Source of the DNA: Candidatus Delongbacteria bacterium
Lineage (GTDB): Bacteria; UBA4055
Reading direction: 5' to 3'
DNA length: 64,000 bases
Assembly (NCBI GenBank): GCA_016937995.1
Contig: JAFGVM010000064.1
Location: 27,636 to 91,635, forward strand
Shown here: one piece after another, positions 1-64,000 of the stretch
Numbering within the stretch: the first letter of the stretch is position 1
Layout of the letters: every line of letters starts with the position of its first letter
Notes under the pieces: generated by a model
The model's input: only the letters and a program-made list of their open reading frames with translations
The model's database searches: none
Told to the model about the DNA's origin: nothing
Program-made: the position numbers and the translations under genes

Positions 1-1473
1 AATGACAGTTTTGAGGATCATATTCAGGATACTTTGAATGCAGGTGATGAACTGTGTAATCTTAAAGCTGTTGAGATGATAGTAAGAGAGGGACCGAAGG
101 TCATTGATGATCTGCTTGATCTGGGAGCGAAGTTCTCAAAAGAAACAAGCAAAGGTTTCTACTCTCTTCACAAAGAGGGAGGGCACTCTAAAAGCAGAGT
201 ATTCCATTTTAAAGATACTACAGGAAAGGAATTGATAAGAGCACTGACTAAAAGTGTTAAATCCAATCCTAATATCGAGATAATGGAAAATGCAATAAGT
301 ATTGACCTTTTGACTGAACACCAGAAGACAGCTTCATCGGAAGAATCAAAAGGGATAACTTGTTACGGAGCATATGTTCTGGATATAAAGACCGATAAAG
401 TATTAAAGATATTATCAAGATCAACTATTCTGGCAACAGGTGGTTCAGGTCAGGTCTATCAGCACACATCAAATCCTTTACCCGCTACCGGTGACGGTAT
501 CGGAATGGCATACAGAGCCGGTGCGACAATCTCAAATCTTGAATTTTTTCAATTCCATCCCACAACTTTATATACAGGCAAAAGTGAAGAAAGTTCTTTC
601 TTGATTAGTGAGGCAGTGAGGGGTTTTGGAGGAATATTAAAAACAGCTTCAAAGAAAAAATTCATGCACAAATACCATGAGCTGGGGTCACTAGCTCCAA
701 GAGATGTTGTTGCAAGGGGGATCGATGCTGAAATGAAAAAAAGCGGAGATTCTTGTGTTTATATAGATATAACAAATTTCCCGGCAAAGAAAGTCATCAG
801 TTCATTTCCTAATATATACAGCAAGTGCCTTGAGAACGGGATCGATATTACAAAAGAAATGATTCCTGTAGTACCTGCTGCCCATTATCAATGTGGTGGT
901 ATTGAGGCAGATATTAACGGAAAAACAGATATAAGAGGTCTATTTGCTATCGGTGAAGTAGCACAAAATGGAGTTCACGGTGCAAACAGATTAGCATCAA
1001 ACTCTCTTCTTGAAGCACTTGTTTTTGCAAAAAGGTCAGCAAAGAGTTCCGAGCATTATATCAAGAAAACAACTTTGGATTTTACTGGTATTGAGGATTG
1101 GCATTCGGATGCATCTGTTGACAATGAGGAAAAGATCATTATTTCATTCTTGAAGAATAACATCAAGAGTCTTACAAGTAAATTCGTCGGGATCGTAAGA
1201 AGTAAGGCACGTTTGGAAATAGCTACAAAAATGATCGATCTATTGTTGTGGCAGGTTAGGGATTATTACAGGAATACAAAGATAACTAAAGAAACTATTG
1301 AATTACGTAATCTTGCAGATGTTGCAAGTTTACTTGTGCGGTTCGCAAATTTCAGGAAAGAATCCAGGGGTTTGCATTATAACATAGATTATCCTGATAA
1401 AGATAACGTGAACTGGCAGAAAAATACAAGGATACGCAGTTCAGGCAGAACAAGTAAAAAAGATGTGAACTAA
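1..1473 (+). CDS. nadB: L-aspartate oxidase, 5'-partial (reading frame open from base 1; track ORF begins at an internal TTG at 34)
   Basis: Translation from base 1 gives NDSFEDHIQDTL..., the FAD-binding fumarate reductase/succinate dehydrogenase flavoprotein fold, an HYQCGGI active-site motif and a C-terminal domain typical of NadB. No start codon lies in the window, so the gene continues upstream. Confidence 0.8.
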   Translation, partial: NDSFEDHIQDTLNAGDELCNLKAVEMIVREGPKVIDDLLDLGAKFSKETSKGFYSLHKEGGHSKSRVFHFKDTTGKELIRALTKSVKSNPNIEIMENAISIDLLTEHQKTASSEESKGITCYGAYVLDIKTDKVLKILSRSTILATGGSGQVYQHTSNPLPATGDGIGMAYRAGATISNLEFFQFHPTTLYTGKSEESSFLISEAVRGFGGILKTASKKKFMHKYHELGSLAPRDVVARGIDAEMKKSGDSCVYIDITNFPAKKVISSFPNIYSKCLENGIDITKEMIPVVPAAHYQCGGIEADINGKTDIRGLFAIGEVAQNGVHGANRLASNSLLEALVFAKRSAKSSEHYIKKTTLDFTGIEDWHSDASVDNEEKIIISFLKNNIKSLTSKFVGIVRSKARLEIATKMIDLLLWQVRDYYRNTKITKETIELRNLADVASLLVRFANFRKESRGLHYNIDYPDKDNVNWQKNTRIRSSGRTSKKDVN

Positions 1474-1484
1474 ATTTTGGGAAG

Positions 1485-2738
1485 ATGTTGAAGAAGTTTT
1501 TGATAATAGTATTATTTTTAACTATCATTGCAAAAGCAGATGATATTTTGATCCCCATGGACTGGGGCCAGAAAGATCATTTAAAAGCTTATGGATTAGC
1601 TTATTGGGCTATTGAAAATGGAGCAAAAGTTGACTGGTTACTAAATTACCGTGGCGGATCTTTCAAAATAGAAGGATATGAGAACGTTATTAATGAGGCA
1701 GTTGTAAGGGGAGTTAGTTACGAATTAATATCTCAAAGTGATTTTGCTGTGATAGCCGGTGAAATACTGGAATCAAATATGGATATTGTCAAACTTGAAA
1801 AAGCTCCCAAGGTCGCAGTCTATACACCTGAAGGGAAATTTCCATGGGATGATGCTGTTACTTTAGCTCTAACTTATGCAGAGATCCCTTATGAGACTCT
1901 GTGGGATAAAGAAGTTCTCAGGGGAGATCTTACAAAGTATGACTGGCTCCACCTTCACCATGAGGATTTTACCGGTCAGTATGGAAAATTTTTCTCAGCT
2001 CACGGCAATGATGAATGGTACAGAGATCAGGTTAGAAGATTTGAAGAACTTGCTCAGCAGCTCGGTTTTTCTAAAGTTTCGAAAGAGAAACTTGCAGTTG
2101 TGATCAAGATAAAACAGTTTGTTATTCAGGGTGGATTTTTATTTGCAATGTGCAGTGCTACCGATACTTATGATATTGCTTTGGCAGCATACAATACGGA
2201 TATCTGCGAAACTGTTTTTGACGGTGATCCTGCTGATCCAAACTGTCAAAGCAAACTGGATTTCTCTCAATGCCTTGCTTTTAAAGATTTTCATCTTGAA
2301 TTGAATCCGTATGTATATGAACATTCTGATATTGATATGTCAAAGGAAATGAGTATGAGCGTTCCGGAAAATATTGATTATTTCACTCTATTTGATTTCT
2401 CCGCAAAATTCGATCCGATAGCTTCTATTTTAACTCAGAATCATACCAGGATATTAAAAGGTTTCATGGGACAGACCACTGCTTTCAGAAGAAACTTGAT
2501 CAAAAAGAATGTTGTCGTTTTAGGAGATGTTAAGAATACTGAGATCGTTAAATATATTTATGCGCCACTTGGACAGGGATTTTTTACTTTCTACGGAGGG
2601 CATGATCCAGAGGATCACAAGCATTATATTATGGATCCTCCTACAGAGCTTGAACTTTATAAGAATTCACCGGGTTACAGGTTGATCTTGAATAATATTT
2701 TATTTCCAGCTACGAATAAGAAGAAGAGAAAAACGTAG
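1485..2738 (+). CDS. hypothetical secreted protein (N-terminal signal peptide); function unknown
   Basis: 417-aa ORF with a hydrophobic N-terminus (MLKKFLIIVLFLTIIAKA) and a GGGAAG Shine-Dalgarno before the ATG. It is tightly spaced after nadB. A possible Cys in an FAMCSAT elbow is noted but gives no secure family assignment. Confidence 0.4.
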   Translation: MLKKFLIIVLFLTIIAKADDILIPMDWGQKDHLKAYGLAYWAIENGAKVDWLLNYRGGSFKIEGYENVINEAVVRGVSYELISQSDFAVIAGEILESNMDIVKLEKAPKVAVYTPEGKFPWDDAVTLALTYAEIPYETLWDKEVLRGDLTKYDWLHLHHEDFTGQYGKFFSAHGNDEWYRDQVRRFEELAQQLGFSKVSKEKLAVVIKIKQFVIQGGFLFAMCSATDTYDIALAAYNTDICETVFDGDPADPNCQSKLDFSQCLAFKDFHLELNPYVYEHSDIDMSKEMSMSVPENIDYFTLFDFSAKFDPIASILTQNHTRILKGFMGQTTAFRRNLIKKNVVVLGDVKNTEIVKYIYAPLGQGFFTFYGGHDPEDHKHYIMDPPTELELYKNSPGYRLILNNILFPATNKKKRKT

Positions 2739-2793
2739 AGGGTTATGGGTCTTGGGTTTTGAGTGATCATGATTAGTTTTTTAAGAGGAATGT

Positions 2794-4242
2794 ATGTTCT
2801 TTAATTCAATAGATTTTGCCATATTTTTACCAATAGTATTTATTTTCTACTGGTTCGTGTTTCAAAAAAATCTGAAAGCTCAGAATTTCTTTATTTTAAC
2901 AGCAAGCTATATATTCTACGGCTGGTGGGACTGGCGTTTTCTTTCTCTGATATTTTTCAGTTCAATAGTTGATTATATAGTTGGTCTTAAGCTGGCAAAG
3001 ACGGATAAAACCGGTCATAGAAAATTTCTATTACTTACGAGTATCACGGTGAATCTCGGGTTTCTCGGATTTTTCAAGTATTACAATTTCTTTGCTGAAA
3101 GTTTTGCAGATGCGTTCACTTTATTCGGTACATCAATTGAACCTTCCAGATTAAATATAATCCTGCCTGTTGGTATAAGTTTTTACACATTTCAGACTTT
3201 AAGTTACTCGATAGATGTCTATAAAAGGAAACTTGAGCCTACCAAGGATATCATAGCATTTTTCAGCTTTGTCAGTTTCTTCCCGCAACTCGTTGCCGGT
3301 CCTATTGAAAGAGCGACTCATCTTTTACCTCAGTTCTATGTAAAACGAAAGTTTGACTACGATAAAGCTATAAACGGTTCAAGACAGATACTCTGGGGTC
3401 TTTTTAAGAAGATCGTTATTGCAGATAATTGTGCAAAATATGCAAACCTGATGTTCAATGATCCTGCAGATAAACCCGGCAGTGCACTGGTACTAGGAGC
3501 TGTATTCTTTGCTTTCCAGATCTACGGGGATTTCTCAGGTTATTCAGATATTGCGATCGGAACTTCGCGATTGTTCGGTTTCGACCTGATGAAGAACTTC
3601 TCATATCCGTATTTCTCGAGAGATATTGCTGAATTCTGGAGAAGATGGCATATTTCACTATCAACATGGTTCAGAGATTACCTGTACATTCCTCTCGGAG
3701 GAAGTAAGGGATCCACTTCGAATAAAGTCAGGAATACATTTATTATTTTCATAGTCAGTGGTTTCTGGCATGGAGCGAACTGGACTTTCATTGCATGGGG
3801 AACTTTGAACGCTATATATTTTCTTCCTCTGCTGTTATCCAACCGTAACAGAAGGAATATCGGAACAGTAGCAGAGAATACCATATTTCCTTCACTCAGA
3901 GAAACTTTAAGTATCTTATCAACTTTTGCATTAACGACTTTTGCATGGATATTTTTCAGAGCTGAGAGCATGAAACATGCTTTTGAGTATATTGCAGGGA
4001 TATTCTCAATATCTTTATTTGCGAACCCGGATCTGCCAGCCAAAGCTTATCAAAGCATAAGACTGATAATTCTGTTTATTATCATTGAGTGGATAGGGAG
4101 GAAGCAGGAGTTCGCTATAGAGGAGCTAAAGCTTTACAATTATAAAGTTCCAAAATGGATATTTTACTATGCTATAGTAATGGTGATCTACATCTGGGGA
4201 AATTATTCCGAGACAATAGAATTTATTTATTTCCAGTTCTGA
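2794..4242 (+). CDS. MBOAT-family membrane-bound O-acyltransferase (AlgI/DltB/PatA-like)
   Basis: A multi-pass membrane protein carrying the diagnostic MBOAT block WRRWHISLSTWFRDYLYIPLGGS, including the conserved His. Its length of 482 aa is typical for AlgI/DltB. Confidence 0.85.
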   Translation: MFFNSIDFAIFLPIVFIFYWFVFQKNLKAQNFFILTASYIFYGWWDWRFLSLIFFSSIVDYIVGLKLAKTDKTGHRKFLLLTSITVNLGFLGFFKYYNFFAESFADAFTLFGTSIEPSRLNIILPVGISFYTFQTLSYSIDVYKRKLEPTKDIIAFFSFVSFFPQLVAGPIERATHLLPQFYVKRKFDYDKAINGSRQILWGLFKKIVIADNCAKYANLMFNDPADKPGSALVLGAVFFAFQIYGDFSGYSDIAIGTSRLFGFDLMKNFSYPYFSRDIAEFWRRWHISLSTWFRDYLYIPLGGSKGSTSNKVRNTFIIFIVSGFWHGANWTFIAWGTLNAIYFLPLLLSNRNRRNIGTVAENTIFPSLRETLSILSTFALTTFAWIFFRAESMKHAFEYIAGIFSISLFANPDLPAKAYQSIRLIILFIIIEWIGRKQEFAIEELKLYNYKVPKWIFYYAIVMVIYIWGNYSETIEFIYFQF

Positions 4243-4243
4243 T

Positions 4244-5122
4244 ATGAAAAAATATTTTTTCAAAATAATTATATTTACTCTCGGGGTGATCCTGATCAAC
4301 ACAGTGATATATTTCATTACTGACCGATATTATTTTAAACCCTATGAGAACATTGAAAAGATAAATTCAAACGATACAGTGTTTATACTGGCAGATTCTC
4401 ACGGTGGTCCTCTGAAGCAGAATTTAAGAGAGTTCGGAGTTTACAATTTTTCTATTGGATCTGATTCCTATTTTGATATCTACAGGAAGATAGTATACCT
4501 GAAAAAACATTCTAATATTAAGAAAGTCATTATTACAGCTGATGATCATACTCTGTCAATTTACAGAGAAAGACTGAATAACAAAGACAGGTCAGTTCAT
4601 TTCTTAGAAATAAGCGACAGTGATATTTTACTGGAGGGCCGATTTTCCATTTTCAAGGAAAAGTATTTCAAGAGATATGTTCCGTTGTTCAATCCAAAAA
4701 CGACAGCTATAGTTGGAAGATATTTCAGATCATTGTTCAAAAAGAAGAAGAATACAGTTCTGGACTGGGATACGAATGATAATAAGAAGAAAGAATCTGT
4801 AAAGAGAGCAAAAAGCCAGTTCAGAGGTACAGAGTCATCAACGGAACTCACAGAATGCATTAGAAAAACAGTAGAGCTGTGCAAGTCTTATGATATTGAG
4901 ATAGTTACGATAAAATTCCCTTTAGCTAAGGATTATTTAAGTGAGATCAAAGGTAGAAATTTTGGGGCTGATGAACAATTCAGGGAACTTGGTATTAAGA
5001 CTTACGATTTTACTGAGCTTTACATTAATCATGATGAATATTTTGCAAATCAGGATCATTTGAATGATCTTGGAGGAGAATTATTTGCAAAAGAACTTTT
5101 AAAGATAGTGGAAGCTGACTGA
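4244..5122 (+). CDS. membrane-anchored SGNH-like protein, AlgJ/AlgX/DltD-type partner of MBOAT acyltransferase (copy 1)
   Basis: Starts 2 nt after the MBOAT stop. It has an N-terminal transmembrane helix, an ILADSHGG (GDS-like block I) motif and a C-terminal DHLND (DxxH block V) motif. Confidence 0.5.
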   Translation: MKKYFFKIIIFTLGVILINTVIYFITDRYYFKPYENIEKINSNDTVFILADSHGGPLKQNLREFGVYNFSIGSDSYFDIYRKIVYLKKHSNIKKVIITADDHTLSIYRERLNNKDRSVHFLEISDSDILLEGRFSIFKEKYFKRYVPLFNPKTTAIVGRYFRSLFKKKKNTVLDWDTNDNKKKESVKRAKSQFRGTESSTELTECIRKTVELCKSYDIEIVTIKFPLAKDYLSEIKGRNFGADEQFRELGIKTYDFTELYINHDEYFANQDHLNDLGGELFAKELLKIVEAD

Positions 5123-6027
5123 TGAAAAATTATCTGACTAAAATATCTTTCTTTGTTCTACCGATACTTTTAACGTTGGTCTTCCTGGAATTTTATATTC
5201 GAAGTAAACCCAATGATTACTCATATAAGAATAAATATCTGACCGAGAATGCTAAAGATATCGAAACTCTGATAATTGGAAGTTCGCATAGTTTTTACGG
5301 TATCGATCCTCAGTATTTTTCAATGAATACTTTTAATGCTGCACATGTAGCTCAATCTCTTAAATGGGATTATTTTATCTTCGACAACTTCAAAGACAGG
5401 ATGACGAATTTAAAATTTCTTATTATTCCCATATCGTATTTTTCTCTGTTCTATGATCTTGAAGGGGGAGATGCTGACTGGAGGATCAAGGATTATAAGA
5501 TATACTATGATGCTGATGGACCCTCATGGAAGTATAATTTTGAGATACTGAACAGAAAGATCGTTCCTTTAGTGATACATGCATACAAACTTTTCTCCGG
5601 AGAAGATCATGGGATAAATTGTACTGATCTTGGTTTCGGGAAAAGGACAGCTTTGGTTGATATAGATATGGATACCTCTGGTAAGACAGCAGCTGAAATA
5701 CATACTGTCGAGAATTTTGATGATTATGATAGTAATATTGAGATATTGGAGAAGTTTATCATTGATTGTAGATCTATGGATGTGAAAGTATTGTTAATAT
5801 CTTTGCCTTCATGGGAGACTTACAGAAAGCATTTGAAAGCTGATCAGTTGAAGAAGACGGTTGATGCTTGTCTGGATCTGAGTGGAAAGTATGATAATGT
5901 TGTATATTATTCTTTTTTTAATGACAGAAGATTTGTTCTGGAAGATTTTGCAAATGCCGATCATCTGAATGATAAAGGAGCTGAAAAAATTTCGCGTCTG
6001 TTAGATGCCCTGATCGTTGCACCGTAG
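5122..6027 (+). CDS. membrane-anchored SGNH-like protein, AlgJ/DltD-type (copy 2, paralog of the previous gene)
   Basis: Overlaps the previous stop by 1 nt. It has an N-terminal transmembrane helix, an IIGSSHSFYG block and a C-terminal ADHLNDKG block matching copy 1. Confidence 0.5.
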   Translation: MKNYLTKISFFVLPILLTLVFLEFYIRSKPNDYSYKNKYLTENAKDIETLIIGSSHSFYGIDPQYFSMNTFNAAHVAQSLKWDYFIFDNFKDRMTNLKFLIIPISYFSLFYDLEGGDADWRIKDYKIYYDADGPSWKYNFEILNRKIVPLVIHAYKLFSGEDHGINCTDLGFGKRTALVDIDMDTSGKTAAEIHTVENFDDYDSNIEILEKFIIDCRSMDVKVLLISLPSWETYRKHLKADQLKKTVDACLDLSGKYDNVVYYSFFNDRRFVLEDFANADHLNDKGAEKISRLLDALIVAP

Positions 6028-6185
6028 GGTGGTAATTTATTATGCCCTTTTTCATTTATTATCTAGTTATTGTTACATCAGCAGTGTTTTGTTCGACAAC
6101 AATATAATAATTTATCAATTGCTGACCGTTCACTTAATCTATATTACGATAAATCCCTCCTCTAATTTCAAATTTCAAAAAATTC

Positions 6186-6221
6186 TTGACAATGTAAAAT
6201 AATAGTAGTAAATTGCTACTA
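6186..6221 (+). promoter_or_regulatory. sigma70-like promoter (TTGACA-17 bp-TAAATT) overlapped by inverted repeat TAGTAG-N7-CTACTA, upstream of the TrmB-like regulator gene
   Basis: TTGACA lies at about 6186-6191, with 17-bp spacing to TAAATT at about 6209-6214. The dyad TAGTAGtaaattgCTACTA at 6203-6221 overlaps the -10, and the ATG is at 6241. Confidence 0.35.
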
Positions 6222-6240
6222 ATAAAATTGTGGAGTCCTC

Positions 6241-7092
6241 ATGACAAATGTAAATGCTTTGAAAAATATGCTGAATGATATTGGGCTTAACGATCTTGAG
6301 ACAACTATATATATATGGTTGCTCGAGCACAGGAAAAGTACAGGTTATAAGATAGCAAGTCAGATAAATAAACCTGTTGCAAATACATATAAAGCTCTTG
6401 GAAGTCTTGAAATTAAAGGAGCAGTTATAAGTGACAAGTCATCAGGAAAAGCGTATTTCGATACAGTGCCTATAGAACAATTTTTGAATAAGATGGAAAA
6501 TGAATTTGCCAATACTCGAAAGAATATTATTGATGAAGTTAAAAAGCTTGATGTTGAGCAGGAATCAGGTGGTATTTATGAATTGAAATCAGTAGAAATG
6601 GTTTATGGAAAAGCTTTCAGTATGATCAAATCAGCAGAAAAATTATTACTAATAGATTGCTTTCCTATTCCTATGCAAAAGATAAAAGGTCATATTAAAA
6701 AAGCAGGTAAAAGAAAGATCGATGTTTATTTGAAGAATTATTGTGCAGAGAAGATCGATAATATCAATCAGATCATGTCAAAGAATACTGAGATACCAAT
6801 TGAAAGTATTTCCGGTCAATGGATGATGGTCCTGAAGGATACTGAAGAATCACTTATTGCTATGTTCAATCAGGACGGGACAGAGCTTAAGCATTGTATC
6901 TGGACTACAAACAAATTTCTTTCATTCGTTCTGTTCAACGGTTCTATCTATGAATTTAATTATACTCAGATCCATAAAAAGTTATTTGATGATCAGGGCA
7001 ACAAGATAGATAGGATAAAGGAAGTTGTTGCAGGTCAGCAGAATATTTTAAAATTACTTCAAACTATAGAAAAAGATGTTCATAAAAAGTAA
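6241..7092 (+). CDS. TrmB-family transcriptional regulator (sugar-responsive type)
   Basis: The N-terminal winged-HTH (LETTIYIWLLEHRKSTGYKIASQINKPVANTYKALGSLEIKGAV) is characteristic of the TrmB family. The C-terminal roughly 180 aa are consistent with a TrmB effector domain. Confidence 0.6.
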   Translation: MTNVNALKNMLNDIGLNDLETTIYIWLLEHRKSTGYKIASQINKPVANTYKALGSLEIKGAVISDKSSGKAYFDTVPIEQFLNKMENEFANTRKNIIDEVKKLDVEQESGGIYELKSVEMVYGKAFSMIKSAEKLLLIDCFPIPMQKIKGHIKKAGKRKIDVYLKNYCAEKIDNINQIMSKNTEIPIESISGQWMMVLKDTEESLIAMFNQDGTELKHCIWTTNKFLSFVLFNGSIYEFNYTQIHKKLFDDQGNKIDRIKEVVAGQQNILKLLQTIEKDVHKK

Positions 7093-7110
7093 ATAAAAGG
7101 AGAGATTGTC

Positions 7111-7353
7111 ATGGAAAAAACTATTGCAAGTCTTATCATTGGTAGTGCAATGATCTGGGGTGCAACTATTTTAGCTGTTTCATTTAAGTTGAAAGGGATG
7201 GAAATAAAACCTGATGTTATTCAGGTTATAGGTCTAGCAGCAGGTATGCACCTTATTCTTATCTGGGGACCAGCTGGTGCAATGATCAGAAAGATGAAGC
7301 TCAAAGAGCTAAAAAAAGATAAAGAAAAGGAGGGAAATGATGAAGGATATTAA
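7111..7353 (+). CDS. small membrane protein (2 TM), hypothetical
   Basis: AAAGGAG Shine-Dalgarno 7 nt before the ATG, two hydrophobic helices and a charged C-terminus. Confidence 0.4.
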   Translation: MEKTIASLIIGSAMIWGATILAVSFKLKGMEIKPDVIQVIGLAAGMHLILIWGPAGAMIRKMKLKELKKDKEKEGNDEGY

Positions 7354-7630
7354 GAGGAATATCATTTTTATACTAGCACTGTCAACTTTCATTTTTATAG
7401 GTTGCGGAAGCAAGGAAACTGGAGCAAAACTGAATTATGAGATCAAAGATGTAAATGGTGTAAAAGTTTATGCGAACAGTAAAGAACCTTCGGTTAACAA
7501 GATCGAAGTTAATTATGTTGAATCTTTCACCATTGCAGGTGATAGTGAGGATGAAGAGAAGAAATTTCAAATCAGGCAACCTATTGTTGATATTGATGAT
7601 AAAGGTAATGTCTATACTAAAGTAATTTAA
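7337..7630 (+). CDS. small lipoprotein, hypothetical
   Basis: Signal peptide with lipobox (FIFIGC-GSK). Overlaps the previous ORF by 17 nt and is followed by an intrinsic terminator. Confidence 0.4.
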   Translation: MMKDIKRNIIFILALSTFIFIGCGSKETGAKLNYEIKDVNGVKVYANSKEPSVNKIEVNYVESFTIAGDSEDEEKKFQIRQPIVDIDDKGNVYTKVI

Positions 7631-7742
7631 ATAACTACAAATGTCAATCATATAATAGGTTTCATAACTTTTCCTTGATGATCCCGATTTATCGGAGTTT
7701 TAGGCAAGCAAAAGAAATCTAAAAACAAAAACACTATAAAAG

Positions 7743-7779
7743 AGGGGACGGTAAGAAACCGTCCCCTACAATTTTTTTT
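7743..7779 (+). terminator. rho-independent terminator (AGGGGACGG-loop-CCGTCCCCT followed by T8)
   Basis: A perfect 9-bp GC-rich stem, 7-nt loop and T-run, lying downstream of the 7337..7630 ORF. Confidence 0.6.
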
Positions 7780-7984
7780 CAATATGTGGAATGATTTCTT
7801 ATTTTTAACACATGGTATTTTCTTGAAACAAATAATCTTAAAACCTCATAGTGAAAGTGCATTTCCTTTCACTCTCCATATCATTCAAAATTTCGAAAAG
7901 TCATTCCTCAAAGATCCGGAAAACTTTTTAAAAGATTATGAGAGATATTATTTTTTATTTTGAAAATAGCATTTATTGCGTTAT

Positions 7985-8001
7985 TTTGTGATTTACACAA
8001 A
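7985..8001. promoter_or_regulatory. inverted repeat TTTGTG-ATTTA-CACAAA about 22 bp upstream of the cyclase-STAND gene start
   Basis: Perfect 6-bp arms with a 5-nt spacer in the 5' region of the 8023 gene. This is a candidate operator or CRP/FNR-like half-site pair. Confidence 0.3.
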
Positions 8002-8022
8002 TAAATATTTCGGGATAAAAAA

Positions 8023-11000
8023 ATGAAAAATCTCATACCTCATTTGATTCAGGAAAAATATTTAAAAAACAAAACATCCGGATGGATCTTCGGTTCTGTA
8101 GTATCAATTGATCTGAAGGGTTTTACAAAAATGACTGAAGATCTTATGAAAGATGGTTACTATGGTGCAGAAACATTATCTGAAATCATTAATAAAGTTT
8201 TCGAGCCTGTAATTGATATAATATACAAAAAAGGCGGATTTGTCACAGCATTTATAGGGGATGCAATTACCGCAGTATTTCCTAATGAATATGCATTCAA
8301 TGCTGAATCTGCTTCTAAAGATATTTTAAAAAAGTTCAGCAAAATAAGTTCGATCTCAATAGAAAATTATAAATTCAATTTAAATATCAGGATAGGTATT
8401 TCCTATGGCAGGGTCATTTGGAAGATAGTTAATGTTCCTGAAAGATCAGTTTATTTTTTCAAAGGAAAAACTGTAGATCTAGCTGCAGATGCTCAACAAA
8501 AAGCTGTGCCTGGGAAAATAAAGATAGACAGATCGTATAAAATTGAAAATGGTAAACCGAATAATAAGAAAGCAGTAATAGAAAATATTTCAGAAGAAGT
8601 ATTAAAAGATTTTGTTCCTGATAATGTTCTTGAAATGAAAACACTGGGTGAATTCAGAGATATAGTATCAATATTCATTACCTTTAATGAAATCAGCACC
8701 GATCTGATCCTGTTGTCTAAGTTCCTTTGCTCTGAAAGTGTAAAATATAAGGGTTATCTAAATAAGATCGACTTTGGAGATAAAGGAGGTATTGCTCTTG
8801 TAGTATTCGGAGCTCCGATCAAGGTAGAAAAATACGCTGAACATGCATTGTCATTTGCAATTGAACTTGAAAAGAGATTTCCATTTATAAAGATCGGTAT
8901 AGCCAAAGGAATTACGTACTGTGGTTTTGTCGGTAGTGCTAAGAGAGCTGAATATACAGTTCTTGGTGATACAGTTAATTTGTCAGCCAGATTGATAAAT
9001 GTTACTCCTAAGGGAAAGATCAGAGTTGATGAGAACATGGCAAAGTATAATTATTCCGGCTTTGAATTTAAAACCGAAGGTAAGTATAAATTCAAAGGTT
9101 TTTCGAAACAATTGGCTGTCTTTTCACCTGAAGTAAGATCACATAAGAAACATTTGGATGTTGAAAGTGTATTCGTAGGCAGAGAAAAAGAAATGCAGGT
9201 CCTGAAAGATTTTATAGAACCGATATTTAAAAATAGATTCGCAGGATATATACAGATAAATGGGAATGCGGGTGTAGGTAAAAGCAGATTGGTAAGTGCA
9301 TTAAAAGATAATCTTGGAAAGAAGAAATTTAAGTGGTTCTTTATTTCATGTGATAATATCGTAAATAAAAGTTTTCAGCCTCTAATATCATTTCTTAATC
9401 AGTATATTCAACTGATAGAGAGTCTGGATATTTATGAAAAAACAAAAATATTTAAAGAACATTTAGGCGAACTTAAGAAAATAAGTAGATCAATAAAAGA
9501 TAATCTCAAGAAGATAGAATTTTTTCTTGGAAAATTACTCGGATTAAATGTAAATGATAAAACTTTTGAAAAACTTCCTTCACAGGATATATATGAAAAC
9601 ACATTATTTGCATTTAAACACTATATGTTGTCATACTGTACTAAATATCCGGTTATACTTGAAATAGATGATATCTATAAAGCTGATGAACAGACTCTTG
9701 ATGTAATAAAAGTATTATCGAGGTCCGAAGAAAATATCCCATTTTGCATTATAGGCTCTTCGAGATATCTTGATAATGGAGAGAAGTTCGTTCCGGGGTT
9801 AGATGATGTTGATGAATTTTCAATAGAATTAAAAACTTTGACAAGATCATCTGCAAGAGCAATTATTGAGTTTCTGCTTAGTGTTAAAATATCGGACAAA
9901 TTGTTCAATACAATTTGGGAAAAATCCACCGGAAACCCTTTTTATACCGAACAGCTGACACTTTTTCTTAAGGAGTCAAAATTTTTATATCTGGAAGAAG
10001 GTACAATGACCATTGATCCAAAGGAATATGCTATCCCGGAGAAAATAAGTTCTGTTATAATTTCAAGGATCGACAGATTAAGTTCAGAACTCAGAACTTC
10101 TATTAAAACAGCATCAGTGCTCGGTAAAGAATTTTCAGCTATGGTACTTTCAAAAATGCTTAAAAGTGAAGATATTGATTCACATTTAAAACTTATAGAA
10201 AAAGAAGCATTCTGGTCAAACATAACCGAGATGTTATACATCTTTAAACATGCACTTATCAGAGACAGTGTTTATCAAATGCAGTTGAAAAAAACTTTAA
10301 AAGTTCTACACAAACTTGCTGCAGAAACGATAAAGTCTGTTCATAAAAAGGGAATAGAGAAATATTATGCAGATATTGCGTATCATTATGAAAAATCCGG
10401 AGACAATAAAAATACAATAGATTATTTGTACAAGGCAGCTTTGTATGCCAATGAGAAATATTTTTTGAAGGAAAGCATTAACCACTATAACAAATTGTTA
10501 AAGTTTGAAACCGATAAAACAAATATCGCTGATATTAAATGCACTCTGGCAGATATGCTTTATACACTCGGTAAATGGGATGAAAGTAAAGCTCTGTATA
10601 AAGAAGCGGAAGTTCTGGCGAAAAAATTAAAGAATATTCGCCTTATGATAAGAGCAAAATCTGGTATTGCTGAAATAGTATTTGAAAAAGGTGATCCAGT
10701 AAAAGCTATGGAAATCTTTAAGAAACTTAATCTACAGGCAAAGAACAATAAATTGTACAGACTTCAGGCTGATATTTTAATTAATATGGGTGTTATAAAT
10801 CGGATATCATCAAAATTTGATGAAGCCCTTAAATGCTATAACTCAGTAATAAAACTAGACAAATTTAATAAAGATGACAGATTAATGTGCGGTGTTTATG
10901 ATAATCTGGGAGTTGTATATCTGAACAATAGTGAGTTAGGTAAAGCAAAAGAGAATTTCAATAAATCAAAAGAGATAGCAAAAAGAACTAATAATATCGT

Positions 11001-11964
11001 TGGTTTAATGCACGCAAGATCAAATGAAGGAATAATATATTACAGGCAGGGAAATACAAAAGAAGCTGAAAAGATATATTTGGAAGCTTTAAAAGTTGCT
11101 GAAGATATTGGACATCTGAGACATAAAAGTACAATCCTGGGGCATCTTGCTTCTATAAGTTATTACAACACTGACTATAATCAAGCATTGGATTATTTAA
11201 ATGAGGGTTACGATATAGCAAATGATCTCGGTGATAAAGCAAGTAAATGTTATTTGTTGTCGTCTATAGGTGTATTGAACCGGAGATTGGGGAATAATAA
11301 AAAAAGTTTTGAATCATTTGAAATCCAAAAAAAATTGGCAAAAGAATTAAATAATCATGAACAATATGCTATGTCTATCGGAAATATTGCTTTTATGCAT
11401 TCACTTCTAGGAAATTTTAAAAAAAGTAATAAGATGTATGAAGAAAGCAACATTCTTACTAAGAAAGTAAATGACAGGTACAGTCTGGGACATAATTATA
11501 TTAGTATGGGAGAGAATTTCAGGCACTTGAAAGATCACAAAAAGTCGATCGAGTATTACAAAAATGGATTAGTGATCGCGGAAGAATTTGATGCGAAATT
11601 TCTTCTGGTTTCGTCATATTATTATTTTGGAGAAGTATATTTTGATGTGAATGACCATAAGAATGCAAAGATATACTTTAGTAAGGCTTTAAACCTAGCT
11701 AAAGAGCTTGAAAGAGATGATTATATTTTCGACAGCAAATTAATGCTGATATTCATTGATAAAAAGATGAAGGATAAAGAAAAAGCACTCCTTGAATTAA
11801 GACCGGATAAACTTGGAGAAAATAAAAAAGCTAATCTTAACAGAATTCTTTTCCTTACTACAGGCATGAAGAAATATAAAACAGCAGCAGTGAAAATTTA
11901 TAGAGATCTATTTGATAAATTTGGATATTACGAATATAAAGTGGCTTTAGATCAATTAAAATAA
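8023..11964 (+). CDS. multidomain signalling protein: tandem class III nucleotide cyclase homology domains (CHD1+CHD2) - STAND/AAA P-loop NTPase - TPR repeats
   Basis: CHD1 spans residues about 20-200 with IDLKGFT and FIGDAIT (both metal-binding Asp present) but a degenerate GKTVDLAADA in place of the GDTVNLAARL block. CHD2 spans residues about 215-340 and lacks both Asp (FITFNEIS, FGAP) but keeps NKIDFGDKG and GDTVNLSARL (Asn and Arg present). There is a Walker A (GNAGVGKS) and Walker B (ILEIDDIY), and the C-terminal 600 aa are rich in TPR-like repeats. Confidence 0.75.
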   Translation: MKNLIPHLIQEKYLKNKTSGWIFGSVVSIDLKGFTKMTEDLMKDGYYGAETLSEIINKVFEPVIDIIYKKGGFVTAFIGDAITAVFPNEYAFNAESASKDILKKFSKISSISIENYKFNLNIRIGISYGRVIWKIVNVPERSVYFFKGKTVDLAADAQQKAVPGKIKIDRSYKIENGKPNNKKAVIENISEEVLKDFVPDNVLEMKTLGEFRDIVSIFITFNEISTDLILLSKFLCSESVKYKGYLNKIDFGDKGGIALVVFGAPIKVEKYAEHALSFAIELEKRFPFIKIGIAKGITYCGFVGSAKRAEYTVLGDTVNLSARLINVTPKGKIRVDENMAKYNYSGFEFKTEGKYKFKGFSKQLAVFSPEVRSHKKHLDVESVFVGREKEMQVLKDFIEPIFKNRFAGYIQINGNAGVGKSRLVSALKDNLGKKKFKWFFISCDNIVNKSFQPLISFLNQYIQLIESLDIYEKTKIFKEHLGELKKISRSIKDNLKKIEFFLGKLLGLNVNDKTFEKLPSQDIYENTLFAFKHYMLSYCTKYPVILEIDDIYKADEQTLDVIKVLSRSEENIPFCIIGSSRYLDNGEKFVPGLDDVDEFSIELKTLTRSSARAIIEFLLSVKISDKLFNTIWEKSTGNPFYTEQLTLFLKESKFLYLEEGTMTIDPKEYAIPEKISSVIISRIDRLSSELRTSIKTASVLGKEFSAMVLSKMLKSEDIDSHLKLIEKEAFWSNITEMLYIFKHALIRDSVYQMQLKKTLKVLHKLAAETIKSVHKKGIEKYYADIAYHYEKSGDNKNTIDYLYKAALYANEKYFLKESINHYNKLLKFETDKTNIADIKCTLADMLYTLGKWDESKALYKEAEVLAKKLKNIRLMIRAKSGIAEIVFEKGDPVKAMEIFKKLNLQAKNNKLYRLQADILINMGVINRISSKFDEALKCYNSVIKLDKFNKDDRLMCGVYDNLGVVYLNNSELGKAKENFNKSKEIAKRTNNIVGLMHARSNEGIIYYRQGNTKEAEKIYLEALKVAEDIGHLRHKSTILGHLASISYYNTDYNQALDYLNEGYDIANDLGDKASKCYLLSSIGVLNRRLGNNKKSFESFEIQKKLAKELNNHEQYAMSIGNIAFMHSLLGNFKKSNKMYEESNILTKKVNDRYSLGHNYISMGENFRHLKDHKKSIEYYKNGLVIAEEFDAKFLLVSSYYYFGEVYFDVNDHKNAKIYFSKALNLAKELERDDYIFDSKLMLIFIDKKMKDKEKALLELRPDKLGENKKANLNRILFLTTGMKKYKTAAVKIYRDLFDKFGYYEYKVALDQLK

Positions 11965-12224
11965 TTTATCCACAGACAATCTGTTAGATCAACAAAGATA
12001 TGGATCATTAACCCTATACCGATGATTCTTGTTTTTGGGATAAAACTTAAAATTAGATAAATTCCAATAGCGTAATATGAATGCAAAGGATGAAATCCGA
12101 TACTACATCTTGCAGGATCAAAGATCGGAGTAGCTAAAAGATGATCAAGATCGATCAAATAGGCTGCTAACATGATGAGCCATGAGCTCTTCCATTTACT
12201 GTTAAAAAAGAACCAGGCGATCAT
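11952..12224 (-). CDS. hypothetical small membrane protein (possibly a fragment of a membrane-bound metal-dependent hydrolase-like protein)
   Basis: 90-aa ORF with hydrophobic segments and His/Asp-rich motifs (IDLDHLL, HPLHS). It overlaps the 3' end of the convergent 8023 gene by 13 nt and has no clear Shine-Dalgarno, so it is doubtful. Confidence 0.25.
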   Translation of the reverse strand: MIAWFFFNSKWKSSWLIMLAAYLIDLDHLLATPIFDPARCSIGFHPLHSYYAIGIYLILSFIPKTRIIGIGLMIHIFVDLTDCLWINYFN

Positions 12225-12309
12225 GCCCGGTATTAAAATGTGTAAACTATTATGTATAATCGTTTGTAAGATGATTTATTCCTTATTTATAACACCTAGA
12301 TTCCTCACT

Positions 12310-12353
12310 GCGATTTAGATTGCCACACATCCCGATTTATCGGGACAATGACA
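12310..12353. repeat. short dispersed repeat element (GCGA-TTTA-GATTGCCACAC + CCGATTTATCGG hairpin + AATGACA); second copy in inverse orientation at about 22185-22226
   Basis: Direct comparison gives 12310 GCGAtttaGATTGCCACACatcccgatttatcgggacAATGACA against the reverse complement of 22185-22226, GCGA-GATTGCCACACctcgtcaagccgaggttcgcAATGACA. The conserved flanks surround a hairpin of different sequence. Confidence 0.45.
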
Positions 12354-12414
12354 GCGAGTAACCTCATACCTTATATCTAAAAAAGTCTTACATTTCGGTA
12401 ACTCAATGTGACTT

Positions 12415-13110
12415 TTAATCCCTGCGACCAAAAATTCTAAGCAGCATTAGGAATAAATTAATAAAATCCAGATAAAGCCTTAAAGCACCCATGATGGCTT
12501 CTTTCTTATCCTCATCAGTATTTTCATTTCCGATGATGTTCATCTCTTTTATCTTCTGAGTATCATAAGCTGTCAATCCGGTGAAAACAAAAACACCAAC
12601 ATAGGTTATCAGCCAGTACAAAGCACTGCTTGCCCAGAAGATGTTTACAACTGAACCTATGATAATCCCGATCAGTCCCATGAAGAAGAAGCTTCCCCAG
12701 CTTGTAAGATCTTTCTTTGTAGTATATCCATAGAAACTCATTGCAGCGAACATAGCTGCTGTTGTGAAAAAAGCACTGTTTATTGCCTCAGAAGTATAAA
12801 CGATGAATATAAATGACATTGTAAGGCCGTTCAATGCTGCATAAAGAAAGAATACTAGCATGGCTGTTGAAGCGCTCATTTTTTTAACAGCAACAACCAG
12901 ATAACCGACTGCGAAAAGTTCACCAATGAATAATCCGAAAAATAACATTGGATTACCGAACATATAACGCATCATTGATTCGCTTCCTGATACAAAATAA
13001 GCTACTAAAGCAGTTATTAGCAATGCACTGCTCATCCAGTTATAAACTTTCATCATAAAACGTCTTTGCTCATCAGCAACTTCCTGGGATATTGCTCTTT
13101 GTTCAAACAT
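12415..13110 (-). CDS. Bax inhibitor-1/YccA (TMBIM) family membrane protein
   Basis: 231 aa with 7 predicted transmembrane segments. The N-terminus (ISQEVADEQRRFMMKVYNWMSSALLITALVAYFV) and overall pattern are typical of YccA/BI-1. Confidence 0.65.
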   Translation of the reverse strand: MFEQRAISQEVADEQRRFMMKVYNWMSSALLITALVAYFVSGSESMMRYMFGNPMLFFGLFIGELFAVGYLVVAVKKMSASTAMLVFFLYAALNGLTMSFIFIVYTSEAINSAFFTTAAMFAAMSFYGYTTKKDLTSWGSFFFMGLIGIIIGSVVNIFWASSALYWLITYVGVFVFTGLTAYDTQKIKEMNIIGNENTDEDKKEAIMGALRLYLDFINLFLMLLRIFGRRD

Positions 13111-13124
13111 AATGTGCTCCTTGT

Positions 13125-13154
13125 AAAAGAGGGGAGGGTTGGGAACCCTCCCCT
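13125..13154 (-). terminator. intrinsic terminator for the M42 peptidase gene (stem AGGGGAGGGTT/AACCCTCCCCT, loop GGG, U-run on the minus strand)
   Basis: An 11-bp GC-rich perfect stem followed by CTTTT on the minus strand. The sequence resembles the 7743 terminator (AGGGGA.GGT...ACC.TCCCCTACAA). Confidence 0.5.
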
Positions 13155-13170
13155 ACAAAAGTGTTTTTTG

Positions 13171-14208
13171 TTATTTTGCCAACATATACATTATCGTTAA
13201 TTCTGTTGTTGCATCGATTGAATCCCTGTGAACTCTTTCAAATGAATGAGATGCGTCAACTCCCGGGCCGAAAAGAATATGTCTTGCATCAATACCGGTC
13301 CTCAATGCACCTGCAACATCACTTCCGTACATTGGATATATGTCAACTTTGTAAGGTATCTTATTCTTTTTTGCCAGATCAACTATCTTAGTTCTAAGTT
13401 TGTAATCGAAAGGTCCTGTAGAATCTTTTGCACAGATAGATACAGAAAATTCATCGCTTGCCTGACCATGTCCCAGAGCACCCATATCAATTGCAGCTAT
13501 CTCAAAACAATTATCAGGCAACTTGGAAATTGTGCCATTACCCACTTCTTCAGCGACTGAGATGTAGAACCACGTTTCGTACTCAGGAACTTTCTTGGTC
13601 CTTACAAAATATTCTACAGCACCGAAAAGAGCAGCAACTCCAGCCTTATCATCAAGATGTCTTGATTTAATAAAACCGGACTTAGTAACTTCAACTCTGG
13701 GATCAAAATAAACGTAATCACCGATCTCTATACCTAATTTCTGAACATCTTCAATACTGTTAACTTTTTCATCAATTTTTATGCTGATATTATCAAAACT
13801 TCTTTCTTCTTTGCTTAATTTTGCATTTACATGTGCAGAAGGATTATTATGAAGTACAGTACCTCTGTATCTTTTCCCTTTCACAGTCTCGATAGTTACA
13901 TATTCACCTTCAATACTGAACGGAGCAACTCCACCGACTGGAACTAAGTAAACTCTTCCGTCATCACCGATCTTCTTGACCATTCCGCCAAGAGTATCTG
14001 CATGAGCTGTAAGTAATCTGACTTTCTTATTATTTTTACCTTTTAACTTTATGATCAGACCGCCTTTATAAGTTTGTTCACTTTTGATCTTTAGAGCTTT
14101 GGTGTATTTTTCCATTAGTTTTACAACTTTTTCACAATTACCTGAAATACCTTCAGTGTTAAGAAGTTCAGGTAACATTTTCCATGCATAATCTTTAGCT
14201 TTTTTCAT
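13171..14208 (-). CDS. M42-family metallo-aminopeptidase (FrvX/YpdE/CelM-like)
   Basis: 345 aa with M42-typical metal-ligand blocks (LTAHADTLG, HLDDKAGVAALF and a C-terminal GPGVDASHSFER-like region). Confidence 0.7.
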   Translation of the reverse strand: MKKAKDYAWKMLPELLNTEGISGNCEKVVKLMEKYTKALKIKSEQTYKGGLIIKLKGKNNKKVRLLTAHADTLGGMVKKIGDDGRVYLVPVGGVAPFSIEGEYVTIETVKGKRYRGTVLHNNPSAHVNAKLSKEERSFDNISIKIDEKVNSIEDVQKLGIEIGDYVYFDPRVEVTKSGFIKSRHLDDKAGVAALFGAVEYFVRTKKVPEYETWFYISVAEEVGNGTISKLPDNCFEIAAIDMGALGHGQASDEFSVSICAKDSTGPFDYKLRTKIVDLAKKNKIPYKVDIYPMYGSDVAGALRTGIDARHILFGPGVDASHSFERVHRDSIDATTELTIMYMLAK

Positions 14209-14318
14209 TATAAATATCTCCGATAGTAATTTTCATCGTTCAATCAAATTAATTGTTAAGAATTTTATTTCTTAACAGCATCAAAGTAATTTAGTAAATA
14301 TTCTATTAAAAAACAATA

Positions 14319-15668
14319 CTAACGGGATGTTTTAAGCGCTTTATACCATTTTTTCTTTGTATTATTTTCGTGTGATTTGCTTTTCCCGGGTTCTGTTGAT
14401 CTTTTTTGCCTAGGTTGTTTGACCGGTTTAACAGGATCATGGTCGATCAACGGGAAAGGATGGTCTTCAATTACTTCTATTTTCTTGTTTATCAATTTCT
14501 CAATATCTTTGAGAAAAGGTTTTTCATCAGCATCACAAAATGAAATTGCTGTTCCCTCAGCTCCCGCTCTTGCTGTTCTGCCTATTCGATGAACATAAGT
14601 CTCTGAAATATTAGGTATCTCATAATTGATCACGTACTCCATATCATCAATATCAATACCTCGGGCCGCAATATCTGTTGCCAATAATACCCTTGTTGTT
14701 TTAGCTTTAAAATTCGCTAATGCTTTCTGTCTTGCATTTTGAGATTTGTTGCCATGTATAGCTTCAGCCTTTATATTGTTTTTATGCATGATCTTCACAA
14801 GTTTGTCAGCCCCGTACTTTGTTCTGGTAAAAACCAGTGCTGAGTTGATGTTTTCATCTTTTAGAACATCAAGAAGTAATGCACTTTTGTTACCTTTATC
14901 AACAAAGTAAACGCATTGTTTTACAATTTCTACTGTGGACGAAACTGGTGTAACTGAAATATGTGCAGGATCATTCAAAATAGTGGCAGCAAGAGTAACT
15001 ATTTCTTGAGGCATTGTTGCTGAGAAGAAGAGTGACTGTCTTTTCTTTGGAAGTTCGGCTATCATTTTTTTTACATCGTGAATGAATCCCATATCAAGCA
15101 TTCTATCTGCTTCGTCCAAAACGAAATATTTTATATTCCGTAATGTTAAAACCCCCTGGTTCATAAGATCCAGAAGCCTTCCGGGTGTTGCAACTACAAC
15201 ATCTACACCGGATTGTAACGAACTTACCTGAGAATGTTGTTTTACTCCACCAAAGATCACAGCATGTTTAATTCCTGTATGCCTTCCATAAGCCGCAAAG
15301 CTTTCTCCGATCTGGATTGCAAGTTCTCTTGTCGGAGTGACGATCAGTGACTTGATTTTTCTCTTATCTTCGTAATTTCTATTGGTTTCTAACAATTGCA
15401 ATATTGGAATCGCAAATGCAGCAGTTTTACCTGTTCCGGTCTGAGCACATCCGAGGACATCCGATCCTTTCAGGACTATAGGAATACATTGTTCCTGTAT
15501 CGGTGTAGGTATGGAATAACCTTCTTCTTTTATAGCTTTTAAAATGGGTTTGATGATGTTCAGTGATTGAAATTGTATCTCATGTTCGTGCGTCTTAGGT
15601 TTAATTTCTTTTATTTTTGTCAAGTTTAATTTCCTCTTTAGTTTTGTCACTTGACACCAGCGAATCAA
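14319..15668 (-). CDS. DEAD-box ATP-dependent RNA helicase (RhlE/CshA-like); the true start may be an internal TTG near 15623, which has an AGAGGA Shine-Dalgarno
   Basis: Q-motif (PTPIQ), motif I (AQTGTGKT), DEAD box, SAT and HRIGRTARAG motifs are all present. The annotated 5' end overlaps recN by 68 nt. Confidence 0.85.
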   Translation of the reverse strand: MIRWCQVTKLKRKLNLTKIKEIKPKTHEHEIQFQSLNIIKPILKAIKEEGYSIPTPIQEQCIPIVLKGSDVLGCAQTGTGKTAAFAIPILQLLETNRNYEDKRKIKSLIVTPTRELAIQIGESFAAYGRHTGIKHAVIFGGVKQHSQVSSLQSGVDVVVATPGRLLDLMNQGVLTLRNIKYFVLDEADRMLDMGFIHDVKKMIAELPKKRQSLFFSATMPQEIVTLAATILNDPAHISVTPVSSTVEIVKQCVYFVDKGNKSALLLDVLKDENINSALVFTRTKYGADKLVKIMHKNNIKAEAIHGNKSQNARQKALANFKAKTTRVLLATDIAARGIDIDDMEYVINYEIPNISETYVHRIGRTARAGAEGTAISFCDADEKPFLKDIEKLINKKIEVIEDHPFPLIDHDPVKPVKQPRQKRSTEPGKSKSHENNTKKKWYKALKTSR

Positions 15669-17244
15669 TTTCTTTTAATCTATCCGATCCTTCAAGTTTC
15701 TTGATTTTCACCATAGTTTTATTGTTATTAACTTCTTTTCTGACAGAGAAATGGTGAATTCCCTTTGAAGCTATTGCAGGAAGGTGAGTAATTACAAATA
15801 ACTGTTTATTTTTTGATAGAGCTTCAAGTTTTGCTCCGACCTTTTCAGCGATCCTTCCACTGATACCTGAATCTATCTCATCAAATATAAGTATGTTGAT
15901 ACCTTTCTTCTTACTTATGATATTTTTTATAGCAAGCATGATCCTTGAAACTTCACCACCGGAAACTATCTTTGACAGTGGTTTGGAATCCTCTCCGATA
16001 TTGGTTCTGATGAAAAGCTCAATATCATCCATTCCATTCTCAGAGATATCTTTCTCGCTGAAAACAAAGCTTATCTCAGCAGCCGAAAGACCGACATCAT
16101 CAAATTCCTGATTGATCCTTTTGACAAGGTCTTTTGAACCGGTTTTTCTCTGTTCACTGATTTCAGAACAAACGACTTTTAGCTGATCTTCAGTATTTTT
16201 AATTTCTTTATTTAATTTTTCAATATCAAAAGAGATATTTTCAATGGATTCCAACTGACCATTGATCTCATCAAGGTATTTTATTACATCTTCAATTTCC
16301 GGACCGAATTTCTTCTTTAATTTCGAAAGTTTATTTAGTCTGTCATTCAAATAAACAAATCTCTCCTCATCGAATTCCAAACCGTTAACATATCTTGAAG
16401 CAGAGTCATTCAGTTCGGAGAAAGTTGCATAAGCTGAGTCGATGTCTTTATCGAATTCAAGGAATTCCGGGTTTATTCCGGATAATTCTTCACATTTATT
16501 CTTCAGTGTATCTATGGCAGAAAGAACAGAATTCGGGGATCCTGAGATCAAGTGGTCTATATGATCTGAAGTTTTCTTTAAATTTTCAATGTTTTCAAGT
16601 TCTCTCAGCTCTTTGTCTACTTGGGTATCTTCGTCATTCTCAGGTGATATCTCTTCAATTTCTTTCTTGTGATATTCAAGCAACTCTTTTTTATCTTTGA
16701 GTTCGTTCTCTTCTCTGATAGTTTTTTCAAGTTCTTTCTTAAAGTTAATTAACTTTAAATATATTTTTGAAATTCCACCGGTGTTGATATCAAGGTAATT
16801 ATCTAAAATTGATAAATGATTATTCTTATCCAGCAGAGACTGATGTTCGTGCTGTCCATGTACGTCGATTAATTTTTTTCCAATCTCAGTTAGTATATCG
16901 ATCTTAACAGGGGAATCATTTATAAATGCTCTGCTTCGATTACTACTGTTAAGTTCTCTTCTGATGATCAAAGGATCTTCAAAAAGTATATAATCGTTAT
17001 CAGAGAGGATTTTTTTTACTTCATCATCAAGGTTGATAAATTCAGCTTCGACTGTTAATTTATCTTCACCTGTTCGTATCAGAGTTGTATCGATCCGGTT
17101 CCCAAGTATCAGGTTCAATGATGCAATAATAATAGATTTTCCGGCACCTGTTTCACCGGTTAAAATATTAAGACCATCATGAGGAATGAATTCAAGATGG
17201 TCTATAATTGCAAGATTATCTATTGTGAGTTTGCTTAGAAGCAT
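15601..17244 (-). CDS. recN: DNA repair protein RecN
   Basis: The N-terminal SMC-like Walker A (LNILTGETGAGKSIIIASLNLILG), a long coiled-coil middle region and C-terminal signature/Walker B blocks (ILIFDEIDSGISG). Confidence 0.85.
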   Translation of the reverse strand: MLLSKLTIDNLAIIDHLEFIPHDGLNILTGETGAGKSIIIASLNLILGNRIDTTLIRTGEDKLTVEAEFINLDDEVKKILSDNDYILFEDPLIIRRELNSSNRSRAFINDSPVKIDILTEIGKKLIDVHGQHEHQSLLDKNNHLSILDNYLDINTGGISKIYLKLINFKKELEKTIREENELKDKKELLEYHKKEIEEISPENDEDTQVDKELRELENIENLKKTSDHIDHLISGSPNSVLSAIDTLKNKCEELSGINPEFLEFDKDIDSAYATFSELNDSASRYVNGLEFDEERFVYLNDRLNKLSKLKKKFGPEIEDVIKYLDEINGQLESIENISFDIEKLNKEIKNTEDQLKVVCSEISEQRKTGSKDLVKRINQEFDDVGLSAAEISFVFSEKDISENGMDDIELFIRTNIGEDSKPLSKIVSGGEVSRIMLAIKNIISKKKGINILIFDEIDSGISGRIAEKVGAKLEALSKNKQLFVITHLPAIASKGIHHFSVRKEVNNNKTMVKIKKLEGSDRLKEIDSLVSSDKTKEEIKLDKNKRN

Positions 17245-17499
17245 GGTAGTTGCTCTAACTCGGTTTTATTTTATTTGTATGACTGCTTATATTCATGACT
17301 TGTAATATAAAAGAATAAACTACTTTTGCAATTCATTTATTTGATCTGTCAAAAATCTTCAAATTAATCTACACATTTTCTTCTGATACACAAGGGTATT
17401 CTAAGGTAGATTAAATTTAATTATTCTCTTGATTTGCTAGAGAATCGGTTTTATTATTGTATAATTATTAAGTAACAAAATATTTAAGAGGAGTTCAAA

Positions 17500-18642
17500 A
17501 TGAAAAGATTAATTGTAGCTCTTGTAGTAATAGTGTTATTTTTATTGATCTTCACATCATGCAGTGATGACAGCAGTTCTGAACCGGGCAATAAAGCTCC
17601 TGTAATTACCAGTATCGTATCAAATCCAGCCACAGTTGAGTTAGGGCAGACAGCTACAGTTACGTGTACAGCTTCAGATGCAGATGTGGATGTTTTAACT
17701 TATTCATGGAACAATACAGGTGGAACTATTTCAGGAAGTGGATCAAGTATCACATGGACTGCACCTGACACAGTAGGGAATTATAGTGTTACTTGTGAAG
17801 TCAGCGACGGGGAAGACTCAGTGAATGACGGAGTTAATATAAGTACTTTTGAAACTGCAATACCCGGTGCAATGGTTTCTGTTACTGGTGGTACTTTCAC
17901 TATGACCGATCCTTCTAAGCAGACTTATGTGACTGTTACAGTTAGTGACTTTAGCATTGGAAAGTATGAAGTTACTCAGAAAGAGTGGGTAGATTTAATG
18001 GGCAGTAATCCTGCGTCTTATGATCCTACGAACAATATTGGAGTTGGAGATAATAATCCTGTTTTTCATATCGGCTGGTTCGATATTCTTGTTTTCTGCA
18101 ACCAAAAAAGTATGGCAGACAGTTTAACCCCGTGTTATTCTATAAATGGTTCGACAGATCCTGACAACTGGGGTGTTAGACCAATTTATAGCTCTGATCC
18201 GACTTTTGCAGCATGGAATGCAGTAATATGTGACTGGGATGCTACAGGTTACAGAATGCCGACTGAAGCAGAATGGGAATTCGCAGCAAGAGGTGGAGTA
18301 AACTGGACGGATGATTATACTTACAGCGGAAGTAATATTATTGGTGATGTAGCCTGGTATAATGATAACTCAGGTAGTGAACTTCATATTATCGGAACCA
18401 AATTACCTAATCAACTTGGTATTTATGATATGACAGGTAATCTTTACGAATACTGCTGGGACTGGTATGCTGCTTATACTGATAATGCTACTGATCCTAC
18501 AGGAGCACCGACCGGAGATATGCGTATTGTAAGAGGCGGTTCGTGGATGAGTATTCCTGAAAATTGTGTCGTTAACGGACGCTACAGAGAGTATCCGAAT
18601 ACAAATTATGATTATAATGGTTTTAGACTGGTTAAAAGATAA
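17500..18642 (+). CDS. lipoprotein with Ig-like/PKD-like domain fused to an FGE-sulfatase (SUMF1/formylglycine-generating-enzyme family) domain
   Basis: Signal peptide plus lipobox (IFTSC). Residues about 30-110 form a beta-rich Ig-like domain (VTCTASD...YSVTCEVSDGED). The FGE-domain hallmarks are YEVTQKEW, GYRMPTEAEWEFAARGG and RIVRGGSW. Confidence 0.7.
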   Translation: MKRLIVALVVIVLFLLIFTSCSDDSSSEPGNKAPVITSIVSNPATVELGQTATVTCTASDADVDVLTYSWNNTGGTISGSGSSITWTAPDTVGNYSVTCEVSDGEDSVNDGVNISTFETAIPGAMVSVTGGTFTMTDPSKQTYVTVTVSDFSIGKYEVTQKEWVDLMGSNPASYDPTNNIGVGDNNPVFHIGWFDILVFCNQKSMADSLTPCYSINGSTDPDNWGVRPIYSSDPTFAAWNAVICDWDATGYRMPTEAEWEFAARGGVNWTDDYTYSGSNIIGDVAWYNDNSGSELHIIGTKLPNQLGIYDMTGNLYEYCWDWYAAYTDNATDPTGAPTGDMRIVRGGSWMSIPENCVVNGRYREYPNTNYDYNGFRLVKR

Positions 18643-18649
18643 AATAGAA

Positions 18650-18672
18650 AAGCCCCGATTATGGGGCTTTTT
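18650..18672. terminator. bidirectional intrinsic terminator between convergent genes (AAGCCCC-GATTAT-GGGGCTT flanked by A-run and T-run)
   Basis: A 7-bp GC stem with TTTTT on the plus strand and TTTTCTATTTT on the minus strand. It lies between the FGE lipoprotein gene (+) and hcp (-). Confidence 0.6.
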
Positions 18673-18712
18673 AATTAGATTCTGAAACAAGTTCAGAATG
18701 ACGATAATTTTA

Positions 18713-20383
18713 TTACTTACCTGCCATCATAGCTTCTACATCACCTTTTACATCACCAATAGGCTTGATATTGAAATTCTGTACAAGGACATTTATAACA
18801 TTTGGCGATAAAAATGCTGGAAGGGTTGGTCCTAAGCGGATCCCTTTAACACCAAGATGCAATAATGCAAGTAATACGGTCACAGCTTTCTGCTCATACC
18901 ATGCAATATCGAATGAAATTGGAAGTTCATTGATATCTTCAAGTCCGAATACTTCTTTCAATTTCAGAGCTATCACAGCTAGAGAATATGAATCGTTACA
19001 CTGACCGGCATCGAGTACTCTCGGGATTCCGCCGATGTCACCAAGGTCAAGTTTGTTGTAACGGTACTTGGCACATCCTGCGGTCAGGATTATAGTGTCT
19101 TTCGGAAGTTCTTTTGCTACTTCAGTGAAATAATCTCTCGAATCATGTCTTCCGTCGCAACCCGCCATTACAACAAATCTCTTGATAGCTCCGGACTTGA
19201 CCGCTTCAACGACCTTGTCAGCCAGCGCGATGACCTGAGCGTGAGCGAATCCGCCGACGATATTTCCTGTCTCGATTTCTGTCGGTGCCGGTAAAGTCTT
19301 TGCCAGTGCGATCACTTCGGAGAAATCTTTCGCTTCGCCTTTAGCAGGTATAGCAATATGTTTCACACTGTCAAAACCGACATTATTAGTTGTGAAAACC
19401 CTGTTCTTATAAGAATCTTTTGGAGGGATCAAGCAATTAGTTGTCAAGATTATTGCTCCATTGAATGATTCGAATTCAGTTCCCTGTTTCCACCATGCAT
19501 TTCCATAGTTGCCTACGAAATGATCATATTTCTTGAAAGCAGGATAATAGTTTGCAGGAAGCATTTCACTGTGCGTATATACATCAACTCCGGTTCCTTC
19601 AGTTTGCTTTAACAATTGCTCCATATCTAACAGATCATGTCCTGAAATTAAGATAGCAGGATTATTTCTAACACCGATATTTACTTCAGTGATCTCAGGA
19701 TTTCCATAAGCTTCTGTATTTGCAGTATCTAAGGCAGCCATTGCATCAACTGAATATTTCCCGGCTTCCATTACTAACCCAACAAGGTCCATCACTTCCA
19801 GAGAATCATCCAGAGTTGCAAGAAGTCCTTTTTCCATGAACATTACTATCTCTTTCACTTCCTTACCAAGTCTTAGTGCATGATCAGCATAAGCAGCCAT
19901 ACCTTTGATTCCAATTGTAAGCAGTTCTCTCAATGAACGGATATCCTCATTCTCAGTTCTCAAAACACCGACCTGAGTAGCTTTTTCATCAATATTCTCA
20001 TCTGTTACAAAGAAAGTTGCAGCATCATGCTGTCCCAATTCTCCAACATCAATTCCCATTTCAGCTACTTTCTTTTTTCCCATCTCACGCATCTCGATAG
20101 TTTCCTTGATCGCTTTTACTAAGTAATTTCTGTCGAAATTTGCATTAGTTATTGTCGAGAACAGCATCTCAAGGATAAATTTATCCATTTCGTTGCAGGA
20201 TTCTGCGTATTCCTTTCTTGTTTCCAGTGAAGCACCTGCCCTGAAGATAAGCATTCCTTTTAATGCGTGGATCAGAAGATCCTGTAAATTTGCTACATCT
20301 GCAGTTTTTCCGCAGAATCCTTTGGCGTAAGAACAGCCTTTGTTGCCGATTGTTTCCTGGCATTGAAAACAGTACATACTCAT
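18713..20383 (-). CDS. hcp: hydroxylamine reductase / hybrid-cluster protein
   Basis: The N-terminal Cys cluster ([27 protein letters not shown]), length 556 aa and a conserved C-terminal hybrid-cluster ligand region. There is an AAGGAG Shine-Dalgarno. Confidence 0.85.
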
Positions 20384-20558
20384 TATAACTCCTTTTTTTT
20401 AGTTTAAATTTTATATTTCTTCGTCATAAACATAATTTGATTCACTCATTTACTGTTTGTAAACTCATTCAAAAATTTTCTTTCTTCTTTGAACTATTTC
20501 ATTTAATTCAAAAATGTTTTAGTTAGAAGTTTTCTTAAACATAATTGCCTGAATTATT

Positions 20559-20879
20559 CTATTTGAATTTCTTTATTACTAGAACAATTATTTGTTCATC
20601 CGTATCGTTTCTCATGCCGTGAGGAATATCTCCAGGGCAAGCTATAATAGTGCCTTCTTTTGCATTGATCTCTTTATCACCTACAGTGAAAACAGCGCTT
20701 CCTTTGTGAGCGAAGAATTCAGAGTCAAAGGGTGTTTTGTGAGGTTTTAGATATGATTTAGGTTCAAGGGTCATGTGAATTATTTCAAAATTAGGATGAA
20801 CTGTCATTTTTCTTCCTACGATTCCATCCTGATCATAGATCGGTTCAAGTTTTAATGGGTCAATAAGCTTCATAGTCAT
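20559..20879 (-). CDS. cupin-domain protein (cupin_2)
   Basis: 106 aa with a two-His cupin core (HKTP...GDIPHGMRN). Confidence 0.5.
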   Translation of the reverse strand: MTMKLIDPLKLEPIYDQDGIVGRKMTVHPNFEIIHMTLEPKSYLKPHKTPFDSEFFAHKGSAVFTVGDKEINAKEGTIIACPGDIPHGMRNDTDEQIIVLVIKKFK

Positions 20880-20883
20880 ACTC

Positions 20884-21222
20884 CTATAGAAGTTTAGTTT
20901 TATTCGTTGGTCGTGGAACTTTATTTACAAGAACTCTAAGAATAGTATCACTTTCATTGTACCAGCAGTGGGGAATATCTTTAGGACTGTCGATCAGTGT
21001 ATCCTTTGTAACGACTTTCTTCTCATCTCCGATCTCAACAATACCTTCACCTTCAAGTACGTAGAAGTAAACATCAACTGGTGTTATATGCTTGATGAGT
21101 TTCTCTCCCGGTTGAAGCTGTATGTAAACTACTAATGCATTATCAGTTGAATATAGATCCCTGGCATCAATACCATGCGGTGTATTTTTCTTTTCTATCT
21201 CTGATACTTTTATTGTCTTCAT
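20884..21222 (-). CDS. cupin-domain protein (cupin_2), paralog-like neighbour
   Basis: 112 aa with a cupin beta-barrel pattern (YIQLQPGEKLIKHITP...DIPHCWYN). Confidence 0.5.
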   Translation of the reverse strand: MKTIKVSEIEKKNTPHGIDARDLYSTDNALVVYIQLQPGEKLIKHITPVDVYFYVLEGEGIVEIGDEKKVVTKDTLIDSPKDIPHCWYNESDTILRVLVNKVPRPTNKTKLL

Positions 21223-21249
21223 TTTATATCTCCAATTTTCTTAATTTAA

Positions 21250-21313
21250 AAGTCAGAAGTCAGAAGTATTTCTCAACTCACAACTCACAACTCACAACCC
21301 ACAACCCACAACT
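21250..21313. repeat. intergenic microsatellite-like tandem repeats: AGTCAGA x2 then 5.9 copies of heptamer CAACYCA
   Basis: Read directly as agtcagaagtcagaagt at 21250-21266 and caactca caactca caactca caaccca caaccca caacta at 21273-21313. This lies between the Fe-S protein stop and the cupin start on the minus strand. Confidence 0.8.
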
Positions 21314-22136
21314 ACAGAATACTTCCACTTATAGATATCACATCCAGCTTTACCATTTTGCTTACACCTGCAATTTCAAGTGCTTTTTGTACGATGACTT
21401 CCATTCCACCACAGCAGGGAACTTCCATTCTGACAACATGGATAGACTTGATATTTTTATTTTTGAATATATATGCAAGTTTTGAAATGTATCTTTCAAC
21501 TCCCTGATCAAGCTTAGGACAGAAAATTATCAGTCTTTTACCTTTTAGAAATTTTTCATGAAAATTCGGATATGATGCCATAACTCCGTCTGCTGCAATC
21601 AGAATATCGGCATTGTCAAAACTCGGATCATTCTGATTTATCAAGTGAAGTTGAACCGGCCAATGTTTCAATTGCGACTTGCCGCTTGCAAGAACAGGTT
21701 CAATATTATGGTTATCAGGAATTGTCTGTGGAGCACTTCCAGGACATCCGCCGGTAGCACAAACGCTTGGTGCATCTCTGAATTGAGGAATATCAATACC
21801 TTTCTTAGTTAAGATCTGTATAGCCTGATTTACATATTTGTCAAGGCCGTGATCGTTCAGATGTTTCAAATGAGCTTTGATCGTATTAGTTCCGGCAGGG
21901 ATAATATTTTCGATGACGAGAGCTTCATCGTATTCATCAGCCTCTCTTTCTTCAGTAGAAATTGCTCCAACAGGACAGTTACCTATACATGCTCCAAGCC
22001 CGTCACAAAATAAGTCACTGATCAATCTTGCTTTTCCATCGATCATTTGCAAAGCTCCCTCAGGACAGTCAGGTATGCAGTTCCCGCATCCGTTACAAAG
22101 TTCAGCATCTATTTTTATTATTTGTCTTTTAGCCAT
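21312..22136 (-). CDS. 4Fe-4S dicluster ferredoxin-domain protein with Cys-rich C-terminal domain
   Basis: Two CxxCxxCxxxCP motifs (CNGCGNCIPDCP and CDGLGACIGNCP), plus a C-terminal region with CATGGCPGS and PCCGG Cys motifs. Confidence 0.55.
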   Translation of the reverse strand: MAKRQIIKIDAELCNGCGNCIPDCPEGALQMIDGKARLISDLFCDGLGACIGNCPVGAISTEEREADEYDEALVIENIIPAGTNTIKAHLKHLNDHGLDKYVNQAIQILTKKGIDIPQFRDAPSVCATGGCPGSAPQTIPDNHNIEPVLASGKSQLKHWPVQLHLINQNDPSFDNADILIAADGVMASYPNFHEKFLKGKRLIIFCPKLDQGVERYISKLAYIFKNKNIKSIHVVRMEVPCCGGMEVIVQKALEIAGVSKMVKLDVISISGSIL

Positions 22137-22300
22137 TTTATATCTCCTTTTATGAGACGTTGCGGTGCAACGTCTTTACGGGTTTGTCATTGCGAACCTC
22201 GGCTTGACGAGGTGTGGCAATCTCGCTCTATACTGTCATACTCGGGCTTGCCCCGGGTATCCAGGCGTATCAGAGACGCTCATGTAGAGCGTCTTTACGG
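22137..22300. repeat. GC-rich (about 52% GC), hairpin-dense intergenic element flanked by 11-bp direct repeats (CGTCTTTACGG)
   Basis: Hairpins AGACGTTGC-GGT-GCAACGTCT (22155-22175), CCTCG-GCTTGA-CGAGG and AGACGCTC-ATGTA-GAGCGTCT (22274-22294). The direct repeat CGTCTTTACGG lies at about 22171-22181 and 22290-22300. It contains an inverse-orientation copy of the 12310 repeat core. Confidence 0.6.
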
Positions 22301-22876
22301 TTCGATCATTACTTTCACATTGTTCCAGAGGTTTATTCCTTCTTTTTTCAGATCGAATGCATTTCCGTTGTAACACCATTGAAGGATCAGTAGTCTCATT
22401 GAACCAACTATTGTTCTAAACACCGAAACAGGATCAAGTTCCTTTTTAATTAGTCCGGACTTTTGTCCTTCTTTGATGAATCCGGTCACAGTCCCTTTAT
22501 GACCATGCATGATAGATCTTGCTTTGTTTGATAGTTCTTCATCATTAACGAAAATTCCTTCTGAGAACATTACTTTTGCCAGATCAGGATCTGAAGAGAA
22601 CTTTTCGTATCTGTCGGTAAGAAATAATTCTATTTTTTCAATAGGGGAGAGAGTACTACCGGCAGGGATATCCGGCATCTCTGATATATCCTTGAAAAGG
22701 TCAAGTATTCCCATTAGAATTGCATGCTTACTTTCATAATGTCTGTATAAAGCAGCTTCGGATACACCTATCTTTGCAGATAAGTTCTTTGTTGTAAGGT
22801 TCTGAATCCCTTCCTGTGCAATAATTGAGATCGAAGTTTTCAGGATCTGCTTTTGTCTTTCGGTCAGTTCACTCAT
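22295..22876 (-). CDS. TetR/AcrR-family transcriptional regulator
   Basis: The N-terminal HTH (TKNLSAKIGVSEAALYRHYESKHAIL) and an approximately 190-aa all-helical protein. Confidence 0.8.
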   Translation of the reverse strand: MSELTERQKQILKTSISIIAQEGIQNLTTKNLSAKIGVSEAALYRHYESKHAILMGILDLFKDISEMPDIPAGSTLSPIEKIELFLTDRYEKFSSDPDLAKVMFSEGIFVNDEELSNKARSIMHGHKGTVTGFIKEGQKSGLIKKELDPVSVFRTIVGSMRLLILQWCYNGNAFDLKKEGINLWNNVKVMIEP

Positions 22877-22887
22877 GATTTTTCCAT

Positions 22888-22907
22888 GTTAGTAAGTGTT
22901 CACTAAC
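22888..22907. promoter_or_regulatory. imperfect palindrome GTTAGTAAGTG-TT-CACTAAC immediately upstream of the tetR start; candidate TetR operator
   Basis: Perfect outer arms GTTAGT/ACTAAC and inner arms AGTG/CACT, placed 12 nt upstream of the tetR ATG in the divergent region shared with the second cyclase-STAND gene. Confidence 0.4.
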
Positions 22908-23026
22908 AAAGATAATACAGAGAGTATTGATAGTTCATGATTAATGTCAGGAAAGGAAAGATAATTGAAAATTAAAATCAAAAGAATAAAGAATTTCAAC
23001 ACAGAGGGACCGTAACCTTTCGTCTA

Positions 23027-23051
23027 TTTTTATTGCGACTCGCAATAAAAA
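23027..23051. promoter_or_regulatory. perfect 25-bp palindrome TTTTTATTGCGA-C-TCGCAATAAAAA in the 5' region of the second cyclase-STAND gene
   Basis: 12-bp perfect arms with a single-base centre, 45 nt upstream of the preferred ATG at 23096. The track's TTG start at 23033 falls inside it. Confidence 0.45.
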
Positions 23052-23095
23052 TCCCTATTTTATCCAAAACCATGAAAATATACGAGGAAGAAACT

Positions 23096-26000
23096 ATGTC
23101 TCAACTGAACGGAGCATTCCCGAAGCATATTCATTCGCCTGAGTATTATATGAATAAACAGTTCATGTTCATTGATATATCAGGGTTTACACCATTGTGT
23201 GATAAATTTATAAGTGAGAGCAGTTACGGAGCAGAAAAGATCGGTGATCTGGTGAACACAGTTTTTAATCCAATTATAGATTTTGTATTTGAAAAAGGTG
23301 GGGATGTTATTTCTTTTGCAGGTGATGCATTGTTCGTTGCAGTTGAAAAGAAATCGGTCAAAGCGGTACAGGATATGTCTCAGAAACTTATAAAAGAACA
23401 GACCATAGATAAAAGTCTTGCCATTACAATAGATATGCTGAAAGATGAATACTACCCGAATATTATAAAGTCAGCTGAAGGAAGTTCATTTAGCTACTAC
23501 CCACAGAAAGATAAAAATGATCTATTGAAAAATACTTTCCCTGACGAGATATATGAGATCTATCAAAGTAATTTCAGAGGTGAACTTAGAGCTGTACCTG
23601 TTTTCTTTATTCATATTTCAGAAAAATATTCTATAAACAAAATAAGACCGTTGCTTGAATTCATTACAGAGAAATCAAAAGAGAATTCTGTTTATATCAA
23701 TAAAATAGAATATCTCGACAAAGGCTGGATGATATTGCTTTCAGCGGGATCACCTGTATATTCCTCCGAAGCACCTGTCAAAATATATGAACTGTTATCC
23801 AAATTCTCCAAGAAAGCTAAAACTTATAATATCCCTGTGCAGATAGGTGGAACTCTTCAAAGAGGTTACTGCGGTATCATCGGTAATGAAAAGAGATGGG
23901 AATTTACTTTCTTAGGGTCAAATGTCAACCTTGCAGCCAGGATCGCCTTTTCTTCAGAAAATTACAAGATCTCCTGTGATGAGTCATTTGCATATTCTTC
24001 TCAAAACCTTTTGAAGTCTGAGTCTATAGGTATAAAGACTTATAAAGGAGTAGGTGAAAGAGAAATCTTTGAAATCACGGGTAAGATCAATGATACAAAA
24101 AATATTTTCGTAGGCAGGGAGAAAGAGGTACTATCATGCTTGAATTTCTTTTCAGGTGACAGAAGAGCTTTTGTACTTTTGAACGGTCCTTCAGGAATTG
24201 GAAAAACAGTACTTGCAGAACATATAATTCAATCTTTGGGTTATAAGTTTCTTATAAGATTAAAAGGTGTTTTCGGAAATGAATCAGCTTTCTCCTTATT
24301 CGATAATTTCTGTGATAAAAATTCGGGAGCAGCTGAAATATTCAAAAAATTCAAAGCTATAAAGCAACCAACTCTAATTTATATAGATGACCTGCATTTT
24401 GCCGATGACAGCAGTTTATTTATGTTTCACAGAATGATCAACGAAGGTAACCCGTTCGTTAATTTCATAGCTACAACGATAGGAAGGGAAAAAGTTAAGA
24501 TCACACCTTTGTCTTACTATGAATCTTTGATAATTGATCTGCAGCCGTTCGACCCGAAAGATATTCAGCATATAACGAAGATGATATCAGGAATTAATAT
24601 AACATTGAAGACCAGTAAAATGCTGCACAGATCAACTCAGGGAAATCCTTTATTCATTACTAAAATACTGCCTTATATAACAAAAGATATTGAAAATTCA
24701 GGAAAAGTTCCCTATTCACTTCAGGAAATAATCTTGATGAAATTAAATGAAATTCCTGATAAAGGACCGGAATTCATTGATGGGGGCTCTGTTTATGGTG
24801 ATATTTTTGATCATGGTGTGGTTAGAGAAGTAATAAATCTGAAGGATAAAATATTTAGAGACATTGTTTCAAAGGCGGAGAACGAAGGATTAGTAAGAAG
24901 ATCTCTTTCCCGTGATGAGATGGAGTTCTCGAACACAATTATAAGAGAAATTATCTATGAAAGACTTTTAAAAAAGAAGATCGATTTTTTCAGGATAAAA
25001 ATAGCAGAAGCTATTGTTGACTCAAAGACTAAAGATCTGAAAAAATTATATAAAGCAGTGACAATGTACTTTTCTGCAAATGATAATAGAGCTCTACCTT
25101 TAGCTCTTAAACTTGTTGAAGAATTTAAAAGAACAAAAGATCATGGTACTTTAAGAAGTATCGTTCAAAGATCTTTTGAGTTCATTAAAAAGAATAACTT
25201 ATATTCAAAGGCTTATGATTTTATTGAGTTGTTTTCAAGATCTTCTCAATTTGTTATTGGTGCAAAACTAACAACAATACTCGAAGAAATAGCCTTCAAG
25301 ATAACTGATTGGAGAAATAATGAAAAATTACTTCTCTATATTGCAAGATTAGTTTTTGAGATACAGTTCAAAGCACCCGAGGAACTTCTGAAAAAATATC
25401 TGGAATTGAAAGGTGAAGATAAACATTATCTTTGGACAAAAGTAAAGACCTGTGCTTATGTAATACCGCAAAACGAAGCTGTGAAGATATTTTACGATCT
25501 GAAAAATAAATTCGAAGGCAATGAAAGGGTAGAGTTCTATATAGATTTTGTGGGTTATGCATTCTTTATCACAGGGAATGTGGACATGGAAAAAGAAGGT
25601 ATAAAGGAATTGCAGAGACTCGAATCATCTATGCCTGTTTATTTAAAAGTATCTTACTTGTTCATAAAGAACAGCATAGCTATTCACAGGGACGATATGA
25701 CTGAATCAAAAAAATGTCTTGATGAAATTACAAGTTATAATAAAAAAGATGTGGATCTTAGTGATTCTTTCTCGATATACAATGATTATTCGATCCTTTA
25801 TCTGAATTTGGCCTATGAAAATTTTGATAAAGAATATATTAAGAGATCTTTAAAGTATTCCATTAAAGCTGTTAAGGCAATGACAGACCTCCAAATAGAA
25901 GCTGATCTGCCTTTGATGACGACCAATCTTGCAAGTTACTATATGACCAGTGGTTATGTGAAGAAGGCGGAAAGAACTTATCTTGAAGGCTTGTATTATG

Positions 26001-26716
26001 GACTAAATATCGATCATCCTGTTGAGGTACTTTATACAAAATCTAGGATTGCTTTTCAAACTTCTGCATCAGGAGCTTATGCTCTTTCGATTAAGTTATC
26101 AGATGAAGTTATTCAGGGAAAGATCACAGATATCCTATCCGGTTCATATACCATCAAATATCTATATGGTGGTAAAAAGGAGAATGATCTCAAAACAGCC
26201 AAAAAATATGCTCTGGAGATAGCTAAATTCGGATCTGCAAAATGTTACTGGGAGATGTCAAGATTAATGACCCAGCAGGCATTTGCTGATAATGATATCA
26301 GTGAAATGAAAAAGATCAGAAGAGACTTGATGAAATGGAGAAAATATACTCAAAGGGCGGGAAATCTGTTTGCAAATGAAACTACGATCAAAATACTTGG
26401 ATTGATGAGTGGAATTAAGACAGAAGCTGTAAAAGTAAGAGACAGATTGTCAAAACTTGAAAAACTGAATGTTAATTTCAGTCTTCAAGGTAAATGCTGC
26501 TATGCTTTAGGACTTCATCATAAAGATATTGATCTTCTCAAAAAAGCAAAGAAATATGCTTTAAAGATGAGAGAATATCCGTTCGTTTTAAGGATCGAAA
26601 AAGAACTATACAGGATCACACAAGATAATTACTGGTCCCGAAGGATGAAAATATCAGAGAAGAAGCTTAAAGAAGTGAATAAGATAAAGAGTATTGAGGA
26701 ATTCTTTGGATACTAA
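23096..26716 (+). CDS. multidomain signalling protein, paralog of the 8023 gene: CHD1 + CHD2 cyclase homology domains - STAND P-loop NTPase - TPR repeats (the track ORF starts at a TTG at 23033; the ATG at 23096 has a GAGGAAG Shine-Dalgarno)
   Basis: CHD1 has FIDISGFT and SFAGDAL (both Asp present). CHD2 has FFIHISEKY and LLSAGSP (Asp absent) but LGSNVNLAARIAF (Asn/Arg present). Walker A is LNGPSGIGKT and Walker B is TLIYIDDLHF. A long TPR-like helical C-terminus gives the same order as the 8023 protein. Confidence 0.75.
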   Translation: MSQLNGAFPKHIHSPEYYMNKQFMFIDISGFTPLCDKFISESSYGAEKIGDLVNTVFNPIIDFVFEKGGDVISFAGDALFVAVEKKSVKAVQDMSQKLIKEQTIDKSLAITIDMLKDEYYPNIIKSAEGSSFSYYPQKDKNDLLKNTFPDEIYEIYQSNFRGELRAVPVFFIHISEKYSINKIRPLLEFITEKSKENSVYINKIEYLDKGWMILLSAGSPVYSSEAPVKIYELLSKFSKKAKTYNIPVQIGGTLQRGYCGIIGNEKRWEFTFLGSNVNLAARIAFSSENYKISCDESFAYSSQNLLKSESIGIKTYKGVGEREIFEITGKINDTKNIFVGREKEVLSCLNFFSGDRRAFVLLNGPSGIGKTVLAEHIIQSLGYKFLIRLKGVFGNESAFSLFDNFCDKNSGAAEIFKKFKAIKQPTLIYIDDLHFADDSSLFMFHRMINEGNPFVNFIATTIGREKVKITPLSYYESLIIDLQPFDPKDIQHITKMISGINITLKTSKMLHRSTQGNPLFITKILPYITKDIENSGKVPYSLQEIILMKLNEIPDKGPEFIDGGSVYGDIFDHGVVREVINLKDKIFRDIVSKAENEGLVRRSLSRDEMEFSNTIIREIIYERLLKKKIDFFRIKIAEAIVDSKTKDLKKLYKAVTMYFSANDNRALPLALKLVEEFKRTKDHGTLRSIVQRSFEFIKKNNLYSKAYDFIELFSRSSQFVIGAKLTTILEEIAFKITDWRNNEKLLLYIARLVFEIQFKAPEELLKKYLELKGEDKHYLWTKVKTCAYVIPQNEAVKIFYDLKNKFEGNERVEFYIDFVGYAFFITGNVDMEKEGIKELQRLESSMPVYLKVSYLFIKNSIAIHRDDMTESKKCLDEITSYNKKDVDLSDSFSIYNDYSILYLNLAYENFDKEYIKRSLKYSIKAVKAMTDLQIEADLPLMTTNLASYYMTSGYVKKAERTYLEGLYYGLNIDHPVEVLYTKSRIAFQTSASGAYALSIKLSDEVIQGKITDILSGSYTIKYLYGGKKENDLKTAKKYALEIAKFGSAKCYWEMSRLMTQQAFADNDISEMKKIRRDLMKWRKYTQRAGNLFANETTIKILGLMSGIKTEAVKVRDRLSKLEKLNVNFSLQGKCCYALGLHHKDIDLLKKAKKYALKMREYPFVLRIEKELYRITQDNYWSRRMKISEKKLKEVNKIKSIEEFFGY

Positions 26717-26729
26717 TAGCAGGTATGAA

Positions 26730-27521
26730 CTATCTTCCGTACTTATAGAATAATTTATTTACCCATACCGGCATAAATCTGAGGAATGTTTTTGCCAATA
26801 TTTTAGGTATCTGAAAATAACCGTGAAGTTTTTTTACCAGAAAAAAAGAAACTCTCATTTCATTTTTAACGTTGCTGAATAGAGTTCTGTTCTTCCAGAA
26901 CTTATCTGTAACCCTGAAATATATCAACGGTTCATGAATGTTATTCATTTTAACATTTTTAACGACTGCTCTAGACCAGAGATCATAATCCTGACTTTTT
27001 CTGTAATTCTCGTTATAATATCCGACAACATCAAAGAACTCTCTTCTGAAAGCTACAGATGGGTGAATGAAAGGATTTCTTGTAAATGCCCATTTTTTTA
27101 TGTCTACCTGGTAAGGCATATTTTTATAGAATATCTCTGCTCCGTCCTTATTAATCTCAATACATTCTGTACCGATTAACATAAGATCTTCATCGACTTT
27201 AAATTCTTCCAGAGTTCTCTCGAATCTTTTACGGTGAGAAATGTCATCAGCGTCCATTCTGAAATAAATATCAGCAGGATATTTTTTTAATGCTTTGTTC
27301 AAGGTTGCAGCAAGACCGATATTTTCTTCATTTCTCATGATGGTGATCCTGCGATCGTTCAGAGAATTAATGTACAGGTCAATATCTTCATTAGTTTTAC
27401 CATCTATACAAAGTATAAGATCAAAATCAGAATATGATTGAGATAGAATACTGTTCAGAGCCAATTTGAAATACTTTAGCTCATCACTGAGGGAAACAGG
27501 TAGTAAAACTTTGATATTCAT
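26730..27521 (-). CDS. family 2 glycosyltransferase
   Basis: A GT-A fold N-terminus (LILCIDGKTNED...DADD), 263 aa. Confidence 0.6.
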   Translation of the reverse strand: MNIKVLLPVSLSDELKYFKLALNSILSQSYSDFDLILCIDGKTNEDIDLYINSLNDRRITIMRNEENIGLAATLNKALKKYPADIYFRMDADDISHRKRFERTLEEFKVDEDLMLIGTECIEINKDGAEIFYKNMPYQVDIKKWAFTRNPFIHPSVAFRREFFDVVGYYNENYRKSQDYDLWSRAVVKNVKMNNIHEPLIYFRVTDKFWKNRTLFSNVKNEMRVSFFLVKKLHGYFQIPKILAKTFLRFMPVWVNKLFYKYGR

Positions 27522-27621
27522 TAACAGGTCTTATCTTTAATTTTTAGCTACAGTATGAAAAATATAGTATTTTAATGAAATAGTAAAGAGGAAAATGAGA
27601 CTGAATTATAAAACAATTTCA

Positions 27622-28755
27622 TTAAGTAATATGTACTTTATCGTTAATCATGGATTGGTATAATTCTGAATATTTATCTGACATAGCTTGAGAAGAAAAG
27701 TGTACTTTAATAATTTGTGAACAATCTGTTTTATTATGCAGCAATTCTATAGCTTGTTTGAGTTTGTTGGATAGTGCAACAGAATCATTATTCTTAAACA
27801 AAACACCAACATCACTTTTGTTAAAATAGGTAAGAATTTCTTCAAATGCTGGGATATCTGAAAGTATACAGAATAATCCACAAGAAATAGCTTCGGTCAC
27901 AACTAATCCAAATCCTTCAGTTAAAGATGAACTTATAAAGACATCAGAAGCTTGATAGTAATCTTCGACATTAGTTTGTCTTCCAACAAATTTAATATTA
28001 TCAGAACTATTAGATAAAGTCTTACATTCTTCTAATAATTCTCCGTCTCCCACAAAAATTAGTAATGACTTTTCAACTTCTGAAATCATAAAAGCTTTAA
28101 TTGTTGTGATAGGATCTTTTAGTTGTGTTAAATGGCCTACAGATAAAAAAACAACTCGATCAGCAGGTATTTTAAGCTTATCTCTTAATTTTAATTTTGC
28201 AGATAAAGGAATAGAAAAGAATTTTTTTGAATCTATGCCATTATAAACAACAGAAGTATTGAGAGAGTATCGATTTTTTAAATGCTTGGAAATACTTTTT
28301 GAGATTGATACAGGTTGGCTTATCTTTTTCAAAATCTTCATGTGAAAATACAGCATAATATTTCCTAAGAATTTACCGTATCTTAATAGGTAATCTTTAT
28401 TTGGAAAATTATGAATTGTAGAAACTGTGCTATATTTTTTTGAGAATATCGAACACAAATAATCACTTCGAATACCATGAGAGTGTATTAAGTCAGGATT
28501 GATATTGTTGATTATTTTTGAAGTATTTCTTTTCAAAAAAAAGATACCTTTTAGTCTTGATAGTTTAACCTGACTAACATCCGATCCTTCTTTTACGAAT
28601 TCATCAATAAGTGAATGTTGTGGTTCTTTTGACAATGTAATTATAAAAACATCAAATAGTTTTTTATCAAGGTTTTTAACAATGCTCAATAGAACTTGGA
28701 CTGGTCCACAATTTTTAAGAGTTGATACGATATATACTATTTTTATTTTTTTCAT
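27622..28755 (-). CDS. family 4 (GT-B, GT1-clan) glycosyltransferase
   Basis: C-terminal GT-B block with the E-x7-E motif (LTEGFGLVVTEAISCGL), 377 aa. Confidence 0.65.
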   Translation of the reverse strand: MKKIKIVYIVSTLKNCGPVQVLLSIVKNLDKKLFDVFIITLSKEPQHSLIDEFVKEGSDVSQVKLSRLKGIFFLKRNTSKIINNINPDLIHSHGIRSDYLCSIFSKKYSTVSTIHNFPNKDYLLRYGKFLGNIMLYFHMKILKKISQPVSISKSISKHLKNRYSLNTSVVYNGIDSKKFFSIPLSAKLKLRDKLKIPADRVVFLSVGHLTQLKDPITTIKAFMISEVEKSLLIFVGDGELLEECKTLSNSSDNIKFVGRQTNVEDYYQASDVFISSSLTEGFGLVVTEAISCGLFCILSDIPAFEEILTYFNKSDVGVLFKNNDSVALSNKLKQAIELLHNKTDCSQIIKVHFSSQAMSDKYSELYQSMINDKVHIT

Positions 28756-28756
28756 A

Positions 28757-29842
28757 TTATAATTTTATCATTTCATTCCATTTATCCATATATTTATCTA
28801 CAGAAAGAGTGTCAGATATTTTTATAGCATTATTACCCAAATTTCTTCTTAATTCACTATCTGTAAGTAAAAGTCTTATTTTTTCGCTAAGTTCCTCGAT
28901 ATTTTCATTTTGAATAAGAATACCGTTAACATTATTTTCAATTATATTTCTAGGCCCATTCGGACAATCTGTTGAAATAACAGGTAAGCCTGCAGACATA
29001 GCTTCAGCTATAACCATTCCGAAAGATTCGGATTTTGACGACAAAACGAATATGTCTGATTGGACCATCTTTTCTACTATATTGTCAACTGGATCATGAA
29101 TGATTATTTTTTGTTCAAGACCTAGGTTGTTAATTAAATTATTTAAATTACTTAACTCTGGGCCTGAACCATAAATATTCAATTTTAATTTCGGGAACTC
29201 TTTTTCTACTTTAGAAAAAGCATGTACAAGGATATCAAAACCTTTGTCTTTTATCAATCTACCTACGCTTATCAATTCGTATTTTAAATCGCTATAATTT
29301 GTTTTAAATAAGCTGGAATTCATAATAGGGTTGTATACAACATGTATTTTATTGCTCAATACTGATGAAAAAAAAATCTTATCCTCAGGAGTAATAACAG
29401 TGATTGCTTTTGTAAGTTTATATGTTTTTATTCTCAGAAATTCCCATATATTGCCGATTTTTTTAAAGCAAAGTGCAAAATGCTCAGTTGCAATTACTGG
29501 AATTTTAGTTTTGAATAGAGAGATTATGGTTAAAATATTCAATATATCTGCAAATGAAATAATTAGGTCGGGTTTTGTTCTTAGAATCGCTTTCCTAATC
29601 TTATATAGTGTTACTGGAAAATATAATGATTTTAAGACAGGATTTTTGATCTTGCCGAGTATGTCAGTTTTGATCAATTTGATTTGGGGATCCAACGGAT
29701 AAAAACTATTTTTAGAAGTATCACTGACTGTTAATATAGTAACTTTATGATCACGCTTCACCAATTCAGATGATAGGATGGACATTACTCTTTCAGTTCC
29801 CCCAGAGTTACTCATTTTTGATATTATTAAAGTTATTCTCAT
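28757..29842 (-). CDS. family 4 glycosyltransferase
   Basis: SESFGMVIAEAMSAGLPVISTDCPNGP, the GT4 E-x7-E signature, 361 aa. Confidence 0.65.
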   Translation of the reverse strand: MRITLIISKMSNSGGTERVMSILSSELVKRDHKVTILTVSDTSKNSFYPLDPQIKLIKTDILGKIKNPVLKSLYFPVTLYKIRKAILRTKPDLIISFADILNILTIISLFKTKIPVIATEHFALCFKKIGNIWEFLRIKTYKLTKAITVITPEDKIFFSSVLSNKIHVVYNPIMNSSLFKTNYSDLKYELISVGRLIKDKGFDILVHAFSKVEKEFPKLKLNIYGSGPELSNLNNLINNLGLEQKIIIHDPVDNIVEKMVQSDIFVLSSKSESFGMVIAEAMSAGLPVISTDCPNGPRNIIENNVNGILIQNENIEELSEKIRLLLTDSELRRNLGNNAIKISDTLSVDKYMDKWNEMIKL

Positions 29843-29859
29843 TTGATCTATACAATTCC

Positions 29860-30864
29860 CTAAAATAATCTTGATTTTTTGTTCTTGTAGATATTGAAGT
29901 ATATATTGTCGAAATATAAAAGCATAATTGATTTAATCATAAGTTTATAATTTTTAAATGGATTCATATAAAATGCTCTTCTAAGGAAATATTTTATTAT
30001 CTTCCTTTTTCTTAAACTGAAATATTTTTTTTCTTCTTTCAATACGGCCCAATTTGTAAGTATCATAACAGTAGTTCTGACAATTTTGTCATACTTAACA
30101 GCATTTATGATCTTCGAATCCTCTTTTTGGTCTATGAATTTTTTTTCCAGATGGTAGAGTGATTTCAATATTGTAAGATATTTTAGATTTTTCAGATTCT
30201 GCATTGTTCCCTGATCATGTCTGAGATAAATTAGAAGCTCTTTATTAACACAGCTAACTCTATTTGCTTTGGCAAGTGATTCGTAGTTAAATATCTGATC
30301 CTCACCATAGCTGATATTTTCATAAAATCTGATCTTATTATTTTCTAATAACTTTTTATCGAATAAAATGCTCCAAATGTACATATATGTTTCAGATTTA
30401 AGGTATTTCAATAAAACATCTTTTCCGGATAAAACACCTTCTGTGTATTTATATCTATCCAGGTATGTTCTGAAAACAGATCCGTCAGTCAAGACTTCAG
30501 TATAACCACAATAGACCATATCTGAACCATTTTCAATGATTTTATTATACATTAATTCAAGGTAATTATTTTCCACATGATCATCACCGTCAATGAAACA
30601 AATATATTTACCGATCGAAAGTTCAATCCCGATATTTCTACTTTTACTTACCCCTTTATTTTCTTGGTCGATCACACGATAATTTGAGAAAATGTCCTTA
30701 TAAGAGTTGATCACATCCAAAGTACTATCAGTTGAACCATCGTTTACAACTATTATTTCAAAATTTTGGAAAGTCTGATTTTTTAAACTGTCCAATGTTT
30801 TTGATACGAAGTTACCAACGTTAAATGCCGGTATTATGACAGTGATATATATATCGTTGATCAT
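29860..30864 (-). CDS. family 2 glycosyltransferase
   Basis: VIIPAFNVGNFVSKTLDSLKNQTF...IVVNDGSTD...FIDGDD GT-A motifs. Confidence 0.7.
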   Translation of the reverse strand: MINDIYITVIIPAFNVGNFVSKTLDSLKNQTFQNFEIIVVNDGSTDSTLDVINSYKDIFSNYRVIDQENKGVSKSRNIGIELSIGKYICFIDGDDHVENNYLELMYNKIIENGSDMVYCGYTEVLTDGSVFRTYLDRYKYTEGVLSGKDVLLKYLKSETYMYIWSILFDKKLLENNKIRFYENISYGEDQIFNYESLAKANRVSCVNKELLIYLRHDQGTMQNLKNLKYLTILKSLYHLEKKFIDQKEDSKIINAVKYDKIVRTTVMILTNWAVLKEEKKYFSLRKRKIIKYFLRRAFYMNPFKNYKLMIKSIMLLYFDNIYFNIYKNKKSRLF

Positions 30865-32097
30865 TTAGTTCTCATTTATAATTTCTAAATATTCATTGAT
30901 AATTCTTTTGGAATCAAAATCAAATGCTCTGGCCTTACCTTTATCTGAGTAATCTTTACTCATATTTTTATCATTGAGCAAAACTTTTATTGCATCTAAA
31001 AGAAATTTCTCTTCATTCGTTAATGGTTCATAAGCATTTCTGAATTTTCCATCGCAAACTGGCGTTAATATACCAAATTCAGCAAATTCAATTTTATCTT
31101 TCAAGTTAACATCCCGGGAGCCTGGAGCTAATATCTCTCTAGGACCAGCTTTACAATCAGGGAATATCACAGGCAAACAACAGATCATTGATTCAACTAT
31201 AACATTTCCAAAACCTTCAAGTATTGAACTTGAAACAAATATGTCAGCACTTTTTAGAAGATTATATGGATTTTCAGTATAATCAATGAATCTGATACAG
31301 TCTTCCAGGTTTAACTCATTTATTAGGGTTAGTAACTGATCTTTTATTTTGATCTCAACATCTAAAAAGGCTTCACCGATTATTACGAGTTCTATGTCTG
31401 CAAATTCCTTTTTTACCTCTGAAAATGATCTGATTAAATGCCAAAAAGCTTTTGTATGACAAATCCTTCCGATTGTAATTAATCTTTTGGCATTAGATTT
31501 TTTTTGGAATTCTGTCGAGAGTGGTTCTGAAGACCGTTTGATAATGTCATCAGTATTAAACGGGTTGTATATCGGGACGATCTTTCTTTCCTGAAGATTA
31601 AAATTAGATACAAGGTCTTTTTTTAATGATCTGGATACAGTAATAATTTTATCACTTTTGTTATATAAAAACCGTATCAAGACTTTGTTAACAACGCCTC
31701 TGAAATCCCTCCTTTCAGATTCCTCTTTCGACTTGTAGCTATGAATTGTAAGTATGGAGTTATTAGTTGATCTAGATAGAATGTTTAAAATGTTAGGGTG
31801 TTCACCAAAAGAAATTATTGATCCGAGATTATATTTTTTAACAAAATTTCTTAACATGAAAAATTTCTTAAAACTTCTGGTAAATCTGTGTATTATTTTA
31901 TTGGATTGAGCATTTTGATCTAATATTAAAAGTTTACCTGAAAAATCAAATAACCTGTTCTTATTTGAGTATACAATGACAAAAACATTATAATGCTTTG
32001 AAAGCTCATTTGATAATGTCGTTGCAACCCTTTCGATCCCACCGATCACATTAAAATCTCTGAGCAATAAACCGATATTATTTTTATTTTCTGTCAT
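30865..32097 (-). CDS. family 4 glycosyltransferase
   Basis: C-terminal ILEGFGNVIVESMICCLPVI GT-B motif, 410 aa. Confidence 0.6.
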   Translation of the reverse strand: MTENKNNIGLLLRDFNVIGGIERVATTLSNELSKHYNVFVIVYSNKNRLFDFSGKLLILDQNAQSNKIIHRFTRSFKKFFMLRNFVKKYNLGSIISFGEHPNILNILSRSTNNSILTIHSYKSKEESERRDFRGVVNKVLIRFLYNKSDKIITVSRSLKKDLVSNFNLQERKIVPIYNPFNTDDIIKRSSEPLSTEFQKKSNAKRLITIGRICHTKAFWHLIRSFSEVKKEFADIELVIIGEAFLDVEIKIKDQLLTLINELNLEDCIRFIDYTENPYNLLKSADIFVSSSILEGFGNVIVESMICCLPVIFPDCKAGPREILAPGSRDVNLKDKIEFAEFGILTPVCDGKFRNAYEPLTNEEKFLLDAIKVLLNDKNMSKDYSDKGKARAFDFDSKRIINEYLEIINEN

Positions 32098-33118
32098 ATT
32101 TGATCGAACATTTTAATAAGAATTTTAATTTCAATACAAACCCCGGGTTAAATTTTTGTGAATAAATGAATTCTGAATAAATATCTTTTGTTTTCAATCC
32201 GAATTTTGTTGAATTAGTACAAACTGAGAACCAGTATTTTGATATTATATTTTTAAAAATGTTGTGCTGATATATTTTATTATCATCATTTGCTTTGATC
32301 AGGTTATTTATCCAAGCAAGTATCAGTTTAAGATCCTCAAATTTATCAAGAATTTTATTGGTTGATAAATTTATATGAGTTGTGATTTCTGATTCATCAG
32401 GTTTTAAACCAAGAACTTCCAACTGAGCCAAGAAGATCCTCTTCAAGAAAGTTTTTCTATAATCTTTAGTAGTCGAATTTGTAATATTTGAACTTAAGAA
32501 ACGGTATTTTAATAAAGGTTCAGTGAGATTCGCAAATTTTGTATATTTAACCATTCTAGACCAAAGCTCATAGTCCTGACTGATTTGAAATTCTTCGTTA
32601 TAACGGAATTTATGCTCATCAAGTACTGATTTTCTCATAAACACCGTTGGGTGCATGATCACATCTCTAAATAACAATTCAACCTTTATCTCATCATGCG
32701 ACAATGGAAGTTCTGTGAGTTCATTATATTTGCCAAAAAATTGAATATTCGTACCTAAAACTCCCACATCAGAATTATCCTCCATGAATGAGTACTGTTT
32801 AAGAAATCGTTCAGGTTTAGAAATGTCGTCTGAGTCCATTCTTGCTATATATTTTCCCTTTACAATATCAAGCATTTTATTCAAATTTTTTGTAAGACCA
32901 ATATTTTCTAGGTTTTTTAGCAATACTATTCTATCATCTTGCTTCGCATAATCTTCTAGAATTATTAACGAAGTATCAGAAGAACAATCATCTGTAATTA
33001 TAAATTCAAAATCAGAAAACGATTGGTTTAAAATGCTGTCAACAGATTCTTTTAAGTATAACTCGCTGTTATATACAGACATTATGACAGATATTTGAGG
33101 AGTGTTTTTAGAATTCAT
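32084..33118 (-). CDS. family 2 glycosyltransferase
   Basis: VIMSVYNSELYLKESVDSILNQSF...ITDDCSSD...RMDSDD GT-A motifs. Confidence 0.7.
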   Translation of the reverse strand: MNSKNTPQISVIMSVYNSELYLKESVDSILNQSFSDFEFIITDDCSSDTSLIILEDYAKQDDRIVLLKNLENIGLTKNLNKMLDIVKGKYIARMDSDDISKPERFLKQYSFMEDNSDVGVLGTNIQFFGKYNELTELPLSHDEIKVELLFRDVIMHPTVFMRKSVLDEHKFRYNEEFQISQDYELWSRMVKYTKFANLTEPLLKYRFLSSNITNSTTKDYRKTFLKRIFLAQLEVLGLKPDESEITTHINLSTNKILDKFEDLKLILAWINNLIKANDDNKIYQHNIFKNIISKYWFSVCTNSTKFGLKTKDIYSEFIYSQKFNPGFVLKLKFLLKCSIKYDRK

Positions 33119-34397
33119 TCTGGATAGCTTTTTTTCTTATTACAAATTTCTGAGAAATAAATATAATGATAAAAACTGAACCTACACTCCAAATATACCT
33201 GAATTCCCATTTAAGTAATCCCATGATACTAACGAAAAATACTAATAGTAAAAGTGAAAAACTTACGATAGAATAATTTTTACGGAATGTATTAAAAGTA
33301 AGAGAATTAATTACTCCTATAATGTAGGAATATAGTGCTATCCCAAAAATTCCTGCATCTCTATAGAATGTATACAGCATCGTATAATGTGAGTTGTGAT
33401 TTATTGCAGAACCGCCAAGGCTTCTGTATGTTGCAGTAATTTCATGAAATGAGTTATTGATATTCGCAAAAGGTATGGATATTTTCTTAAAAATGATATC
33501 TAGGATCCAATCTATTCCGGCTATAAAACCTCGAAAGTATGAATAATCATAATCAATTCCCACTTTATAATTATTCAAAAAGTAGTCAAAAGCAGTGAAT
33601 GGACCTGCAAAGTACCAAACGAAATAATTCTTAATTATTGAAAATGGATCAAGAGATTGATTTGAGGTTCTGAATGTGCTCATAGAAATTATAAATGTAA
33701 TTAGCAATAAAACACTAGCAATATATCTGAGCTTAATTTTCTTTTTATCAATAAGAAAATAAAAACCTAAAAAAAGATTTATAACAATTAAGAAAATAGG
33801 AAACCTTCCAATTGTAGATATACTGTATAAAATTAGGTTCAAAAAAGATATGAATAGAAATCTCTTTGGTAACTTCTCCAACAAAACTCCTGCAATTGAA
33901 ATGAACGAACATGCATAAAGGCTTGGTTTTACAAAATACGCAAAATATAGCAGATAATTTCCATATAGTCCTTCAGAAGAATATACCATACCTCTAAAAG
34001 TACCAGGATTAAGATTTCTTAACATACCTATTGTTTTCTGGATCATTAAAATTAGAATGATAGTAATGAAAAATTGGAAATAAAAAAATAATTTTAATTT
34101 AATTGAATTATTTATATTGAAGTCAAGCTTTTTAACTTTTTTCAATAATAACTTCTTATTACTTAAAAATGTTATGCTTCCTACAGAAAACATTATCAGA
34201 GATAAAATAATCAATTGATATGCATACATACTTGGTAGCCTCATTCCTATCAAATTGAAAGTAGATAGAAAAATAAATCCACCCCACCAAATCACATAAA
34301 TTGTGGTTGGATTTGCTAAAGTCTCTGATTTTACCCATGCCAGAAAAATTGAGAGAAAAATAACAGAAAATAAAATATAATAAAATGAATCAGGCAT
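33108..34397 (-). CDS. O-antigen/oligosaccharide repeat-unit polymerase (Wzy-like) membrane protein
   Basis: A 429-aa polytopic membrane protein with no soluble domains, sitting between the glycosyltransferases and wzz. This is the typical Wzy position and topology. Confidence 0.5.
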   Translation of the reverse strand: MPDSFYYILFSVIFLSIFLAWVKSETLANPTTIYVIWWGGFIFLSTFNLIGMRLPSMYAYQLIILSLIMFSVGSITFLSNKKLLLKKVKKLDFNINNSIKLKLFFYFQFFITIILILMIQKTIGMLRNLNPGTFRGMVYSSEGLYGNYLLYFAYFVKPSLYACSFISIAGVLLEKLPKRFLFISFLNLILYSISTIGRFPIFLIVINLFLGFYFLIDKKKIKLRYIASVLLLITFIISMSTFRTSNQSLDPFSIIKNYFVWYFAGPFTAFDYFLNNYKVGIDYDYSYFRGFIAGIDWILDIIFKKISIPFANINNSFHEITATYRSLGGSAINHNSHYTMLYTFYRDAGIFGIALYSYIIGVINSLTFNTFRKNYSIVSFSLLLLVFFVSIMGLLKWEFRYIWSVGSVFIIIFISQKFVIRKKAIQNEF

Positions 34398-34402
34398 CTA
34401 CT

Positions 34403-35266
34403 TTACTCTTTAATTGCCGCAAAGATCTTCTTAAATCCCGGTTTCAATGAAACGATCAGGACTGAAAACAATCCACCTAAAAACGTAGTCATTATGACCA
34501 TGAAAGATCTTTTTGGATATATTCTTTTTGAAGGTATGTAAGGTTTATTGACTACTGTAAAAACATTTGAGGATAAAACGAACTTATCTTCGATCTTGGT
34601 TGACAGTTTCTTTTCAAGCATTTGTATAACTCTTGAATCCTTAGTTTTATTTATTAGATCCTCATAAAACTCAATATCAGCCTGCAGATTTTCAACATTT
34701 TGATTTCTTATATAGTCTCTAAGGGTAATTAAAATTTCATTCATAAGCTCATAAGCAAAATATTTATCCTTCAATTTAACAGACAGACCTATAGTATTAT
34801 GATCAGTATTCACTGCGTATTTAATTACTTTTTCAAGAATTTTAATTGCAGTATCATGTTTCATCTGTTCTTTTAATTTTTTATCAGGCTCGATTTTATC
34901 AATTTTAGATAAAATATCTCCAAACAACCGTTCTTCTTTTTCGTATTTCTTATAAAATATTTCAAGGAAAGTATTGGATTTTAATGTTAGTAAGATCTGA
35001 TTTATCACAGGTGTACTTGTATAGCCACCAAGTGAAAATCCCATCAAATTAGTACTGGATTCCAATGATGTTTCCTCAGATGCTTCTGCGGGTTTAATGA
35101 TTGCATTCACTTCATAAATATGATCAACTACCAGTGAATAAATAATACTTCCAATTGCGAAGATCATTGTTATTAGTATAACCTGATATCTGTCTTTCCA
35201 AAGATTACGGATAAGATTATAAATGTTAAATTCATCCATCATGTCTTTCTGTTCTTCATTGCTCAT
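34403..35266 (-). CDS. polysaccharide chain-length determinant (Wzz-like) protein
   Basis: An N-terminal charged segment and then a transmembrane helix (YQVILITMIFAIGSIIYSLVV). The periplasmic coiled region and C-terminal transmembrane helix are typical of Wzz. Confidence 0.55.
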   Translation of the reverse strand: MSNEEQKDMMDEFNIYNLIRNLWKDRYQVILITMIFAIGSIIYSLVVDHIYEVNAIIKPAEASEETSLESSTNLMGFSLGGYTSTPVINQILLTLKSNTFLEIFYKKYEKEERLFGDILSKIDKIEPDKKLKEQMKHDTAIKILEKVIKYAVNTDHNTIGLSVKLKDKYFAYELMNEILITLRDYIRNQNVENLQADIEFYEDLINKTKDSRVIQMLEKKLSTKIEDKFVLSSNVFTVVNKPYIPSKRIYPKRSFMVIMTTFLGGLFSVLIVSLKPGFKKIFAAIKE

Positions 35267-35325
35267 TGCTATATCCTATTGTCCTTTAGTATTAATAATG
35301 ACTTTGTTATACGTATAAATTTGAT

Positions 35326-36921
35326 TTAAGTTCGTTCCAATATGTTTTCGTTAAGTACGTGAATATTTGAATAAAGTTGATATGCTCTCATTCCTTCGAT
35401 GTTCTCTAATATGTCATCAGGGATAAAACCGGGGTTCTTATCTTTAAATTCGATCACATCATTTTTTATTATATCCCGGTGATATTTCAGATAGTAATAA
35501 TCATGAGTTTCTGTATCAAAGCGGTTGGGAAAATTGACAGGCAGTTTTATTTTTCCCTGAATTATACTATTCAACTTTCGGATAATTCTATACTCCAGAT
35601 CCTGACATTTGTTGCTCAGTCCTATCTCTTTATTTCTAAAAATAGATGAGACATTATTAATATTTAGCAGTTTGGGATCAATTCTATTTAACAATCGGTT
35701 AACGATAGCTTTATATTTTCTGCTACTGTCAGGTAAGGACATGAAAAGATTCTCGATCCTGTGATCTAAAGGTGGAATGATAACATTTGTATATCTTCGC
35801 CAGACATTTACCAGACCGAACATGAACTTGGAGTTTCTTTCCCTTATATAGACATATTCATTGAAGCTTGATATAGTTCTGTTCAGTTTCCAGTCAGTAA
35901 ATAATTTTTCTAGATCAGAAATGATCTCATCAGTAATTTTCTGAGGGATCCGGTATTTACCTGAAGCATTAATTATGGTTTTATAGTAACTTGACTTTGT
36001 AAATTCATTGTTTAGTTCAGGGTCGCATGCATAGCCGAATATACCGTCGGCCAAAACACCCGAAATCAAATTTGAACCTTTAGGATCTACATCCGATAAG
36101 TAACTAAATAAATGACTATTTTGAACTCCAATAAAACCACCGGAAATTTCGGATAATTCAACAATATCTTTCATGTATTTATCTTCGGTCAATTTATGAA
36201 AAATATGTTTTTTCCTGTCATATCCTAGCAGATCTATCACTTTTTTTGCAGCTGCATTTTCGATGATATTTTTATTAAAACCATAAGTTACGAACTCGTT
36301 TATATATTTTTCTTTATCGAACAATGAAAGGAACAAACGGCTGTCAAATCCTCCGCTTACAGGGAAAAGATATTCCTTATATTCCAACTCCTTAAAATAT
36401 GATCTGATAGTATCGATCATTTCATCATAATTGTTCGCTGAGACTCCGGATATTTTTTCATAGTCATAATTGAAGTATCTAGATTCTTTTACAGAATTAT
36501 TTTCTATGTGTAATAAAGAACAGGCTTGTAAATATTTAACCTCTTGAAGCAAAGTTCTGTCAAGTAGAGTGTTTTCAAAAATAAAAAGCTCCCAAAATCC
36601 TATTTTGTCTTCAGTTGGGATAATTACATTTGAAGCAACATATTTATAGTTATTTGAAAATATTACCTGAGAACCGGTATTTGTGTAGAATACAGGTATT
36701 GAAGAAAAATGATCGGTGTATATACTTAAAGACCGTTCAGTGAATTCAATTTTTACTCCTCTGAATTTTGACATATCGGTAGCATTATCGAGTTCGTTCT
36801 TTAAATTTGTTATCAAGATCTCTGAGCTTGAAATTCTGTTTACAAATCCATTGATCTTTTTTTCGGTCAGTTGTATTTTGCTGTCACTGATATTGAATAT
36901 TAATAAAAAATCGTTTTTCAA
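35326..36921 (-). CDS. asparagine synthetase B-like amidotransferase (PP-loop ATP pyrophosphatase domain); the N-terminus lacks a Cys2 nucleophile
   Basis: A PP-loop SGGFDS is present (FPVSGGFDSRLFLSLF). The N-terminus is MKNDF... rather than MCG..., so the glutamine-hydrolysing domain is absent or inactive. Confidence 0.55.
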   Translation of the reverse strand: MKNDFLLIFNISDSKIQLTEKKINGFVNRISSSEILITNLKNELDNATDMSKFRGVKIEFTERSLSIYTDHFSSIPVFYTNTGSQVIFSNNYKYVASNVIIPTEDKIGFWELFIFENTLLDRTLLQEVKYLQACSLLHIENNSVKESRYFNYDYEKISGVSANNYDEMIDTIRSYFKELEYKEYLFPVSGGFDSRLFLSLFDKEKYINEFVTYGFNKNIIENAAAKKVIDLLGYDRKKHIFHKLTEDKYMKDIVELSEISGGFIGVQNSHLFSYLSDVDPKGSNLISGVLADGIFGYACDPELNNEFTKSSYYKTIINASGKYRIPQKITDEIISDLEKLFTDWKLNRTISSFNEYVYIRERNSKFMFGLVNVWRRYTNVIIPPLDHRIENLFMSLPDSSRKYKAIVNRLLNRIDPKLLNINNVSSIFRNKEIGLSNKCQDLEYRIIRKLNSIIQGKIKLPVNFPNRFDTETHDYYYLKYHRDIIKNDVIEFKDKNPGFIPDDILENIEGMRAYQLYSNIHVLNENILERT

Positions 36922-36933
36922 ATTTATCTATTC

Positions 36934-37422
36934 TTATATTTCTTTTATGATTTTCGCCGGTGTTCCGCCTATGATCACGTTATTCTCTGTGAAATCCTTG
37001 TTCACCACGGAGTTAGCAGCAACTATTATTCCTTTTCCAGTAATATTCACTCCTGCCAGGATCGTTGCTCCTGCACCTATCCAGCATTTTTCACCAATGA
37101 AAACAGGTTTGTCTATATGGTCTACCATACTACCGTCTTTTCTTTCATTCCAGCTGTCAGTATCGAGTCCGGTGGAAATTATCTTTACATGAGCAGAAAT
37201 AACAACATCATTAGAGATCGTAATTCCACCTGAACCGTTCAGATACGATCTATGATTTATAGCTACATTATCTCCAATACTGATCTTTTCAGGAGCTACC
37301 AGGTCAATAGGTCCATAGATCCTTATCTTATTTCCCTCAGGTATCCGTAAAAGTTTTTTATAGTAGAACAGTCTTAAATTGTTTCTTATTTCTAAGCATT
37401 TTGAGATCAATTTGAATATCAT
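36934..37422 (-). CDS. hexapeptide-repeat (LbH) acetyltransferase, WbbJ/maltose-O-acetyltransferase-like
   Basis: Imperfect tandem hexapeptides (IGDNVAINHRSYL..., IGEKCWIGAGATILAGVNITGKGIIVAANSVV). Confidence 0.7.
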   Translation of the reverse strand: MIFKLISKCLEIRNNLRLFYYKKLLRIPEGNKIRIYGPIDLVAPEKISIGDNVAINHRSYLNGSGGITISNDVVISAHVKIISTGLDTDSWNERKDGSMVDHIDKPVFIGEKCWIGAGATILAGVNITGKGIIVAANSVVNKDFTENNVIIGGTPAKIIKEI

Positions 37423-37481
37423 AAATCATTTCCTGAAATATTAGTATTGTTATACACTTTAAAATATAGCTGAACAGATCG

Positions 37482-38900
37482 TTAATATCCACTGTTTTTT
37501 AACGGCCAGTCATCAGTTCTGAAAGGGCTCAACGGAAGATCTTCAGAATTATAGACATTGCATTTTGGATCTGAACTCCATCCATACCTTACTGCAACAG
37601 GGTTATTAACATATTCGGAACTTAAGATAATATTTCCCCCTTCTAAATAAGCTTCAGCATCATAGAATATCCTGTTAACTGAAGCTATTTCAAATCCTGT
37701 GATATCGTCACCGATAAATTTTAAGCCGTCATATGTATTTACAAGATCTACAGTGATTTGTTCATTTTTTACGGTATGATCCCTGTATACTGGCCCCGAA
37801 TCAATTATTTTTTTGCTGTAAGTATTTTTTAATGCCAATAAAGATAATCTCCTCCCAACTTCCTGCTTATTTGCAGGATGGATATTGTCAGATTCACCGA
37901 TATCTATCGTTATGGCAATTCCTGTATTTACAGTATTTTCAGCTGCAAATTTCATTGATTCTCTCATCAAAGCCCAGTTGTAATCAATTTTGTAGTTCGG
38001 TAATTGAACAAAATAAAATGGTAAAGTCTCTTCATTCCAATTACTTCTCCAGTCATTTATCAAAACGGGAAGTTGAAACCGGTATTTATAGCAAGCTCCA
38101 TCAGTTCTGGTATTTCTTTCACCCTGATACCATATGAATCCTTTTATAGCAAACTCAGTAAAAGGAAAGATCATAGTATTAAAAATAGCAGAAGGGTAAT
38201 GTCTTTCCTCAAGATCAGAATATTGATGATTGTAAACATCCTCAATATATTGTTTTCCACCTTCAACTTTTATGTTTCCTTCCATAGATGTCCATGATTC
38301 GATCATTGAACTTCCGTAGGAGGAATTTATCAATCCAATGGGTATGTCTAAATTTTCATTCAGTTCTTTTCCGAAGAAATAAGCTGTTGCTGAAAAATCC
38401 TTAACATTTACAGGAGAGCAATACTCCCAGGTATCCAAGATCTCAGGTTCATCATTTAACTGAAGTTCATAGGATTGAGTTACAGTGAACAATCTAATAC
38501 AGGGGTTCTCGGATCTGCTGATCACGTCCTGACCATTTGTTGCAAAACTTGTGGATAGTACCATATTTGATTGCCCTGAGCAGAACCAGACATCACCAAT
38601 CAGTACATCTTCCAGATTTAAGATAATACCTTCTGATTCAAGTTCAAATAATACCGGTACTTTGGAAATTTTTAAGGGTTGAAATACAACACTCCATCTA
38701 TCATTATCATCGACTATTGTACTTTTTTCCTGATCACAAATCCTGACAATTACCTCATCACCCTGATCACCATATCCCCAAACTTTGATATCCTTATCTC
38801 TTTGAAGTATCATTTTATCCCTGAAAATACCTGATAAATAAGCCTCAGAGTAAAGTTGAGATATCAGGGAAATAAATATTATTGACAGAATTATTTTCAT
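37482..38900 (-). CDS. secreted sialate O-acetylesterase-family (carbohydrate esterase, GQSNM motif) protein
   Basis: Signal peptide, the hallmark block VWFCSGQSNMV and a size of 472 aa. Confidence 0.55.
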   Translation of the reverse strand: MKIILSIIFISLISQLYSEAYLSGIFRDKMILQRDKDIKVWGYGDQGDEVIVRICDQEKSTIVDDNDRWSVVFQPLKISKVPVLFELESEGIILNLEDVLIGDVWFCSGQSNMVLSTSFATNGQDVISRSENPCIRLFTVTQSYELQLNDEPEILDTWEYCSPVNVKDFSATAYFFGKELNENLDIPIGLINSSYGSSMIESWTSMEGNIKVEGGKQYIEDVYNHQYSDLEERHYPSAIFNTMIFPFTEFAIKGFIWYQGERNTRTDGACYKYRFQLPVLINDWRSNWNEETLPFYFVQLPNYKIDYNWALMRESMKFAAENTVNTGIAITIDIGESDNIHPANKQEVGRRLSLLALKNTYSKKIIDSGPVYRDHTVKNEQITVDLVNTYDGLKFIGDDITGFEIASVNRIFYDAEAYLEGGNIILSSEYVNNPVAVRYGWSSDPKCNVYNSEDLPLSPFRTDDWPLKNSGY

Positions 38901-39008
38901 GTTTTAACGAATTAAGTTTTCCTGTTGACATTTTTATAACCTTAATGTAATTTGATTTGTTCCAAAAAACAAGAAACCGTTAAAATAAAAAAAACATGGA
39001 GAACATCT

Positions 39009-39542
39009 ATGAAGAAAATCATTATTCTTGCTGTCGTTTTAGCAATTGTCAGCAGTTATGCTCAAAGATTGAAATGTATCACCACTATGTACGATAGTCC
39101 CAAAAAAGAAACTGTGATCTATGCTACATTCACTGATGGAAGTGTTTATTCAAGAGGCAGTGCTGATCAAAAATGGGATAAAGTGAGTATGGATGGAGTT
39201 CCTAAGGGAACCCGCTTCAAAGAGCTTACTGTAACTTATATCAACGGGGTTGCAGTTCTTTACGCACTTTCATACAAAGATGACATTTATTCTAGGATCA
39301 GTACTCAGGAAAAATGGGGTGTTATAGAGAAGAATGGTCTTCCTGCCGGAAGATTAGAGAATATTTCGGCTACAACAGCTGATAATGTTCTTGTTACTTA
39401 CGCAACTTATCCGAACGGAGATATATACTACAGAACAAACAAAGAAAAAGTTTGGATTAAAATTAACACAGATGGCTTACCAACAGATAAGAAAAAACCT
39501 GCTAAACCGATGAAACCCAAGAAACCTGTTAAGAACTTTTAA
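39009..39542 (+). CDS. secreted protein with three tandem repeats of about 45 aa and a Lys/Pro-rich basic tail (start moved to the internal ATG that has a GGAGAA Shine-Dalgarno)
   Basis: Signal peptide MKKIIILAVVLAIVSSYA. The repeats are YATFTDGSVYSRGSADQKWDKVSMDGVPKG, YALSYKDDIYSRISTQEKWGVIEKNGLPAG and YATYPNGDIYYRTNKEKVWIKINTDGLPTD. The tail is KKKPAKPMKPKKPVKNF. Confidence 0.5.
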   Translation: MKKIIILAVVLAIVSSYAQRLKCITTMYDSPKKETVIYATFTDGSVYSRGSADQKWDKVSMDGVPKGTRFKELTVTYINGVAVLYALSYKDDIYSRISTQEKWGVIEKNGLPAGRLENISATTADNVLVTYATYPNGDIYYRTNKEKVWIKINTDGLPTDKKKPAKPMKPKKPVKNF

Positions 39543-39556
39543 TGATTTTGTTGAAA

Positions 39557-39597
39557 TAAAAAAAGGATAGCTGTTGCTATCCTTTTTCTTTTTTTGA
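39557..39597. terminator. bidirectional intrinsic terminator (AGGATAGC-TGTT-GCTATCCT flanked by A7 and T-rich runs)
   Basis: A perfect 8-bp stem. T-runs follow on both strands, and the element lies between convergent genes 39009..39542 (+) and wzx (-). Confidence 0.6.
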
Positions 39598-40890
39598 TTA
39601 TAATTTTTTTGAGAACTGATACCACAGATCTGAAATTTCTTTTCGTTCAATAACAAATATCGATCTTACTGTGAATTTTTCTTTAATAACATACATCAGT
39701 ATATAAGACAATCCAAATATTGAGTATGAAGCAGTAGAAGCCCATGCAGCACCATTGATACCCAATACAGGGATAAGATATATATTCAGCACAAAATTGA
39801 CCGACAGTACAAGAAAAGCTGTTGCAAGATGAATGAACGGTTTTCCCTTGATAACAAAATAATGACTTCCTACTTTTCCAAATGTAAGAAAAAGAATACC
39901 GATCAGAAGTATTTTAACAACTTCAACTGAATCCTGATATTTTGCACCGTAAAGAATTTCAGAAGAAATTAAATTTACTCCAAAATATACCGGAATACTT
40001 ATCAATAACGTAATATAAAGCGAAAATTTCAAAGTTTTTGCTGTTAACATTCTGTATTCAGAACTATTAACGTCAAGATTATACAGTCTGGCTCTCAATG
40101 GATTTATTACGCTCATTGGTACCAACAGTATCATTTCAGCAATTCCAACACCGACTGAGTATAGACCGAGAGAGGTATCGTCGATATAGAATTTTATAAG
40201 CCACTGGTCCATTCTGTAGTTCAGATAGATAAAGAGTGCACCGAAATATACGACTATTCCATAGCTGATCTCTTCCAGAATTATCCTGAGATCGAACAGG
40301 AATTTGAATTTAATATTGATACTTTTTTTCATCATTATACAGCTGATGACACTTTTAAGAGAGAATACTATTAGGTAAGTTGTTACATTAAGATTTCCAG
40401 TAAGCCACAAAACGATGTATATAAAAATGATTAAGAATGAAGAATACAATGTGATCTTGTTCACTTGAATAATTTTCTCTTTACTTACGAACGTAGCATA
40501 TAGGAGATTATTTAGGAAAGTAAAAAATATTAGAGCAATGGAAGCTAAAGTGATTATTAGAAAACTATAGTCATTAAAAATTATACCGAAATATTTTAAT
40601 ATTACAAGAGTACCGGATATTAAGAATGAAATGATAAAAAGAAATGTAAAGTTAACTTTGAAGATCTGTTCAAGAGAGTGTTTTGATTTTCTCTGAAAAT
40701 AAGAAGTGGCATCAATTATTCCGATATGACCGAATTGAGCAAAGGCTGATAATGTCAGGATTAAAAATTTTGCATATCCAAGTTCTTTCGGTCCAAGACT
40801 TTTTGCTATTATCACACTCGTGAAAAAAGCCAGAAAGATATTTATTATCTTTGTGATAAAATCGAAAGATATATTTTTTTTATAACTCAT
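39598..40890 (-). CDS. polysaccharide flippase (Wzx, MOP superfamily)
   Basis: 430 aa with about 12 transmembrane helices in a polysaccharide locus, with Wzx-like topology. Confidence 0.6.
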   Translation of the reverse strand: MSYKKNISFDFITKIINIFLAFFTSVIIAKSLGPKELGYAKFLILTLSAFAQFGHIGIIDATSYFQRKSKHSLEQIFKVNFTFLFIISFLISGTLVILKYFGIIFNDYSFLIITLASIALIFFTFLNNLLYATFVSKEKIIQVNKITLYSSFLIIFIYIVLWLTGNLNVTTYLIVFSLKSVISCIMMKKSINIKFKFLFDLRIILEEISYGIVVYFGALFIYLNYRMDQWLIKFYIDDTSLGLYSVGVGIAEMILLVPMSVINPLRARLYNLDVNSSEYRMLTAKTLKFSLYITLLISIPVYFGVNLISSEILYGAKYQDSVEVVKILLIGILFLTFGKVGSHYFVIKGKPFIHLATAFLVLSVNFVLNIYLIPVLGINGAAWASTASYSIFGLSYILMYVIKEKFTVRSIFVIERKEISDLWYQFSKKL

Positions 40891-40901
40891 CTATATACAG
40901 G

Positions 40902-41381
40902 CTATTTAATGAATTTCTTTTTTAATCTTTCAACTACGATATGTGGGACAAAGTTCTTAATGTCAGCATTAAAGTTCGCAATTCCTTTTATGATGGATGA
41001 ATTGATGAAAGAATATTCGTTCTTTGGCATCAGGAAAACAGTTTCTATCTTTTCATCGAGCCTTCTGTTCATGATCGCCATTTGAAGTTCGTATTCAAAA
41101 TCCGCAAAAGCTCTTACACCTCTGACTAATATATTGATATCATGTTTTTTTGCATATTCAACAGTAAGTTCCGAATTTGAATCCACGGTGACATTGGAAA
41201 GATGTTTTACTGATTCAGTTATCATTTCGATCCTTTCATCCACGTCAAATAAAGGTTTTTTATGCGAATTTTCACCAACAAGTACAACAAGTTTACCGAA
41301 CATTCTGGATGCTCTTTCGATCAGGTCCAAGTGACCGTTAGTGATAGGATCGAACGTTCCCGGATATATTGCAGTTTTCAT
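40902..41381 (-). CDS. coaD: phosphopantetheine adenylyltransferase
   Basis: N-terminal MKTAIYPGTFDPITNGHLDLIERA (T/HxGH nucleotidyltransferase motif), 159 aa. Confidence 0.9.
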   Translation of the reverse strand: MKTAIYPGTFDPITNGHLDLIERASRMFGKLVVLVGENSHKKPLFDVDERIEMITESVKHLSNVTVDSNSELTVEYAKKHDINILVRGVRAFADFEYELQMAIMNRRLDEKIETVFLMPKNEYSFINSSIIKGIANFNADIKNFVPHIVVERLKKKFIK

Positions 41382-41546
41382 TTAAACCTCTCAGATAAAT
41401 TACTTCATTTCTCAAGATACAATTGAATTATAAAGAATTTAGTGGAAGATTACACTTAAAATTTTAACAATTTAAAAGATATATTTATAAAATAATAATT
41501 TGACTAAAAGATAAACGGTCATTATTTTTCGACCATAAATTACAAT

Positions 41547-41568
41547 ATCTATATAATTGAATATAGAT
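41547..41568. promoter_or_regulatory. inverted repeat ATCTATAT-AATTGA-ATATAGAT about 45 bp upstream of rnfC
   Basis: 8-bp perfect arms with a 6-nt spacer in the 230-bp rnf upstream region. This is a candidate operator. Confidence 0.3.
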
Positions 41569-41611
41569 GAGATAGGTGAAACTATACTTATGAAATAATA
41601 TAAATTGGAGA

Positions 41612-42937
41612 ATGTCGATGAAATACACTTTTAAAGGTGGATATCACCCTCCTGACGGGAAAGAATTCTCAGAGAAGAAGTCAATTGAAAAGATGCCACT
41701 ACCAAAGACCGTGGCAATTCATCTGCACCAACATATCGGTGCTCCTTCAAAAGCTATCGTAGCAATTGGGGATGAAGTAAAAGTAGGTCAGCCATTGAGT
41801 GAGGCAGGTGGATTTGTATCAATTCCTGTTCATGCTTCTATCTCAGGAAAAGTAAAAGCCATTGCAAAGATAACAGATGCAGGTGGCAATAAAAGTGATG
41901 CGGTCATCATTGAAAGTGATGAAAAAGATGAAATGTTCGAAGGTGTAGGGATTAAAGTTGATTATGATAACTTCACTGCTGACGAGATAAAGAAAAAAAT
42001 AGCTGCTTGCGGTATCGCAGGAATGGGTGGTGCCAGATTTCCTACCCACGTTAAGCTTTCACCACCGGCTGACAAGAAAATCGATTATATCATTCTTAAT
42101 GGTGTTGAATGTGAACCATATCTTACGGCTGATGACAGATTAATGCAGGAAAGTCCGGAAACTATCATAGAAGGTCTTAAGTTGATGATGAAAACCGTAA
42201 ATGCATCGAACGGTATCATCGGTATTGAAAAAAACAAGCCTGATTCAATAAAGATCATGACTGATAAAACTTCGTCAATAGATAATATCAAAGTTATTGA
42301 TCTTGAAGTGAAATATCCTCAGGGTGGAGAAAAACAGTTGATCTATGCTGCTATCAAGAAAGAAGTTCCGTCCGGTGGTCTTCCAATGGATGTTGGAGTA
42401 GTAGTTTCAAATGTAGGGACTGCAAATGCAGTATATGAAGCTGTTGCCTTAAATAAACCTTTCTATGAAAGAGTTGTTTCTGTAACTGGTGAATCTATTA
42501 AAGATCCAAAGAATGTTCTCGCTAGAATAGGTACACCATCTTCTGAACTTATTGAGTTTGCAGGTGGATTGAAGGAAGACATTTATAAAGTTGTAAATGG
42601 TGGACCTATGATGGGTGCTGCAATGTATGAAATGGAAGCACCTGTTCATAAGGGAACTTCGGGAATTCTTTGCCTGAGTAAAGAAAATGCAAAAGTATTT
42701 ACAGAACTTGCATGTATCAGCTGTGGTAAATGTGTTTCGGTCTGTCCTTTAAAACTTTTGCCTACTGACATTCAGCTTAATATTCAGCACGGTAAATATG
42801 AAGAATCTGAGAAACTGGGATTGTTAGACTGTATGTTATGTGGAACATGCGCGTATGTTTGTCCGTCAAAAAGAAATCTAGTTCACTGGTTCAATGTTGG
42901 AAAAGCAAAAATAGCAGAAATGAAAAGAAAAGCTTAA
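41612..42937 (+). CDS. rnfC: Rnf electron transport complex subunit C
   Basis: NADH/FMN-binding region (CGIAGMGGARFPTHVKL) and two C-terminal 4Fe-4S motifs (CISCGKCVSVCP, CMLCGTCAYVCP). Confidence 0.85.
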   Translation: MSMKYTFKGGYHPPDGKEFSEKKSIEKMPLPKTVAIHLHQHIGAPSKAIVAIGDEVKVGQPLSEAGGFVSIPVHASISGKVKAIAKITDAGGNKSDAVIIESDEKDEMFEGVGIKVDYDNFTADEIKKKIAACGIAGMGGARFPTHVKLSPPADKKIDYIILNGVECEPYLTADDRLMQESPETIIEGLKLMMKTVNASNGIIGIEKNKPDSIKIMTDKTSSIDNIKVIDLEVKYPQGGEKQLIYAAIKKEVPSGGLPMDVGVVVSNVGTANAVYEAVALNKPFYERVVSVTGESIKDPKNVLARIGTPSSELIEFAGGLKEDIYKVVNGGPMMGAAMYEMEAPVHKGTSGILCLSKENAKVFTELACISCGKCVSVCPLKLLPTDIQLNIQHGKYEESEKLGLLDCMLCGTCAYVCPSKRNLVHWFNVGKAKIAEMKRKA

Positions 42938-42967
42938 TTAAAACTATTAAAATAAAAAGGTAAATAA

Positions 42968-43999
42968 ATGGATAAAATGTTAATTGTATCGGCTAATCCC
43001 CATATAAGAAGCAAAGCATCCGTGACCAAAATAATGCATATGGTAAATCTTTCATTGTTGCCGGCATTATTCATGTCTTACTATTACTTTGGTTTCAGAG
43101 CGATATTTTTGACTTTGGTCAGTGTTGTTTCAGCTGTTGTAACGGAAGCTGCAATTCAGAAATTCAGAAAAGTACCTGTGACAGTGTCTGACGGAAGTGC
43201 TATTCTTACCGGGATCCTTCTTGCATTCAATGTTCCTGCTTATATTCCATGGTGGATAGTTATGCTTGGATCATTTTTTGCGATAGCAATTGCAAAACAG
43301 GCATTCGGTGGTCTCGGTTTCAATATCTTCAACCCAGCTTTGATCGGAAGGGCTTTCATGCTTGCATCATGGCCGGTTGAAATGACATCAAATAAATTCT
43401 GGGCAAATCCAGTAGCGAGTTTTGGAGCTAAAACAGGTCAGACAATGGATGCAATTTCTTCAGCAACTCCACTTAATCTCGTAAAGACAGCATTAAAAGC
43501 TGATCCTACGCAAATCACCTGTGATATTCTTAGCAAAGCGAATGATGCAGGATATGCAGGAGCGACTTACTGGGATCTGTTTGTGGGTAATGTTTCAGGA
43601 TGTATCGGGGAAACTTCATTCCTTGCATTACTGATCGGAGTAATTTTCTTAATGATCTTAGGTCTTGTGAACTGGAGAGTACCTTTCTTCTACATAGGCG
43701 GAGTATTTGTATTCACATGGTTACTGGGATATGATCCTGTATTCCATATACTGGCAGGTGGACTTGCATTAGGAGCATTCTATATGGCTACTGATATGGT
43801 AACCTCACCTATATCGAACAAAGGAAATATAATTTTTGCAATAGGTCTTGCATTTTTCACGGTAGCAATAAGGATCTGGGGTGGATATCCTGAAGGTGTA
43901 TCATATTCGATACTGCTTATGAACTGTGCAGTGCCATTGATAAATAAATTCACAGTACCTAAAAAATTCGGGTGCGTTAAACCGGTAAAAGCTAACTAA
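42968..43999 (+). CDS. rnfD: Rnf complex subunit D (NqrB-like membrane subunit)
   Basis: A polytopic membrane protein with a conserved FMN-attachment region (TDMVTSP, Thr-containing motif); gene order is rnfC-D. Confidence 0.8.
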   Translation: MDKMLIVSANPHIRSKASVTKIMHMVNLSLLPALFMSYYYFGFRAIFLTLVSVVSAVVTEAAIQKFRKVPVTVSDGSAILTGILLAFNVPAYIPWWIVMLGSFFAIAIAKQAFGGLGFNIFNPALIGRAFMLASWPVEMTSNKFWANPVASFGAKTGQTMDAISSATPLNLVKTALKADPTQITCDILSKANDAGYAGATYWDLFVGNVSGCIGETSFLALLIGVIFLMILGLVNWRVPFFYIGGVFVFTWLLGYDPVFHILAGGLALGAFYMATDMVTSPISNKGNIIFAIGLAFFTVAIRIWGGYPEGVSYSILLMNCAVPLINKFTVPKKFGCVKPVKAN

Positions 44000-44009
44000 A
44001 GGAGCAGTA

Positions 44010-44765
44010 ATGGGAAACATTATAAAATTATCATCCATTCTCTTTTTTGTTGCGGGAATCGCAGCAGGCAGTTTAGCTTTTTACAACAGCTTTACTAAGC
44101 CTGAAATAGCGAAACTGAAGGCTGAGAATGAAACAAAAGCAAGGGGTTATGTTCTTCAGGGATTAATTCCTGATGATCAGATACCTGGACTGATATATGA
44201 AGAAGGGCAAATTGAAATTAACGGAATGAAGGAAAAGTTCTGGAAAGTCAAAACTCCAGGTTCAAACCAGTACAAAGCTCTGGTATTTCTGGCAAAAGGT
44301 CAGGGATTTTCAGGAGTTGTCGAGACAATGGTAGCTACCGACATGAACTTCAAGATAAACGGAATTAAAGTTCTGAAACATACTGAAACACCCGGACTGG
44401 GTGCTGAAGCTCAAACTGTAAAGTACGGAGATACAAAACCGTTTTTTGAAGGGTGGTTCAAAGAGAAGAACTCTTTAAATGTTATTGTTGAAAAAGATGA
44501 TCCGAATTCTGCCGATAAAGTTCAGTCAATTACCGGAGCAACTATAACAACAAGGGCAGTATGTAACAGTATCAACAAATATGCTGAATTAGTTAAGAAG
44601 CAAATGGGAGCTGTACAGGGACAGATCGTTATTGATCAGTCAAAAGTAGTTTCAGTAGACAGAGAAGCGATCATGAAAGCCAGGGCTGAAGCGGCAGCAA
44701 AGGCCGAAGCAGAAAAAGATACTACTGTTACGGAAGATACTCCAGAAGGAGGTAAAGATGAATAA
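44010..44765 (+). CDS. rnfG: Rnf complex subunit G (FMN-binding)
   Basis: An N-terminal transmembrane anchor and the FMN_bind motif SITGATITTRAV. Confidence 0.8.
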   Translation: MGNIIKLSSILFFVAGIAAGSLAFYNSFTKPEIAKLKAENETKARGYVLQGLIPDDQIPGLIYEEGQIEINGMKEKFWKVKTPGSNQYKALVFLAKGQGFSGVVETMVATDMNFKINGIKVLKHTETPGLGAEAQTVKYGDTKPFFEGWFKEKNSLNVIVEKDDPNSADKVQSITGATITTRAVCNSINKYAELVKKQMGAVQGQIVIDQSKVVSVDREAIMKARAEAAAKAEAEKDTTVTEDTPEGGKDE

Positions 44766-45381
44766 ATTACAGAATTTTACTAAAGGGTTCTTCAAAGAGA
44801 ATCCTGTGCTTGTACTGGCTCTTGGTCTTTGTCCGTCTTTGGCTGTTACAACTTCAATTGAGAATGGCCTGGGTATGGGAATGGCATCAACTGCAGTTCT
44901 TGTAGGATCAAGTACACTGGTGTCAATGCTGAAGAAGTATATTCCAGGAAGTATAAGAATACCTATATTTATCGTAATAATTGCAACATTCGTAACATTG
45001 ATAGATTTAACACTTCAGGCTTTTATTCCCTCATTGAGTGAGTCACTAGGTCTGTTCATCCCTCTTATAGTTGTAAATTGTATTATTCTGGGAAGAGCTG
45101 AGGCATTTGCTTCAAAGAAAAGTGTTCTGGACTCGATCATTGATGCTATAGGAATGGGTATAGGTTTCACAATAGCACTTGTGCTTATCAGTGCTGTAAG
45201 AGAGTTTGCCGGAACAGGAGCTCTTTACGGATATCCTTTATTCCAGTTAATGGGAATTGAAGGTTTTAAGGGTTCTATTCTGATGATACTGCCTCCGGGA
45301 GGTTTTTTGACAATGGGATTGATCCTAGGTTTCATGCAGTGGAATAAAGTTAGAAAAGCAAAAAATACGGGAGGTAAATAA
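44758..45381 (+). CDS. rnfE: Rnf complex subunit E
   Basis: A NqrD/RnfE-type 6-TM protein (LALGLCPSLAVTTS, LGLFIPLIVVNCIILGRAEAFA). Confidence 0.8.
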   Translation: MNKLQNFTKGFFKENPVLVLALGLCPSLAVTTSIENGLGMGMASTAVLVGSSTLVSMLKKYIPGSIRIPIFIVIIATFVTLIDLTLQAFIPSLSESLGLFIPLIVVNCIILGRAEAFASKKSVLDSIIDAIGMGIGFTIALVLISAVREFAGTGALYGYPLFQLMGIEGFKGSILMILPPGGFLTMGLILGFMQWNKVRKAKNTGGK

Positions 45382-45986
45382 TGGATTTTTCACATCTCGT
45401 GGTCATAGCTGTATCGTCTATATTTATAAACAATTTCGTTCTGGGTAGATTTTTGGGTATCTGTCCATTCATTGGTGTATCAAAGAAAATTGACAGTGCT
45501 CTTGGAATGGGAATGGCGGTAATATTTGTTATGACTCTGGCATCAGTAGTTACTTATCTTATTCAGACTTTTGTACTTGTAAGGTTTGAACTTCAGTACC
45601 TGCAAACTATAGCGTTTATCCTGGTTATTGCTTCTCTTGTCCAATTCATAGAAATGTTCATGAAGAAAAATATGCCAGCTCTATATCAGTCTTTAGGTGT
45701 ATTTCTTCCTTTGATCACTACAAATTGTGCAGTACTGGGTGTGGCTATTCTTAATATAGATGCTACCTGGGCTGACGGCTCTCACTATAACTTTATTGAA
45801 TCAACCTGGAACGGATTCACAGCAGGAATCGGATTTACAATAGCATTGTTGCTTATGGCAGGTATCAGAGAAAGATTAGAGCTTGCAGATATTCCTGAAA
45901 GTATGAAGGGAACACCTATTACTTTTATATCAGCAAGTCTTATAGCAATGGCTTTTCTGGGATTCAGCGGAATGAGTATTATGTAA
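45381..45986 (+). CDS. rnfA: Rnf complex subunit A
   Basis: A NqrE/RnfA-type 6-TM protein (LGICPFIGVSKKIDSALGMG, LGVFLPLITTNCAVLG). Confidence 0.8.
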   Translation: MDFSHLVVIAVSSIFINNFVLGRFLGICPFIGVSKKIDSALGMGMAVIFVMTLASVVTYLIQTFVLVRFELQYLQTIAFILVIASLVQFIEMFMKKNMPALYQSLGVFLPLITTNCAVLGVAILNIDATWADGSHYNFIESTWNGFTAGIGFTIALLLMAGIRERLELADIPESMKGTPITFISASLIAMAFLGFSGMSIM

Positions 45987-46072
45987 ATGAGTGATTAGTG
46001 GTTAGTGGCTTGTTTCTGAATAATTCTAACTACTAAATTCTAAATTAAACGATTTTTATTGGAGATAAATAA

Positions 46073-47020
46073 ATGGATACAACTCAAATAATAACTGCTT
46101 TTTTATCGGTCGGACTGATCGGAGCTATTCTGGGAGCTGTTCTCGCTTATGCCTCTAAAGTATTCCATGTTGAGGTTGATCCCAAAGTTGAGAAAATTGC
46201 TGAAATATTACCACAGGCTAATTGTGGAGCATGTGGTTATCCCGGATGTTCAGGTTATGCTGATGCAGTGGTCACTAAAGGAACTGATATTACTCTATGT
46301 TCACCAGGGGGACAAGATGTTATTGATCAAATAGCATCAATTATGGGAGTAGAAGCAACTGCTGGAAAAGCAATGGTTGCGTATTGTGCTTGTAACGGTA
46401 CAAAAGAAAACGCAAAAGACAGATTTGAATATTACGGACCTGAAAAATGTAGTAGTGCTGTATTTGTTTCGGGTGGACATAAAGCTTGTGATTATGGATG
46501 TTTAGGTTTCGGAGAATGCGTAGAAGCCTGTACATTCGGAGCTATGTATATGGATGAAAAAACAGGCTTACCTGTTGTCATAGATGAAAAATGTGTTGGT
46601 TGTGGAGCTTGTGTAAGAGCATGTCCTAAAGATGTTATGAAACTTATGCCTAAAGACAGCAAAGTATACATTGCTTGTAATTCAAAAGCTAAAGGTAAAG
46701 AAGTAAGTGATTCATGTAAAGTTGGATGTATCGGTTGTAAGATATGTACTTTACCGAATACTACCCCTTCAGGAGCTGTTAAAATGGAAGGCGATCTTCC
46801 TGTCATTAATTATGAATTACCTGATGATCTTGTTGCAGCTAAATATAAATGTCCTAAATCATGTTTTATTGATAAAGGTGATGCTGAGAAGTCTGCTGAA
46901 GAGATCGCTAAAGAGAAAGCTGACTGGAAAGCTGCTGACGCTGAAAAGACAGCTGCGGCAAAGAAAGCTGCGTTGGAAAAAGCAGAAGCTGCTAAGGCTG
47001 CAAAAGAAGCGGGAATGTAA
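46073..47020 (+). CDS. rnfB: Rnf complex subunit B (ferredoxin-type) with a C-terminal Ala/Lys/Glu-rich low-complexity extension
   Basis: An N-terminal transmembrane helix, a Cys cluster (CGACGYPGCSGYADAV) and multiple 4Fe-4S motifs (CVGCGACVRACP and others). The last roughly 50 aa are EEIAKEKADWKAADAEKTAAAKKAALEKAEAAKAAKEAGM. Confidence 0.8.
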   Translation: MDTTQIITAFLSVGLIGAILGAVLAYASKVFHVEVDPKVEKIAEILPQANCGACGYPGCSGYADAVVTKGTDITLCSPGGQDVIDQIASIMGVEATAGKAMVAYCACNGTKENAKDRFEYYGPEKCSSAVFVSGGHKACDYGCLGFGECVEACTFGAMYMDEKTGLPVVIDEKCVGCGACVRACPKDVMKLMPKDSKVYIACNSKAKGKEVSDSCKVGCIGCKICTLPNTTPSGAVKMEGDLPVINYELPDDLVAAKYKCPKSCFIDKGDAEKSAEEIAKEKADWKAADAEKTAAAKKAALEKAEAAKAAKEAGM

Positions 47021-47056
47021 TTGTATTTTGACAATTAAATTTAAGTCAATAAATGA

Positions 47057-47083
47057 AGGGTGATCGGTTGTCACCCTCTTTTT
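47057..47083 (+). terminator. intrinsic terminator of the rnf operon (AGGGTGA-TCGGTTG-TCACCCT + CTTTTT)
   Basis: A 7-bp stem and T-run about 37 nt after the rnfB stop. It overlaps the stop codon of the convergent gene. Confidence 0.55.
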
Positions 47084-47759
47084 ATTCACCGAGTTTAATC
47101 TTTTCCAGAGTTTCAAATTCAGGTACAGGAGTTGTAATATCAACTTTTACTAAATTTATAAGATCTACATTTATACTACCGAAATTCATATTTCTAATTT
47201 TTTTTACTGCTTTTACAAAGTCACCAACATTATCATTTTTGAAATTCCCTAATGCTATATGCGGGATATAATTTTCAAGGTCTCTTTCTGGATAAGTTAC
47301 AATATTATTTGTTTCACATATTATCCTGTTGAGCTCTTCTAAATTACCATCATCTTCTATCTGGGCAAATAAAACTGAGGGAAATAAATTCAGCATTTTA
47401 ACGTTAGCTTTAAAGTTTTTGATCCAGGTTAATTTTGTTTTCAGGTTAAGAAGAATATCATCAATTTCATTCAAAGTATAATCAGAAGGATCTTCTTCAT
47501 TGCTTATTGCCCCAAGTATTTTTATCGTAACATGAAAATACTCTTTGGGAAAGGGATTGTAGCAATCAAAGATAGAAAGTTTATCATTAATTTTAGTAAG
47601 TTTATCTGTAAATAACGGGTCTTTGATCTTATAGATCAGACCAACACGTCTTTTATCTTTGGCAAAGCTATCTAAACTCCAGGCTCTGCTTTTTGCGATC
47701 AAAGGTTTAAAATTATTCCGGTTTTCCCAGAATTCTTTCAGTTTCTGTTCATTGTTCAT
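47082..47759 (-). CDS. 2H phosphoesterase superfamily protein (LigT/ThpR-like RNA 2',3'-cyclic phosphodiesterase)
   Basis: Two H-x-T/S-x motifs (FHVTIKILG and PHIALGNF) at the spacing typical of the 2H fold, 225 aa. Confidence 0.55.
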   Translation of the reverse strand: MNNEQKLKEFWENRNNFKPLIAKSRAWSLDSFAKDKRRVGLIYKIKDPLFTDKLTKINDKLSIFDCYNPFPKEYFHVTIKILGAISNEEDPSDYTLNEIDDILLNLKTKLTWIKNFKANVKMLNLFPSVLFAQIEDDGNLEELNRIICETNNIVTYPERDLENYIPHIALGNFKNDNVGDFVKAVKKIRNMNFGSINVDLINLVKVDITTPVPEFETLEKIKLGE

Positions 47760-47909
47760 TTTATTTTATCTTTTTTCAGGTTATAATTCCTTCATTCATA
47801 TTGTAAAGATATGTTTTTCTTGCTCTTTTTCCAATTATTTATATTTTACACTGGATAATTCAATGATATAATGATACAATATTAAAGAGTAACTACAAGA
47901 AGGTATATA

Positions 47910-48527
47910 ATGAATAAAATAATAAAACTTACATTCTCATTCTTTTTTCAAGGTTTGCTGGCTTTGTTACCTTTGATAGTTTCAGCTTATATTATTTTCT
48001 TCTTTTACGGTTTTGTGGAACGGATACTTGATGGTCTTTTTGTATTTGTTCCTGAAGAATTCAGGCAAACTACTCAAATGATAGTAATAATTAAGATCAT
48101 GTCATTCATCGTAATGTTCTGCCTAATAACTCTTCTTGGTTTATTTGTTAAGACTGTGGCAGGTAAACTGCTGCTTTCTCTTATTGATTCATTCTTTATG
48201 TCTATACCAGGGCTTAGACCGGTATATCGAGCTACCAGACAGGTAATTCATTCATTTTCCAGTTCAAAAACATCTTTCTTCTTAAATCCGGTTCTTGTTG
48301 AATATCCGTCAAAAGGTATCTGGACGATTGGTTTTAATACTGGAGTAGTGCCTGACGAATTTAATCCTGAAAAGGAAATAAAACGATTTTCTATTTTTAT
48401 ACCTACTACTCCTAATCCTACAAGCGGATTCTTGATGATAGTTAACAATGATCAGATAAGACCTTTAAAAATGAAGACTGAAAAAGCAATGCAGTTCTTA
48501 TTAACCGGTGGTGTAGTAAAAGATTGA
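47910..48527 (+). CDS. DUF502-family membrane protein
   Basis: N-terminal FFFQGLLALLPLIVSAYIIFF, the conserved P-x-x-x-I/VY (PGLRPVYRAT) block and a GxxxxGFxT-like block (GIWTIGFNTG). Confidence 0.5.
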   Translation: MNKIIKLTFSFFFQGLLALLPLIVSAYIIFFFYGFVERILDGLFVFVPEEFRQTTQMIVIIKIMSFIVMFCLITLLGLFVKTVAGKLLLSLIDSFFMSIPGLRPVYRATRQVIHSFSSSKTSFFLNPVLVEYPSKGIWTIGFNTGVVPDEFNPEKEIKRFSIFIPTTPNPTSGFLMIVNNDQIRPLKMKTEKAMQFLLTGGVVKD

Positions 48528-49441
48528 TATTTCTATTTCTTGCAATATTAAGCAGTGCATCGATAGCAATGATCCTAAAGTTCAGTGAAACAAAGAACTT
48601 TAACCGTTATGCAGTTACAACTATGAATTATGTTGTGGCATTTTCGATCAGTCTTGCATTAAGCCCATTGAGCACTTCAGGGGAACTATCATTCTCTCTT
48701 AGTTCAATGATGAGTGAATTCAGTCTTGTTTCAGCAGATAAATTATCATTATCAGGAAGTTTCACCTGGGCAATTATTACAGGTTTAGCAGGGGGAGTTC
48801 TTTATTTTCTTGGATTTATCTATATTCAGAAGAGTATTAGAATTAACGGTGTTGGTATAACAGGTGCAGTAGGAAAAATAGGTATTCTTATTCCAATGCT
48901 TATTTCTTTATTCTTATGGAAAGAGATACCAAACACTATCCAGACGGCTGGTATTATTCTTGCGATCTCTGCGATCGTTCTAATAAATATTTCATTCAAA
49001 GATATTAAGAATCTGAAAGGTTTTAACTATATTATAGTTCTTTTATTTTTTATTGCAGGTTTTGCTGAATTCTCAAATAAGATATTTGAGAAGTATTCTC
49101 TGCTGGAGCATAGATCGTTCTATTTATTTACAGTGTTCTTTTCAGCATTCTGGATCAGTTTGTTTTTTACAGTAAAAGAGCTTAAGAAAGGTGTTAAGAT
49201 CACGAGGAACGATATTCTTACAGGTTTCCTTGTTGGAATACCGAATATGTTCGCATCATATTTTCTGATAATGTCATTCGAATATTATAAAGCAACAGTT
49301 GCATTTCCCATTTACAGTTCAGGATCTATATTGTTGATCAGTGTTGGTGGAGTAGTTCTTTTTCAGGAAAGATTAAAAAGAAAGGAGTTCGTTGCGATTT
49401 TTATGATCATCACCGCTGTTGTATTGATGAGTATCAGGTAA
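48524..49441 (+). CDS. DMT-superfamily (EamA-like) 10-TM transporter, hypothetical
   Basis: 305 aa with about 10 hydrophobic helices in two halves. It overlaps the upstream stop by 4 nt. Confidence 0.4.
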   Translation: MIFLFLAILSSASIAMILKFSETKNFNRYAVTTMNYVVAFSISLALSPLSTSGELSFSLSSMMSEFSLVSADKLSLSGSFTWAIITGLAGGVLYFLGFIYIQKSIRINGVGITGAVGKIGILIPMLISLFLWKEIPNTIQTAGIILAISAIVLINISFKDIKNLKGFNYIIVLLFFIAGFAEFSNKIFEKYSLLEHRSFYLFTVFFSAFWISLFFTVKELKKGVKITRNDILTGFLVGIPNMFASYFLIMSFEYYKATVAFPIYSSGSILLISVGGVVLFQERLKRKEFVAIFMIITAVVLMSIR

Positions 49442-49581
49442 TGATAAAAAAAATAAAACTTGAAATAAAATAATTTATTCTTTATAATTGAATAGAATAA
49501 TTATTGATGATAACAATTCAATATAATTAAAAAAGCTTGCTTGTTAATAAAAAGATCTGTTTTAAAAAAGAGGAAATTAGA

Positions 49582-50550
49582 ATGAAACACGCACTTATAG
49601 TAATGGGATTTTTGGTAATAATTCTTATAGCATTTTTTTATACAGAAGAACCCGGAATAATAATTGAGGATGATAATGGTGTAATTGATTCAGCAGAAGT
49701 TATAAAACCCCAAACCCAAATTCATAAAAAGAAACCTACACGAAAAAAGATCTCAATGGACATGGTCTTAGTTGATGAAGGAACATTTCAAATGGGTTGT
49801 AATAGTCAGAATGAAGATGAGGAAATTGATGATTTTAAAGCAGAAGCAAGAAAAAGTCATGATTTTGAGTCCGGGAATAATAACAGGGATGATGAAAAGC
49901 CAGTACACGACGTCAGGATCAGTAAATTCTATATAGGTAAGTATGAAGTAACTCAGAAAGAATGGAAATCAGTTATGGGAAAAAATCCCAGTCATCGTAA
50001 AGGTAATAATAATCCTGTTGAAAAGATCAGCTGGTATGATGCTGTGGAATTCTGCAATAGGTTAAGTGCGAAAGACGGTCTGGAAAAATGTTATTCAGGA
50101 GAGGGAGTTACAATACAATGCGATTTTACTGCAAATGGTTATAGATTGCCGACTGAAGCTGAATGGGAATTTGCTGCTAAAGGCGGGGGTCTTATAGGTA
50201 CTAGAACTGATTTTGAATATAGTGGTAGTAATGAGATAGATGAAGTTGCATGGTATCGTGCCAACTCTGCTGTCATCACTCATCCTGTTGGTTCAAAAAA
50301 GCCTAATGAGATCGGAATATATGATATGAGTGGAAATGTATGGGAATGGTGCTGGGACTGGTATGATCAGGAATATTATAAAAACAGTCCTAATAGTAAT
50401 CCTACAGGTCCGGATATGAGCGCTACTAGGGTCATTCGCGGAGGAAGTTGGGGTGGTGGATCTGTGAATTGTTTAGTTGAGAACAGAAGAGGAGAAAATC
50501 CTCATTTTCAAAATAAATTTAACGGTCTGAGAGTTGCTAGAAAGTTTTAA
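49582..50550 (+). CDS. membrane-anchored FGE-sulfatase (SUMF1) domain protein (start moved to the ATG with an AGAGGAAA Shine-Dalgarno)
   Basis: N-terminal transmembrane/signal (MKHALIVMGFLVIILIAFF). FGE blocks YEVTQKEWKSVMG, GYRLPTEAEWEFAAKGG, NVWEWCWDWY and RVIRGGSW. Confidence 0.7.
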   Translation: MKHALIVMGFLVIILIAFFYTEEPGIIIEDDNGVIDSAEVIKPQTQIHKKKPTRKKISMDMVLVDEGTFQMGCNSQNEDEEIDDFKAEARKSHDFESGNNNRDDEKPVHDVRISKFYIGKYEVTQKEWKSVMGKNPSHRKGNNNPVEKISWYDAVEFCNRLSAKDGLEKCYSGEGVTIQCDFTANGYRLPTEAEWEFAAKGGGLIGTRTDFEYSGSNEIDEVAWYRANSAVITHPVGSKKPNEIGIYDMSGNVWEWCWDWYDQEYYKNSPNSNPTGPDMSATRVIRGGSWGGGSVNCLVENRRGENPHFQNKFNGLRVARKF

Positions 50551-50858
50551 ATCTTAACCCATAAGTATTCTTCAAGATCAATTTTACCCTCAGAAATAAA
50601 CTCAATACCTTCGCTTTCAAGAAGTGCGATCTGCTCATGGTACATGTCGATATTTATTCTTTGTATTTCACCTTTGGAGTTCATAACACGATGCCATGGT
50701 AAATTATATTTCCTGCTCATAGAAGATAGAATCCTTACAACCTGCCTTGCACCGAAAGGACTTCCTGCAAGTTTGGAGATCCCACCATATGTTTGAACTT
50801 TTCCCTTAGGAATACTTTTGATTATCTCAATGACTGCTTCAGTGAATTGTGCAGGCAT
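50547..50858 (-). CDS. alkyltransferase-like (ATL) protein: MGMT DNA-binding domain lacking the acceptor Cys (PWHRV instead of PCHRV)
   Basis: 103 aa. The winged-helix of O6-alkylguanine-DNA alkyltransferase (GKVQTYGGISKLAG...ARQV) is present, with active-site motif PWHRV. Confidence 0.6.
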   Translation of the reverse strand: MPAQFTEAVIEIIKSIPKGKVQTYGGISKLAGSPFGARQVVRILSSMSRKYNLPWHRVMNSKGEIQRINIDMYHEQIALLESEGIEFISEGKIDLEEYLWVKI

Positions 50859-50861
50859 AAT

Positions 50862-51266
50862 TTAACCCAGAAGTTCAGATAATTTCCAGACTGCCTGTCC
50901 GACACCTGATTCGACGAATACACCTACTTGAGCCATAAGTGAATTTGCAAAAGCTATCTGAGCTAAAGCATAGTATGCAATAGTGATCTGGCCCAGGCTG
51001 AAGAAACCTATTCCTAGCTGAGATATATTCACGACACCAATTCCAAATTGACCTATAGCTATGATCCCTTTTGCTACAACAGGTGTTCTATTCTTTGAAT
51101 ATTTAAATGAAATATGAAGTAACGGGATACCAAAAAAAGTCATTTTACTTTTGTATTCCCATCCGTATCCATCCCACTTTTCTTTTGCAGGTTTAGGAGC
51201 TCCACAATGCGGACAGATCGGAGCTGATTCAGATACTTCTTTTGAACATTCTCTGCAGGGTTTCAT
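50862..51266 (-). CDS. zinc-ribbon domain protein with C-terminal Gly-rich membrane segment
   Basis: An N-terminal CxxC...CxxC (MKPCRECSKEVSESAPICPHCGAP) and C-terminal hydrophobic GxxxG-rich repeats. Confidence 0.45.
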   Translation of the reverse strand: MKPCRECSKEVSESAPICPHCGAPKPAKEKWDGYGWEYKSKMTFFGIPLLHISFKYSKNRTPVVAKGIIAIGQFGIGVVNISQLGIGFFSLGQITIAYYALAQIAFANSLMAQVGVFVESGVGQAVWKLSELLG

Positions 51267-51290
51267 GTTTTTCTCCGTAAAAAAGTTAGA

Positions 51291-51321
51291 AATTAGAAGT
51301 CAGAGGTTAGAAGTCAGGTCA
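51291..51321. repeat. direct repeats TTAGAAGTCAG(A/G)G x2 in the promoter region of the zinc-ribbon gene; the same CTGACTTCT core is repeated at 21250-21266
   Basis: gttagaaattagaagtcagaggttagaagtcaggtcac lies upstream (minus strand) of the 50862..51266 start. On the minus strand it reads CTGACTTCTAACCTCTGACTTCTAA. Confidence 0.5.
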
Positions 51322-51436
51322 CATTGAGTTAGTTTACTCCGATTTATCGGAGAAATGTTAGGCCTGATTTTTATAACGAAAAGTCTTATACTTCCACTAA
51401 CTCAGTATGACTTTTCTGTCTACTGGTCACTGACCA

Positions 51437-52375
51437 CTAATTTTTATCAATCTGATAAAAAATACCCCGCTCTTGTCTTGTATGTGATATCTTTCCTTCT
51501 GCTTCTAATGTATCGAGATATTTATTAATTTCATTTGCATGTAAACCGAGTATATCTACCATATCTTCCAGTGTACATGGTCTTCTTGATATCGTCTGCA
51601 GTATTGTGGATTCAATATCTTTGCTGAATGATTTAGCGTCTTTTCTTTTTTGGACTTTAGCAATGATCTCAACATTATCGAGCTTCCAGGTATCAACGAT
51701 CTTTTGTAATTCTTCATGGGTAGCTGCTCTTATTCCATCAATTGCACCGGGTCTGTCAAGAGTGTTGAGTTGAACTGAATCAGGTTTTATTTTCAAGACT
51801 GCATCTTTAAGTAAGTCAATATCTTCTTTACTGTCATTATATCCCGGAATAATAAGTATTTCAAGCCAGATAGTACCTTTGAATTCTTTTCTAAATTCTA
51901 TTAAAGAGGATAAATATTCTTCAAGATCAATTGAACTGTTTCCACGGTTTATCCTTTTGAATGATAATTCTGTTGCTGCATCAAAAGATGGCAGAATAAG
52001 ATCCGCTTTCAGTAGTTCATCTCTGACTTTTTTGTCAGGGAACAGAGTTGCATTGGTCAACACTGCAACTTTGGTATCGGGATAATTATCTTTGATAAAT
52101 GAAATAATATCACCGATCTTTAAGTTCAAAGTAGGTTCACCTGAACCTGAGAAAGTAATATAGTCAGGTGCAGAGTTATTTTTCATATAATCTTTCAGTT
52201 CGGTGATGACTTCATCGAATTTGATATATTCTTTTCTTTCAAGGGTCAGATCAGTTGTTTTTCCGCATTCACAGTAGATGCAATTCAGCGAACATACTTT
52301 ATGAGGAACAAGGTCAATGCCTAATGACATTCCAAGTCTTCTTGATGGTACAGGGCCGAAAATGTGTTTATACAT
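51437..52375 (-). CDS. radical SAM enzyme with C-terminal winged-helix-like domain
   Basis: An N-terminal GPVPSRRLGMSLGIDLVPHKVCSLNCIYCECG (CxxxCxxC radical SAM cluster motif). The C-terminal 60 aa (LEDMVDILGLHANEINKYLDTLEAEGKISHTRQ) are wHTH-like. Confidence 0.65.
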   Translation of the reverse strand: MYKHIFGPVPSRRLGMSLGIDLVPHKVCSLNCIYCECGKTTDLTLERKEYIKFDEVITELKDYMKNNSAPDYITFSGSGEPTLNLKIGDIISFIKDNYPDTKVAVLTNATLFPDKKVRDELLKADLILPSFDAATELSFKRINRGNSSIDLEEYLSSLIEFRKEFKGTIWLEILIIPGYNDSKEDIDLLKDAVLKIKPDSVQLNTLDRPGAIDGIRAATHEELQKIVDTWKLDNVEIIAKVQKRKDAKSFSKDIESTILQTISRRPCTLEDMVDILGLHANEINKYLDTLEAEGKISHTRQERGIFYQIDKN

Positions 52376-52452
52376 TAGGTTCTCTTGTTATTTTATTTGA
52401 ATGTAATATAAGATACAGGGAGAGATTTACAAAGTATCTATTTGATCTGCTG

Positions 52453-54318
52453 TTAAATTTCTTTTAAGAACTTTTCAACTGAATTTTCTTTCAAAGCATC
52501 TTTTAGTTCTTCTTTAAAAATTTCATCTCGTAAGGCTGTTGTAATTACTTTAAGTGCTTTTAAGTGCTGTTCTGGGTATTTCTCAGGAGTTATGATCATA
52601 AATATCAGATCAACTTCTTTTTCATCAGGGGATTTCCAGTCAACAGGGTTCTCCATCAATCCGCAGACTACTTTTACTGATTCAACAGCACTGGTACGGC
52701 AGTGAGGGAATGCAACACCTCCACCGATTCCAGTACTACCGAGTTTTTCTCTTTCCAGTATTGAGTTAACGATGATATCTTTATCATAAATAATTCCACC
52801 TTCAACAAATTTAGATGTAAGAATATTGATCGCTGCTTCTCTGGATTCAGCACTGATCTCAAAAACTCTATTGTAAATAAGTGTCGATAACGTAAGTATT
52901 TCATCAGTTTCAATAAATGAATTATCATCAATCTCATCAATATTATTTTTATTCATTAACTTACTTTCACCGATGATCCAGTTCTTCCACTTTATCAATG
53001 TTTTCTCTGATAGCCATGCTCCTCCAAGTTCAAAAACTACGAGTGCAGGGATGATAGTATCAAATATTCTCTGACCACCAGAATTTTTCAGAACAGTAAA
53101 TACAAGAATAGTTTCAACCGCTGCCATACCGGCTTGAGGAAGCATAAGTTTCGGTAAACATGCCGTTATCTTAGAATCCTGATCAGTTACTTTACATCCG
53201 TACCAACTACCTGCCAGTTTTCCGGTAGTCCTAAGAACAAGATATCCTCCTACAAATATAAGAGTTTCACCAGAGAAGCTTTCAACGTTGACATTTGAAC
53301 CTATGATAGCAAAGAAAAGAAGGTTGAACATCGGCATAACATTTTCGATCTTAAGTGAATCGAAGAGTGCATGTGAGTGAAAGTTTGATATTAGGAATCC
53401 TGCGACAATAGCTGTTATAAGAAAAGGGAGATTAAAGTGCATCGCAACAGCTATACCAAGAGCAACAATTCCGAGAATTATAAGAAGTATCTCAACAGAA
53501 GGTGTTGGGTGTTCCATCAGTACTCTTGATAAGAACGTTCTGTCATCTTTTATAAATTCCTGTTCTTCAGGTTCAGGAAGCTTCTTTTTTACGATCTTTT
53601 TCAGTATGAAGAATATTACAAAGCCGATCAGGACAGAGAAGAAAAGTTCTTCAATTACTAAGATAGAAATCGATGTAAAACTTACCTCATGTCCGGTTTG
53701 TAATGCCACAGCAATACCAAGGAAAATAGAGAAGAATATTACTTCGATTATATCATCCAGAACTACTATGTTTGCGAGGAGATTCTTCAGCTTTCCTTCA
53801 ATCTTGAGTTTATTCATCAAAACAAATGTCAGAGCTGGTGCTGTTGCGATACCGATTGATCCAATTATAAGAGCGTGAATCAATTCAAAATCAAATACGA
53901 AGTAAAATCCTGAGAAGATCAAAGCAAATGTTACAAAAGCTTGAATAACACAGATAATGGTAGCTTTTATACCGACCTTGCGAACTCTGTCCCTGTGTAA
54001 TTCCTCACCGATAGAAAAAGCAATTATTCCTAGGAAAAGAAAAATGAAAAAATGAAAATCCTCCATAACTTTGGCGTATTCATCGTAAGAATTTTCAAAA
54101 AAATGAAAAACAGGTCTTAATAAAAAAACTTCGTCTAAACCATCGAATTTAAGCAGAAACCTGTAAATTATGTGAAGGAAATGAGGACCTACGACAACTC
54201 CGCCAATTATCTGACCAACAACTTCTCCGATCTTGATCTTACGAGCCAGATAACCACCCAAGTAAGCTGCAAGTATAAGTATCCCTGCTTCCAGTATTTG
54301 AAATTTAATATGATCCAT
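52453..54318 (-). CDS. monovalent cation:proton antiporter (CPA family, Na+/H+ exchanger-like) fused to a C-terminal PTS EIIA type-2 (PtsN-like) domain (start moved to the ATG with a GAGGA Shine-Dalgarno)
   Basis: About 12 transmembrane helices of Na_H_exchanger type. The C-terminal 150 aa carry the EIIA-2 phosphorylation-site motif GIGGGVAFPHCRT. Confidence 0.65.
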   Translation of the reverse strand: MDHIKFQILEAGILILAAYLGGYLARKIKIGEVVGQIIGGVVVGPHFLHIIYRFLLKFDGLDEVFLLRPVFHFFENSYDEYAKVMEDFHFFIFLFLGIIAFSIGEELHRDRVRKVGIKATIICVIQAFVTFALIFSGFYFVFDFELIHALIIGSIGIATAPALTFVLMNKLKIEGKLKNLLANIVVLDDIIEVIFFSIFLGIAVALQTGHEVSFTSISILVIEELFFSVLIGFVIFFILKKIVKKKLPEPEEQEFIKDDRTFLSRVLMEHPTPSVEILLIILGIVALGIAVAMHFNLPFLITAIVAGFLISNFHSHALFDSLKIENVMPMFNLLFFAIIGSNVNVESFSGETLIFVGGYLVLRTTGKLAGSWYGCKVTDQDSKITACLPKLMLPQAGMAAVETILVFTVLKNSGGQRIFDTIIPALVVFELGGAWLSEKTLIKWKNWIIGESKLMNKNNIDEIDDNSFIETDEILTLSTLIYNRVFEISAESREAAINILTSKFVEGGIIYDKDIIVNSILEREKLGSTGIGGGVAFPHCRTSAVESVKVVCGLMENPVDWKSPDEKEVDLIFMIITPEKYPEQHLKALKVITTALRDEIFKEELKDALKENSVEKFLKEI

Positions 54319-54382
54319 ACGAATCCTCAAAATAAGAAAGAAACAGATGTAAATCAATACATCTGTTCCTTATTTTTAAATT

Positions 54383-55594
54383 TTATAAGTAAGCATTTTC
54401 TCCATGAAGAACTTCATCAACTCCTAACTCTTCTTCTTCCTTAGAAACTCTAGCCGGAGTAAATTTATTTATAACGATCAGCATTACATATGTAAATATG
54501 AATGCATATATCGATGCACCAATTACTGCAGCAGTCTGCTTCCAGAAGAACATTCCACCACCGTAAAGTAATCCATCCGCTCCACCTGGATTAACTGCTG
54601 TTGAAGCAAATACTCCAAGTAATATGACACCAATAGTTCCACCTACACCGTGAACTCCCCATACATCAAGAGCATCATCCCAATTTAACTTATTTTTCAT
54701 TGCTACAGCCAGGTAACAAACAGCTCCAGCTATGATACCGATGAACATGGCTGACACAGGAGATACAAAACCAGCTGCAGGTGTAATTGTTGCCAATCCT
54801 GCCACTGCACCTGTAAGAAGACCTACAAATTTAGGCTTTTTAATATGATTCCATTCTATTATCAGCCAGGTAATTGCAGCAAAAGAAGCAGCAATATCTG
54901 TGTTTACGAACGCAATAGCAGTAATAGAATCTACCTTTAACTCACTACCGGCATTGAAACCATACCATCCGAACCAGAGAAGACCAGTTCCAAGTGCAAC
55001 CAATGGAATACTGTGAGGGCCATGTTCTGATACTTTCCTGTTTCCAAGAAAGAACACTGAAGCCAAAGCTGCCATACCTGCTATTGCATGAACAACTATA
55101 CCACCTGCAAAATCAAGAACACCCCATTGCTGTAAAATTCCGCCACCCCAAACCATGTGAACGAACGGGAAATAAACAAAAAGCAACCATAGGACTAAGA
55201 AGATCAAATATGCTTTGAATCTGATCCTGTTAGTGAAAGCTCCTGTAATAAGAGCAGGTGTGATAATAGCGAACATCATCTGATATGCCACAAATACAAG
55301 GACCGGTATTCTTCCGTCAGCTGAAAACGCATCTGTAATCGAAATACCCTGCAAAAATGCATTATCAAGATTACCGATCACACCTCCGATATCCCCGCTA
55401 AAGCAAAGTGAATATCCTACTGCGAACCATAAAATTGTCGTGATTCCCATTGACACAAAACTCTGCATCATAATACTGAGCACATTCTTTCTTCCTACCA
55501 GACCACCGTAGAAGAATGCAAGTCCCGGTGTCATTAACATTACCAGACTTGTTGCCAGAAGCATAAAACCTGTGTTACCTGTGTTGAAATCCAT
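54383..55594 (-). CDS. amt: ammonium transporter (Amt family)
   Basis: 11-TM Amt signature blocks (DFAGGIVVHAIAG, GAVAGLATITPAAGFV, tandem His-containing helices). Confidence 0.85.
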   Translation of the reverse strand: MDFNTGNTGFMLLATSLVMLMTPGLAFFYGGLVGRKNVLSIMMQSFVSMGITTILWFAVGYSLCFSGDIGGVIGNLDNAFLQGISITDAFSADGRIPVLVFVAYQMMFAIITPALITGAFTNRIRFKAYLIFLVLWLLFVYFPFVHMVWGGGILQQWGVLDFAGGIVVHAIAGMAALASVFFLGNRKVSEHGPHSIPLVALGTGLLWFGWYGFNAGSELKVDSITAIAFVNTDIAASFAAITWLIIEWNHIKKPKFVGLLTGAVAGLATITPAAGFVSPVSAMFIGIIAGAVCYLAVAMKNKLNWDDALDVWGVHGVGGTIGVILLGVFASTAVNPGGADGLLYGGGMFFWKQTAAVIGASIYAFIFTYVMLIVINKFTPARVSKEEEELGVDEVLHGENAYL

Positions 55595-55760
55595 AACTAC
55601 TCCATTCTAGTTAATTTTATATAATATTTTGTTTTCATTTAATAATTTGAAATATTTAAAAATTAGATAAATGAAACGAATCGATCATTTATCTACGATA
55701 TTACTAAAGGTTAGTATGAAATTATGATATGGTTAAAAATTCAAATAAGTTCAAGAAAAT

Positions 55761-57005
55761 TTACAAATATGCAGTTTCACCATGCTGTCCTTCATCAAGA
55801 CCGGAATTCTCTTCTTCCTCTGAAACTCTTACATCAGTGATCTTATTTACGATCCAAAGCATAAAAAGAGTGAACAGGAAAGCATAAATAGCAGCAAATA
55901 TTACTGCCCCTGTCTGTTTGAAAAGAAAAGCAATATTTCCGTCGATCAATCCACTTGCTAAACTAGAAGCATCTTTACCGAGAAAAGTCATGGTATTAGT
56001 TCCTAAGATACCAAGGAGTATAACTCCAAGAAGTCCGCCGATCCCATGTATTCCGAAAACATCAAGTGCATCATCTAGGCCGGCCCTGTTCTTAAAATAA
56101 ACTGCAATATAGCAAGCAACAGAAGCTAATGTCCCAATTATTACGGCAGATTGAGGAGAAACATAACCTGCAGCAGGTGTAATACATGCCAATCCTGCAA
56201 CTGAACCCGTAAGAAAACCTAATAGTTTCGGTTTTCTTGTAAATATCCAGTCAAGCAATAGCCATGTTGGACCTGCAAAAGAAGCTGCTATGTCAGTATT
56301 TATAAAAGCCAGTGTTGTAATAGGATCAACTTCGAACTCACTTCCCGCATTAAATCCGTACCATCCGAACCACAAAATACCGGTCCCTAATGCTACAAGA
56401 GGAATACTGTGCATACCTTTATCTGAAATTTTTCTTTTACCTATGAATATAACTGAAGCTAAGGCTGCAAACCCGGCTGTAGTATGCACTACTATGCCTC
56501 CTGCAAAATCCTTAATACCCCAATGAGATAATAATCCGCCACCCCAGACCATATGTACGAGAGGGAAATAAACAAATATCTGCCATACTACCAGGAATAT
56601 TATATATGCGGAAAATCTTACTCTGTTTGCAAATGCTCCAGTGATCAAAGCTGGTGTTATAATAGCGAACATCATTTGATAAGCTACAAACACATAAATC
56701 GGTACTCCCGGATTTACAGGACTTGGATCAACAAGTGTAATTCCGCTAAGGAATATGTGATCAAAATTTCCAATGATACCAAGAATATCCCCGTTCCCGT
56801 AAGAACCGCTAAAGCAAATTGAATAACCAAATGCAAACCATAATATCGTAGTTAAACCCAGAGAAACAAAGTTTTGGAACATAATAGTAATAACATGTTT
56901 TCTTCCGACTAATCCTCCGTAAAAAAAAGCCAGTCCGGGTGTCATGAACATAACTAAGCTGGTAGCTATTAGCATAAAGCCAGTGCTTGCAAGGTCAAAA
57001 TTCAT
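55761..57005 (-). CDS. amt: ammonium transporter (Amt family), tandem paralog
   Basis: Same blocks (DFAGGIVVHTTAG, GSVAGLACITPAAGYV), with about 60% identity by eye to the downstream copy. Confidence 0.85.
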   Translation of the reverse strand: MNFDLASTGFMLIATSLVMFMTPGLAFFYGGLVGRKHVITIMFQNFVSLGLTTILWFAFGYSICFSGSYGNGDILGIIGNFDHIFLSGITLVDPSPVNPGVPIYVFVAYQMMFAIITPALITGAFANRVRFSAYIIFLVVWQIFVYFPLVHMVWGGGLLSHWGIKDFAGGIVVHTTAGFAALASVIFIGKRKISDKGMHSIPLVALGTGILWFGWYGFNAGSEFEVDPITTLAFINTDIAASFAGPTWLLLDWIFTRKPKLLGFLTGSVAGLACITPAAGYVSPQSAVIIGTLASVACYIAVYFKNRAGLDDALDVFGIHGIGGLLGVILLGILGTNTMTFLGKDASSLASGLIDGNIAFLFKQTGAVIFAAIYAFLFTLFMLWIVNKITDVRVSEEEENSGLDEGQHGETAYL

Positions 57006-57068
57006 AAAAATTCCCGGTTGAGTGTTAATGTTCTATATTAATTTGTCAGTCTGAGTAAAATATAATGA

Positions 57069-57494
57069 TCATACATTTTGGTAAGGAGGAGGTCTCGGTA
57101 AAGCTGTATTTGAAGATTCTTTCCGTATAAAAGAAATAAAATATAAAAAACTTATGATCTGTTTTACAGGATCGAAATTAAAGAATTTATAAAAAAATGC
57201 GAAAGAACCAAGAAGAAAGAATATCATACTCAACTCTAGTCTTGAAATATTAACAAGAGAGTTCTCATTATCAATGAACAGGGTTTGTGGCCGAGGTTCA
57301 AAGAAGTTTTTACTTGATATTAAATTTGTGGAGCTAGAGAATGGATATGTGTTCATGAACGAGAAGGTCCGTGTGCTCTTTCCTGATTTAATTACTTTAT
57401 CTAGTTCAATGTAAATATCAATGAAAAAGACTAAACTTATCAATGTGATAAGGAAAAATATACCTGTTCTATCGTTGTGTTTCTTTATATCCAC
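57069..57494 (-). CDS. hypothetical membrane protein
   Basis: 141 aa with 2-3 hydrophobic helices and no recognisable motifs. Confidence 0.3.
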   Translation of the reverse strand: MDIKKHNDRTGIFFLITLISLVFFIDIYIELDKVIKSGKSTRTFSFMNTYPFSSSTNLISSKNFFEPRPQTLFIDNENSLVNISRLELSMIFFLLGSFAFFYKFFNFDPVKQIISFLYFISFIRKESSNTALPRPPPYQNV

Positions 57495-57583
57495 CTGGAC
57501 TTTCTCACTGTATGTTACAATACCAAGTAAAAAATATATAAAACATATTTAATAGTCAATTCGAATTTTTATTATAGGTTATA

Positions 57584-57619
57584 TAAAAAAAGACCGAAAC
57601 AATCTAATCATTTCGGTCT
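57584..57619 (-). terminator. intrinsic terminator after trpB (AGACCGAAA-loop-TTTCGGTCT + U7 on the minus strand)
   Basis: A 9-bp stem and T7 run on the coding (minus) strand, 20 nt after the trpB stop. Confidence 0.6.
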
Positions 57620-57639
57620 TTTCAATGTGTACAAGAAGT

Positions 57640-58872
57640 TCAGTCAATACCGATCATATCTCCGTAGCTTTCAGCAATGAAATCAATATCCTTATCACCC
57701 CGGCCGGAAAGGTTAACAAGAATTGTTTCACTTGGCTCTAAAGAAGATGCTAATTTGATAGCAAAAGCTATAGCATGAGAGCTTTCAAGGGCTGGAATTA
57801 TTCCTTCATTTTTTGACATAATACTGAATGCTTCAATAGCTTCGGTGTCATTAATTGTTTCGTATCTTATACGTTCAATATCCTTCAGATAAGAATGTTG
57901 TGGTCCGACACCGGGATAATCAAGACCACTGGCAATAGAATGTACAGGTGAAGGTTCACCATTCTCATTCTGCAATAAATAACACATAAATCCATGAATT
58001 ACTCCGGGTTTCCCTAATGTCAATGTTGCTGCATGCTCTCCATCTTTAAAACCTTTTCCGGATGGTTCTACTCCATGTATCTGCACATTTTTATCTTCTA
58101 AAAAAGCTGTAAATAGACCAATTGCATTAGATCCTCCTCCAACACAGGCAACAAGATGATCAGGAAGTTTTCCGGTTTTTTGTTGGAATTGTGCCCTTGC
58201 TTCTTCGCCGACTATCTGCTGAAAATCTCTGACCATCATAGGGAAGGGATGAGGACCTACAACTGAACCGATTGCATAGAACTGTGTGACGGGATCCTGC
58301 ATGTAAGCCATAAACGCTGAATCTACAGCTTCTTTAAGAGTTTTAAGACCGAATGTTACTGGAACTACTTTTGCACCGAGTATCTTCATCCTGATCACAT
58401 TTGGGTGCTCTTTTGCAATATCCACTTCACCCATATGGATCTCACATTGCATATCAAGTAATGCTGCTGCTGTTGCCAAAGCAACTCCATGCTGACCTGC
58501 ACCAGTTTCTGCAATAACTTTTTTCTTTCCCATTTTCTTTGCAAGTAATACTTCACCAAGGCAGTGATTGATCTTATGTGCTCCGGTATGATTGAGATCT
58601 TCTCTTTTGAAGTATATCTGTGCACCTCCAACTTTTTGGGACAAGCTTTTTGCGTGATAAACAGGTGAAGGTCTACCAGTGTAATCCCGGTTTAATCTTA
58701 TGAGTTCGGTTTTGAATTCCTCAGTTTCAATAATACGATAGTAAGACTCAGTGATCTTCTGCATTTCTTCTACCAATTGCGGTGGAAGATAAGCTCCCCC
58801 GTACTCACCGAAATACCCCTTTTCATCTGGGAGTTGTTTTGTTTTTGTTCTTTCAGCTGTGATCGTTTCCAT
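57640..58872 (-). CDS. trpB: tryptophan synthase beta chain (stand-alone; start moved to the ATG preceded by an AAGGAG Shine-Dalgarno, so the protein begins [10 protein letters not shown])
   Basis: PLP-dependent fold-II TrpB signatures ([24 protein letters not shown] Lys-PLP site, GSNAIG). No trpA is adjacent. The track's 10-codon N-terminal extension contains the Shine-Dalgarno and is rejected. Confidence 0.85.
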
Positions 58873-58902
58873 TTTGCTTCTCCTTTTGTTTATTTTTTGC
58901 AT

Positions 58903-58972
58903 AAAAAAAGTCGCTCTAAGGCGACTTTTAACAATTAAAAAAGCCGCAGACAGTTCATACCATCTACGGCTT
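58903..58972 (-). terminator. two tandem intrinsic terminator hairpins in the trpB leader (attenuator terminators)
   Basis: On the minus strand, AAGCCGUAGA-12 nt loop-UCUGCGGCUU + UUUUUU (58935-58972), then AAAAGUCGC-CUUAGA-GCGACUUUUUUU (58903-58929). Both lie immediately 5' of the trpB ribosome-binding site. Confidence 0.6.
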
Positions 58973-58999
58973 ATATTTTATAAAACTATAGATAGTGGG

Positions 59000-59047
59000 C
59001 TAGATTGTCCACCACCAGAAGTTCATTAAAGATATGTTCGTATTCAT
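59000..59047 (-). CDS. trpL: trp leader peptide (MNTNISLMNFWWWTI; the minimal version MNFWWWTI starts at 59026) with three consecutive Trp codons
   Basis: The minus-strand read is ATG AAT ACG AAC ATA TCT TTA ATG AAC TTC TGG TGG TGG ACA ATC TAG. It lies about 30 nt upstream of the terminator hairpins, and the start choice among three in-frame ATGs is uncertain. Confidence 0.55.
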   Translation of the reverse strand: MNTNISLMNFWWWTI

Positions 59048-59205
59048 TTTTTCCATCGGGCTAAATCTAACACTAAATTTATTTGATGTCAAGCTGTTTT
59101 AATATTTAGATTTTTCACTTCAGTGTTAAAATTACTAATTGATTTACGGGTTAAAATTACATATAATGCAGTAGGAAAAGGAATTAACTTAAAAGGAATT
59201 AAAAA

Positions 59206-60636
59206 ATGTTGGAGATCTACAATAGCTATTCAAAGAAAAAAGAGACATTCAAACCTGTAGCTGAGGGTAAAGTTAACATATATACTTGTGGTCCAACTGT
59301 ATACAGTAATGCTCACGTAGGTAATTTCTCAGCATTTTTAATGGCTGATGTACTTGTAAGATATTTAAAATACAAAGGGTATGATGTTAAGTGGGTAATG
59401 AATATAACCGATGTTGGTCATTTAACTGATGATAATGAAGTTACTGATGATGGTGAAGATAAATTAGAAGCTGCTTCTAAGAGAGAAAATAAAACTGTTT
59501 GGGAAATTGCAAGACACTATGAAGATCTTTTTATGGGGGATATTCGAACCCTTAAGCTTTTTCCTGCTGATAAATATCCCAGAGCAACTGAACATGTTGA
59601 AGAAATGATCGAAATGATAAAGATTCTTCAGCAAAAAGAAGTTATTTATGAAACATCGGACGGAGTTTATTTCGATATTTCAAAGTTTAAGAAATACGGA
59701 AAACTTTCAGGTAATGATATTGAGGCATTACAAGCCGGATCGAGGGTAGAGATCAATGAGGATAAGCGGTCAGCATATGATTTTGCATTATGGAAGAAGC
59801 TTACAGGTAAAAATGAAAAACATATAATGCAGTGGGACAGCCCGTGGGGAACAGGTTTCCCTGGATGGCATATTGAATGCAGTGCAATGAGTAAAAAATA
59901 TCTTGGAGAAACACTTGATTTCCATACAGGCGGTGAAGATAATAAATTTCCACATCATGAAAGTGAAATAGCTCAATCAGAAACCGCAAACTGCAAACCG
60001 TTCGCGAACTACTGGATGCATAAGAGCAGAGTTATTGTAAATAATGAAAAAATGAGTAAATCCCTAGGTAATTTCTTCACAGTTCAGGACCTTCTGAAGC
60101 TTGGATATACTCCTGAATCCATAAGGTTCACTTTTGTCAGTGTGCACTACAGGTCTAAATTGAATTTTACTGAGGAAAAACTGGTAGAATCACAAAAATC
60201 GATCGATAAATTCAATGATTTTATTCAATTTTTGATCAAATCTGAGGAGACTGTAGAAAATAGTTCAATTTCTTCTATTATAAAATCTACGAAACAGCAA
60301 TTTGAAAAAGCTATGGATGACGACCTGAACGTTTCAGGAGCTCTTGCACCTCTTTTCGGTTTTATGAAGTCAATCAGAAAGCAGATAAACAGTTCTGGCA
60401 TATCTGCAAAAAATAAAGATGAGATCCTTCATTTTATGAAGAGTATTAATTCAATATTCGAAGTCTTCGATTTTGAAGAGAAAAAAGAAAAAAAATTAAG
60501 CATATCTGATCAGAAGACAGTTGAAGAACTTATCAAGAAAAGAGAGCAATTCAGATCAGAGAAAAATTGGGTGGAAGCTGATAAGGTCAGAGATGAGTTA
60601 AATAAAATGGGGGTAAAAATTGAAGATAAAAAATAG
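59206..60636 (+). CDS. cysS: cysteinyl-tRNA synthetase
   Basis: Class I HIGH variant (NAHVGNF), Zn-binding Cys (TCGPTVY, HIECSAM) and KMSKS (KMSKSLGN), 476 aa. Confidence 0.9.
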   Translation: MLEIYNSYSKKKETFKPVAEGKVNIYTCGPTVYSNAHVGNFSAFLMADVLVRYLKYKGYDVKWVMNITDVGHLTDDNEVTDDGEDKLEAASKRENKTVWEIARHYEDLFMGDIRTLKLFPADKYPRATEHVEEMIEMIKILQQKEVIYETSDGVYFDISKFKKYGKLSGNDIEALQAGSRVEINEDKRSAYDFALWKKLTGKNEKHIMQWDSPWGTGFPGWHIECSAMSKKYLGETLDFHTGGEDNKFPHHESEIAQSETANCKPFANYWMHKSRVIVNNEKMSKSLGNFFTVQDLLKLGYTPESIRFTFVSVHYRSKLNFTEEKLVESQKSIDKFNDFIQFLIKSEETVENSSISSIIKSTKQQFEKAMDDDLNVSGALAPLFGFMKSIRKQINSSGISAKNKDEILHFMKSINSIFEVFDFEEKKEKKLSISDQKTVEELIKKREQFRSEKNWVEADKVRDELNKMGVKIEDKK

Positions 60637-61624
60637 AATTTTAACTGTTTTACTGATCTCAATATTATTTGTCATTTCATCATGCTCCATAAAGGGAAAA
60701 GCTATTGGCAAGGACGAGGAGATAGTTGTAGTAGCTGATGAGCAAATGTTCGATATATATAAACCTATGCTTCAGGATATTTACGAAGATGAAATATATA
60801 CTCCAATGCTTGAAAAAAGATTTACTTTGACAAGAATGTCACTTGCCAAATTCAAGGAGATCGGATATAAGTTCAAAAATATTATAATGTTAACAGATGT
60901 GGACTCTGATTCTCCTGAATCTGAATATATCGCTTCAATATTTGATGAAAGTATTATAGACGGAGTCAGAGAAAGTGAATATTTTTATGTAGTAAAAAAT
61001 GATATATGGGCCAAAGATCAATTAGTGTTATTTCTACTTGACTCCAAAGAAATGTTCCTAAGGAAATATCTTGAAAAATACTCAGGGAAAATGTTCGATG
61101 TTTTTAATGATAAACTCTTAACAAAGATCAAAAGCACATTGTTTGACAGGTTTAACAGCAAAGGTGCTCAGGAATTAGCAAAAGAGAAAAAAGGCATAGA
61201 TCTTTTTGTTCCTCATGATTTCGCTATAGTTAATGAGGGAAAAGATATTGATTTCTTAAGATTCCGTAGGTTCAATCCTGATAGATGGCTTACCGTTATC
61301 AAAGGAGAATATGATGAAAATCTTACAATGGAAGATAACATTATTGTTTTGAGAGATGCCGCCGGTAGAGAATTCGGTGATAGTGTTAGAGTGAACAGGG
61401 AACTTCTGACGTTTAAACCAGATTCAACTTTTGCAGACGGATGTATTAAGGCACAGGGTTTGTGGGAATATACTCTGGGCGGTGGACCTTTTTTTACTTA
61501 CGGATATGTTAAAAATGGGATGCTTTATCTTGTTGATGGAGCGGTATTTGCACCTCAGAAAGCAAAGTATCCTTATATAATTCAACTGGACCTTATGGCA
61601 AGAACTGTAAAATTCCCGGACTAA
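60620..61624 (+). CDS. hypothetical lipoprotein
   Basis: Signal peptide with lipobox (ILFVISSC-SIK), 334 aa, overlapping the cysS stop by 17 nt. Confidence 0.4.
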   Translation: MKIKNRILTVLLISILFVISSCSIKGKAIGKDEEIVVVADEQMFDIYKPMLQDIYEDEIYTPMLEKRFTLTRMSLAKFKEIGYKFKNIIMLTDVDSDSPESEYIASIFDESIIDGVRESEYFYVVKNDIWAKDQLVLFLLDSKEMFLRKYLEKYSGKMFDVFNDKLLTKIKSTLFDRFNSKGAQELAKEKKGIDLFVPHDFAIVNEGKDIDFLRFRRFNPDRWLTVIKGEYDENLTMEDNIIVLRDAAGREFGDSVRVNRELLTFKPDSTFADGCIKAQGLWEYTLGGGPFFTYGYVKNGMLYLVDGAVFAPQKAKYPYIIQLDLMARTVKFPD

Positions 61625-61625
61625 T

Positions 61626-62261
61626 ATGGATATTTTCAATCATCCGCCAAAATTTATTAAAGTTCTTTTCCCATGGATAATCTGGGATCTGGAAAGTAAT
61701 GGTATTTTACTTACAATAGATGATGGTCCCTCTGAAAATACTGATAAACTACTTGATCAACTCGATCGGCACAATATCAAAGCAGTATTTTTTTGCACTG
61801 GTAGAAATATTGAGAAATATCACTTTTCATTTCAAAATATGATCAAAAGGGGACATGTGATCGGAAATCACGGTTATGATCATAAGCAGCTTATATTTGG
61901 TAGTAAAAGTTCGAATTTTAAAAGCTTGAAGAGATCTGATGATATTATTAAGAAAGTCACCGGTGAAAGTCCCAAACTTGTCAGACCTCCTTACGGAAGG
62001 TTCAATCATCAGACAGTTAGAGCACTGAAAAAACTGGATGGAACTATGATGCTGTGGTCTTTACTTACAGGAGATCATACAGGAGATTTTCTACATGTAA
62101 GAAGACTTGTGGATTCTTACTTAAAAAATAGTTCGATAATCGTTATGCATGATAATAAAAAAAGTATGGAAATATTTTCTGAAAGTCTCGAATATATTGT
62201 ACAAATATGCAAAGATAGAGAAATTTCAATTATAGACCCTAACTTTCTTAAGTTTGATTAA
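61626..62261 (+). CDS. polysaccharide deacetylase (CE4, NodB homology domain)
   Basis: NodB motifs TIDDGP (Asp-Asp metal/catalytic), HVIGNHGYDH (His-His) and RPPYGRFN. Confidence 0.75.
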   Translation: MDIFNHPPKFIKVLFPWIIWDLESNGILLTIDDGPSENTDKLLDQLDRHNIKAVFFCTGRNIEKYHFSFQNMIKRGHVIGNHGYDHKQLIFGSKSSNFKSLKRSDDIIKKVTGESPKLVRPPYGRFNHQTVRALKKLDGTMMLWSLLTGDHTGDFLHVRRLVDSYLKNSSIIVMHDNKKSMEIFSESLEYIVQICKDREISIIDPNFLKFD

Positions 62262-62321
62262 TAAAATTGACTTGGGAGATAATTGGCATTATATTTCTGC
62301 CTCTTGAAATTCAGTAGGAGT

Positions 62322-62343
62322 AGCTGTAAATAAATTTTACAGC
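62322..62343 (+). other. perfect hairpin AGCTGTAAA-TAAAT-TTTACAGCT directly upstream of tRNA-Ser (no U-run)
   Basis: A 9-bp perfect inverted repeat 8 nt before the tRNA 5' end. This is a possible processing or promoter-associated structure. Confidence 0.3.
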
Positions 62344-62350
62344 TGATTAC

Positions 62351-62434
62351 GGGGAAGTGGCCGAGTGGCTGATGGCGCACGCTTGGAAAGCGTGTTTCCG
62401 AAAGGAAACGTGGGTTCGAATCCCTCCTTCTCCG
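62351..62434 (+). tRNA. tRNA-Ser (anticodon GGA), type II with long variable arm
   Basis: Acceptor GGGGAAG/CTTCTCC (one G-U), anticodon stem CACGC/GCGTG with loop TTGGAAA, variable arm TTTCCGAAAGGAAAC and T-loop TTCGAAT. The T-stem has one U-U mismatch, which leaves some doubt. Confidence 0.7.
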
Positions 62435-62468
62435 CAGATATGCAGGAATAATAATACAAGAAGATCAT

Positions 62469-62542
62469 GTACCCATAGCTCAATTGGATAGAGTACCTGG
62501 CTACGAACCAGGCGGTTGGGGGTTCGACTCCCTCTGGGTATA
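62469..62542 (+). tRNA. tRNA-Arg (anticodon ACG)
   Basis: Acceptor GTACCCA/TGGGTAT, D-arm GCTC-AATTGGATA-GAGT, anticodon stem CCTGG/CCAGG with loop CTACGAA, 5-nt variable loop and T-arm GGGGG-TTCGACT-CCCTC. Confidence 0.8.
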
Positions 62543-62551
62543 CACAGGAGT

Positions 62552-62590
62552 AAAAAAAAGCGATCAACTGATCGCTTTTTTTTTTAATTA
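62552..62590. terminator. bidirectional intrinsic terminator (A8-AGCGATC-AACT-GATCGCT-T10)
   Basis: A perfect 7-bp stem flanked by poly-A and poly-T. It terminates the tRNA pair on the plus strand and the convergent membrane-protein gene on the minus strand. Confidence 0.7.
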
Positions 62591-63822
62591 TCTTCAAAGA
62601 GTGATGAGGGGTATAAGAAGAACGAAATTATAAGGCAGATCAACGCAATAGCTGACCCAAGAATAAAGATCACCATACTTCCGTTATCACCCATTTCAAA
62701 CCATAAAAAACCTGTTACAGCTGGAATAATTATAGCTGAAAAATTTGTGATCCGGTCAAACAGAACAAGATTTGTTCTCATTTCATGTGGCTGAGATATT
62801 CCTTGCATATACGTTTTTACAATTGATTCAAAAAGTTGAAGGATCACAAAAACCACAAATAATCCTATTAAAGTGAATTTCTCAGGCACAAATGCATAGC
62901 ATAATAAAATTATCAGTTCTCCTCCGAATTTTAGCTGCATAATAAAAGCTATACCTTTTGAATTTATGAAATCCGGAACTTTTATCTTAAAAAAGTAAAC
63001 TGATAATGACCTGACCAGAAATATTCCACCAATTATCCCGAGACTTACACTGAACTTGGATACCAGCTGATAGGTTCCGTATATGATGAATAAATAGTAT
63101 ATAGATGATGAGAAAAACGTCAAAATGTAGTATCTCAAAAATTTCATTTTAAAGAATATTTCGATGTTCTCTTTAAGGTTTTTAGAGGGATCAGCCTGTT
63201 GTGATCCTAAAACACCACCGATAATAAGTGGAAGTCCAATTATTATATAAATGATAGTATATTTGATCTCAGGATCATCAGAAAAATTTATGAATCCCAG
63301 AATAGTAATTATGAGATAACCTGCAATAGTGCCTACCAGACCATATCCGGCGATCTTTCCCATGTATACAGCCGTTTTTTCACTGGAAGTGCTATGCATA
63401 ATAAGATTGTCTTTAGCAGTATGAAAGTAATTAAATCCGATTGATAAGATGAATGTTATTACGATCATATGAAAAGTGAATTTACTAAAAACAAAATTAT
63501 TGTAAAGTGTGTCTCCAAGCATGTCGTAATTTGCAAACCCGGTCAATATTATACCAAATCCTGAAATGGCAACAAATACACCTAAGATCCTTGACTCAGA
63601 AATAAAGGAAAGTATTATCGCAAGTATGAAACCAAGTAATACCGGAATTTCCTTTACTGACCAAATTATACCAAGATCTAATGAATTGATATTTGCAACT
63701 TCAGAAGAAAAATTAATAAAGGAGGCAGTCCATCCAGCCAATCCAAAACTTATCAATAATGTCAAGAAGGCTGTTATTTTTACTTTTTTGTCTGTGTCCC
63801 TATCAAATGCTAAAATTTTCAT
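62584..63822 (-). CDS. polytopic membrane protein, MFS-like transporter (hypothetical)
   Basis: 412 aa with about 12 hydrophobic helices and no soluble domain, so the family is uncertain. Confidence 0.35.
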   Translation of the reverse strand: MKILAFDRDTDKKVKITAFLTLLISFGLAGWTASFINFSSEVANINSLDLGIIWSVKEIPVLLGFILAIILSFISESRILGVFVAISGFGIILTGFANYDMLGDTLYNNFVFSKFTFHMIVITFILSIGFNYFHTAKDNLIMHSTSSEKTAVYMGKIAGYGLVGTIAGYLIITILGFINFSDDPEIKYTIIYIIIGLPLIIGGVLGSQQADPSKNLKENIEIFFKMKFLRYYILTFFSSSIYYLFIIYGTYQLVSKFSVSLGIIGGIFLVRSLSVYFFKIKVPDFINSKGIAFIMQLKFGGELIILLCYAFVPEKFTLIGLFVVFVILQLFESIVKTYMQGISQPHEMRTNLVLFDRITNFSAIIIPAVTGFLWFEMGDNGSMVIFILGSAIALICLIISFFLYPSSLFEDN

Positions 63823-64000
63823 TACATTACCTGTCGTTAATTACATAGACCATATCATTTTATTACCCGAGTATAAAATAAGCATAAAAATAAGTATCTA
63901 GCAAGTGTTATTTTTTAAAGTTTTTATTTATCCGGGTGCTATTATTAATAGATCATTTTTTAAATTTTATGATCTTCTCATTATCCCTGTTCTTTTCAAA

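What the first reader, a model, noticed from the sequence alone, without database searches (positions are those of the whole stretch)
8023..11964. Giant signalling protein with a mammalian-style C1/C2 pseudo-heterodimeric cyclase pair fused to a STAND NTPase and TPR array
The N-terminal roughly 340 aa contain two class III cyclase homology domains whose catalytic residues are complementary. CHD1 keeps both metal-binding Asp (IDLKGFT, FIGDAIT) but has lost the Asn/Arg transition-state block (GKTVDLAADA). CHD2 has lost both Asp (FITFNEIS, FGAP) but keeps the substrate-Lys region (NKIDFGDKG) and a canonical GDTVNLSARL. That is the arrangement by which mammalian adenylyl cyclase C1 and C2 form one active site. 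Here it lies within a single bacterial polypeptide and is coupled to a P-loop (GNAGVGKS / ILEIDDIY) STAND module and about 600 aa of TPR. Cyclase-ATPase-TPR(-LuxR) proteins are known in mycobacteria (Rv0386 type) with a single homodimerising CHD. An intramolecular pseudo-heterodimer upstream of a STAND sensor is unusual, and the substrate (ATP, GTP or a pyrimidine NTP as in Pycsar cyclases) is open. The position-equivalent of the specificity Asp is Thr (LGDTVN). With no C-terminal DNA-binding domain and the NTPase-TPR order, it could be an NLR/Avs-like sensor whose output is a cyclic nucleotide.
Basis: partly seen in the sequence, partly recalled or inferred. Interest (0 to 1): 0.7.

Follow-up and report, generated by a model that had tools for sequence, protein, structure and literature searches.

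The report
Bacterial soluble-adenylyl-cyclase-type STAND–TPR signalling protein
This gene encodes a bacterial relative of the animal "soluble adenylyl cyclase": a two-domain cAMP-making enzyme fused to an ATP-driven switch and a repeat sensor. The design is real but already known and very common in bacteria, and nothing suggests a phage-defence role.

Summary
It has two class III cyclase homology domains with complementary catalytic residues, then a STAND P-loop NTPase and about 13 TPR hairpins. The architecture is not unusual. The best sequence and fold match for the whole two-domain module is human soluble adenylyl cyclase (sAC/ADCY10), ahead of transmembrane cyclases. Published work defines sAC by two catalytic domains plus a STAND P-loop NTPase and says bacterial sACs have that NTPase too (Roelofs 2002; Kobayashi 2004). 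The protein is already deposited, from a Candidatus Delongbacteria MAG. It belongs to a family of over 1000 clusters at 50% identity, spread over more than 10 phyla and often present in several copies per genome. A second, divergent copy lies in this window at 23072–26716. The specificity pair is K248/T312, matching sAC K334/T405, so ATP is the likely substrate. The sAC bicarbonate-binding residues are absent. The neighbourhood is housekeeping, no neighbour is conserved across relatives, and the nearest solved STAND is the MalT-type PH0952. An Avs/Pycsar-like defence role is therefore not supported. Verdict: new member of a known kind, of modest interest.

The parts
8023..11964 (+). Complete ORF, 1313 aa: sAC-type tandem cyclase, then STAND NTPase, then TPR
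   Evidence: ORF; 100% identical to a deposited 'MAG: tetratricopeptide repeat protein [Candidatus Delongbacteria bacterium]'. (Pfam domains).
8077..8526 (+). CHD1 (C1), aa ~19-168. It supplies the two metal-binding Asp (D30 in IDLKGFT, D80 in FIGDA) and the basic residue R123 before Ile-Gly (sAC K144 position). The Asn/Arg positions are degenerate (D152, D156). The sAC bicarbonate residues K95 and R176 are replaced by A76 and A155.
   Evidence: Pfam Guanylate_cyc aa 26-170, E 5e-10. Alignment to human sAC 39-182. Conservation in 116 relatives. AF2 strands and helices.
8527..8637 (+). C1-C2 linker, aa ~169-205
   Evidence: AF2 model: mostly coil with two short helices and pLDDT 83-96. This is the variable-length region in the family alignment.
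8638..9135 (+). CHD2 (C2), aa ~206-371. It supplies the substrate and transition-state residues K248 (sAC K334), T312 (T405), N319 (N412) and R323 (R416), and the sAC-type D253-K254-G255 beta2/3 loop. No metal Asp: T220 sits at the first-Asp position.
   Evidence: Pfam Guanylate_cyc aa ~289-362, E 3e-10. Alignment to sAC 324-455. Residue numbering and conservation. sAC residue functions from PMC12867704 Table 1. sAC C2 beta1 sequence from that paper's supplement.
9172..10287 (+). STAND nucleotide-binding oligomerisation module, aa ~384-755: NBD with a helical insert, helical domain, and winged-helix/arm
   Evidence: Pfam AAA_16 aa 384-577. AF2 of aa 375-1313, pLDDT 89, pTM 0.78. Best Foldseek PDB hit is 6mfv, the PH0952 STAND with TPR sensor, E 1.6e-13. 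Conserved motifs R581, GNPF[YF]xEQ (637-644), RIDRL (682-686), F741-x-H743 and Y751.
9262..9285 (+). Walker A / P-loop, GNAGVGKS (aa 414-421)
   Evidence: G417, G419 and K420 are 116/116 and G414 is 115/116 in relatives. It lies in the loop between beta1 and alpha1 of the NBD model.
9652..9672 (+). Walker B, VILEIDD (aa 544-550)
   Evidence: Position 549 is D or E in 116/116 and D550 is 113/116. It forms a strand in the model.
10288..11961 (+). TPR solenoid (sensor), aa ~756-1313: about 27 helices, about 13 regular hairpins
   Evidence: Pfam TPR_12 (1.7e-39), TPR_2, TPR_1, TPR_10, TPR_8 and TPR_MalT. AF2 shows regular helix pairs with pLDDT above 90. PDB hits are LGN/Pins, consensus TPR proteins and PH0952.
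7743..7767 (.). Terminator-like hairpin (10-bp stem, 7 G-C pairs) upstream of the gene. It separates the gene from the upstream + strand genes.
   Evidence: Together with the convergent downstream gene at 11952..12224 (-), it indicates a stand-alone transcription unit. This is a pattern match only.
23072..26716 (+). Second, divergent paralogue in the same window (1214 aa): cyclase pair with a shortened CHD1, a P-loop NTPase, and a helical C-terminus with no Pfam TPR hits
   Evidence: Family HMM E 1.5e-77. BLASTP 26% identity, E 2e-31. Pfam AAA_16 plus a weak Guanylate_cyc hit.

Best explanation
The gene encodes a bacterial sAC-type (ADCY10-like) adenylyl cyclase.

Shown: the first ~375 residues are two cyclase homology domains on one chain that pack head-to-tail into a pseudo-heterodimer with a single complete active site. 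CHD1 gives the two metal-binding Asp (D30, D80). CHD2 gives the base-recognising Lys/Thr pair (K248, T312) and the transition-state Asn/Arg (N319, R323).

Inferred: the product is 3',5'-cAMP made from ATP. The catalytic pair is already assembled within one chain, so the downstream module is not needed to build the site. That module is a MalT/PH0952-type STAND NTPase (NBD, helical domain, winged helix/arm) followed by about 13 TPR hairpins. It most likely acts as a ligand-gated switch. In the ADP-bound resting state it restrains the cyclase. When an unknown ligand binds the TPR sensor, the NOD opens, ADP is exchanged for ATP, the protein multimerises, and the cyclase is released or activated. 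cAMP would then be read by receptors encoded elsewhere in the genome. The sAC bicarbonate-binding residues are absent, so bicarbonate sensing in the mammalian manner is not expected.
For: - Pfam finds two Guanylate_cyc domains, AAA_16 and TPRs.
- PDB sequence search: human sAC is the top hit, with both halves colinear (E 7e-21). The family profile hits sAC at 5e-54, with one stretch covering sAC 40-466.
- AF2 of aa 1-380: pLDDT 93.3, pTM 0.90.
- Foldseek: the top 24 hits are all human sAC (E ~1e-29 to 5e-25, TMq 0.74-0.81). AC9 and AC8 soluble domains come next.
- The catalytic set is invariant in 116 relatives: D30, D80, K254 and R323 at 116/116, N319 at 115/116, and R123 as K or R in 116/116.
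- The window protein has the NK+T combination at 247/248/312, as in sAC K334/T405. Residue functions are taken from PMC12867704 Table 1.
- The STAND motifs are under strong conservation. The STAND-TPR model has pLDDT 89, and its best PDB match is PH0952. The autoinhibition and activation mechanism of TPR-sensor STANDs is described in PMC6468293.
- Full-length mammalian sAC has lower specific activity than the truncated form, and this depends on the P-loop-containing region (PMC12802110).
- The literature states that sAC is defined by two catalytic domains plus a STAND P-loop NTPase, and that bacterial sAC also have the NTPase (PMC6660944).
Against: - No enzymology exists for this protein or any close relative, so activity, product and regulation are inferred.
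- I could not align the C-terminal region directly with eukaryotic sAC. No full-length sequence was obtainable and AFDB50 was unavailable.
- The base-recognising Lys (position 248) is kept in only 51/116 relatives, so specificity in the family is not uniform.
- A solved bacterial tandem-CHD protein, P. aeruginosa 6yii, is titled an 'adenylyl cyclase-like ATP-binding protein'. This shows that such scaffolds can be non-catalytic.
- Purified mammalian sACfl showed no nucleotide-dependent regulation through its P-loop, so STAND gating is unproven even in the best-studied homologue.
- No cAMP receptor was found in the 64-kb window (CRP probe only).
Confidence: 0.7

Rival explanations
1. Anti-phage sensor. 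An Avs/NLR-like STAND recognises a phage protein through its TPRs and emits a cyclic-nucleotide alarm, as Pycsar cyclases do. That signal would activate an effector.
For: The overall logic of sensor repeats, STAND NTPase and N-terminal enzymatic effector is the same as in Avs/NLR proteins. There are weak PADLOC PycC hits on CHD1 (E 1e-12). Several paralogues per genome could reflect diversifying sensors.
Against: None of the nine nearest neighbouring ORFs tested, including every ORF within ~5 kb, has a PADLOC hit, and the neighbours are housekeeping genes. In 74 related loci there is no conserved neighbour and no cNMP-binding effector gene. The PycC hits are partial and no better than generic CHD similarity, while sAC is by far the best match. 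The closest solved STAND is the MalT-type PH0952, and no Avs structure is in the top 50. A 2026 survey of defence STANDs does not mention cyclase effectors in its main text. GC content is similar to the flanks.
Confidence: 0.06
2. Pseudo-cyclase. The CHD pair binds ATP but does not cyclise it. It would serve as a nucleotide-sensing or scaffolding module, like the P. aeruginosa class III AC-like ATP-binding protein.
For: PDB 6yii is a bacterial single-chain tandem-CHD protein described in its title as an ATP-binding protein rather than a cyclase. It is a significant fold match (E 2.9e-12, TMq 0.61). The second paralogue in this window has a shortened CHD1 and lacks the K144-equivalent basic residue. 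This suggests some family members are degenerate.
Against: For the 8023 protein, every residue needed for catalysis is present and invariant across 116 relatives. That pattern is expected for an active enzyme. Similarity to the active sAC is much higher than to 6yii.
Confidence: 0.1
3. A cyclase with another substrate: GTP, as in the Dictyostelium sAC homologue, or a pyrimidine NTP.
For: The Dictyostelium homologue of sAC is reported as a guanylyl cyclase (title of Roelofs et al. 2001, listed). In the family, a subclade of 24/116 has Lys-Glu at 247/248 together with Ala at 312, instead of Asn-Lys + Thr. Specificity therefore varies within this scaffold.
Against: The window protein itself has K248 and T312. 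This is the same pair as sAC K334/T405, which recognises adenine.
Confidence: 0.08
4. A bicarbonate/CO2 or pH sensor like sAC, in which regulation occurs at the catalytic core and the STAND-TPR part is only a scaffold.
For: Chloroflexus sAC-like cyclases are reported to be bicarbonate-activated (Kobayashi 2004, as cited in PMC11006738). Non-mammalian sACs that lack the bicarbonate residues are pH-regulated (PMC12867704).
Against: The two residues that bind bicarbonate in human sAC, K95 and R176, are Ala (A76, A155) here. The K95-equivalent position is not Lys among the common residues at that position in 116 relatives. Strong conservation of the Walker A/B, sensor-1 and winged-helix motifs argues that the NTPase is functional and not a passive scaffold.
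Confidence: 0.06

Closest known systems
Mammalian soluble adenylyl cyclase, full-length isoform (sACfl, ADCY10)
   Same: Both have a single chain carrying C1 and C2 in the same order. The residue split is the same: D47/D99 in C1, and K334/T405/N412/R416 in C2. Both have the DKG C2 beta2/3 loop and Asp at the degenerate Asn position of C1 (D173 = D152). sAC is the best sequence and fold match. sACfl is also described as having a predicted STAND domain with a P-loop after C2.
   Different: The bicarbonate-binding K95 and R176 are Ala here. The C1-C2 module is shorter (~375 aa against ~470) and the whole protein is shorter (1313 aa against the 187-kDa sACfl). There is no evidence for the reported haem-binding or autoinhibitory segments. 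Homology of the C-terminal region was not tested directly.
Bacterial sAC-like cyclases (Chloroflexus aurantiacus; Kobayashi, Buck & Levin 2004; Roelofs & Van Haastert 2002)
   Same: These are bacterial proteins with sAC-type catalytic domains and the P-loop NTPase region (PMC6660944; PMC11006738). From my memory of the 2004 abstract, they have two catalytic domains plus C-terminal similarity to mammalian sAC. Chloroflexota members of the present family carry the same motifs.
   Different: The host is a different phylum (Candidatus Delongbacteria). The Chloroflexus enzyme is reported to be bicarbonate-stimulated, whereas this protein lacks the mammalian bicarbonate residues. I could not read either paper, so I did not make a residue-level comparison.
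Mycobacterial Rv0386 / Rv1358 / Rv2488c type (cyclase-ATPase-TPR-LuxR)
   Same: N-terminal class III cyclase followed by an AAA_16-type STAND NTPase and a helical repeat region.
   Different: Those proteins have one CHD that must homodimerise, and they end in a LuxR-type HTH. This protein has two complementary CHDs and no DNA-binding domain.
Mammalian transmembrane adenylyl cyclases (C1/C2 of AC1-9)
   Same: They use the same pseudo-heterodimer principle with one active and one degenerate site. AC9 and AC8 soluble domains are significant fold matches (E 5e-19 to 7e-17, TMq 0.65-0.73).
   Different: tmACs have Asp, not Thr, at the specificity position, along with membrane domains and a forskolin/G-protein interface. 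Their similarity to this protein is clearly lower than that of sAC.
PH0952 / MalT (STAND NTPases with a TPR sensor)
   Same: The NBD, helical domain, winged helix/arm and TPR sensor occur in the same order. PH0952 is the best solved-structure match to aa 375-1313, and there is a Pfam TPR_MalT hit. They provide the activation model of stepwise release of NBD-arm and NBD-sensor autoinhibition followed by multimerisation.
   Different: Their effector is a DNA-binding domain, whereas here it is a cyclase pair. The inducer here is unknown. The structural match is low (TMq 0.23, rmsd 18.6 Å, 13% identity).
Pycsar cyclases (PycC)
   Same: Class III CHD fold, with weak PADLOC hits.
   Different: PycC proteins are single-CHD proteins encoded next to a cNMP-activated effector. 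Here there are tandem CHDs, a STAND-TPR region and no adjacent effector.
P. aeruginosa class III adenylyl cyclase-like ATP-binding protein (PDB 6yii)
   Same: A bacterial single-chain tandem-CHD protein and a significant fold match.
   Different: It is much less similar than sAC (TMq 0.61, 13% identity). Its PDB title describes it as ATP-binding rather than catalytic, whereas this protein keeps all catalytic residues.

Membership tests
Class III nucleotidyl cyclase (Pfam PF00211) | Significant match to the Guanylate_cyc profile above the gathering score | tested here: met
   Two separate matches of 39.7 and 40.5 bits against a cut-off of 21.9.
sAC-type (ADCY10-like) soluble cyclase | Two catalytic domains on one chain and no transmembrane segments (definition used in PMC6660944) | tested here: met
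   Two CHDs. The rest of the protein is modelled as a soluble NTPase plus TPR. No dedicated TM predictor was run.
sAC-type (ADCY10-like) soluble cyclase | STAND-type P-loop NTPase domain C-terminal to C2 (PMC6660944; PMC12802110) | tested here: met
   AAA_16 at aa 384-577. Walker A and B are conserved. Fold match to the STAND protein PH0952.
sAC-type (ADCY10-like) soluble cyclase | Complementary active-site residues: metal Asp pair in C1; Lys, Thr, Asn and Arg in C2 | tested here: met
   D30/D80 in C1. K248/T312/N319/R323 in C2, aligned to sAC D47/D99 and K334/T405/N412/R416.
sAC-type (ADCY10-like) soluble cyclase | Closer to sAC than to any other solved cyclase | tested here: met
   phmmer 7e-21 against 7e-11 for the next family. 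Foldseek ranks 1-24 are all sAC.
sAC-type (ADCY10-like) soluble cyclase | Bicarbonate-binding Lys95 and Arg176 | tested here: not met
   The equivalents are A76 and A155. The family shows T/Y/G/S/A and Ala at these positions. The same residues are also missing in non-mammalian animal sACs, so this defines the bicarbonate-regulated subset rather than the family.
sAC-type (ADCY10-like) soluble cyclase | Colinear homology of the ~1000-aa C-terminal region with eukaryotic sAC | not tested
   No full-length sAC sequence could be obtained and AFDB50 was unavailable. Support comes from the literature only.
sAC-type (ADCY10-like) soluble cyclase | Synthesises cAMP from ATP | not testable with these tools
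   Needs enzymology.
STAND NTPase, MalT/PH0952-like with TPR sensor | Walker A and B, NBD-HD-WHD-arm order, C-terminal TPR sensor | tested here: met
STAND NTPase, MalT/PH0952-like with TPR sensor | Inducer-dependent ADP/ATP switch and multimerisation | not testable with these tools
   Mechanism taken from PMC6468293. Not shown for this protein.
Rv0386-type cyclase-ATPase-TPR-LuxR | Single homodimerising CHD and a C-terminal LuxR HTH | tested here: not met
   Two complementary CHDs, and no HTH or LuxR domain in Pfam or NCBIfam.
Pycsar | Cyclase gene adjacent to a cNMP-activated effector gene, in a defence context | tested here: not met
   No effector or defence hits among the neighbours. No conserved neighbour in 74 loci.
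Avs / bacterial NLR-like antiphage STAND | Membership of a defence STAND clade, a toxic effector domain, and a defence-island context | tested here: not met
   No PADLOC Avs/NLR model hit at E <= 1. The nearest solved STAND is PH0952. The context is housekeeping. No phylogeny was made.

The most novel reading that the evidence does not exclude
These bacterial sAC-type proteins could be true ligand-gated receptors. In this reading the near-consensus TPR array binds a specific protein, peptide or metabolite. Binding drives STAND multimerisation and a burst of cAMP, making this a bacterial NLR-like receptor whose output is a second messenger. If so, this large and experimentally tractable bacterial family could reveal what the still-unexplained STAND region of mammalian full-length sAC senses. 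No sACfl-specific regulator has been found so far (PMC12802110). A defence-related trigger is a sub-case of this reading.
Probability: 0.12. Interest if true: 0.65.

Novelty: new member of a known kind. Interest (0 to 1): 0.3.

Why it matters
As it stands this is an under-annotated but ordinary member of a known architecture; GenBank calls it only a "tetratricopeptide repeat protein". Its value is comparative. The sAC-type tandem cyclase fused to a STAND-TPR is far more widespread in bacteria than the few cases cited in the sAC literature: more than 1000 clusters at 50% identity, across Cloacimonadota, Delongbacteria, Spirochaetota, Bacteroidota, Sumerlaeota, Chloroflexota, Gemmatimonadota and other phyla. 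What the STAND region of sAC does is still open even in mammals. Bacterial homologues with confident models and strongly conserved NTPase motifs offer a tractable system for that question and for tracing the origin of eukaryotic sAC.

Tried and rejected
- Full-length eukaryotic sAC for a direct C-terminal alignment. A homologue search with the human sAC C2 fragment returned only exon-sized fragments. The PNAS 2026 supplement holds sAC sequences cut at about 400 residues. The C-terminal homology therefore rests on the literature.
- Kobayashi et al. 2004 is not held. One paper search failed on term length and one find call failed on bracket characters. The searches for Chloroflexus, for the 6yii paper and for sAC+tetratricopeptide gave nothing usable. 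The held text of the 2004 actinobacterial cyclase survey did not contain the terms.
- Defence reading: considered and rejected on context, PADLOC and STAND-clade evidence.
- Operon partner or effector: clustering the three genes on each side of the gene in 74 loci found no conserved neighbour. The only notable recurrence was another paralogue of the same gene, in 9 loci.
This is a weak negative, because no Pfam cNMP_binding scan of all ORFs was done.
- My own first assignment of K254 as the sAC K334 equivalent was wrong. I corrected it to K248 after counting along the alignment.

Full report
OBSERVATION. The window has an intact ORF at 8023..11964 on the + strand, 1313 aa. Its N-terminus matches the family consensus. 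Pfam finds Guanylate_cyc twice: aa 26-170 (E 5e-10) and aa ~289-362 (E 3e-10), each above the gathering score. It also finds AAA_16 at aa 384-577 (8e-15) and many TPR families over about aa 750-1260, including TPR_MalT. No DNA-binding domain is found.

THE CYCLASE PAIR. A sequence search of aa 1-400 against all PDB chains puts human soluble adenylyl cyclase (ADCY10) first, at E 7e-21. Both halves align in order: query 22-161 to sAC 39-182, and query 238-362 to sAC 324-455. The next family, photoactivated cyclases, scores 7e-11. A profile of 70 relatives hits sAC at 5e-54, and in one chain a single stretch covers sAC 40-466. AlphaFold2 of aa 1-380 with that alignment gives pLDDT 93.3 and pTM 0.90, so the two domains are confidently placed relative to each other. 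Foldseek against the PDB returns human sAC as hits 1-24 (E 4e-29 to 5e-25, TMq 0.74-0.81 across both domains). The soluble domains of AC9 and AC8 follow, and single-domain bacterial cyclases come well below. That test is passed.

RESIDUE MAP. I used the alignment, my own count along it, and the functional table for human sAC in PMC12867704.
- D30 = D47 and D80 = D99. These are the metal ligands in C1.
- R123 lies immediately before Ile-Gly, as K144 (the PPi 'receptor') does in sAC.
- K248 = K334, which recognises the base.
- D253-K254-G255 = D339-K340-G341. This is the C2 beta2/3 'FDKG' loop, conserved in human, sea-urchin and salmon sAC.
- T312 = T405, N319 = N412 and R323 = R416.
- In C1 the Asn and Arg positions are D152 and D156. 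sAC also has Asp (D173) at the first of these.
- In C2 the first-Asp position is T220. This follows from matching query 'IVSIFITF' to sAC 'VTIVFVNL'.

Across 116 full-length relatives, D30, D80, K254 and R323 are 116/116, N319 is 115/116, position 123 is always K or R, and the degenerate positions are consistently degenerate. The bicarbonate ligands of human sAC, K95 and R176, correspond to A76 and A155. In the family the commonest residues at these positions are T/Y/G/S/A at the first and Ala (91/116) at the second.

The specificity-Asp equivalent is T312 in 'EYTVLG', not the Thr of 'LGDTVN'. 'FGAP' is the end of beta3, not the second-Asp position. The overall conclusion of complementary half-sites stands.

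SUBSTRATE. Positions 247/248 and 312 covary cleanly in the family. Asn-Lys + Thr occurs in 49 sequences, including the window protein. Lys-Glu + Ala occurs in a subclade of 24. Most others are Asn-X + Thr. The window protein has the sAC pair, so ATP is the most likely substrate. The subclade may differ. The Dictyostelium sAC homologue is reported as a guanylyl cyclase (reference title seen).

THE STAND-TPR PART. AlphaFold2 of aa 375-1313 gives pLDDT 89 and pTM 0.78. The model shows a P-loop NBD with a helical insert, then a helical domain, a winged-helix/arm region, and about 27 helices in regular TPR pairs. The P-loop and Walker B map to the expected loop and strand. In 116 relatives the following are all conserved: Walker A GxxGxGK[ST], Walker B [DE]D, an Arg after strand 4 (R581), GNPF[YF]xEQ, RIDRL, F-x-H743 and Y751. 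That argues for a working NTPase. The best solved-structure match is PH0952 (6mfv), a MalT-type STAND with a TPR sensor (E 1.6e-13). The remaining hits are TPR proteins such as LGN, and no Avs-type structure is in the top 50 (sequence level). PMC6468293 describes how such STANDs work: NBD-arm and NBD-sensor contacts hold an ADP-bound resting form, and inducer binding releases them stepwise and allows multimerisation.

WHAT IS KNOWN.
- PMC6660944 defines sAC as a protein with two catalytic domains, no transmembrane segments and the STAND P-loop NTPase domain of Leipe et al. 2004. [quoted passage not shown] 2004.
- PMC12802110 describes full-length sAC as having a predicted STAND domain with a P-loop. 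It reports about 3-fold lower specific activity than the truncated form and no sACfl-specific regulator found so far.
- PMC11006738 cites Kobayashi et al. for bicarbonate activation of Chloroflexus cyclases.
- From my memory of the 2004 abstract, which I could not read, the Chloroflexus enzymes have two catalytic domains and C-terminal similarity to mammalian sAC.

HOW COMMON.
- The protein is identical to a deposited 'MAG: tetratricopeptide repeat protein [Candidatus Delongbacteria bacterium]'.
- The word-indexed search gave 736 hits at E <= 1e-10 among only 8000 scored candidates. Nearly all of the 120 hits listed are 1200-1450 aa with the same Pfam set.
- The exhaustive search of 1.84 billion cluster representatives with aa 1-380 gave 1087 hits at E <= 1e-30 and 5438 at E <= 1e-10.
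Phyla include Cloacimonadota, Delongbacteria, Gemmatimonadota, Atribacterota, WOR-3, Marinimicrobia, Spirochaetota, Bacteroidota (Saprospiraceae/Lewinellaceae), Sumerlaeota, Chloroflexota, Thermotogota and Mcinerneyibacteriota.
- Ten of the 64 assemblies among the 80 best loci have two to six copies.
- Chloroflexota, Spirochaetota, Sumerlaeota and Thermotogota members carry the same motifs.

CONTEXT.
- Upstream genes on the + strand are an FAD flavoprotein, an MBOAT acyltransferase, two unassigned ORFs, a TrmB-family regulator and two small ORFs.
- Downstream genes on the - strand are DUF6122, a Bax1-I family protein, an M42 peptidase, a DEAD-box helicase and a RecN-like ATPase.
- Further on are an FGE-sulfatase protein (on the + strand), a hybrid-cluster protein, cupins and a ferredoxin.
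- None of the nine nearest neighbouring ORFs tested, including every ORF within ~5 kb, hits a PADLOC model.
- A strong terminator-like hairpin lies at 7743-7767 and the downstream gene is convergent, so the gene looks monocistronic.
- In 74 related loci, clustering the three genes on each side found no conserved partner. The notable recurrence is another paralogue of the same gene, in 9 loci.
- The PADLOC PycC hits on the protein are partial CHD matches.

The Avs/Pycsar-like defence reading is therefore not supported, although it is not formally excluded.

MECHANISM (best explanation, confidence about 0.7). Shown: a single-chain sAC-type pseudo-heterodimer with one complete active site, followed by a conserved MalT/PH0952-type STAND NTPase and a TPR sensor. 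Inferred: the enzyme makes cAMP from ATP. Because the catalytic dimer is preassembled in one chain, the STAND-TPR module regulates rather than builds the site. It would hold the enzyme in a low-activity ADP-bound state until an unknown ligand binds the TPRs, after which nucleotide exchange and multimerisation release or stimulate the cyclase. Bicarbonate sensing in the mammalian manner is unlikely.

Rivals:
- A non-catalytic ATP-binding pseudo-cyclase, as the title of PDB 6yii suggests for a P. aeruginosa tandem-CHD protein.
- A different NTP substrate.
- Regulation by bicarbonate or pH at the catalytic core only.
- A defence sensor.

VERDICT. This is a new member of a known kind. Interest is modest (0.3). 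The main value is that a very large and well-modelled bacterial family could serve as a tractable system for the still-open question of what the STAND region of soluble adenylyl cyclase senses.

Noticed in passing
window 23072-26716 (+): A second, divergent paralogue of the same gene family (1214 aa) lies 11 kb downstream. It matches the family HMM at E 1.5e-77 and is 26% identical to the 8023 protein. It keeps both metal Asp residues, the DKG loop and the Thr/Asn/Arg set. However, it lacks about 40-70 aa of the second half of CHD1, has Thr where the K144-equivalent basic residue should be, and has no Pfam TPR hits in its C-terminal half. It may be a degenerate or regulatory copy.
   Followed up: partly
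family alignment of 116 relatives (P0002-P0120), query positions 247/248/312: The putative specificity residues covary cleanly. Asn-Lys + Thr occurs in 49 sequences (sAC-like, including the window protein). Lys-Glu + Ala occurs in a subclade of 24. That subclade might use a different nucleotide; the Dictyostelium sAC homologue is reported as a guanylyl cyclase.
   Followed up: partly
loci L035, L041, L045, L055, L072, L077 (one Sumerlaeota MAG, CAYMEV01); also JAGLWT01 and JAIORE01: There is strong paralogue expansion. One genome has six copies and ten of the 64 assemblies among the best 80 loci have two or more. In 9 loci a paralogue lies within three genes of the query homologue.
   Followed up: partly
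window 11952-12224 (-): A convergent DUF6122 gene (90 aa, Pfam E 3.5e-37) overlaps the 3' end of the cyclase ORF by 13 nt.
   Followed up: no
window 7743-7767: A perfect 10-bp G+C-rich hairpin flanked by T-runs on both strands. It looks like a bidirectional terminator between the small upstream ORFs and the cyclase gene.
   Followed up: no
homologues P0013, P0015, P0054, P0075, P0082, P0112: Some family members carry an extra Pfam PF01261 hit and are longer, up to 1520 aa. This suggests an additional fused domain in a subset.
   Followed up: no
window ~26700-38900 (-): A run of about twelve co-directional minus-strand ORFs coincides with the lowest G+C content in the window, 0.28-0.30 against about 0.32-0.40 elsewhere. 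I did not examine their content.
   Followed up: no
window 8023-11964: The public record names this protein only as 'tetratricopeptide repeat protein', so the cyclase and NTPase functions are not captured in its annotation.
   Followed up: yes

Follow-up and report, generated by a model that had tools for sequence, protein, structure and literature searches.

The window, a 64-kb stretch of Candidatus Delongbacteria DNA, contains a tetR-FeS-cupin-cupin-hcp operon. A gap of 158 bp (22137-22294) separates tetR from FeS. It has 51.3% GC, and the mean of the window is 34.2%. The original prediction gave about 52% for this island and about 30% for its background. The first value agrees with our measurement, and the second is too low. 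Only 0.19% of the 158-nt windows are as GC-rich, and apart from the gap they fall within hcp or at two tRNA genes. In folding, both strands of the gap beat all 200 shuffles (z = -3.7 and -4.0), and four hairpins (H1 to H4) are predicted on either strand. The features of the locus and the other REP-type units of the window are listed below.

22887 to 22950, minus strand: promoter-like site CTGACA-16-AATACT (22923-22950) and inverted repeat TGTTAGT-N8-ACTAACA (22887-22908), upstream of tetR.
22295 to 22876, minus strand: tetR (TetR_N and TetR_C_4), operon gene 1; its last codon and stop, CCG TAA, lie within the REP 5' consensus.
22273 to 22298, minus strand: H4, GTAA-tagged REP; GTAA, AGACGCTC-TACAT-GAGCGTCT, C.
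22234 to 22263, plus strand: H3, TGTC-tagged REP; TGTC, ATACTCGGG-CTTGC-CCCGGGTAT, CCA.
22185 to 22224, plus strand: H2, TGTC-tagged composite; TGTC, ATTGC GAA (CCTCG-GCTTGA-CGAGG) TGTG GCAAT, CTC.
22154 to 22179, minus strand: H1, GTAA-tagged REP; GTAA, AGACGTTGC-ACC-GCAACGTCT, C.
22124 to 22149, minus strand: Shine-Dalgarno sequence AAGGAG (22144-22149) and start codon ATG (22134-22136) of FeS.
21312 to 22136, minus strand: gene of a 4Fe-4S dicluster / AF_0155-family protein (FeS), operon gene 2.
18676 to 18703, minus strand: CGTC-tagged REP-like unit, 9 nt past the hcp stop; CGTC, ATTCTGAA-CTTGT-TTCAGAAT, CTA.
13130 to 13156, minus strand: GTAG-tagged 21-nt REP, sense, between the peptidase M42 and Bax1-I genes; GTAG, GGGAGGGTT-CCC-AACCCTCCC.
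12317 to 12353, plus strand: second TGTC-type unit of the H2 family, with its tag on the minus strand and the local mini-hairpin ATCCCGATTTATCGGGA as its centre.
7743 to 7769, minus strand: GTAG-tagged 21-nt REP, followed by a T-run on the plus strand; GTAG, GGGACGGT-TTCTT-ACCGTCCC.

The inverted repeat TGTTAGT-N8-ACTAACA is kept between promoter and tetR start in all seven orthologous lineages. Judging from its sequence, it is a likely candidate for the TetR operator. Since this repeat and the promoter are conserved upstream of tetR, the island is an intercistronic spacer within the operon. It is not part of an operon leader, where it had been placed before. Within the island, no promoter-like site, terminator-like site or terminator T-run was detected. 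On its FeS side, the Shine-Dalgarno and start stretch (22124-22149) is kept in all orthologues, whatever their REP content.

The three strong hairpins announced for the island are all present. On the plus strand, H1 (AGACGTTGC-GGT-GCAACGTCT, 22155-22175) and H4 (AGACGCTC-ATGTA-GAGCGTCT, 22274-22294) are perfect inverted repeats, and CCTCG-GCTTGA-CGAGG is found in H2. The wording "at least three" holds, and the hairpin of H3 (ATACTCGGG-CTTGC-CCCGGGTAT, 22238-22260) is a fourth that had been missed. The hairpins of H1 and H4 have 21 nt each, with stems of 9 and 8 bp and loops of 3 and 5 nt. As foreseen, these outermost units are the same motif twice (38 nt, 71% identity). The tetR stop codon is the TAA of the H4 tag (22295-22297), and the H4 stem begins at the next base. 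The H1 stem ends 5 nt upstream of the FeS Shine-Dalgarno sequence. Between them, H2 and H3 stand head-to-tail, 9 nt apart, and the pattern of the four units is + - - +. The 9-bp stem of H3 opens with A-T and T-A and includes one G.T pair. It carries a 5-nt loop and a CCA tail (22261-22263). This stem pairs better on the antisense strand, which has the G.T pair; the mRNA has a C.A mismatch.

The window holds 8 REP-type units in total, a copy number that covers these 64 kb of the genome. The unit downstream of hcp is followed by an intrinsic terminator (18641-18672). An inverse-orientation copy of an element inside the island had been reported, and we find it: GATTGCCACAC...CAATGACA occurs at 12318 on the plus strand and at 22222 on the minus strand. 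As a side observation, the mini-hairpin ATCCCGATTTATCGG stands alone at 7681 and 51336, and the TGTC unit of 12317-12353 has it as its centre.

The exact 11-mer CGTCTTTACGG occurs twice, at 22171 and 22290, and about 0.25 occurrences are expected by chance (one mismatch was allowed in the scan and in the shuffles alike). The GTAA-tagged REP unit has it as its conserved 5' part, CCGTAAAGACG when read on the minus strand. This unit is also a singleton in other gaps, for example in the related loci L122 (5019) and L125 (5583 and 6544). Further hairpins of 20-21 nt with GTAG or GTAA tags and differing stems are present in the window (13130-13156 and 7743-7769) and in the relatives L122, L125 and L128. 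True GTAG tags occur among these sister units, more precisely in the window (13156, 7769), in L122 (GTAG, AGACGCGA at 7552) and in L128. Scanning metagenomes for CGTAAAGACG-N11-CGTCTC gave 134 matches on contigs with a GC content from 0.30 to 0.65. The free N11 forms a stem of at least 9 bp in 62 of them, versus about 0.5 expected by chance. Many of the metagenomic AGACG units show GTAG on the opposite strand. So, the GTAA/GTAG units behave as a dispersed multi-copy family with compensatory stem variation. H1 and H4 form a lineage variant whose sequences resemble the GTAG-tagged REP superfamily.

GTAG-tagged REPs and REPINs are mobilised by RAYT (TnpA-REP) enzymes of the Y1 HUH type, and the RAYT gene is usually flanked by REPs. 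In the 64-kb window, tblastn for a RAYT/Y1 gene returned nothing below E = 0.4, a weak test with two approximate queries (IS200 TnpA and E. coli RAYT).

The orthologous tetR-FeS sites of Candidatus Delongbacteria have 0, 1 or 2 such units, and the window has four. L287, whose TetR is the most similar (80% identical), shows a 57-nt AT-rich gap and no REP. One GTAA unit lies in the gap of L125-127 (TetR 75%), and two GTAA-tagged units lie in each gap of L122-124 (77%) and L289 (68%). L128 (61%) presents unrelated hairpins. A unit identical to H1 occupies the same site in L122-124 and L289, and it is also found in the FeS-cupin gap of L122. At the H4 site, the unit of L125-127 differs by paired stem changes, with one A.A mismatch left. 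The modules H1 to H4 occur independently of one another in the window and its relatives: L122 has H1 without H2-H4, and L125 has an H4-like unit alone, with H3 and an H1-like unit in another gap. A hairpin abuts or overlaps the tetR stop in 5 of the 6 lineages sampled (the window, L122, L125, L128 and L288), although the type differs. The original prediction called for copies elsewhere and for orthologous loci without the insertion. Both exist, and the copies are found not just in this window and its relatives but in many further bacteria.

Very probably, four REP units from two superfamilies have accumulated in the first intercistronic gap of this operon, which would be autoregulated, and form a BIME-like cluster there. 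Such a cluster accounts for the GC anomaly. It also accounts for the spurious 108-aa ORF, which is present as listed (22047-22373, plus strand) and overlaps both real genes in antisense.

Every unit would be mobile but non-autonomous, a palindrome whose single-stranded DNA hairpin is the form that is copied. For the GTAG-like units, the copying enzyme would be a RAYT-type HUH/Y1 enzyme, as for the REPs of E. coli. The units may pile up in the tetR-FeS gap because this gap tolerates them. As the island would be co-transcribed, the mRNA would carry four stable hairpins. H4, directly past the tetR stop, could stall terminating ribosomes and lower the TetR output, and it could also keep 3' exonucleases off the tetR segment. 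H1 shortly precedes the FeS ribosome-binding site and could be a 5' stabiliser or mark a boundary for processing. In this way, tetR would be uncoupled from downstream expression by the cluster. The model for the stalling is E. coli REPs located less than 16 nt from a stop codon, and REP effects on translation and on mRNA stability are described (PMC12306157). By this analogy, the hairpins of the island may modulate the expression of tetR and FeS as intercistronic RNA.

A different view concerns this functional part only. The units could be parasitic or relict DNA with no effect on the operon, which we regard as quite possible, if on the improbable side. Close relatives differ in their REP content, and one of them has a REP-free site. 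REP families are unevenly distributed and have been argued to be parasitic in some hosts (PMC3733652). Against this, besides the E. coli precedent, the hairpins recur exactly at the tetR stop in several lineages. Likewise, about 12 of the 13 GTAR units in Delongbacteria loci are sense-oriented, although these insertions are not all independent.

The recurrence at the tetR stop would also suit a dedicated structured cis-regulatory RNA, that is, a riboswitch-like leader or attenuator for the FeS-cupin-hcp genes. The predicted structure is very stable, and the FeS ribosome-binding site follows the island directly. However, the search for a structured RNA found no Rfam family at gathering or permissive thresholds. 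The best scores were 12-19 bits, versus thresholds of 38-86 bits, and at gathering there was nothing in the window or in 12 related loci. The most TetR-similar relative, L287, lacks any hairpin, and the composition is different in each lineage. The same modules appear in unrelated gaps and organisms in both orientations, and the island has no terminator-like T-run. This reading, which had been offered as a structured ncRNA, is very unlikely.

The AGACG-N11-CGTCT palindromes could instead be protein operators, for example for the adjacent TetR, that control the downstream genes. The 21-bp palindrome occurs twice, with conserved outer half-sites and a constant spacing of 11 bp, and one copy is beside the FeS ribosome-binding site. 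Nevertheless, the inner stems vary with compensatory changes, which argues for recognition of the hairpin and not of the duplex. Numerous unrelated metagenomic contigs have the same palindromes, and so do unrelated gaps (FeS-cupin and past hcp). L287 has none. The conserved repeat upstream of tetR is a better candidate, and once it was found, TetR as the protein bound here was rejected. An operator role of these palindromes is therefore highly improbable.

Finally, a single MITE of about 130 bp between tetR and FeS, with the CGTCTTTACGG copies as target-site duplication or terminal direct repeats, would fit the exact 11-mer at both ends and the absence of the island interior from orthologous sites, but it is hardly credible: the 11-mer sits within a repeated hairpin unit of 26-38 nt, the consensus CCGTAAAGACG...CGTCTC is found singly in other gaps and genomes, terminal inverted repeats are absent (H1 and H4 are direct copies), separate copies of H1, H3 and H4-like units occur in L122 and L125, and the window has no second copy of the whole 130-bp block. 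From the mobile-element reading of the original prediction, the small, non-autonomous, repeated palindromic DNA stands. The one MITE does not, and neither does the target-site duplication.

The second component of the proposed REP cluster consists of H2 and H3. From their structure as deduced from sequence, they belong to the CGTC-tagged REP superfamily or next to it. H3 is seen only here and, as a near-identical copy, in the FeS-cupin gap of L125, and its exact pattern had no matches in viral contigs. H2 is a member of the widespread AGATTGCCACAC...TTCGCAATGACA family. The exact 39-nt sequence of H2 had no matches in genome contigs, a pattern too specific for this search. In the framework TGTC-ATTGCGAR...YGTGGCAAT-CT, about 24 near-invariant nucleotides flank a freely varying, often compensated centre. 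Over 120 genome loci contain this framework, spread over about 14 phylum-level groups, and individual genomes hold several copies. The hosts include Bacillota, Chloroflexota, Patescibacteria, Campylobacterota, Nitrospirota, Planctomycetota, Bacteroidota and Delongbacteria. The framework is also present in 38 viral contigs, tailed-phage contigs among them.

An unanchored TTCG or CTCG ends 76 of the 85 unique centres of this family. A perfect hairpin of at least 5 bp is present in 43 of the 85, versus 3.5% of shuffles. Half of the units (56/112) have an inverted partner upstream, mostly 14-25 nt off and with the tags outside, and the background is 2.4%. The gaps of the family are co-directional in 36 cases, convergent in 17 and divergent in 5. 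The TGTC unit is found in both orientations relative to transcription, with no orientation bias.

All-against-all ORF clustering of 120 loci revealed no shared neighbour linked to the H2-family units. It returned housekeeping families only (ABC transporters, sigma-70, GGDEF/EAL, LepA and tRNA synthetase). Three viral contigs (L249, L260 and L270) have a phrog_3584 replication-initiation gene between two direct H2 units, with a small terminase adjacent. As a possible HUH mobilising enzyme, this gene was rejected, because these contigs are near-identical phages and the only other full-length homologue (L279) is about 5 kb from the unit of its contig. Searching the literature for the motif strings gave unrelated primer matches only, and the strings are absent from the Di Nocera supplementary files (PMC3733652).

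A pan-bacterial mini-element, as a name for the H2 unit, is a doubtful proposal. REPIN-RAYT systems have a vertical, lineage-specific inheritance. The breadth of H2 is hard to square with inheritance of this type, so it would imply repeated horizontal spread or a widely conserved enzyme or binding protein. We know of no enzyme for CGTC-type units. If the proposal is true, a widely conserved protein that recognizes H2 could be the factor that the CGTC-REP superfamily has so far lacked for its mobilisation. The wide spread of H2 makes the question of the CGTC-REP mobiliser or binder approachable by phylogenetic profiling.

The island itself is an ordinary sort of selfish or regulatory DNA, and GTAG-like and CGTC-type REPs are now extended to Candidatus Delongbacteria. 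It gives a warning for annotation: when the AT-rich genome of an uncultured organism shows a GC-rich hairpin island of this sort, it is a REP cluster and neither a gene nor a riboswitch. Moreover, the presence of 0, 1, 2 or 4 units at the orthologous sites of one operon is a natural experiment. This occupancy series could test whether REPs beside stop codons and ribosome-binding sites tune the ratio of a repressor to the genes that it controls.

Several known systems can be compared with the island. The cyanobacterial small dispersed repeats of Elhai et al. 2008 are said to contain very small hairpins nested in one another. The nested mini-hairpin ATCCCGATTTATCGG would be comparable to them in its arrangement, in a different lineage. 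The E. coli BIMEs share more with the island: several REP types in one intercistronic operon gap, mixed orientations and short linkers. In contrast with BIMEs, the island mixes the GTAG-like and CGTC-like superfamilies, has no defined linker motifs and follows + - - + instead of a strict alternation. No binding of IHF, gyrase or Pol I is known for it.

The GTAG superfamily has an unpaired GTAG (or GTGG, GYAG, GTRG, GTMG) 0-2 nt 5' of the hairpin. H1 and H4 show a comparable arrangement, with an unpaired tetranucleotide directly 5' of a stem of 8-9 bp and a loop of 3-5 nt. The GTAA/GTAG units here likewise comprise many subfamilies with a common tag and different stems. They lie near ORF 3' ends with the tag providing the stop codon, as reported for GTAG REPs (PMC3733652). 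However, the tag of H1 and H4 is GTAA instead of GTAG or GTGG, and it is absent from the degenerate GTAG variants in PMC3733652. Canonical REPs have a fully paired basal stem of at least 7 bp, at least 3 G/C in the first four bases and a loop of 2-5 nt (PMC6006769). H1 and H4 agree with this in stem length and loop size. Their basal stem is less G+C-rich, since AGAC has 2 G/C and thus falls outside this rule. Unlike REPINs, the units are singletons or direct copies, without inverted doublets.

The CGTC superfamily (Di Nocera, De Gregorio, Rocco 2013, PMC3733652) takes in the dRS3 of Neisseria and the RPE-4/RPE-6 of Rickettsia. Its members have an unpaired terminal CGTC, with TGTC and CCTC as accepted variants, a stem of 8-9 bp whose first pairs are A-T / T-A, a loop of 4-5 nt and a short, unpaired 3' tail, mostly CCA (PMC3733652). 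H3 shows all four of these structural features: the TGTC variant, a 9-bp stem with the A-T/T-A opening, a loop of 5 nt and CCA as its unpaired tail. H2 shares the TGTC tag on the plus strand and an AT-opening basal stem. Its stem deviates, with 5 bp (ATTGC/GCAAT), a conserved internal loop (GAA / TGTG), a distal stem of 5-6 bp and a 6-nt loop, and its CTC tail is off the consensus. In the H2 family, the distal part is variable, with a hairpin or non-hairpin centre. CGTC-REPs are multi-copy and intergenic, chiefly between co-directional or convergent ORFs, and mainly head-to-head dimers, with head-to-tail arrangements negligible (PMC3733652). The head-to-tail H2 and H3 of the island differ in this respect. 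Elsewhere, the H2 family agrees with CGTC-REPs in its head-to-head dimers, in its co-directional and convergent gaps and in having no linked transposase gene. CGTC-REPs are reported from 5 phyla (PMC3733652), whereas the H2 framework extends over about 14 phylum-level groups and viral contigs.

The 158-bp spacer between tetR and the 4Fe-4S protein gene (FeS gene) has a GC content of 51.3%, compared with 34.2% in the window. Among 158-nt windows it ranks in the top 0.2%, equalled only by the hcp interior and two tRNA genes. Every sequence feature listed in the original prediction, which proposed a small mobile element (MITE) or a structured RNA, was found at its coordinates. The listed hairpins are present; a fourth, ATACTCGGG-CTTGC-CCCGGGTAT at 22238-22260, had been overlooked. 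The spacer folds into four separate hairpins on either strand (z = -3.7 and -4.0, beating 200 of 200 shuffles). These are repetitive extragenic palindrome (REP) units, H1 to H4. The surrounding genes are all on the minus strand.

Spacer and its operon:
22295-22876, minus: tetR
Start of spacer, minus (coding): H4, GTAA tag, AGACGCTC-TACAT-GAGCGTCT, C
Between H4 and H1, plus: H3, TGTC tag, ATACTCGGG-CTTGC-CCCGGGTAT, CCA
Between H4 and H1, plus: H2, TGTC tag, ATTGC-GAA-(CCTCG-GCTTGA-CGAGG)-TGTG-GCAAT, CTC
End of spacer, minus (coding): H1, GTAA tag, AGACGTTGC-ACC-GCAACGTCT, C
21312-22136, minus: FeS gene
Minus, between the FeS gene and hcp: two cupin genes
18713-20383, minus: hcp

H1 and H4 have exactly 21 nt each (AGACG-N11-CGTCT). 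H4 starts at the first nucleotide 3' of the tetR stop codon, which is the TAA of its tag. The H1 stem ends 5 nt upstream of the FeS gene's ribosome-binding site, AAGGAG. At the stem base of every AGACG-type unit there is CGTCTC/GAGACG (22154-22159, 22273-22278 and most family members). This is the type IIS site of BsmBI/Esp3I, probably incidental here.

The window TetR protein is identical to an NCBI protein named from a Candidatus Delongbacteria MAG. We compared loci whose TetR homologues are 61-80% identical and in which the tetR-FeS pair is retained. On contigs that reach far enough, cupin-cupin-hcp is likewise present, except in L128.

Orthologous tetR-FeS gaps:
L287 (TetR 80%): 57 nt, AT-rich, without hairpin
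L122-124 and L289 (77%, 68%): GTAA, GGGTCGCA-GATC-TGCGACCC, the tag supplying the stop codon; then a unit identical to H1
L125-127 (75%): one unit, GTAA, AGACGACC-TACAT-GGACGTCT
L128 and L288 (61%, 74%): unrelated hairpins overlapping the stop codon

The original prediction supposed an insertion, and the L287 gap is a true empty site. The L125-127 unit differs from H4 by paired stem changes, with one A.A mismatch remaining. L122 has a further H1 copy between the FeS and cupin genes. In L125 that gap is filled by a near-identical H3 copy with an H1-like unit after it. Since the orthologous gaps vary and modules move between gaps, the spacer is a mosaic of independently occurring units and not one element. 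Nor is the 11-mer CGTCTTTACGG the proposed target-site duplication. It complements CCGTAAAGACG, the tag and first half-stem of the H1/H4 unit, and units recur singly at other sites and gaps.

The window FeS-cupin gap carries heptanucleotide tandem repeats (CAACTCA x5.7 and AAGTCAG x2.6; 21250-21267 and 21274-21313). Other intergenic gaps, including 51290-51320 and the L287 tetR-FeS gap, hold heptamers or related AT-rich TTCTAAC/TCAGAAG-type repeats. Cyanobacterial STRR heptamer repeats are similar.

As the original prediction anticipated, there are copies beyond the spacer, in the window, in relatives and in many other bacteria.

Further units in the window:
13130-13156, sense: GTAG-tagged 21-nt REP, intercistronic between the peptidase M42 and Bax1-I genes
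7743-7769: GTAG-tagged 21-nt REP, a hairpin plus T-run when read on the plus strand
18676-18703, minus: CGTC-tagged AT-rich REP-like hairpin, 9 nt past the hcp stop, terminator next
12317-12353: second H2-type unit

Both GTAG-tagged units have G-rich stems (GGGACGGT, GGGAGGGTT). The loop of the hairpin after hcp (CTTGT) resembles that of H3 (CTTGC). A metagenome scan for CGTAAAGACG-N11-CGTCTC gave at least 134 matches. Among the 134 listed, 62 form a stem of at least 9 bp in the unconstrained N11 (about 0.5 expected by chance), on contigs with a GC of 0.30-0.65. Most real copies among the matches listed continue ...CGTCTCTAC, which is GTAG on the opposite strand. Because many loci come from one assembly, JAESGE01, the GTAA-AGACG family appears to be at high copy number in some genomes. 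Metagenome contigs also show it in regular tandem arrays (L134 2981-3325, L175 7187-7326, L196 113-223, L204 11-216), for example five copies, four of them 106 nt apart, or three at 42-nt intervals.

A mini-hairpin, (A)TCCCGATTTATCGG(G/A), lies at 7681-7695, 12329-12343 and 51336-51350, and in L149 at 187-201. With up to 2 mismatches, the scan gave 3 window matches against 0.05 expected. It is found alone and also inside the 12317-12353 TGTC unit, whose centre it forms. These observations suggest that very small palindromic repeats nest or swap centres.

Scanning genomes for the H2-family pattern AGATTGCCACAC-N10-24-CAATGACA gave at least 120 stretches. By organism names, the matches listed span about 14 phylum-level groups, with examples from Oscillospiraceae/Faecousia, Chloroflexota, Patescibacteria, Spirochaetota, Nitrospirae, Helicobacter, Arcobacter, Bacteroidota, Ignavibacteriae, Atribacteria, Desulfobacterota, Proteobacteria, Planctomycetota, Melainabacteria and Sumerlaeota. 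Isolates include Helicobacter rodentium ATCC 700285 and Pseudoflavonifractor MSJ-30. Genomes hold several copies, and 38 viral contigs carry the family. Among the matches listed, 76 of 85 unique sequences have TTCG or CTCG as the four unanchored bases preceding CAATGACA. Perfect hairpins of at least 5 bp form the centre in 43 of the 85, against 3.5% of shuffles; the remaining centres are non-hairpin, TCGCTTCGCTCG-type. Half of the units (56/112) have an inverted upstream partner, TGTC tags outside, mostly 14-25 nt off, against a background of 2.4%. The gaps are co-directional (36), convergent (17) or divergent (5), without orientation bias (16 vs 20), and no gene systematically linked to H2-family units was found. 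In three near-identical tailed phages from IMG/VR (L249 3454-4490, L260 2288-3312, L270 6140-7176), two direct units flank a phrog_3584 replication-initiation gene, which has a VHHHLIV motif and adjoins the small-terminase gene. The sole other full-length homologue (L279) lacks this association, so the REPs probably just occupy phage intergenic gaps.

Control sites of the operon:
22923-22950, minus: promoter-like CTGACA-16-AATACT, upstream of tetR
22887-22908, minus: inverted repeat TGTTAGT-N8-ACTAACA, between the promoter-like site and the tetR start
18641-18703, minus: intrinsic terminator AAAAAGCCCC-ATAAT-CGGGGCTTTTCTATTTT downstream of hcp, region shared with the CGTC-tagged hairpin

The promoter-like site is kept in all orthologous lineages (L122, L125, L128, L287, L288, L289). 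The inverted repeat, present in all seven lineages, probably serves TetR as autoregulatory operator for a tetR-FeS-cupin-cupin-hcp operon. We found no promoter- or terminator-like site in the spacer. With the promoter-like site upstream of tetR, the terminator after hcp and neither in the spacer, it is most likely transcribed within a polycistronic mRNA.

The divergent region between tetR and a 1227-aa cyclase-like gene contains a perfect 27-nt AT-rich palindrome, ATTTTTATTGCGAGTCGCAATAAAAAT (23026-23052), which the examined orthologous loci lack. The core of this palindrome, ATTGCGA/TCGCAAT, equals the H2 basal stem. This gene (23033-26716) and a 1313-aa paralogous ORF (8023-11964) encode class III nucleotidyl-cyclase and AAA_16 ATPase domains; the larger also has TPR repeats. 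One of the two is divergent from tetR.

The units are shown to be modular and repeated, and their presence varies. They may spread as single-stranded hairpins, as GTAG REPs do via RAYT-type Y1 enzymes (PMC6006769); a weak search found no RAYT gene in the 64-kb window. In E. coli, a gene is translated less when a REP lies less than 16 nt from its stop codon, and mRNA upstream of REP hairpins is stabilised (PMC12306157). The cluster could, by analogy, either reduce tetR expression or stabilise it, compared with the FeS-cupin-hcp genes. In 5 of 6 lineages sampled, a hairpin adjoins the tetR stop codon or overlaps it, despite differing hairpin types. In the Delongbacteria loci, about 12 of 13 GTAR units (21-nt hairpins with a GTAA or GTAG tag) have the sense orientation; not all of them are independent insertions. 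Both patterns hint weakly that position and strand matter. A purely parasitic role is quite possible. The structured RNA first proposed, as a dedicated regulatory RNA, is unlikely: it is missing in L287, whose TetR is the most similar among the relatives, its modules are found elsewhere in either orientation, and Rfam gave no family match for the spacer. The AGACG palindromes are unlikely TetR operators as well, since their stems covary and TGTTAGT-N8-ACTAACA is another, conserved candidate. A single MITE between tetR and the FeS gene fails, since the units are modular and no terminal inverted repeats span the spacer.

Di Nocera et al. 2013 (PMC3733652) define two superfamilies, GTAG- and CGTC-tagged, with which the mosaic of REP units can be compared. 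In GTAG-tagged REPs the tag is unpaired and often provides the upstream ORF's stop codon; stems have 5-13 bp and loops 2-20 nt. CGTC-tagged REPs, often TGTC, have 8-9-bp stems almost always opening A-T, T-A, 4-5-nt loops and a CCA-like tail. They are mostly head-to-head dimers, with no transposase known, reported from five phyla (PMC3733652). By sequence, the properties of the units match both superfamilies. H3 shows all four structural properties of CGTC-tagged REPs. H2 has the same tag and a basal stem that opens with AT, but differs in its composite body. H1 and H4 are similar to GTAG REPs, yet their tag is GTAA and their basal stem is poorer in G+C than the canonical rule demands (PMC6006769); true GTAG-tagged sister units occur in the same lineage. 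The four-unit, mixed-orientation cluster is similar to an E. coli BIME. REP clusters are already well known; this one comes from a new lineage, Delongbacteria, and has a GTAA tag variant and a composite TGTC unit. What stands out most is the very broad distribution of the H2 framework, which extends past the five phyla from which CGTC REPs were reported and bears on what mobilises or binds them.

Follow-up and report, generated by a model that had tools for sequence, protein, structure and literature searches.

We analysed a window of 64 kb (64,000 nucleotides), in which a large gene on the plus strand, coding for a predicted cyclase with a STAND module, lies divergently to a gene for a TetR-family regulator on the minus strand. 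The divergent TetR gene of the first-pass annotation was borne out by its Pfam domains (TetR_N and TetR_C_4), and the intergenic region measured 219 bp, compared with the 220 bp given there. The genes and sites of the locus, together with a paralog of the cyclase gene elsewhere in the window, are as follows.

8023..11964, plus strand: paralog, sAC-like cyclase (full-length C1, AAA_16, clear TPR_12 repeats)
18713..22136, minus strand: co-directional block 3′ of tetR (Pfam), with the next three entries
18713-20383, minus strand: hybrid cluster protein/prismane (hcp; Pfam)
20884-21222 and 20559-20879, minus strand: two cupins (Pfam)
21312-22136, minus strand: 274-aa 4Fe-4S protein (Pfam)
22295..22876, minus strand: TetR-family regulator gene (193 aa; TetR_N and TetR_C_4/YsiA-like)
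22888..22907: 20-bp dyad, GTTAGTGAACACTTACTAAC on the tetR strand, probable TetR operator
22923..22950, minus strand: promoter-like site of tetR, CTGACA-N16-AATACT (promoter scan)
22961..23024: 64-nt stretch lacking in the intergenic region of a close relative, locus L049 (pairwise alignment)
23026..23052: perfect 27-bp palindrome, ATTTTTATTGCGA-C-TCGCAATAAAAAT, over the -35-like hexamer and spacer of the putative cyclase promoter
23033..23061, plus strand: putative cyclase promoter, TTGCGA-N17-TATTTT, from a conserved layout
23096..26716, plus strand: sAC-like adenylyl cyclase-STAND-TPR-like gene (1206 aa)
23150..23500, plus strand: CHD1, shortened C1-like cyclase domain (residues ~19-135; metal-binding D27 and D77)
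23573..24085, plus strand: CHD2, complete C2-like cyclase domain (residues ~160-330; K203, T271, N278, R282)
24119..24940, plus strand: STAND-type P-loop NTPase and helical/winged-helix region (Walker A GPSGIGKT, Walker B IYIDDLHF)
24944..26713, plus strand: all-alpha TPR-like C-terminal solenoid, presumed sensor (AF2 model, residues ~617-1206)

By sequence and predicted structure, 23096-26716 codes for a bacterial protein related to the soluble adenylyl cyclase (sAC) of animals, in which two cyclase domains are joined to a STAND ATPase and a helical sensor. A Candidatus Delongbacteria MAG contains an identical protein (100%), annotated as "AAA family ATPase". The reading frame and the motifs quoted for it in the first-pass annotation were all present, at positions exact or at most one base off: FIDISGFT at residues 25-32, SFAGDAL at 73-79, LGSNVNLAARIAF at 273-285, GPSGIGKT at 364-371 and IYIDDLHF at 428-435. 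An in-frame TTG lies at 23033, but the ATG at 23096 was favoured as the start codon by a GAGGA Shine-Dalgarno sequence at 23084-23088 and by the alignment of orthologs.

The closest PDB sequence match of the protein was human ADCY10 (E = 4e-17), which aligned with C1 and C2 in order. The AF2 model of residues 1-345 (pLDDT 90.5, pTM 0.88) gave the same picture in a Foldseek search, where human sAC accounted for all of the top 24 matches (24/24; E down to 4e-21, TMq 0.70-0.77), so that ADCY10 was the best match in both sequence and fold. Pfam Guanylate_cyc covered residues 230-301, within CHD2, and HMMER aligned CHD2 to ADCY10 residues 284-454. The alignment to ADCY10 paired D27 with D47, D77 with D99, K203 with K334, T271 with T405, N278 with N412 and R282 with R416, so that the catalytic residues of the human enzyme are all found here; for the roles of human D47, D99, T405, K95 and R176 we follow PMC12250328. 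None of the six residues varied among 22 orthologs, which reach down to 29% identity, and D27 and D77 were unchanged across 29 aligned sequences. As in ADCY10, the tandem class III domains in one chain would form a C1-C2 pseudo-heterodimer with a single active site, to which C1 would give the two metal-binding Asp and C2 the Lys/Thr substrate pair and the Asn/Arg transition-state pair. The division proposed earlier, with Asp in CHD1 and Asn/Arg in CHD2, agreed with the alignments and the AF2 model, which add Lys/Thr to the C2 side.

The likeness extends beyond the catalytic core, since in full-length mammalian sAC, too, C1-C2 is described as leading into a P-loop-containing STAND domain (PMC12802110), and both proteins then continue into a long helical C-terminus. 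The differences from ADCY10 are nevertheless considerable: sequence identity is just ~19-20%, the protein is 1206 aa long compared with ~1610 aa, and an autoinhibitory motif and a haem domain are not evident in it. Its C1 is shorter by ~100 residues; the AF2 model has no alpha4 or C-terminal sub-domain in CHD1, and the alpha4 region, which bears R176 in the human enzyme, is missing from both model and alignment. CHD2 begins 86-95 aa after D77, compared with 130-179 aa in proteins of the paralog type. The position of human K95 is occupied by Ser73, indicating that the bicarbonate site is not conserved. With only the metal-binding half of C1 left, and without the residues that make up the bicarbonate site in mammalian sAC, mammalian-type bicarbonate control appears unlikely from the alignment and the model. 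The shortened C1 could weaken catalysis despite the kept catalytic residues.

Downstream of the cyclase domains, Pfam assigned AAA_16, with weaker NACHT and nSTAND3 matches, and Walker A (G364-K370) and Walker B (D431/D432) were invariant in the ortholog alignment. The best fold match of residues 331-1206 was the STAND-TPR protein 6mfv (Pyrococcus PH0952; E = 4e-11), followed by Apaf-1, Avs3/4 and MalT. These proteins share Walker A and B with the window protein, as well as the order of N-terminal effector, NTPase core, helical arm and repeat sensor; they differ in the effector, which is a DNA-binding, nuclease or CARD domain in them and a cyclase pair here. Global TM-scores to them were low (0.17-0.27) because the domain arrangement differs. 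Model confidence was low in the stretch after the NTPase core, whereas residues ~617-1206 formed helix-turn-helix repeats with pLDDT mostly >85 (83 for the C-terminal model overall). Pfam found no TPR in the protein, and the C-terminal 590 residues are instead a predicted all-alpha solenoid. Were the protein to work like other STAND proteins, its solenoid would detect a ligand or a protein partner, and its NTPase would serve as a nucleotide-dependent switch gating cAMP synthesis. PADLOC assigned the protein to no defence system and gave weak domain-level PycC matches only.

This architecture had been described as an exact repeat of that of the gene at 8023. The order cyclase-cyclase-STAND-helical repeat held, but CHD1 is shortened relative to the full-length C1 of the paralog, and the repeats, canonical TPR_12 in the paralog, are not recognized as TPR by Pfam in the window protein and its subfamily. 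Human ADCY10 was likewise the top PDB sequence match of the paralog, with C1 and C2 in order. BLASTP aligned the two over ~420 N-terminal residues at 26% identity (E = 2e-31), the C-terminal halves being unalignable; this low identity, and the orthologs that each paralog has of its own, agree with the old duplication suggested earlier. The paralog's leader does contain the reported dyad, TTTGTG-ATTTA-CACAAA at 7986-8002, but its arms of 6 nt are not above chance. The architecture is common, with 1714 cluster representatives at E <= 1e-10. Among the 150 representatives listed, most are 1200-1450 aa long with two matched stretches. The subfamily of the window protein is small (~12 clusters at 50% identity, E <= 1e-30). 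It shares the order of C1-C2, P-loop ATPase (AAA_16) and helical repeats, and a Thr-type (class IIIb-like) C2, with the paralog and with bacterial sAC-like cyclases such as the Chloroflexus enzyme of Kobayashi et al. 2004 (cited in PMC11006738); its minimal C1 sets it apart from them.

On the other side of the intergenic region, tetR stood first in a co-directional tetR-ferredoxin-cupin(-cupin)-hcp arrangement in ~10 loci from six lineages, including two 1-kb contigs that reach just the start of the block. Fer4, one or two cupins and hcp followed tetR in loci L038-L048, as far as Cloacimonetes, with TetR identities of 48-77%; across all loci, identity was 58-80% in Delongbacteria and 48% in Cloacimonetes. 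The divergent gene upstream of tetR differed from locus to locus. The imperfect dyad noted earlier beside the tetR start is real, with 7 of 10 positions pairing as a 20-mer, and it is the sole site of its kind in the window (0.17 expected). Since six lineages (L038, L041, L044, L045, L047 and L049) keep it 11-21 nt 5′ of the tetR start, it is very likely a real TetR operator, and on this sequence evidence it is probably the autoregulatory operator of the tetR operon. The dyad lies downstream of the -10-like element of tetR; a CTGA(C/T)ATTAATCAT block was kept in L038, L041, L049 and L050, and TTGACA/TTGCCA-N17-TAAATT directly preceded the dyad in L044, L045 and L047. The regulator resembles YsiA/FadR-like TetR repressors (PF08359) in its TetR_N and TetR_C_4 domains and in the conserved 20-bp dyad at its own promoter/leader; its putative targets are the ferredoxin-cupin-hcp block, in contrast to the fatty-acid or efflux genes of those repressors. 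The hcp regulators described in the papers found (PMC1274295 and PMC12750200) are HcpR, NsrR, FNR and similar, none of them of the TetR type.

The first-pass annotation had proposed that TetR represses the cyclase gene through both palindromes of the intergenic region until a small-molecule ligand releases it. The divergent genes with a TetR-type dyad between them, their adjacency in both the window and L049 (TetR 80% identical), and the position of the 27-bp palindrome over the putative cyclase -35 element and spacer would all fit this proposal. These two genomes were, however, the only ones with the adjacency. TetR was not found by tblastn in 34 cyclase-homolog loci or in the gene lists of three more (L035-L037), so that all 37 homolog loci, ~20 of them cyclase-ortholog loci, lack it, and the cyclase was not found in tetR loci L038-L044. 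The usual neighbourhood of cyclase orthologs is FTHFS-MatE, and the conserved partner of tetR is the fer4-cupin-cupin-hcp block, which follows it in every locus long enough to show it. The dyad lies ~125 bp upstream of the conserved promoter-like elements of the cyclase gene, and the 27-bp palindrome shares no half-site with it and is absent from L049. Binding of TetR to either or both sites to repress the cyclase gene is thus improbable.

The cyclase gene would have come to occupy the variable position 5′ of tetR in the shallow lineage of the window alone, so the two divergent genes do not make up a regulatory module. Judged from gene order and the dyad, the target of TetR is most likely its own hybrid-cluster-protein operon and not the cyclase gene, and the proposed regulatory link is therefore mostly an accident of gene order. 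TetR would autoregulate tetR-ferredoxin-cupin-cupin-hcp through the dyad at 22888-22907. We consider it likely that the locus consists of two unrelated back-to-back units, the sAC-like cyclase and the autoregulated tetR operon, with a lineage-specific palindrome that is not a TetR site. Some co-regulation via the shared divergent region is possible, the adjacency being kept in L049.

The palindrome itself is perfect, as reported, but longer: 13+1+13 = 27 bp (23026-23052), not 25 bp. It occurs once in the window, where it is the second-longest perfect inverted repeat, and it was not conserved in L049 or the other orthologs examined. L049 nevertheless keeps the flanking -35-like and -10-like elements at the exact 17-nt spacing (TTGCAA-N17-TATTTT), and six MatE-type orthologs have TTGTTT/TTGTAT-N17-TATTTT/TATTAT. 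The window version matches 8 of 12 consensus positions, under the promoter-scan threshold. This conserved TTGnnn-N17-TATTTT layout would place the palindrome over the -35 element and spacer, instead of in the 5′ UTR as first described.

A 12-bp RNA hairpin, situated in a long 5′ leader and working as an attenuator, terminator or stability element, would require transcription from further upstream, and a promoter-like site (TTGAAA-N18-AAGAAT) does lie at 22965-22994. The terminator scan flagged the plus strand, with a 12-pair stem followed by CCCTATTTTA, and the leader at 23000-23110 folds at -20.5 kcal/mol (z = -2.65). The upstream site, however, sits inside the 64-nt window-specific insertion, and with the conserved -35/-10-like pair transcription would begin 3′ of the hairpin. 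Only three G-C pairs occur in the AT-rich stem and the T-tract is broken, whereas true terminators of the window are built as A-run/stem/T-run; Rfam gave no match. We regard such a hairpin as very doubtful.

The palindrome would rather be a T-tract/A-tract of the cyclase's own promoter that became perfectly symmetrical in this lineage, either as a neutral product of mutation or as the site of another dimeric repressor. An origin without function, in which a small number of substitutions or one template switch turned an ancestral quasi-palindrome into a perfect one, has a little less than an even chance in our view. All orthologs have a T-rich tract ahead of the -35 element, and the right arm is mostly ancestral, the window spacer CTCGCAATAAAAATCCC matching TTAGCCCATAAAAACCT of locus L008 at 12 of 17 positions; the palindrome is lineage-specific, and the adjoining 64-nt insertion shows recent rearrangement of the spacer region. 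Against this origin, perfect 27-bp symmetry would soon decay without selection, and its location over the promoter is suggestive of function.

A different dimeric transcription factor that blocks RNA polymerase at the cyclase promoter in the lineage of the window is a less probable explanation, though better placed than the hairpin. The palindrome is centred ~30 nt 5′ of the inferred start site and covers the -35 element and spacer, and its 13-nt arms exceeded those in all 30 block shuffles; arms of up to 12 nt in the shuffles make this excess modest. The single copy in the window speaks against an operator, as does the lack of the palindrome in every other ortholog, the closest relative that shares the gene order included. 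The arm 9-mer TTTATTGCG has one other copy in the window, 43 nt 5′ of the start codon of the paralog (0.55 expected), which may merely reflect a similar -35/T-tract promoter element. A perfect 13+13 palindrome exactly at an operator-like position may have a regulatory role.

The cyclase gene in the window is separated by a 219-bp gap from a divergently oriented tetR gene. The features concerned are as follows (window positions).

8023-11964, plus strand, sAC-like paralog of the cyclase with a full-length C1
18713-20383, minus strand, hybrid cluster protein gene (hcp)
22295-22876, minus strand, tetR, encoding 193 aa with TetR_N and TetR_C_4 domains
22888-22907, 20-bp imperfect dyad, putative TetR operator
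23026-23052, 27-bp palindrome
23096-26716, plus strand, cyclase gene

The 1206-aa product of the cyclase gene was 100% identical to a Delongbacteria MAG protein annotated as an AAA family ATPase. The sequence GAGGA (23084-23088) precedes the ATG at 23096, from which the N-termini of 24 orthologs align; this ATG is therefore the likely start, and an in-frame TTG at 23033 is probably unused. All of the cyclase and STAND motifs quoted in the first-pass annotation were present in the product. The proposed paralogy with the gene at 8023 was recovered over ~420 N-terminal residues (BLASTP, 26% identity, E = 2e-31), but the C-terminal halves of the two proteins were not alignable.

HMMER comparison identified tandem cyclase domains that match ADCY10 in order, the first C1 and the second C2, and for both the cyclase and its paralog the best solved relatives by sequence were the human ADCY10 catalytic domains. 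Residues 1-345 were modelled with AlphaFold2 from 29 sequences, giving a pLDDT of 90.5 and a pTM of 0.88. When this model was searched against the PDB using Foldseek, the 24 best matches were all human sAC, extending across both domains (E down to 4e-21, TMq 0.70-0.77), and C1-C2 pairs of transmembrane cyclases ranked after them. The alignment to ADCY10 gave the following correspondences.

Catalytic residues of the cyclase and their human sAC counterparts (HMMER alignment to ADCY10)
D27, D77: human D47, D99; metal-binding (C1)
K203, T271: human K334, T405; substrate (C2)
N278, R282: human N412, R416; transition state (C2)

The roles given for human K334, N412 and R416 are those usual in class III cyclases. 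Across 22 orthologs, the most distant at 29% identity, none of the six residues varied, which argues for a working active site; the predicted activity is cAMP synthesis at one site shared by C1 and C2. An NCBIfam search of the cyclase returned no informative equivalog, and the PADLOC defence models produced weak domain-level matches to PycC and P-loop entries with no system assigned.

The two nucleotide-binding motifs of the STAND module were likewise conserved.

Residues 364-371, Walker A, GPSGIGKT, invariant in 24 sequences
Residues 428-435, Walker B, IYIDDLHF, invariant in 24 sequences

Among Pfam families, AAA_16 matched above its cut-off and NACHT and nSTAND3 matched weakly. The cyclase-cyclase-STAND-TPR architecture of the first-pass annotation had no counterpart in Pfam as regards the TPR, none being detected at E <= 0.01, but it appears right at the fold level, since the best Foldseek match to a model of residues 331-1206 (pLDDT 83) was the STAND-TPR protein 6mfv (E = 4e-11), followed by Apaf-1, Avs3/4, MalT and NLRP3. 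In this model, the alpha/beta NTPase core is followed by an arm whose fold is uncertain, as model residues 217-295 have low pLDDT, and then by ~590 residues of paired helices; the last part forms an all-alpha solenoid whose fold matches include TPR-containing proteins. Full-length mammalian sAC has a similar order, C1 and C2 being followed by a predicted STAND domain that contains a P-loop, and a 2025 study describes how this domain controls catalysis as still unresolved (PMC12802110). Bacterial enzymes of the sAC-like type were already described by Kobayashi et al. (cited in PMC11006738). A first literature search on sAC, STAND and TPR in bacteria yielded nothing pertinent, later ones the sAC papers cited here. 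By analogy with other STAND proteins, the solenoid would be the sensor, for a ligand or a partner, and cyclase activity would be gated by the NTPase switch.

In human sAC, D47, D99 and T405 are involved in ATP binding, and K95 and R176 in bicarbonate activation (PMC12250328). We looked for both bicarbonate-site residues in the cyclase and found neither. The position of human K95 is occupied by Ser73 in all close orthologs, and both the alpha4 helix and the C-terminal sub-domain are missing from the modelled C1 (AlphaFold2), so that R176 has no counterpart. C1 is short: the distance from the second metal-binding Asp to the start of C2 was 86-95 residues, compared with 130-179 in the paralog type and ~185 in human sAC. 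Bicarbonate control of the mammalian kind is thus unlikely, as judged from sequence and model. These residues mark bicarbonate regulation and not the fold family.

A full HMMER scan, covering 1.84 billion cluster representatives, found 1714 proteins with E <= 1e-10. Of the 150 matches listed, most had a length of 1200-1450 aa and aligned in two stretches. E <= 1e-30 was reached by only 12 proteins, and these are the short-C1 subfamily, in which C1 is reduced to its metal-binding half. By these matches, the sAC-like kind is common and widespread, and the short-C1 variant is a small clade. The cyclase gene is a further member, of the short-C1 subfamily, of this known sAC-like kind. A more ambitious reading combines an undescribed small sAC-like subfamily that has lost its pocket and is controlled entirely via the STAND-solenoid with a new operator, the 27-bp palindrome, gained for another repressor in the lineage of the window; we regard this combination as possible but rather doubtful. 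If it were true, the C1 of the short-C1 subfamily (about a dozen 50%-identity clusters, including the Delongbacteria orthologs of the window) would be a metal-binding half-domain, and the bicarbonate/forskolin pocket, a regulatory pseudo-site, would have been lost. Independently of this reading, the short-C1 bacterial cyclases, with a minimal C1 and a fully conserved active site, could reveal what the smallest working C1-C2 pair is and in what way catalysis is controlled by the STAND module of sAC.

The first-pass annotation had further proposed that the TetR protein regulates the cyclase. Divergent gene order and palindromes are weak regulatory evidence unless conserved, and conserved divergent adjacency was not observed. 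No TetR gene was found within 3-4 kb of the cyclase in ~20 ortholog loci (54-73% identity) or in any of the 37 homolog loci in all; the usual context of the orthologs was FTHFS, then a divergent MatE gene, sometimes a GNAT acetyltransferase, and then the cyclase. Conversely, tblastn detected no cyclase near tetR in seven loci of relatives (L038-L044), and none appeared in the gene lists of four others (L045-L048). The sole exception was L049, a 1.1-kb contig in which a TetR gene with 80% identical product lies divergent from the start of a cyclase ortholog (MTYKNGAFPKHINTPEYY...FIDISGFTPLCDKF). Since only the window and L049 show the pairing, the adjacency, though real, does not extend beyond a shallow lineage. 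The dyad, moreover, lies ~125 bp upstream of the -35-like hexamer (23033-23038) of the inferred cyclase promoter, and the palindrome over that hexamer is unrelated to the dyad in sequence, with no half-site in common. The notion that a TetR switch, gated by a ligand, acts on a STAND protein that makes cAMP does not hold up against related genomes.

In the window, the cyclase occupies a variable slot between a conserved GT2 glycosyltransferase gene (26730-27521, minus strand) and tetR (to 22876). The same slot is empty in L041 and L042 and holds an 827-aa protein without a Pfam domain in L038-L040. The neighbour upstream of tetR varied among the loci, being the 827-aa protein, a directly adjoining GT2 gene, a DUF5128/RND efflux cluster or others. 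This variability suggests that the GT2-tetR slot is a local hotspot of gene insertion. We considered whether the 827-aa protein is a truncated cyclase homolog and rejected this, since tblastn of the cyclase against these loci gave no match at E <= 1e-3.

On its other side, tetR was found in a stable context. Its product matched PF00440 and PF08359 above cut-offs (E = 2e-9 each), and among tetR ortholog loci taken at 48-80% identity, every sufficiently long one (L038-L048) had tetR followed by a co-directional 4Fe-4S protein (271-274 aa, AF_0155-like), one or two cupins and a hybrid cluster protein. This block spans Delongbacteria and Cloacimonetes, and it is present on the minus strand of the window from 22876 down to 18713. 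The 556-aa gene at 18713 was also considered as FTHFS, which would have matched the context of the cyclase orthologs, and was identified as the hybrid cluster protein (PF03063).

The imperfect dyad reported in the first-pass annotation was present and was kept at the same position, 11-21 nt before the true tetR start, in six lineages. Its motif occurs once in the window (0.17 expected).

Dyad sequences on the tetR strand (window and loci of relatives)
Window, L049, L050: GTTAGTGAACACTTACTAAC
L038: GTTAGTGAATACTTACTAAC
L041: GTTAGTGAACACCTACCAAC
L044: GTTAGTAAACGTTCACTTAC
L045: GTCAGTAAATGTTCACTTAC
L047: GTAAGTAAGTGCTTACTAAC

In L044, L045 and L047, the dyad directly follows a near-consensus TTGACA/TTGCCA-N17-TAAATT. 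The simplest reading of this sequence conservation is that the dyad is a predicted autoregulatory TetR operator of the tetR-hcp operon, at which TetR would repress its own operon until released by a ligand. The hcp regulators that we found in the literature (HcpR, NsrR, FNR and similar) include none of the TetR type, so tetR may represent an undescribed regulator class for hcp; a TetR operator on hcp operons would amount to a new regulator class for nitrosative/redox stress genes. The gap between tetR and the ferredoxin gene is 158 nt in the window, compared with 4-74 nt in orthologous loci, and contains REP-like hairpins at 22155-22181 (AGACGTTGCGGTGCAACGTCTTTACGG) and 22274-22300 (AGACGCTCATGTAGAGCGTCTTTACGG; 0.01 expected), which look like inserted small repeat elements.

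For the cyclase gene itself, upstream regions of all MatE-type orthologs carried TTGTTT (or TTGTAT), exactly 17 nt, and TATTTT (or TATTAT). Pairwise alignment with L049 (TTGCAA-N17-TATTTTATCC) placed the corresponding elements of the window at TTGCGA (23033-23038)-N17-TATTTTATCC (from 23056). The window pair matches consensus at 8/12 positions, below the promoter-scan threshold, and its support therefore comes from conservation of both elements and their spacing, not from consensus strength. On this comparison, the cyclase is probably transcribed from TTGCGA-N17-TATTTT. MAFFT had placed a 9-nt insertion in the -35 region of the window; on a direct count of the spacers, a uniform length of 17 nt agrees better with the sequences and pairs TTGCGA with TTGTTT, so the insertion was rejected. 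The alignment with L049 also showed ~93% identity and an identical dyad over the tetR-proximal 90 nt, and 64 nt extra in the window (22961-23024). This stretch, which L049 as the closest relative lacks, contains a promoter-like TTGAAA-N18-AAGAAT (promoter scan).

The palindrome within this promoter region had been described as a perfect 25-bp repeat; its perfection was borne out, and its length is 27 bp (13+1+13, ATTGCGANTCGCAAT). Only one perfect inverted repeat in the window is longer, and 30 block shuffles produced no arm longer than 12 nt, compared with 13 nt here. If the promoter is placed correctly, it reaches across the T-tract and the -35 hexamer into most of the spacer, and its centre falls ~30 nt before the inferred start site. 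It may be an operator for another repressor; neither the palindrome nor the dyad has a further copy in the window. Alternatively, a quasi-palindrome may have been perfected neutrally, in the manner of template switching. L049 retains the -35-like and -10-like elements, but hardly any position of its 17-nt spacer agrees with that of the window, and the palindrome is therefore missing there. The window spacer is closer to the one in L008, a more distant locus (12/17 positions alike); the right arm is therefore largely ancestral, with perfect symmetry completed in the lineage of the window.

The palindrome also remains readable as an RNA hairpin in a longer leader. Such a hairpin would fold stably, and a simple terminator scan flagged it as weakly terminator-like, but it had no Rfam match, the scan of 22100-23200 giving only a chance SECIS_4 hit below threshold. 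It does not fit an intrinsic terminator, having only three G-C pairs, an interrupted T-tract and no gene end upstream on either strand. The other long palindromes of the window are terminators of the form A-run/stem/T-run, set between convergent or tandem genes; in this one the polarity is reversed, with the T-run in front, and the genes on either side diverge.

The 9-mer TTTATTGCG occurs three times in the window (0.55 expected), twice in the palindrome arms (23029-23049) and once at 7972-7980, 43 nt upstream of the paralog start; it may be a shared T-tract and TTGCG -35-like element of both sAC-like genes. The paralog leader also holds the dyad TTTGTG-ATTTA-CACAAA (7986-8002, 6+5+6), whose 6-nt arms are not above chance; further upstream of the paralog lie a TrmB-family regulator gene (6241-7092), a pair of small ORFs and a G+C-rich hairpin (7743-7767). 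Finally, a cyclase ortholog is carried by LBWG01000028.1 (L005/L012), deposited as Candidatus Uhrbacteria; its cyclase upstream region is near-identical to that of a Delongbacteria MAG contig (L002), which suggests that this public contig is mis-binned.
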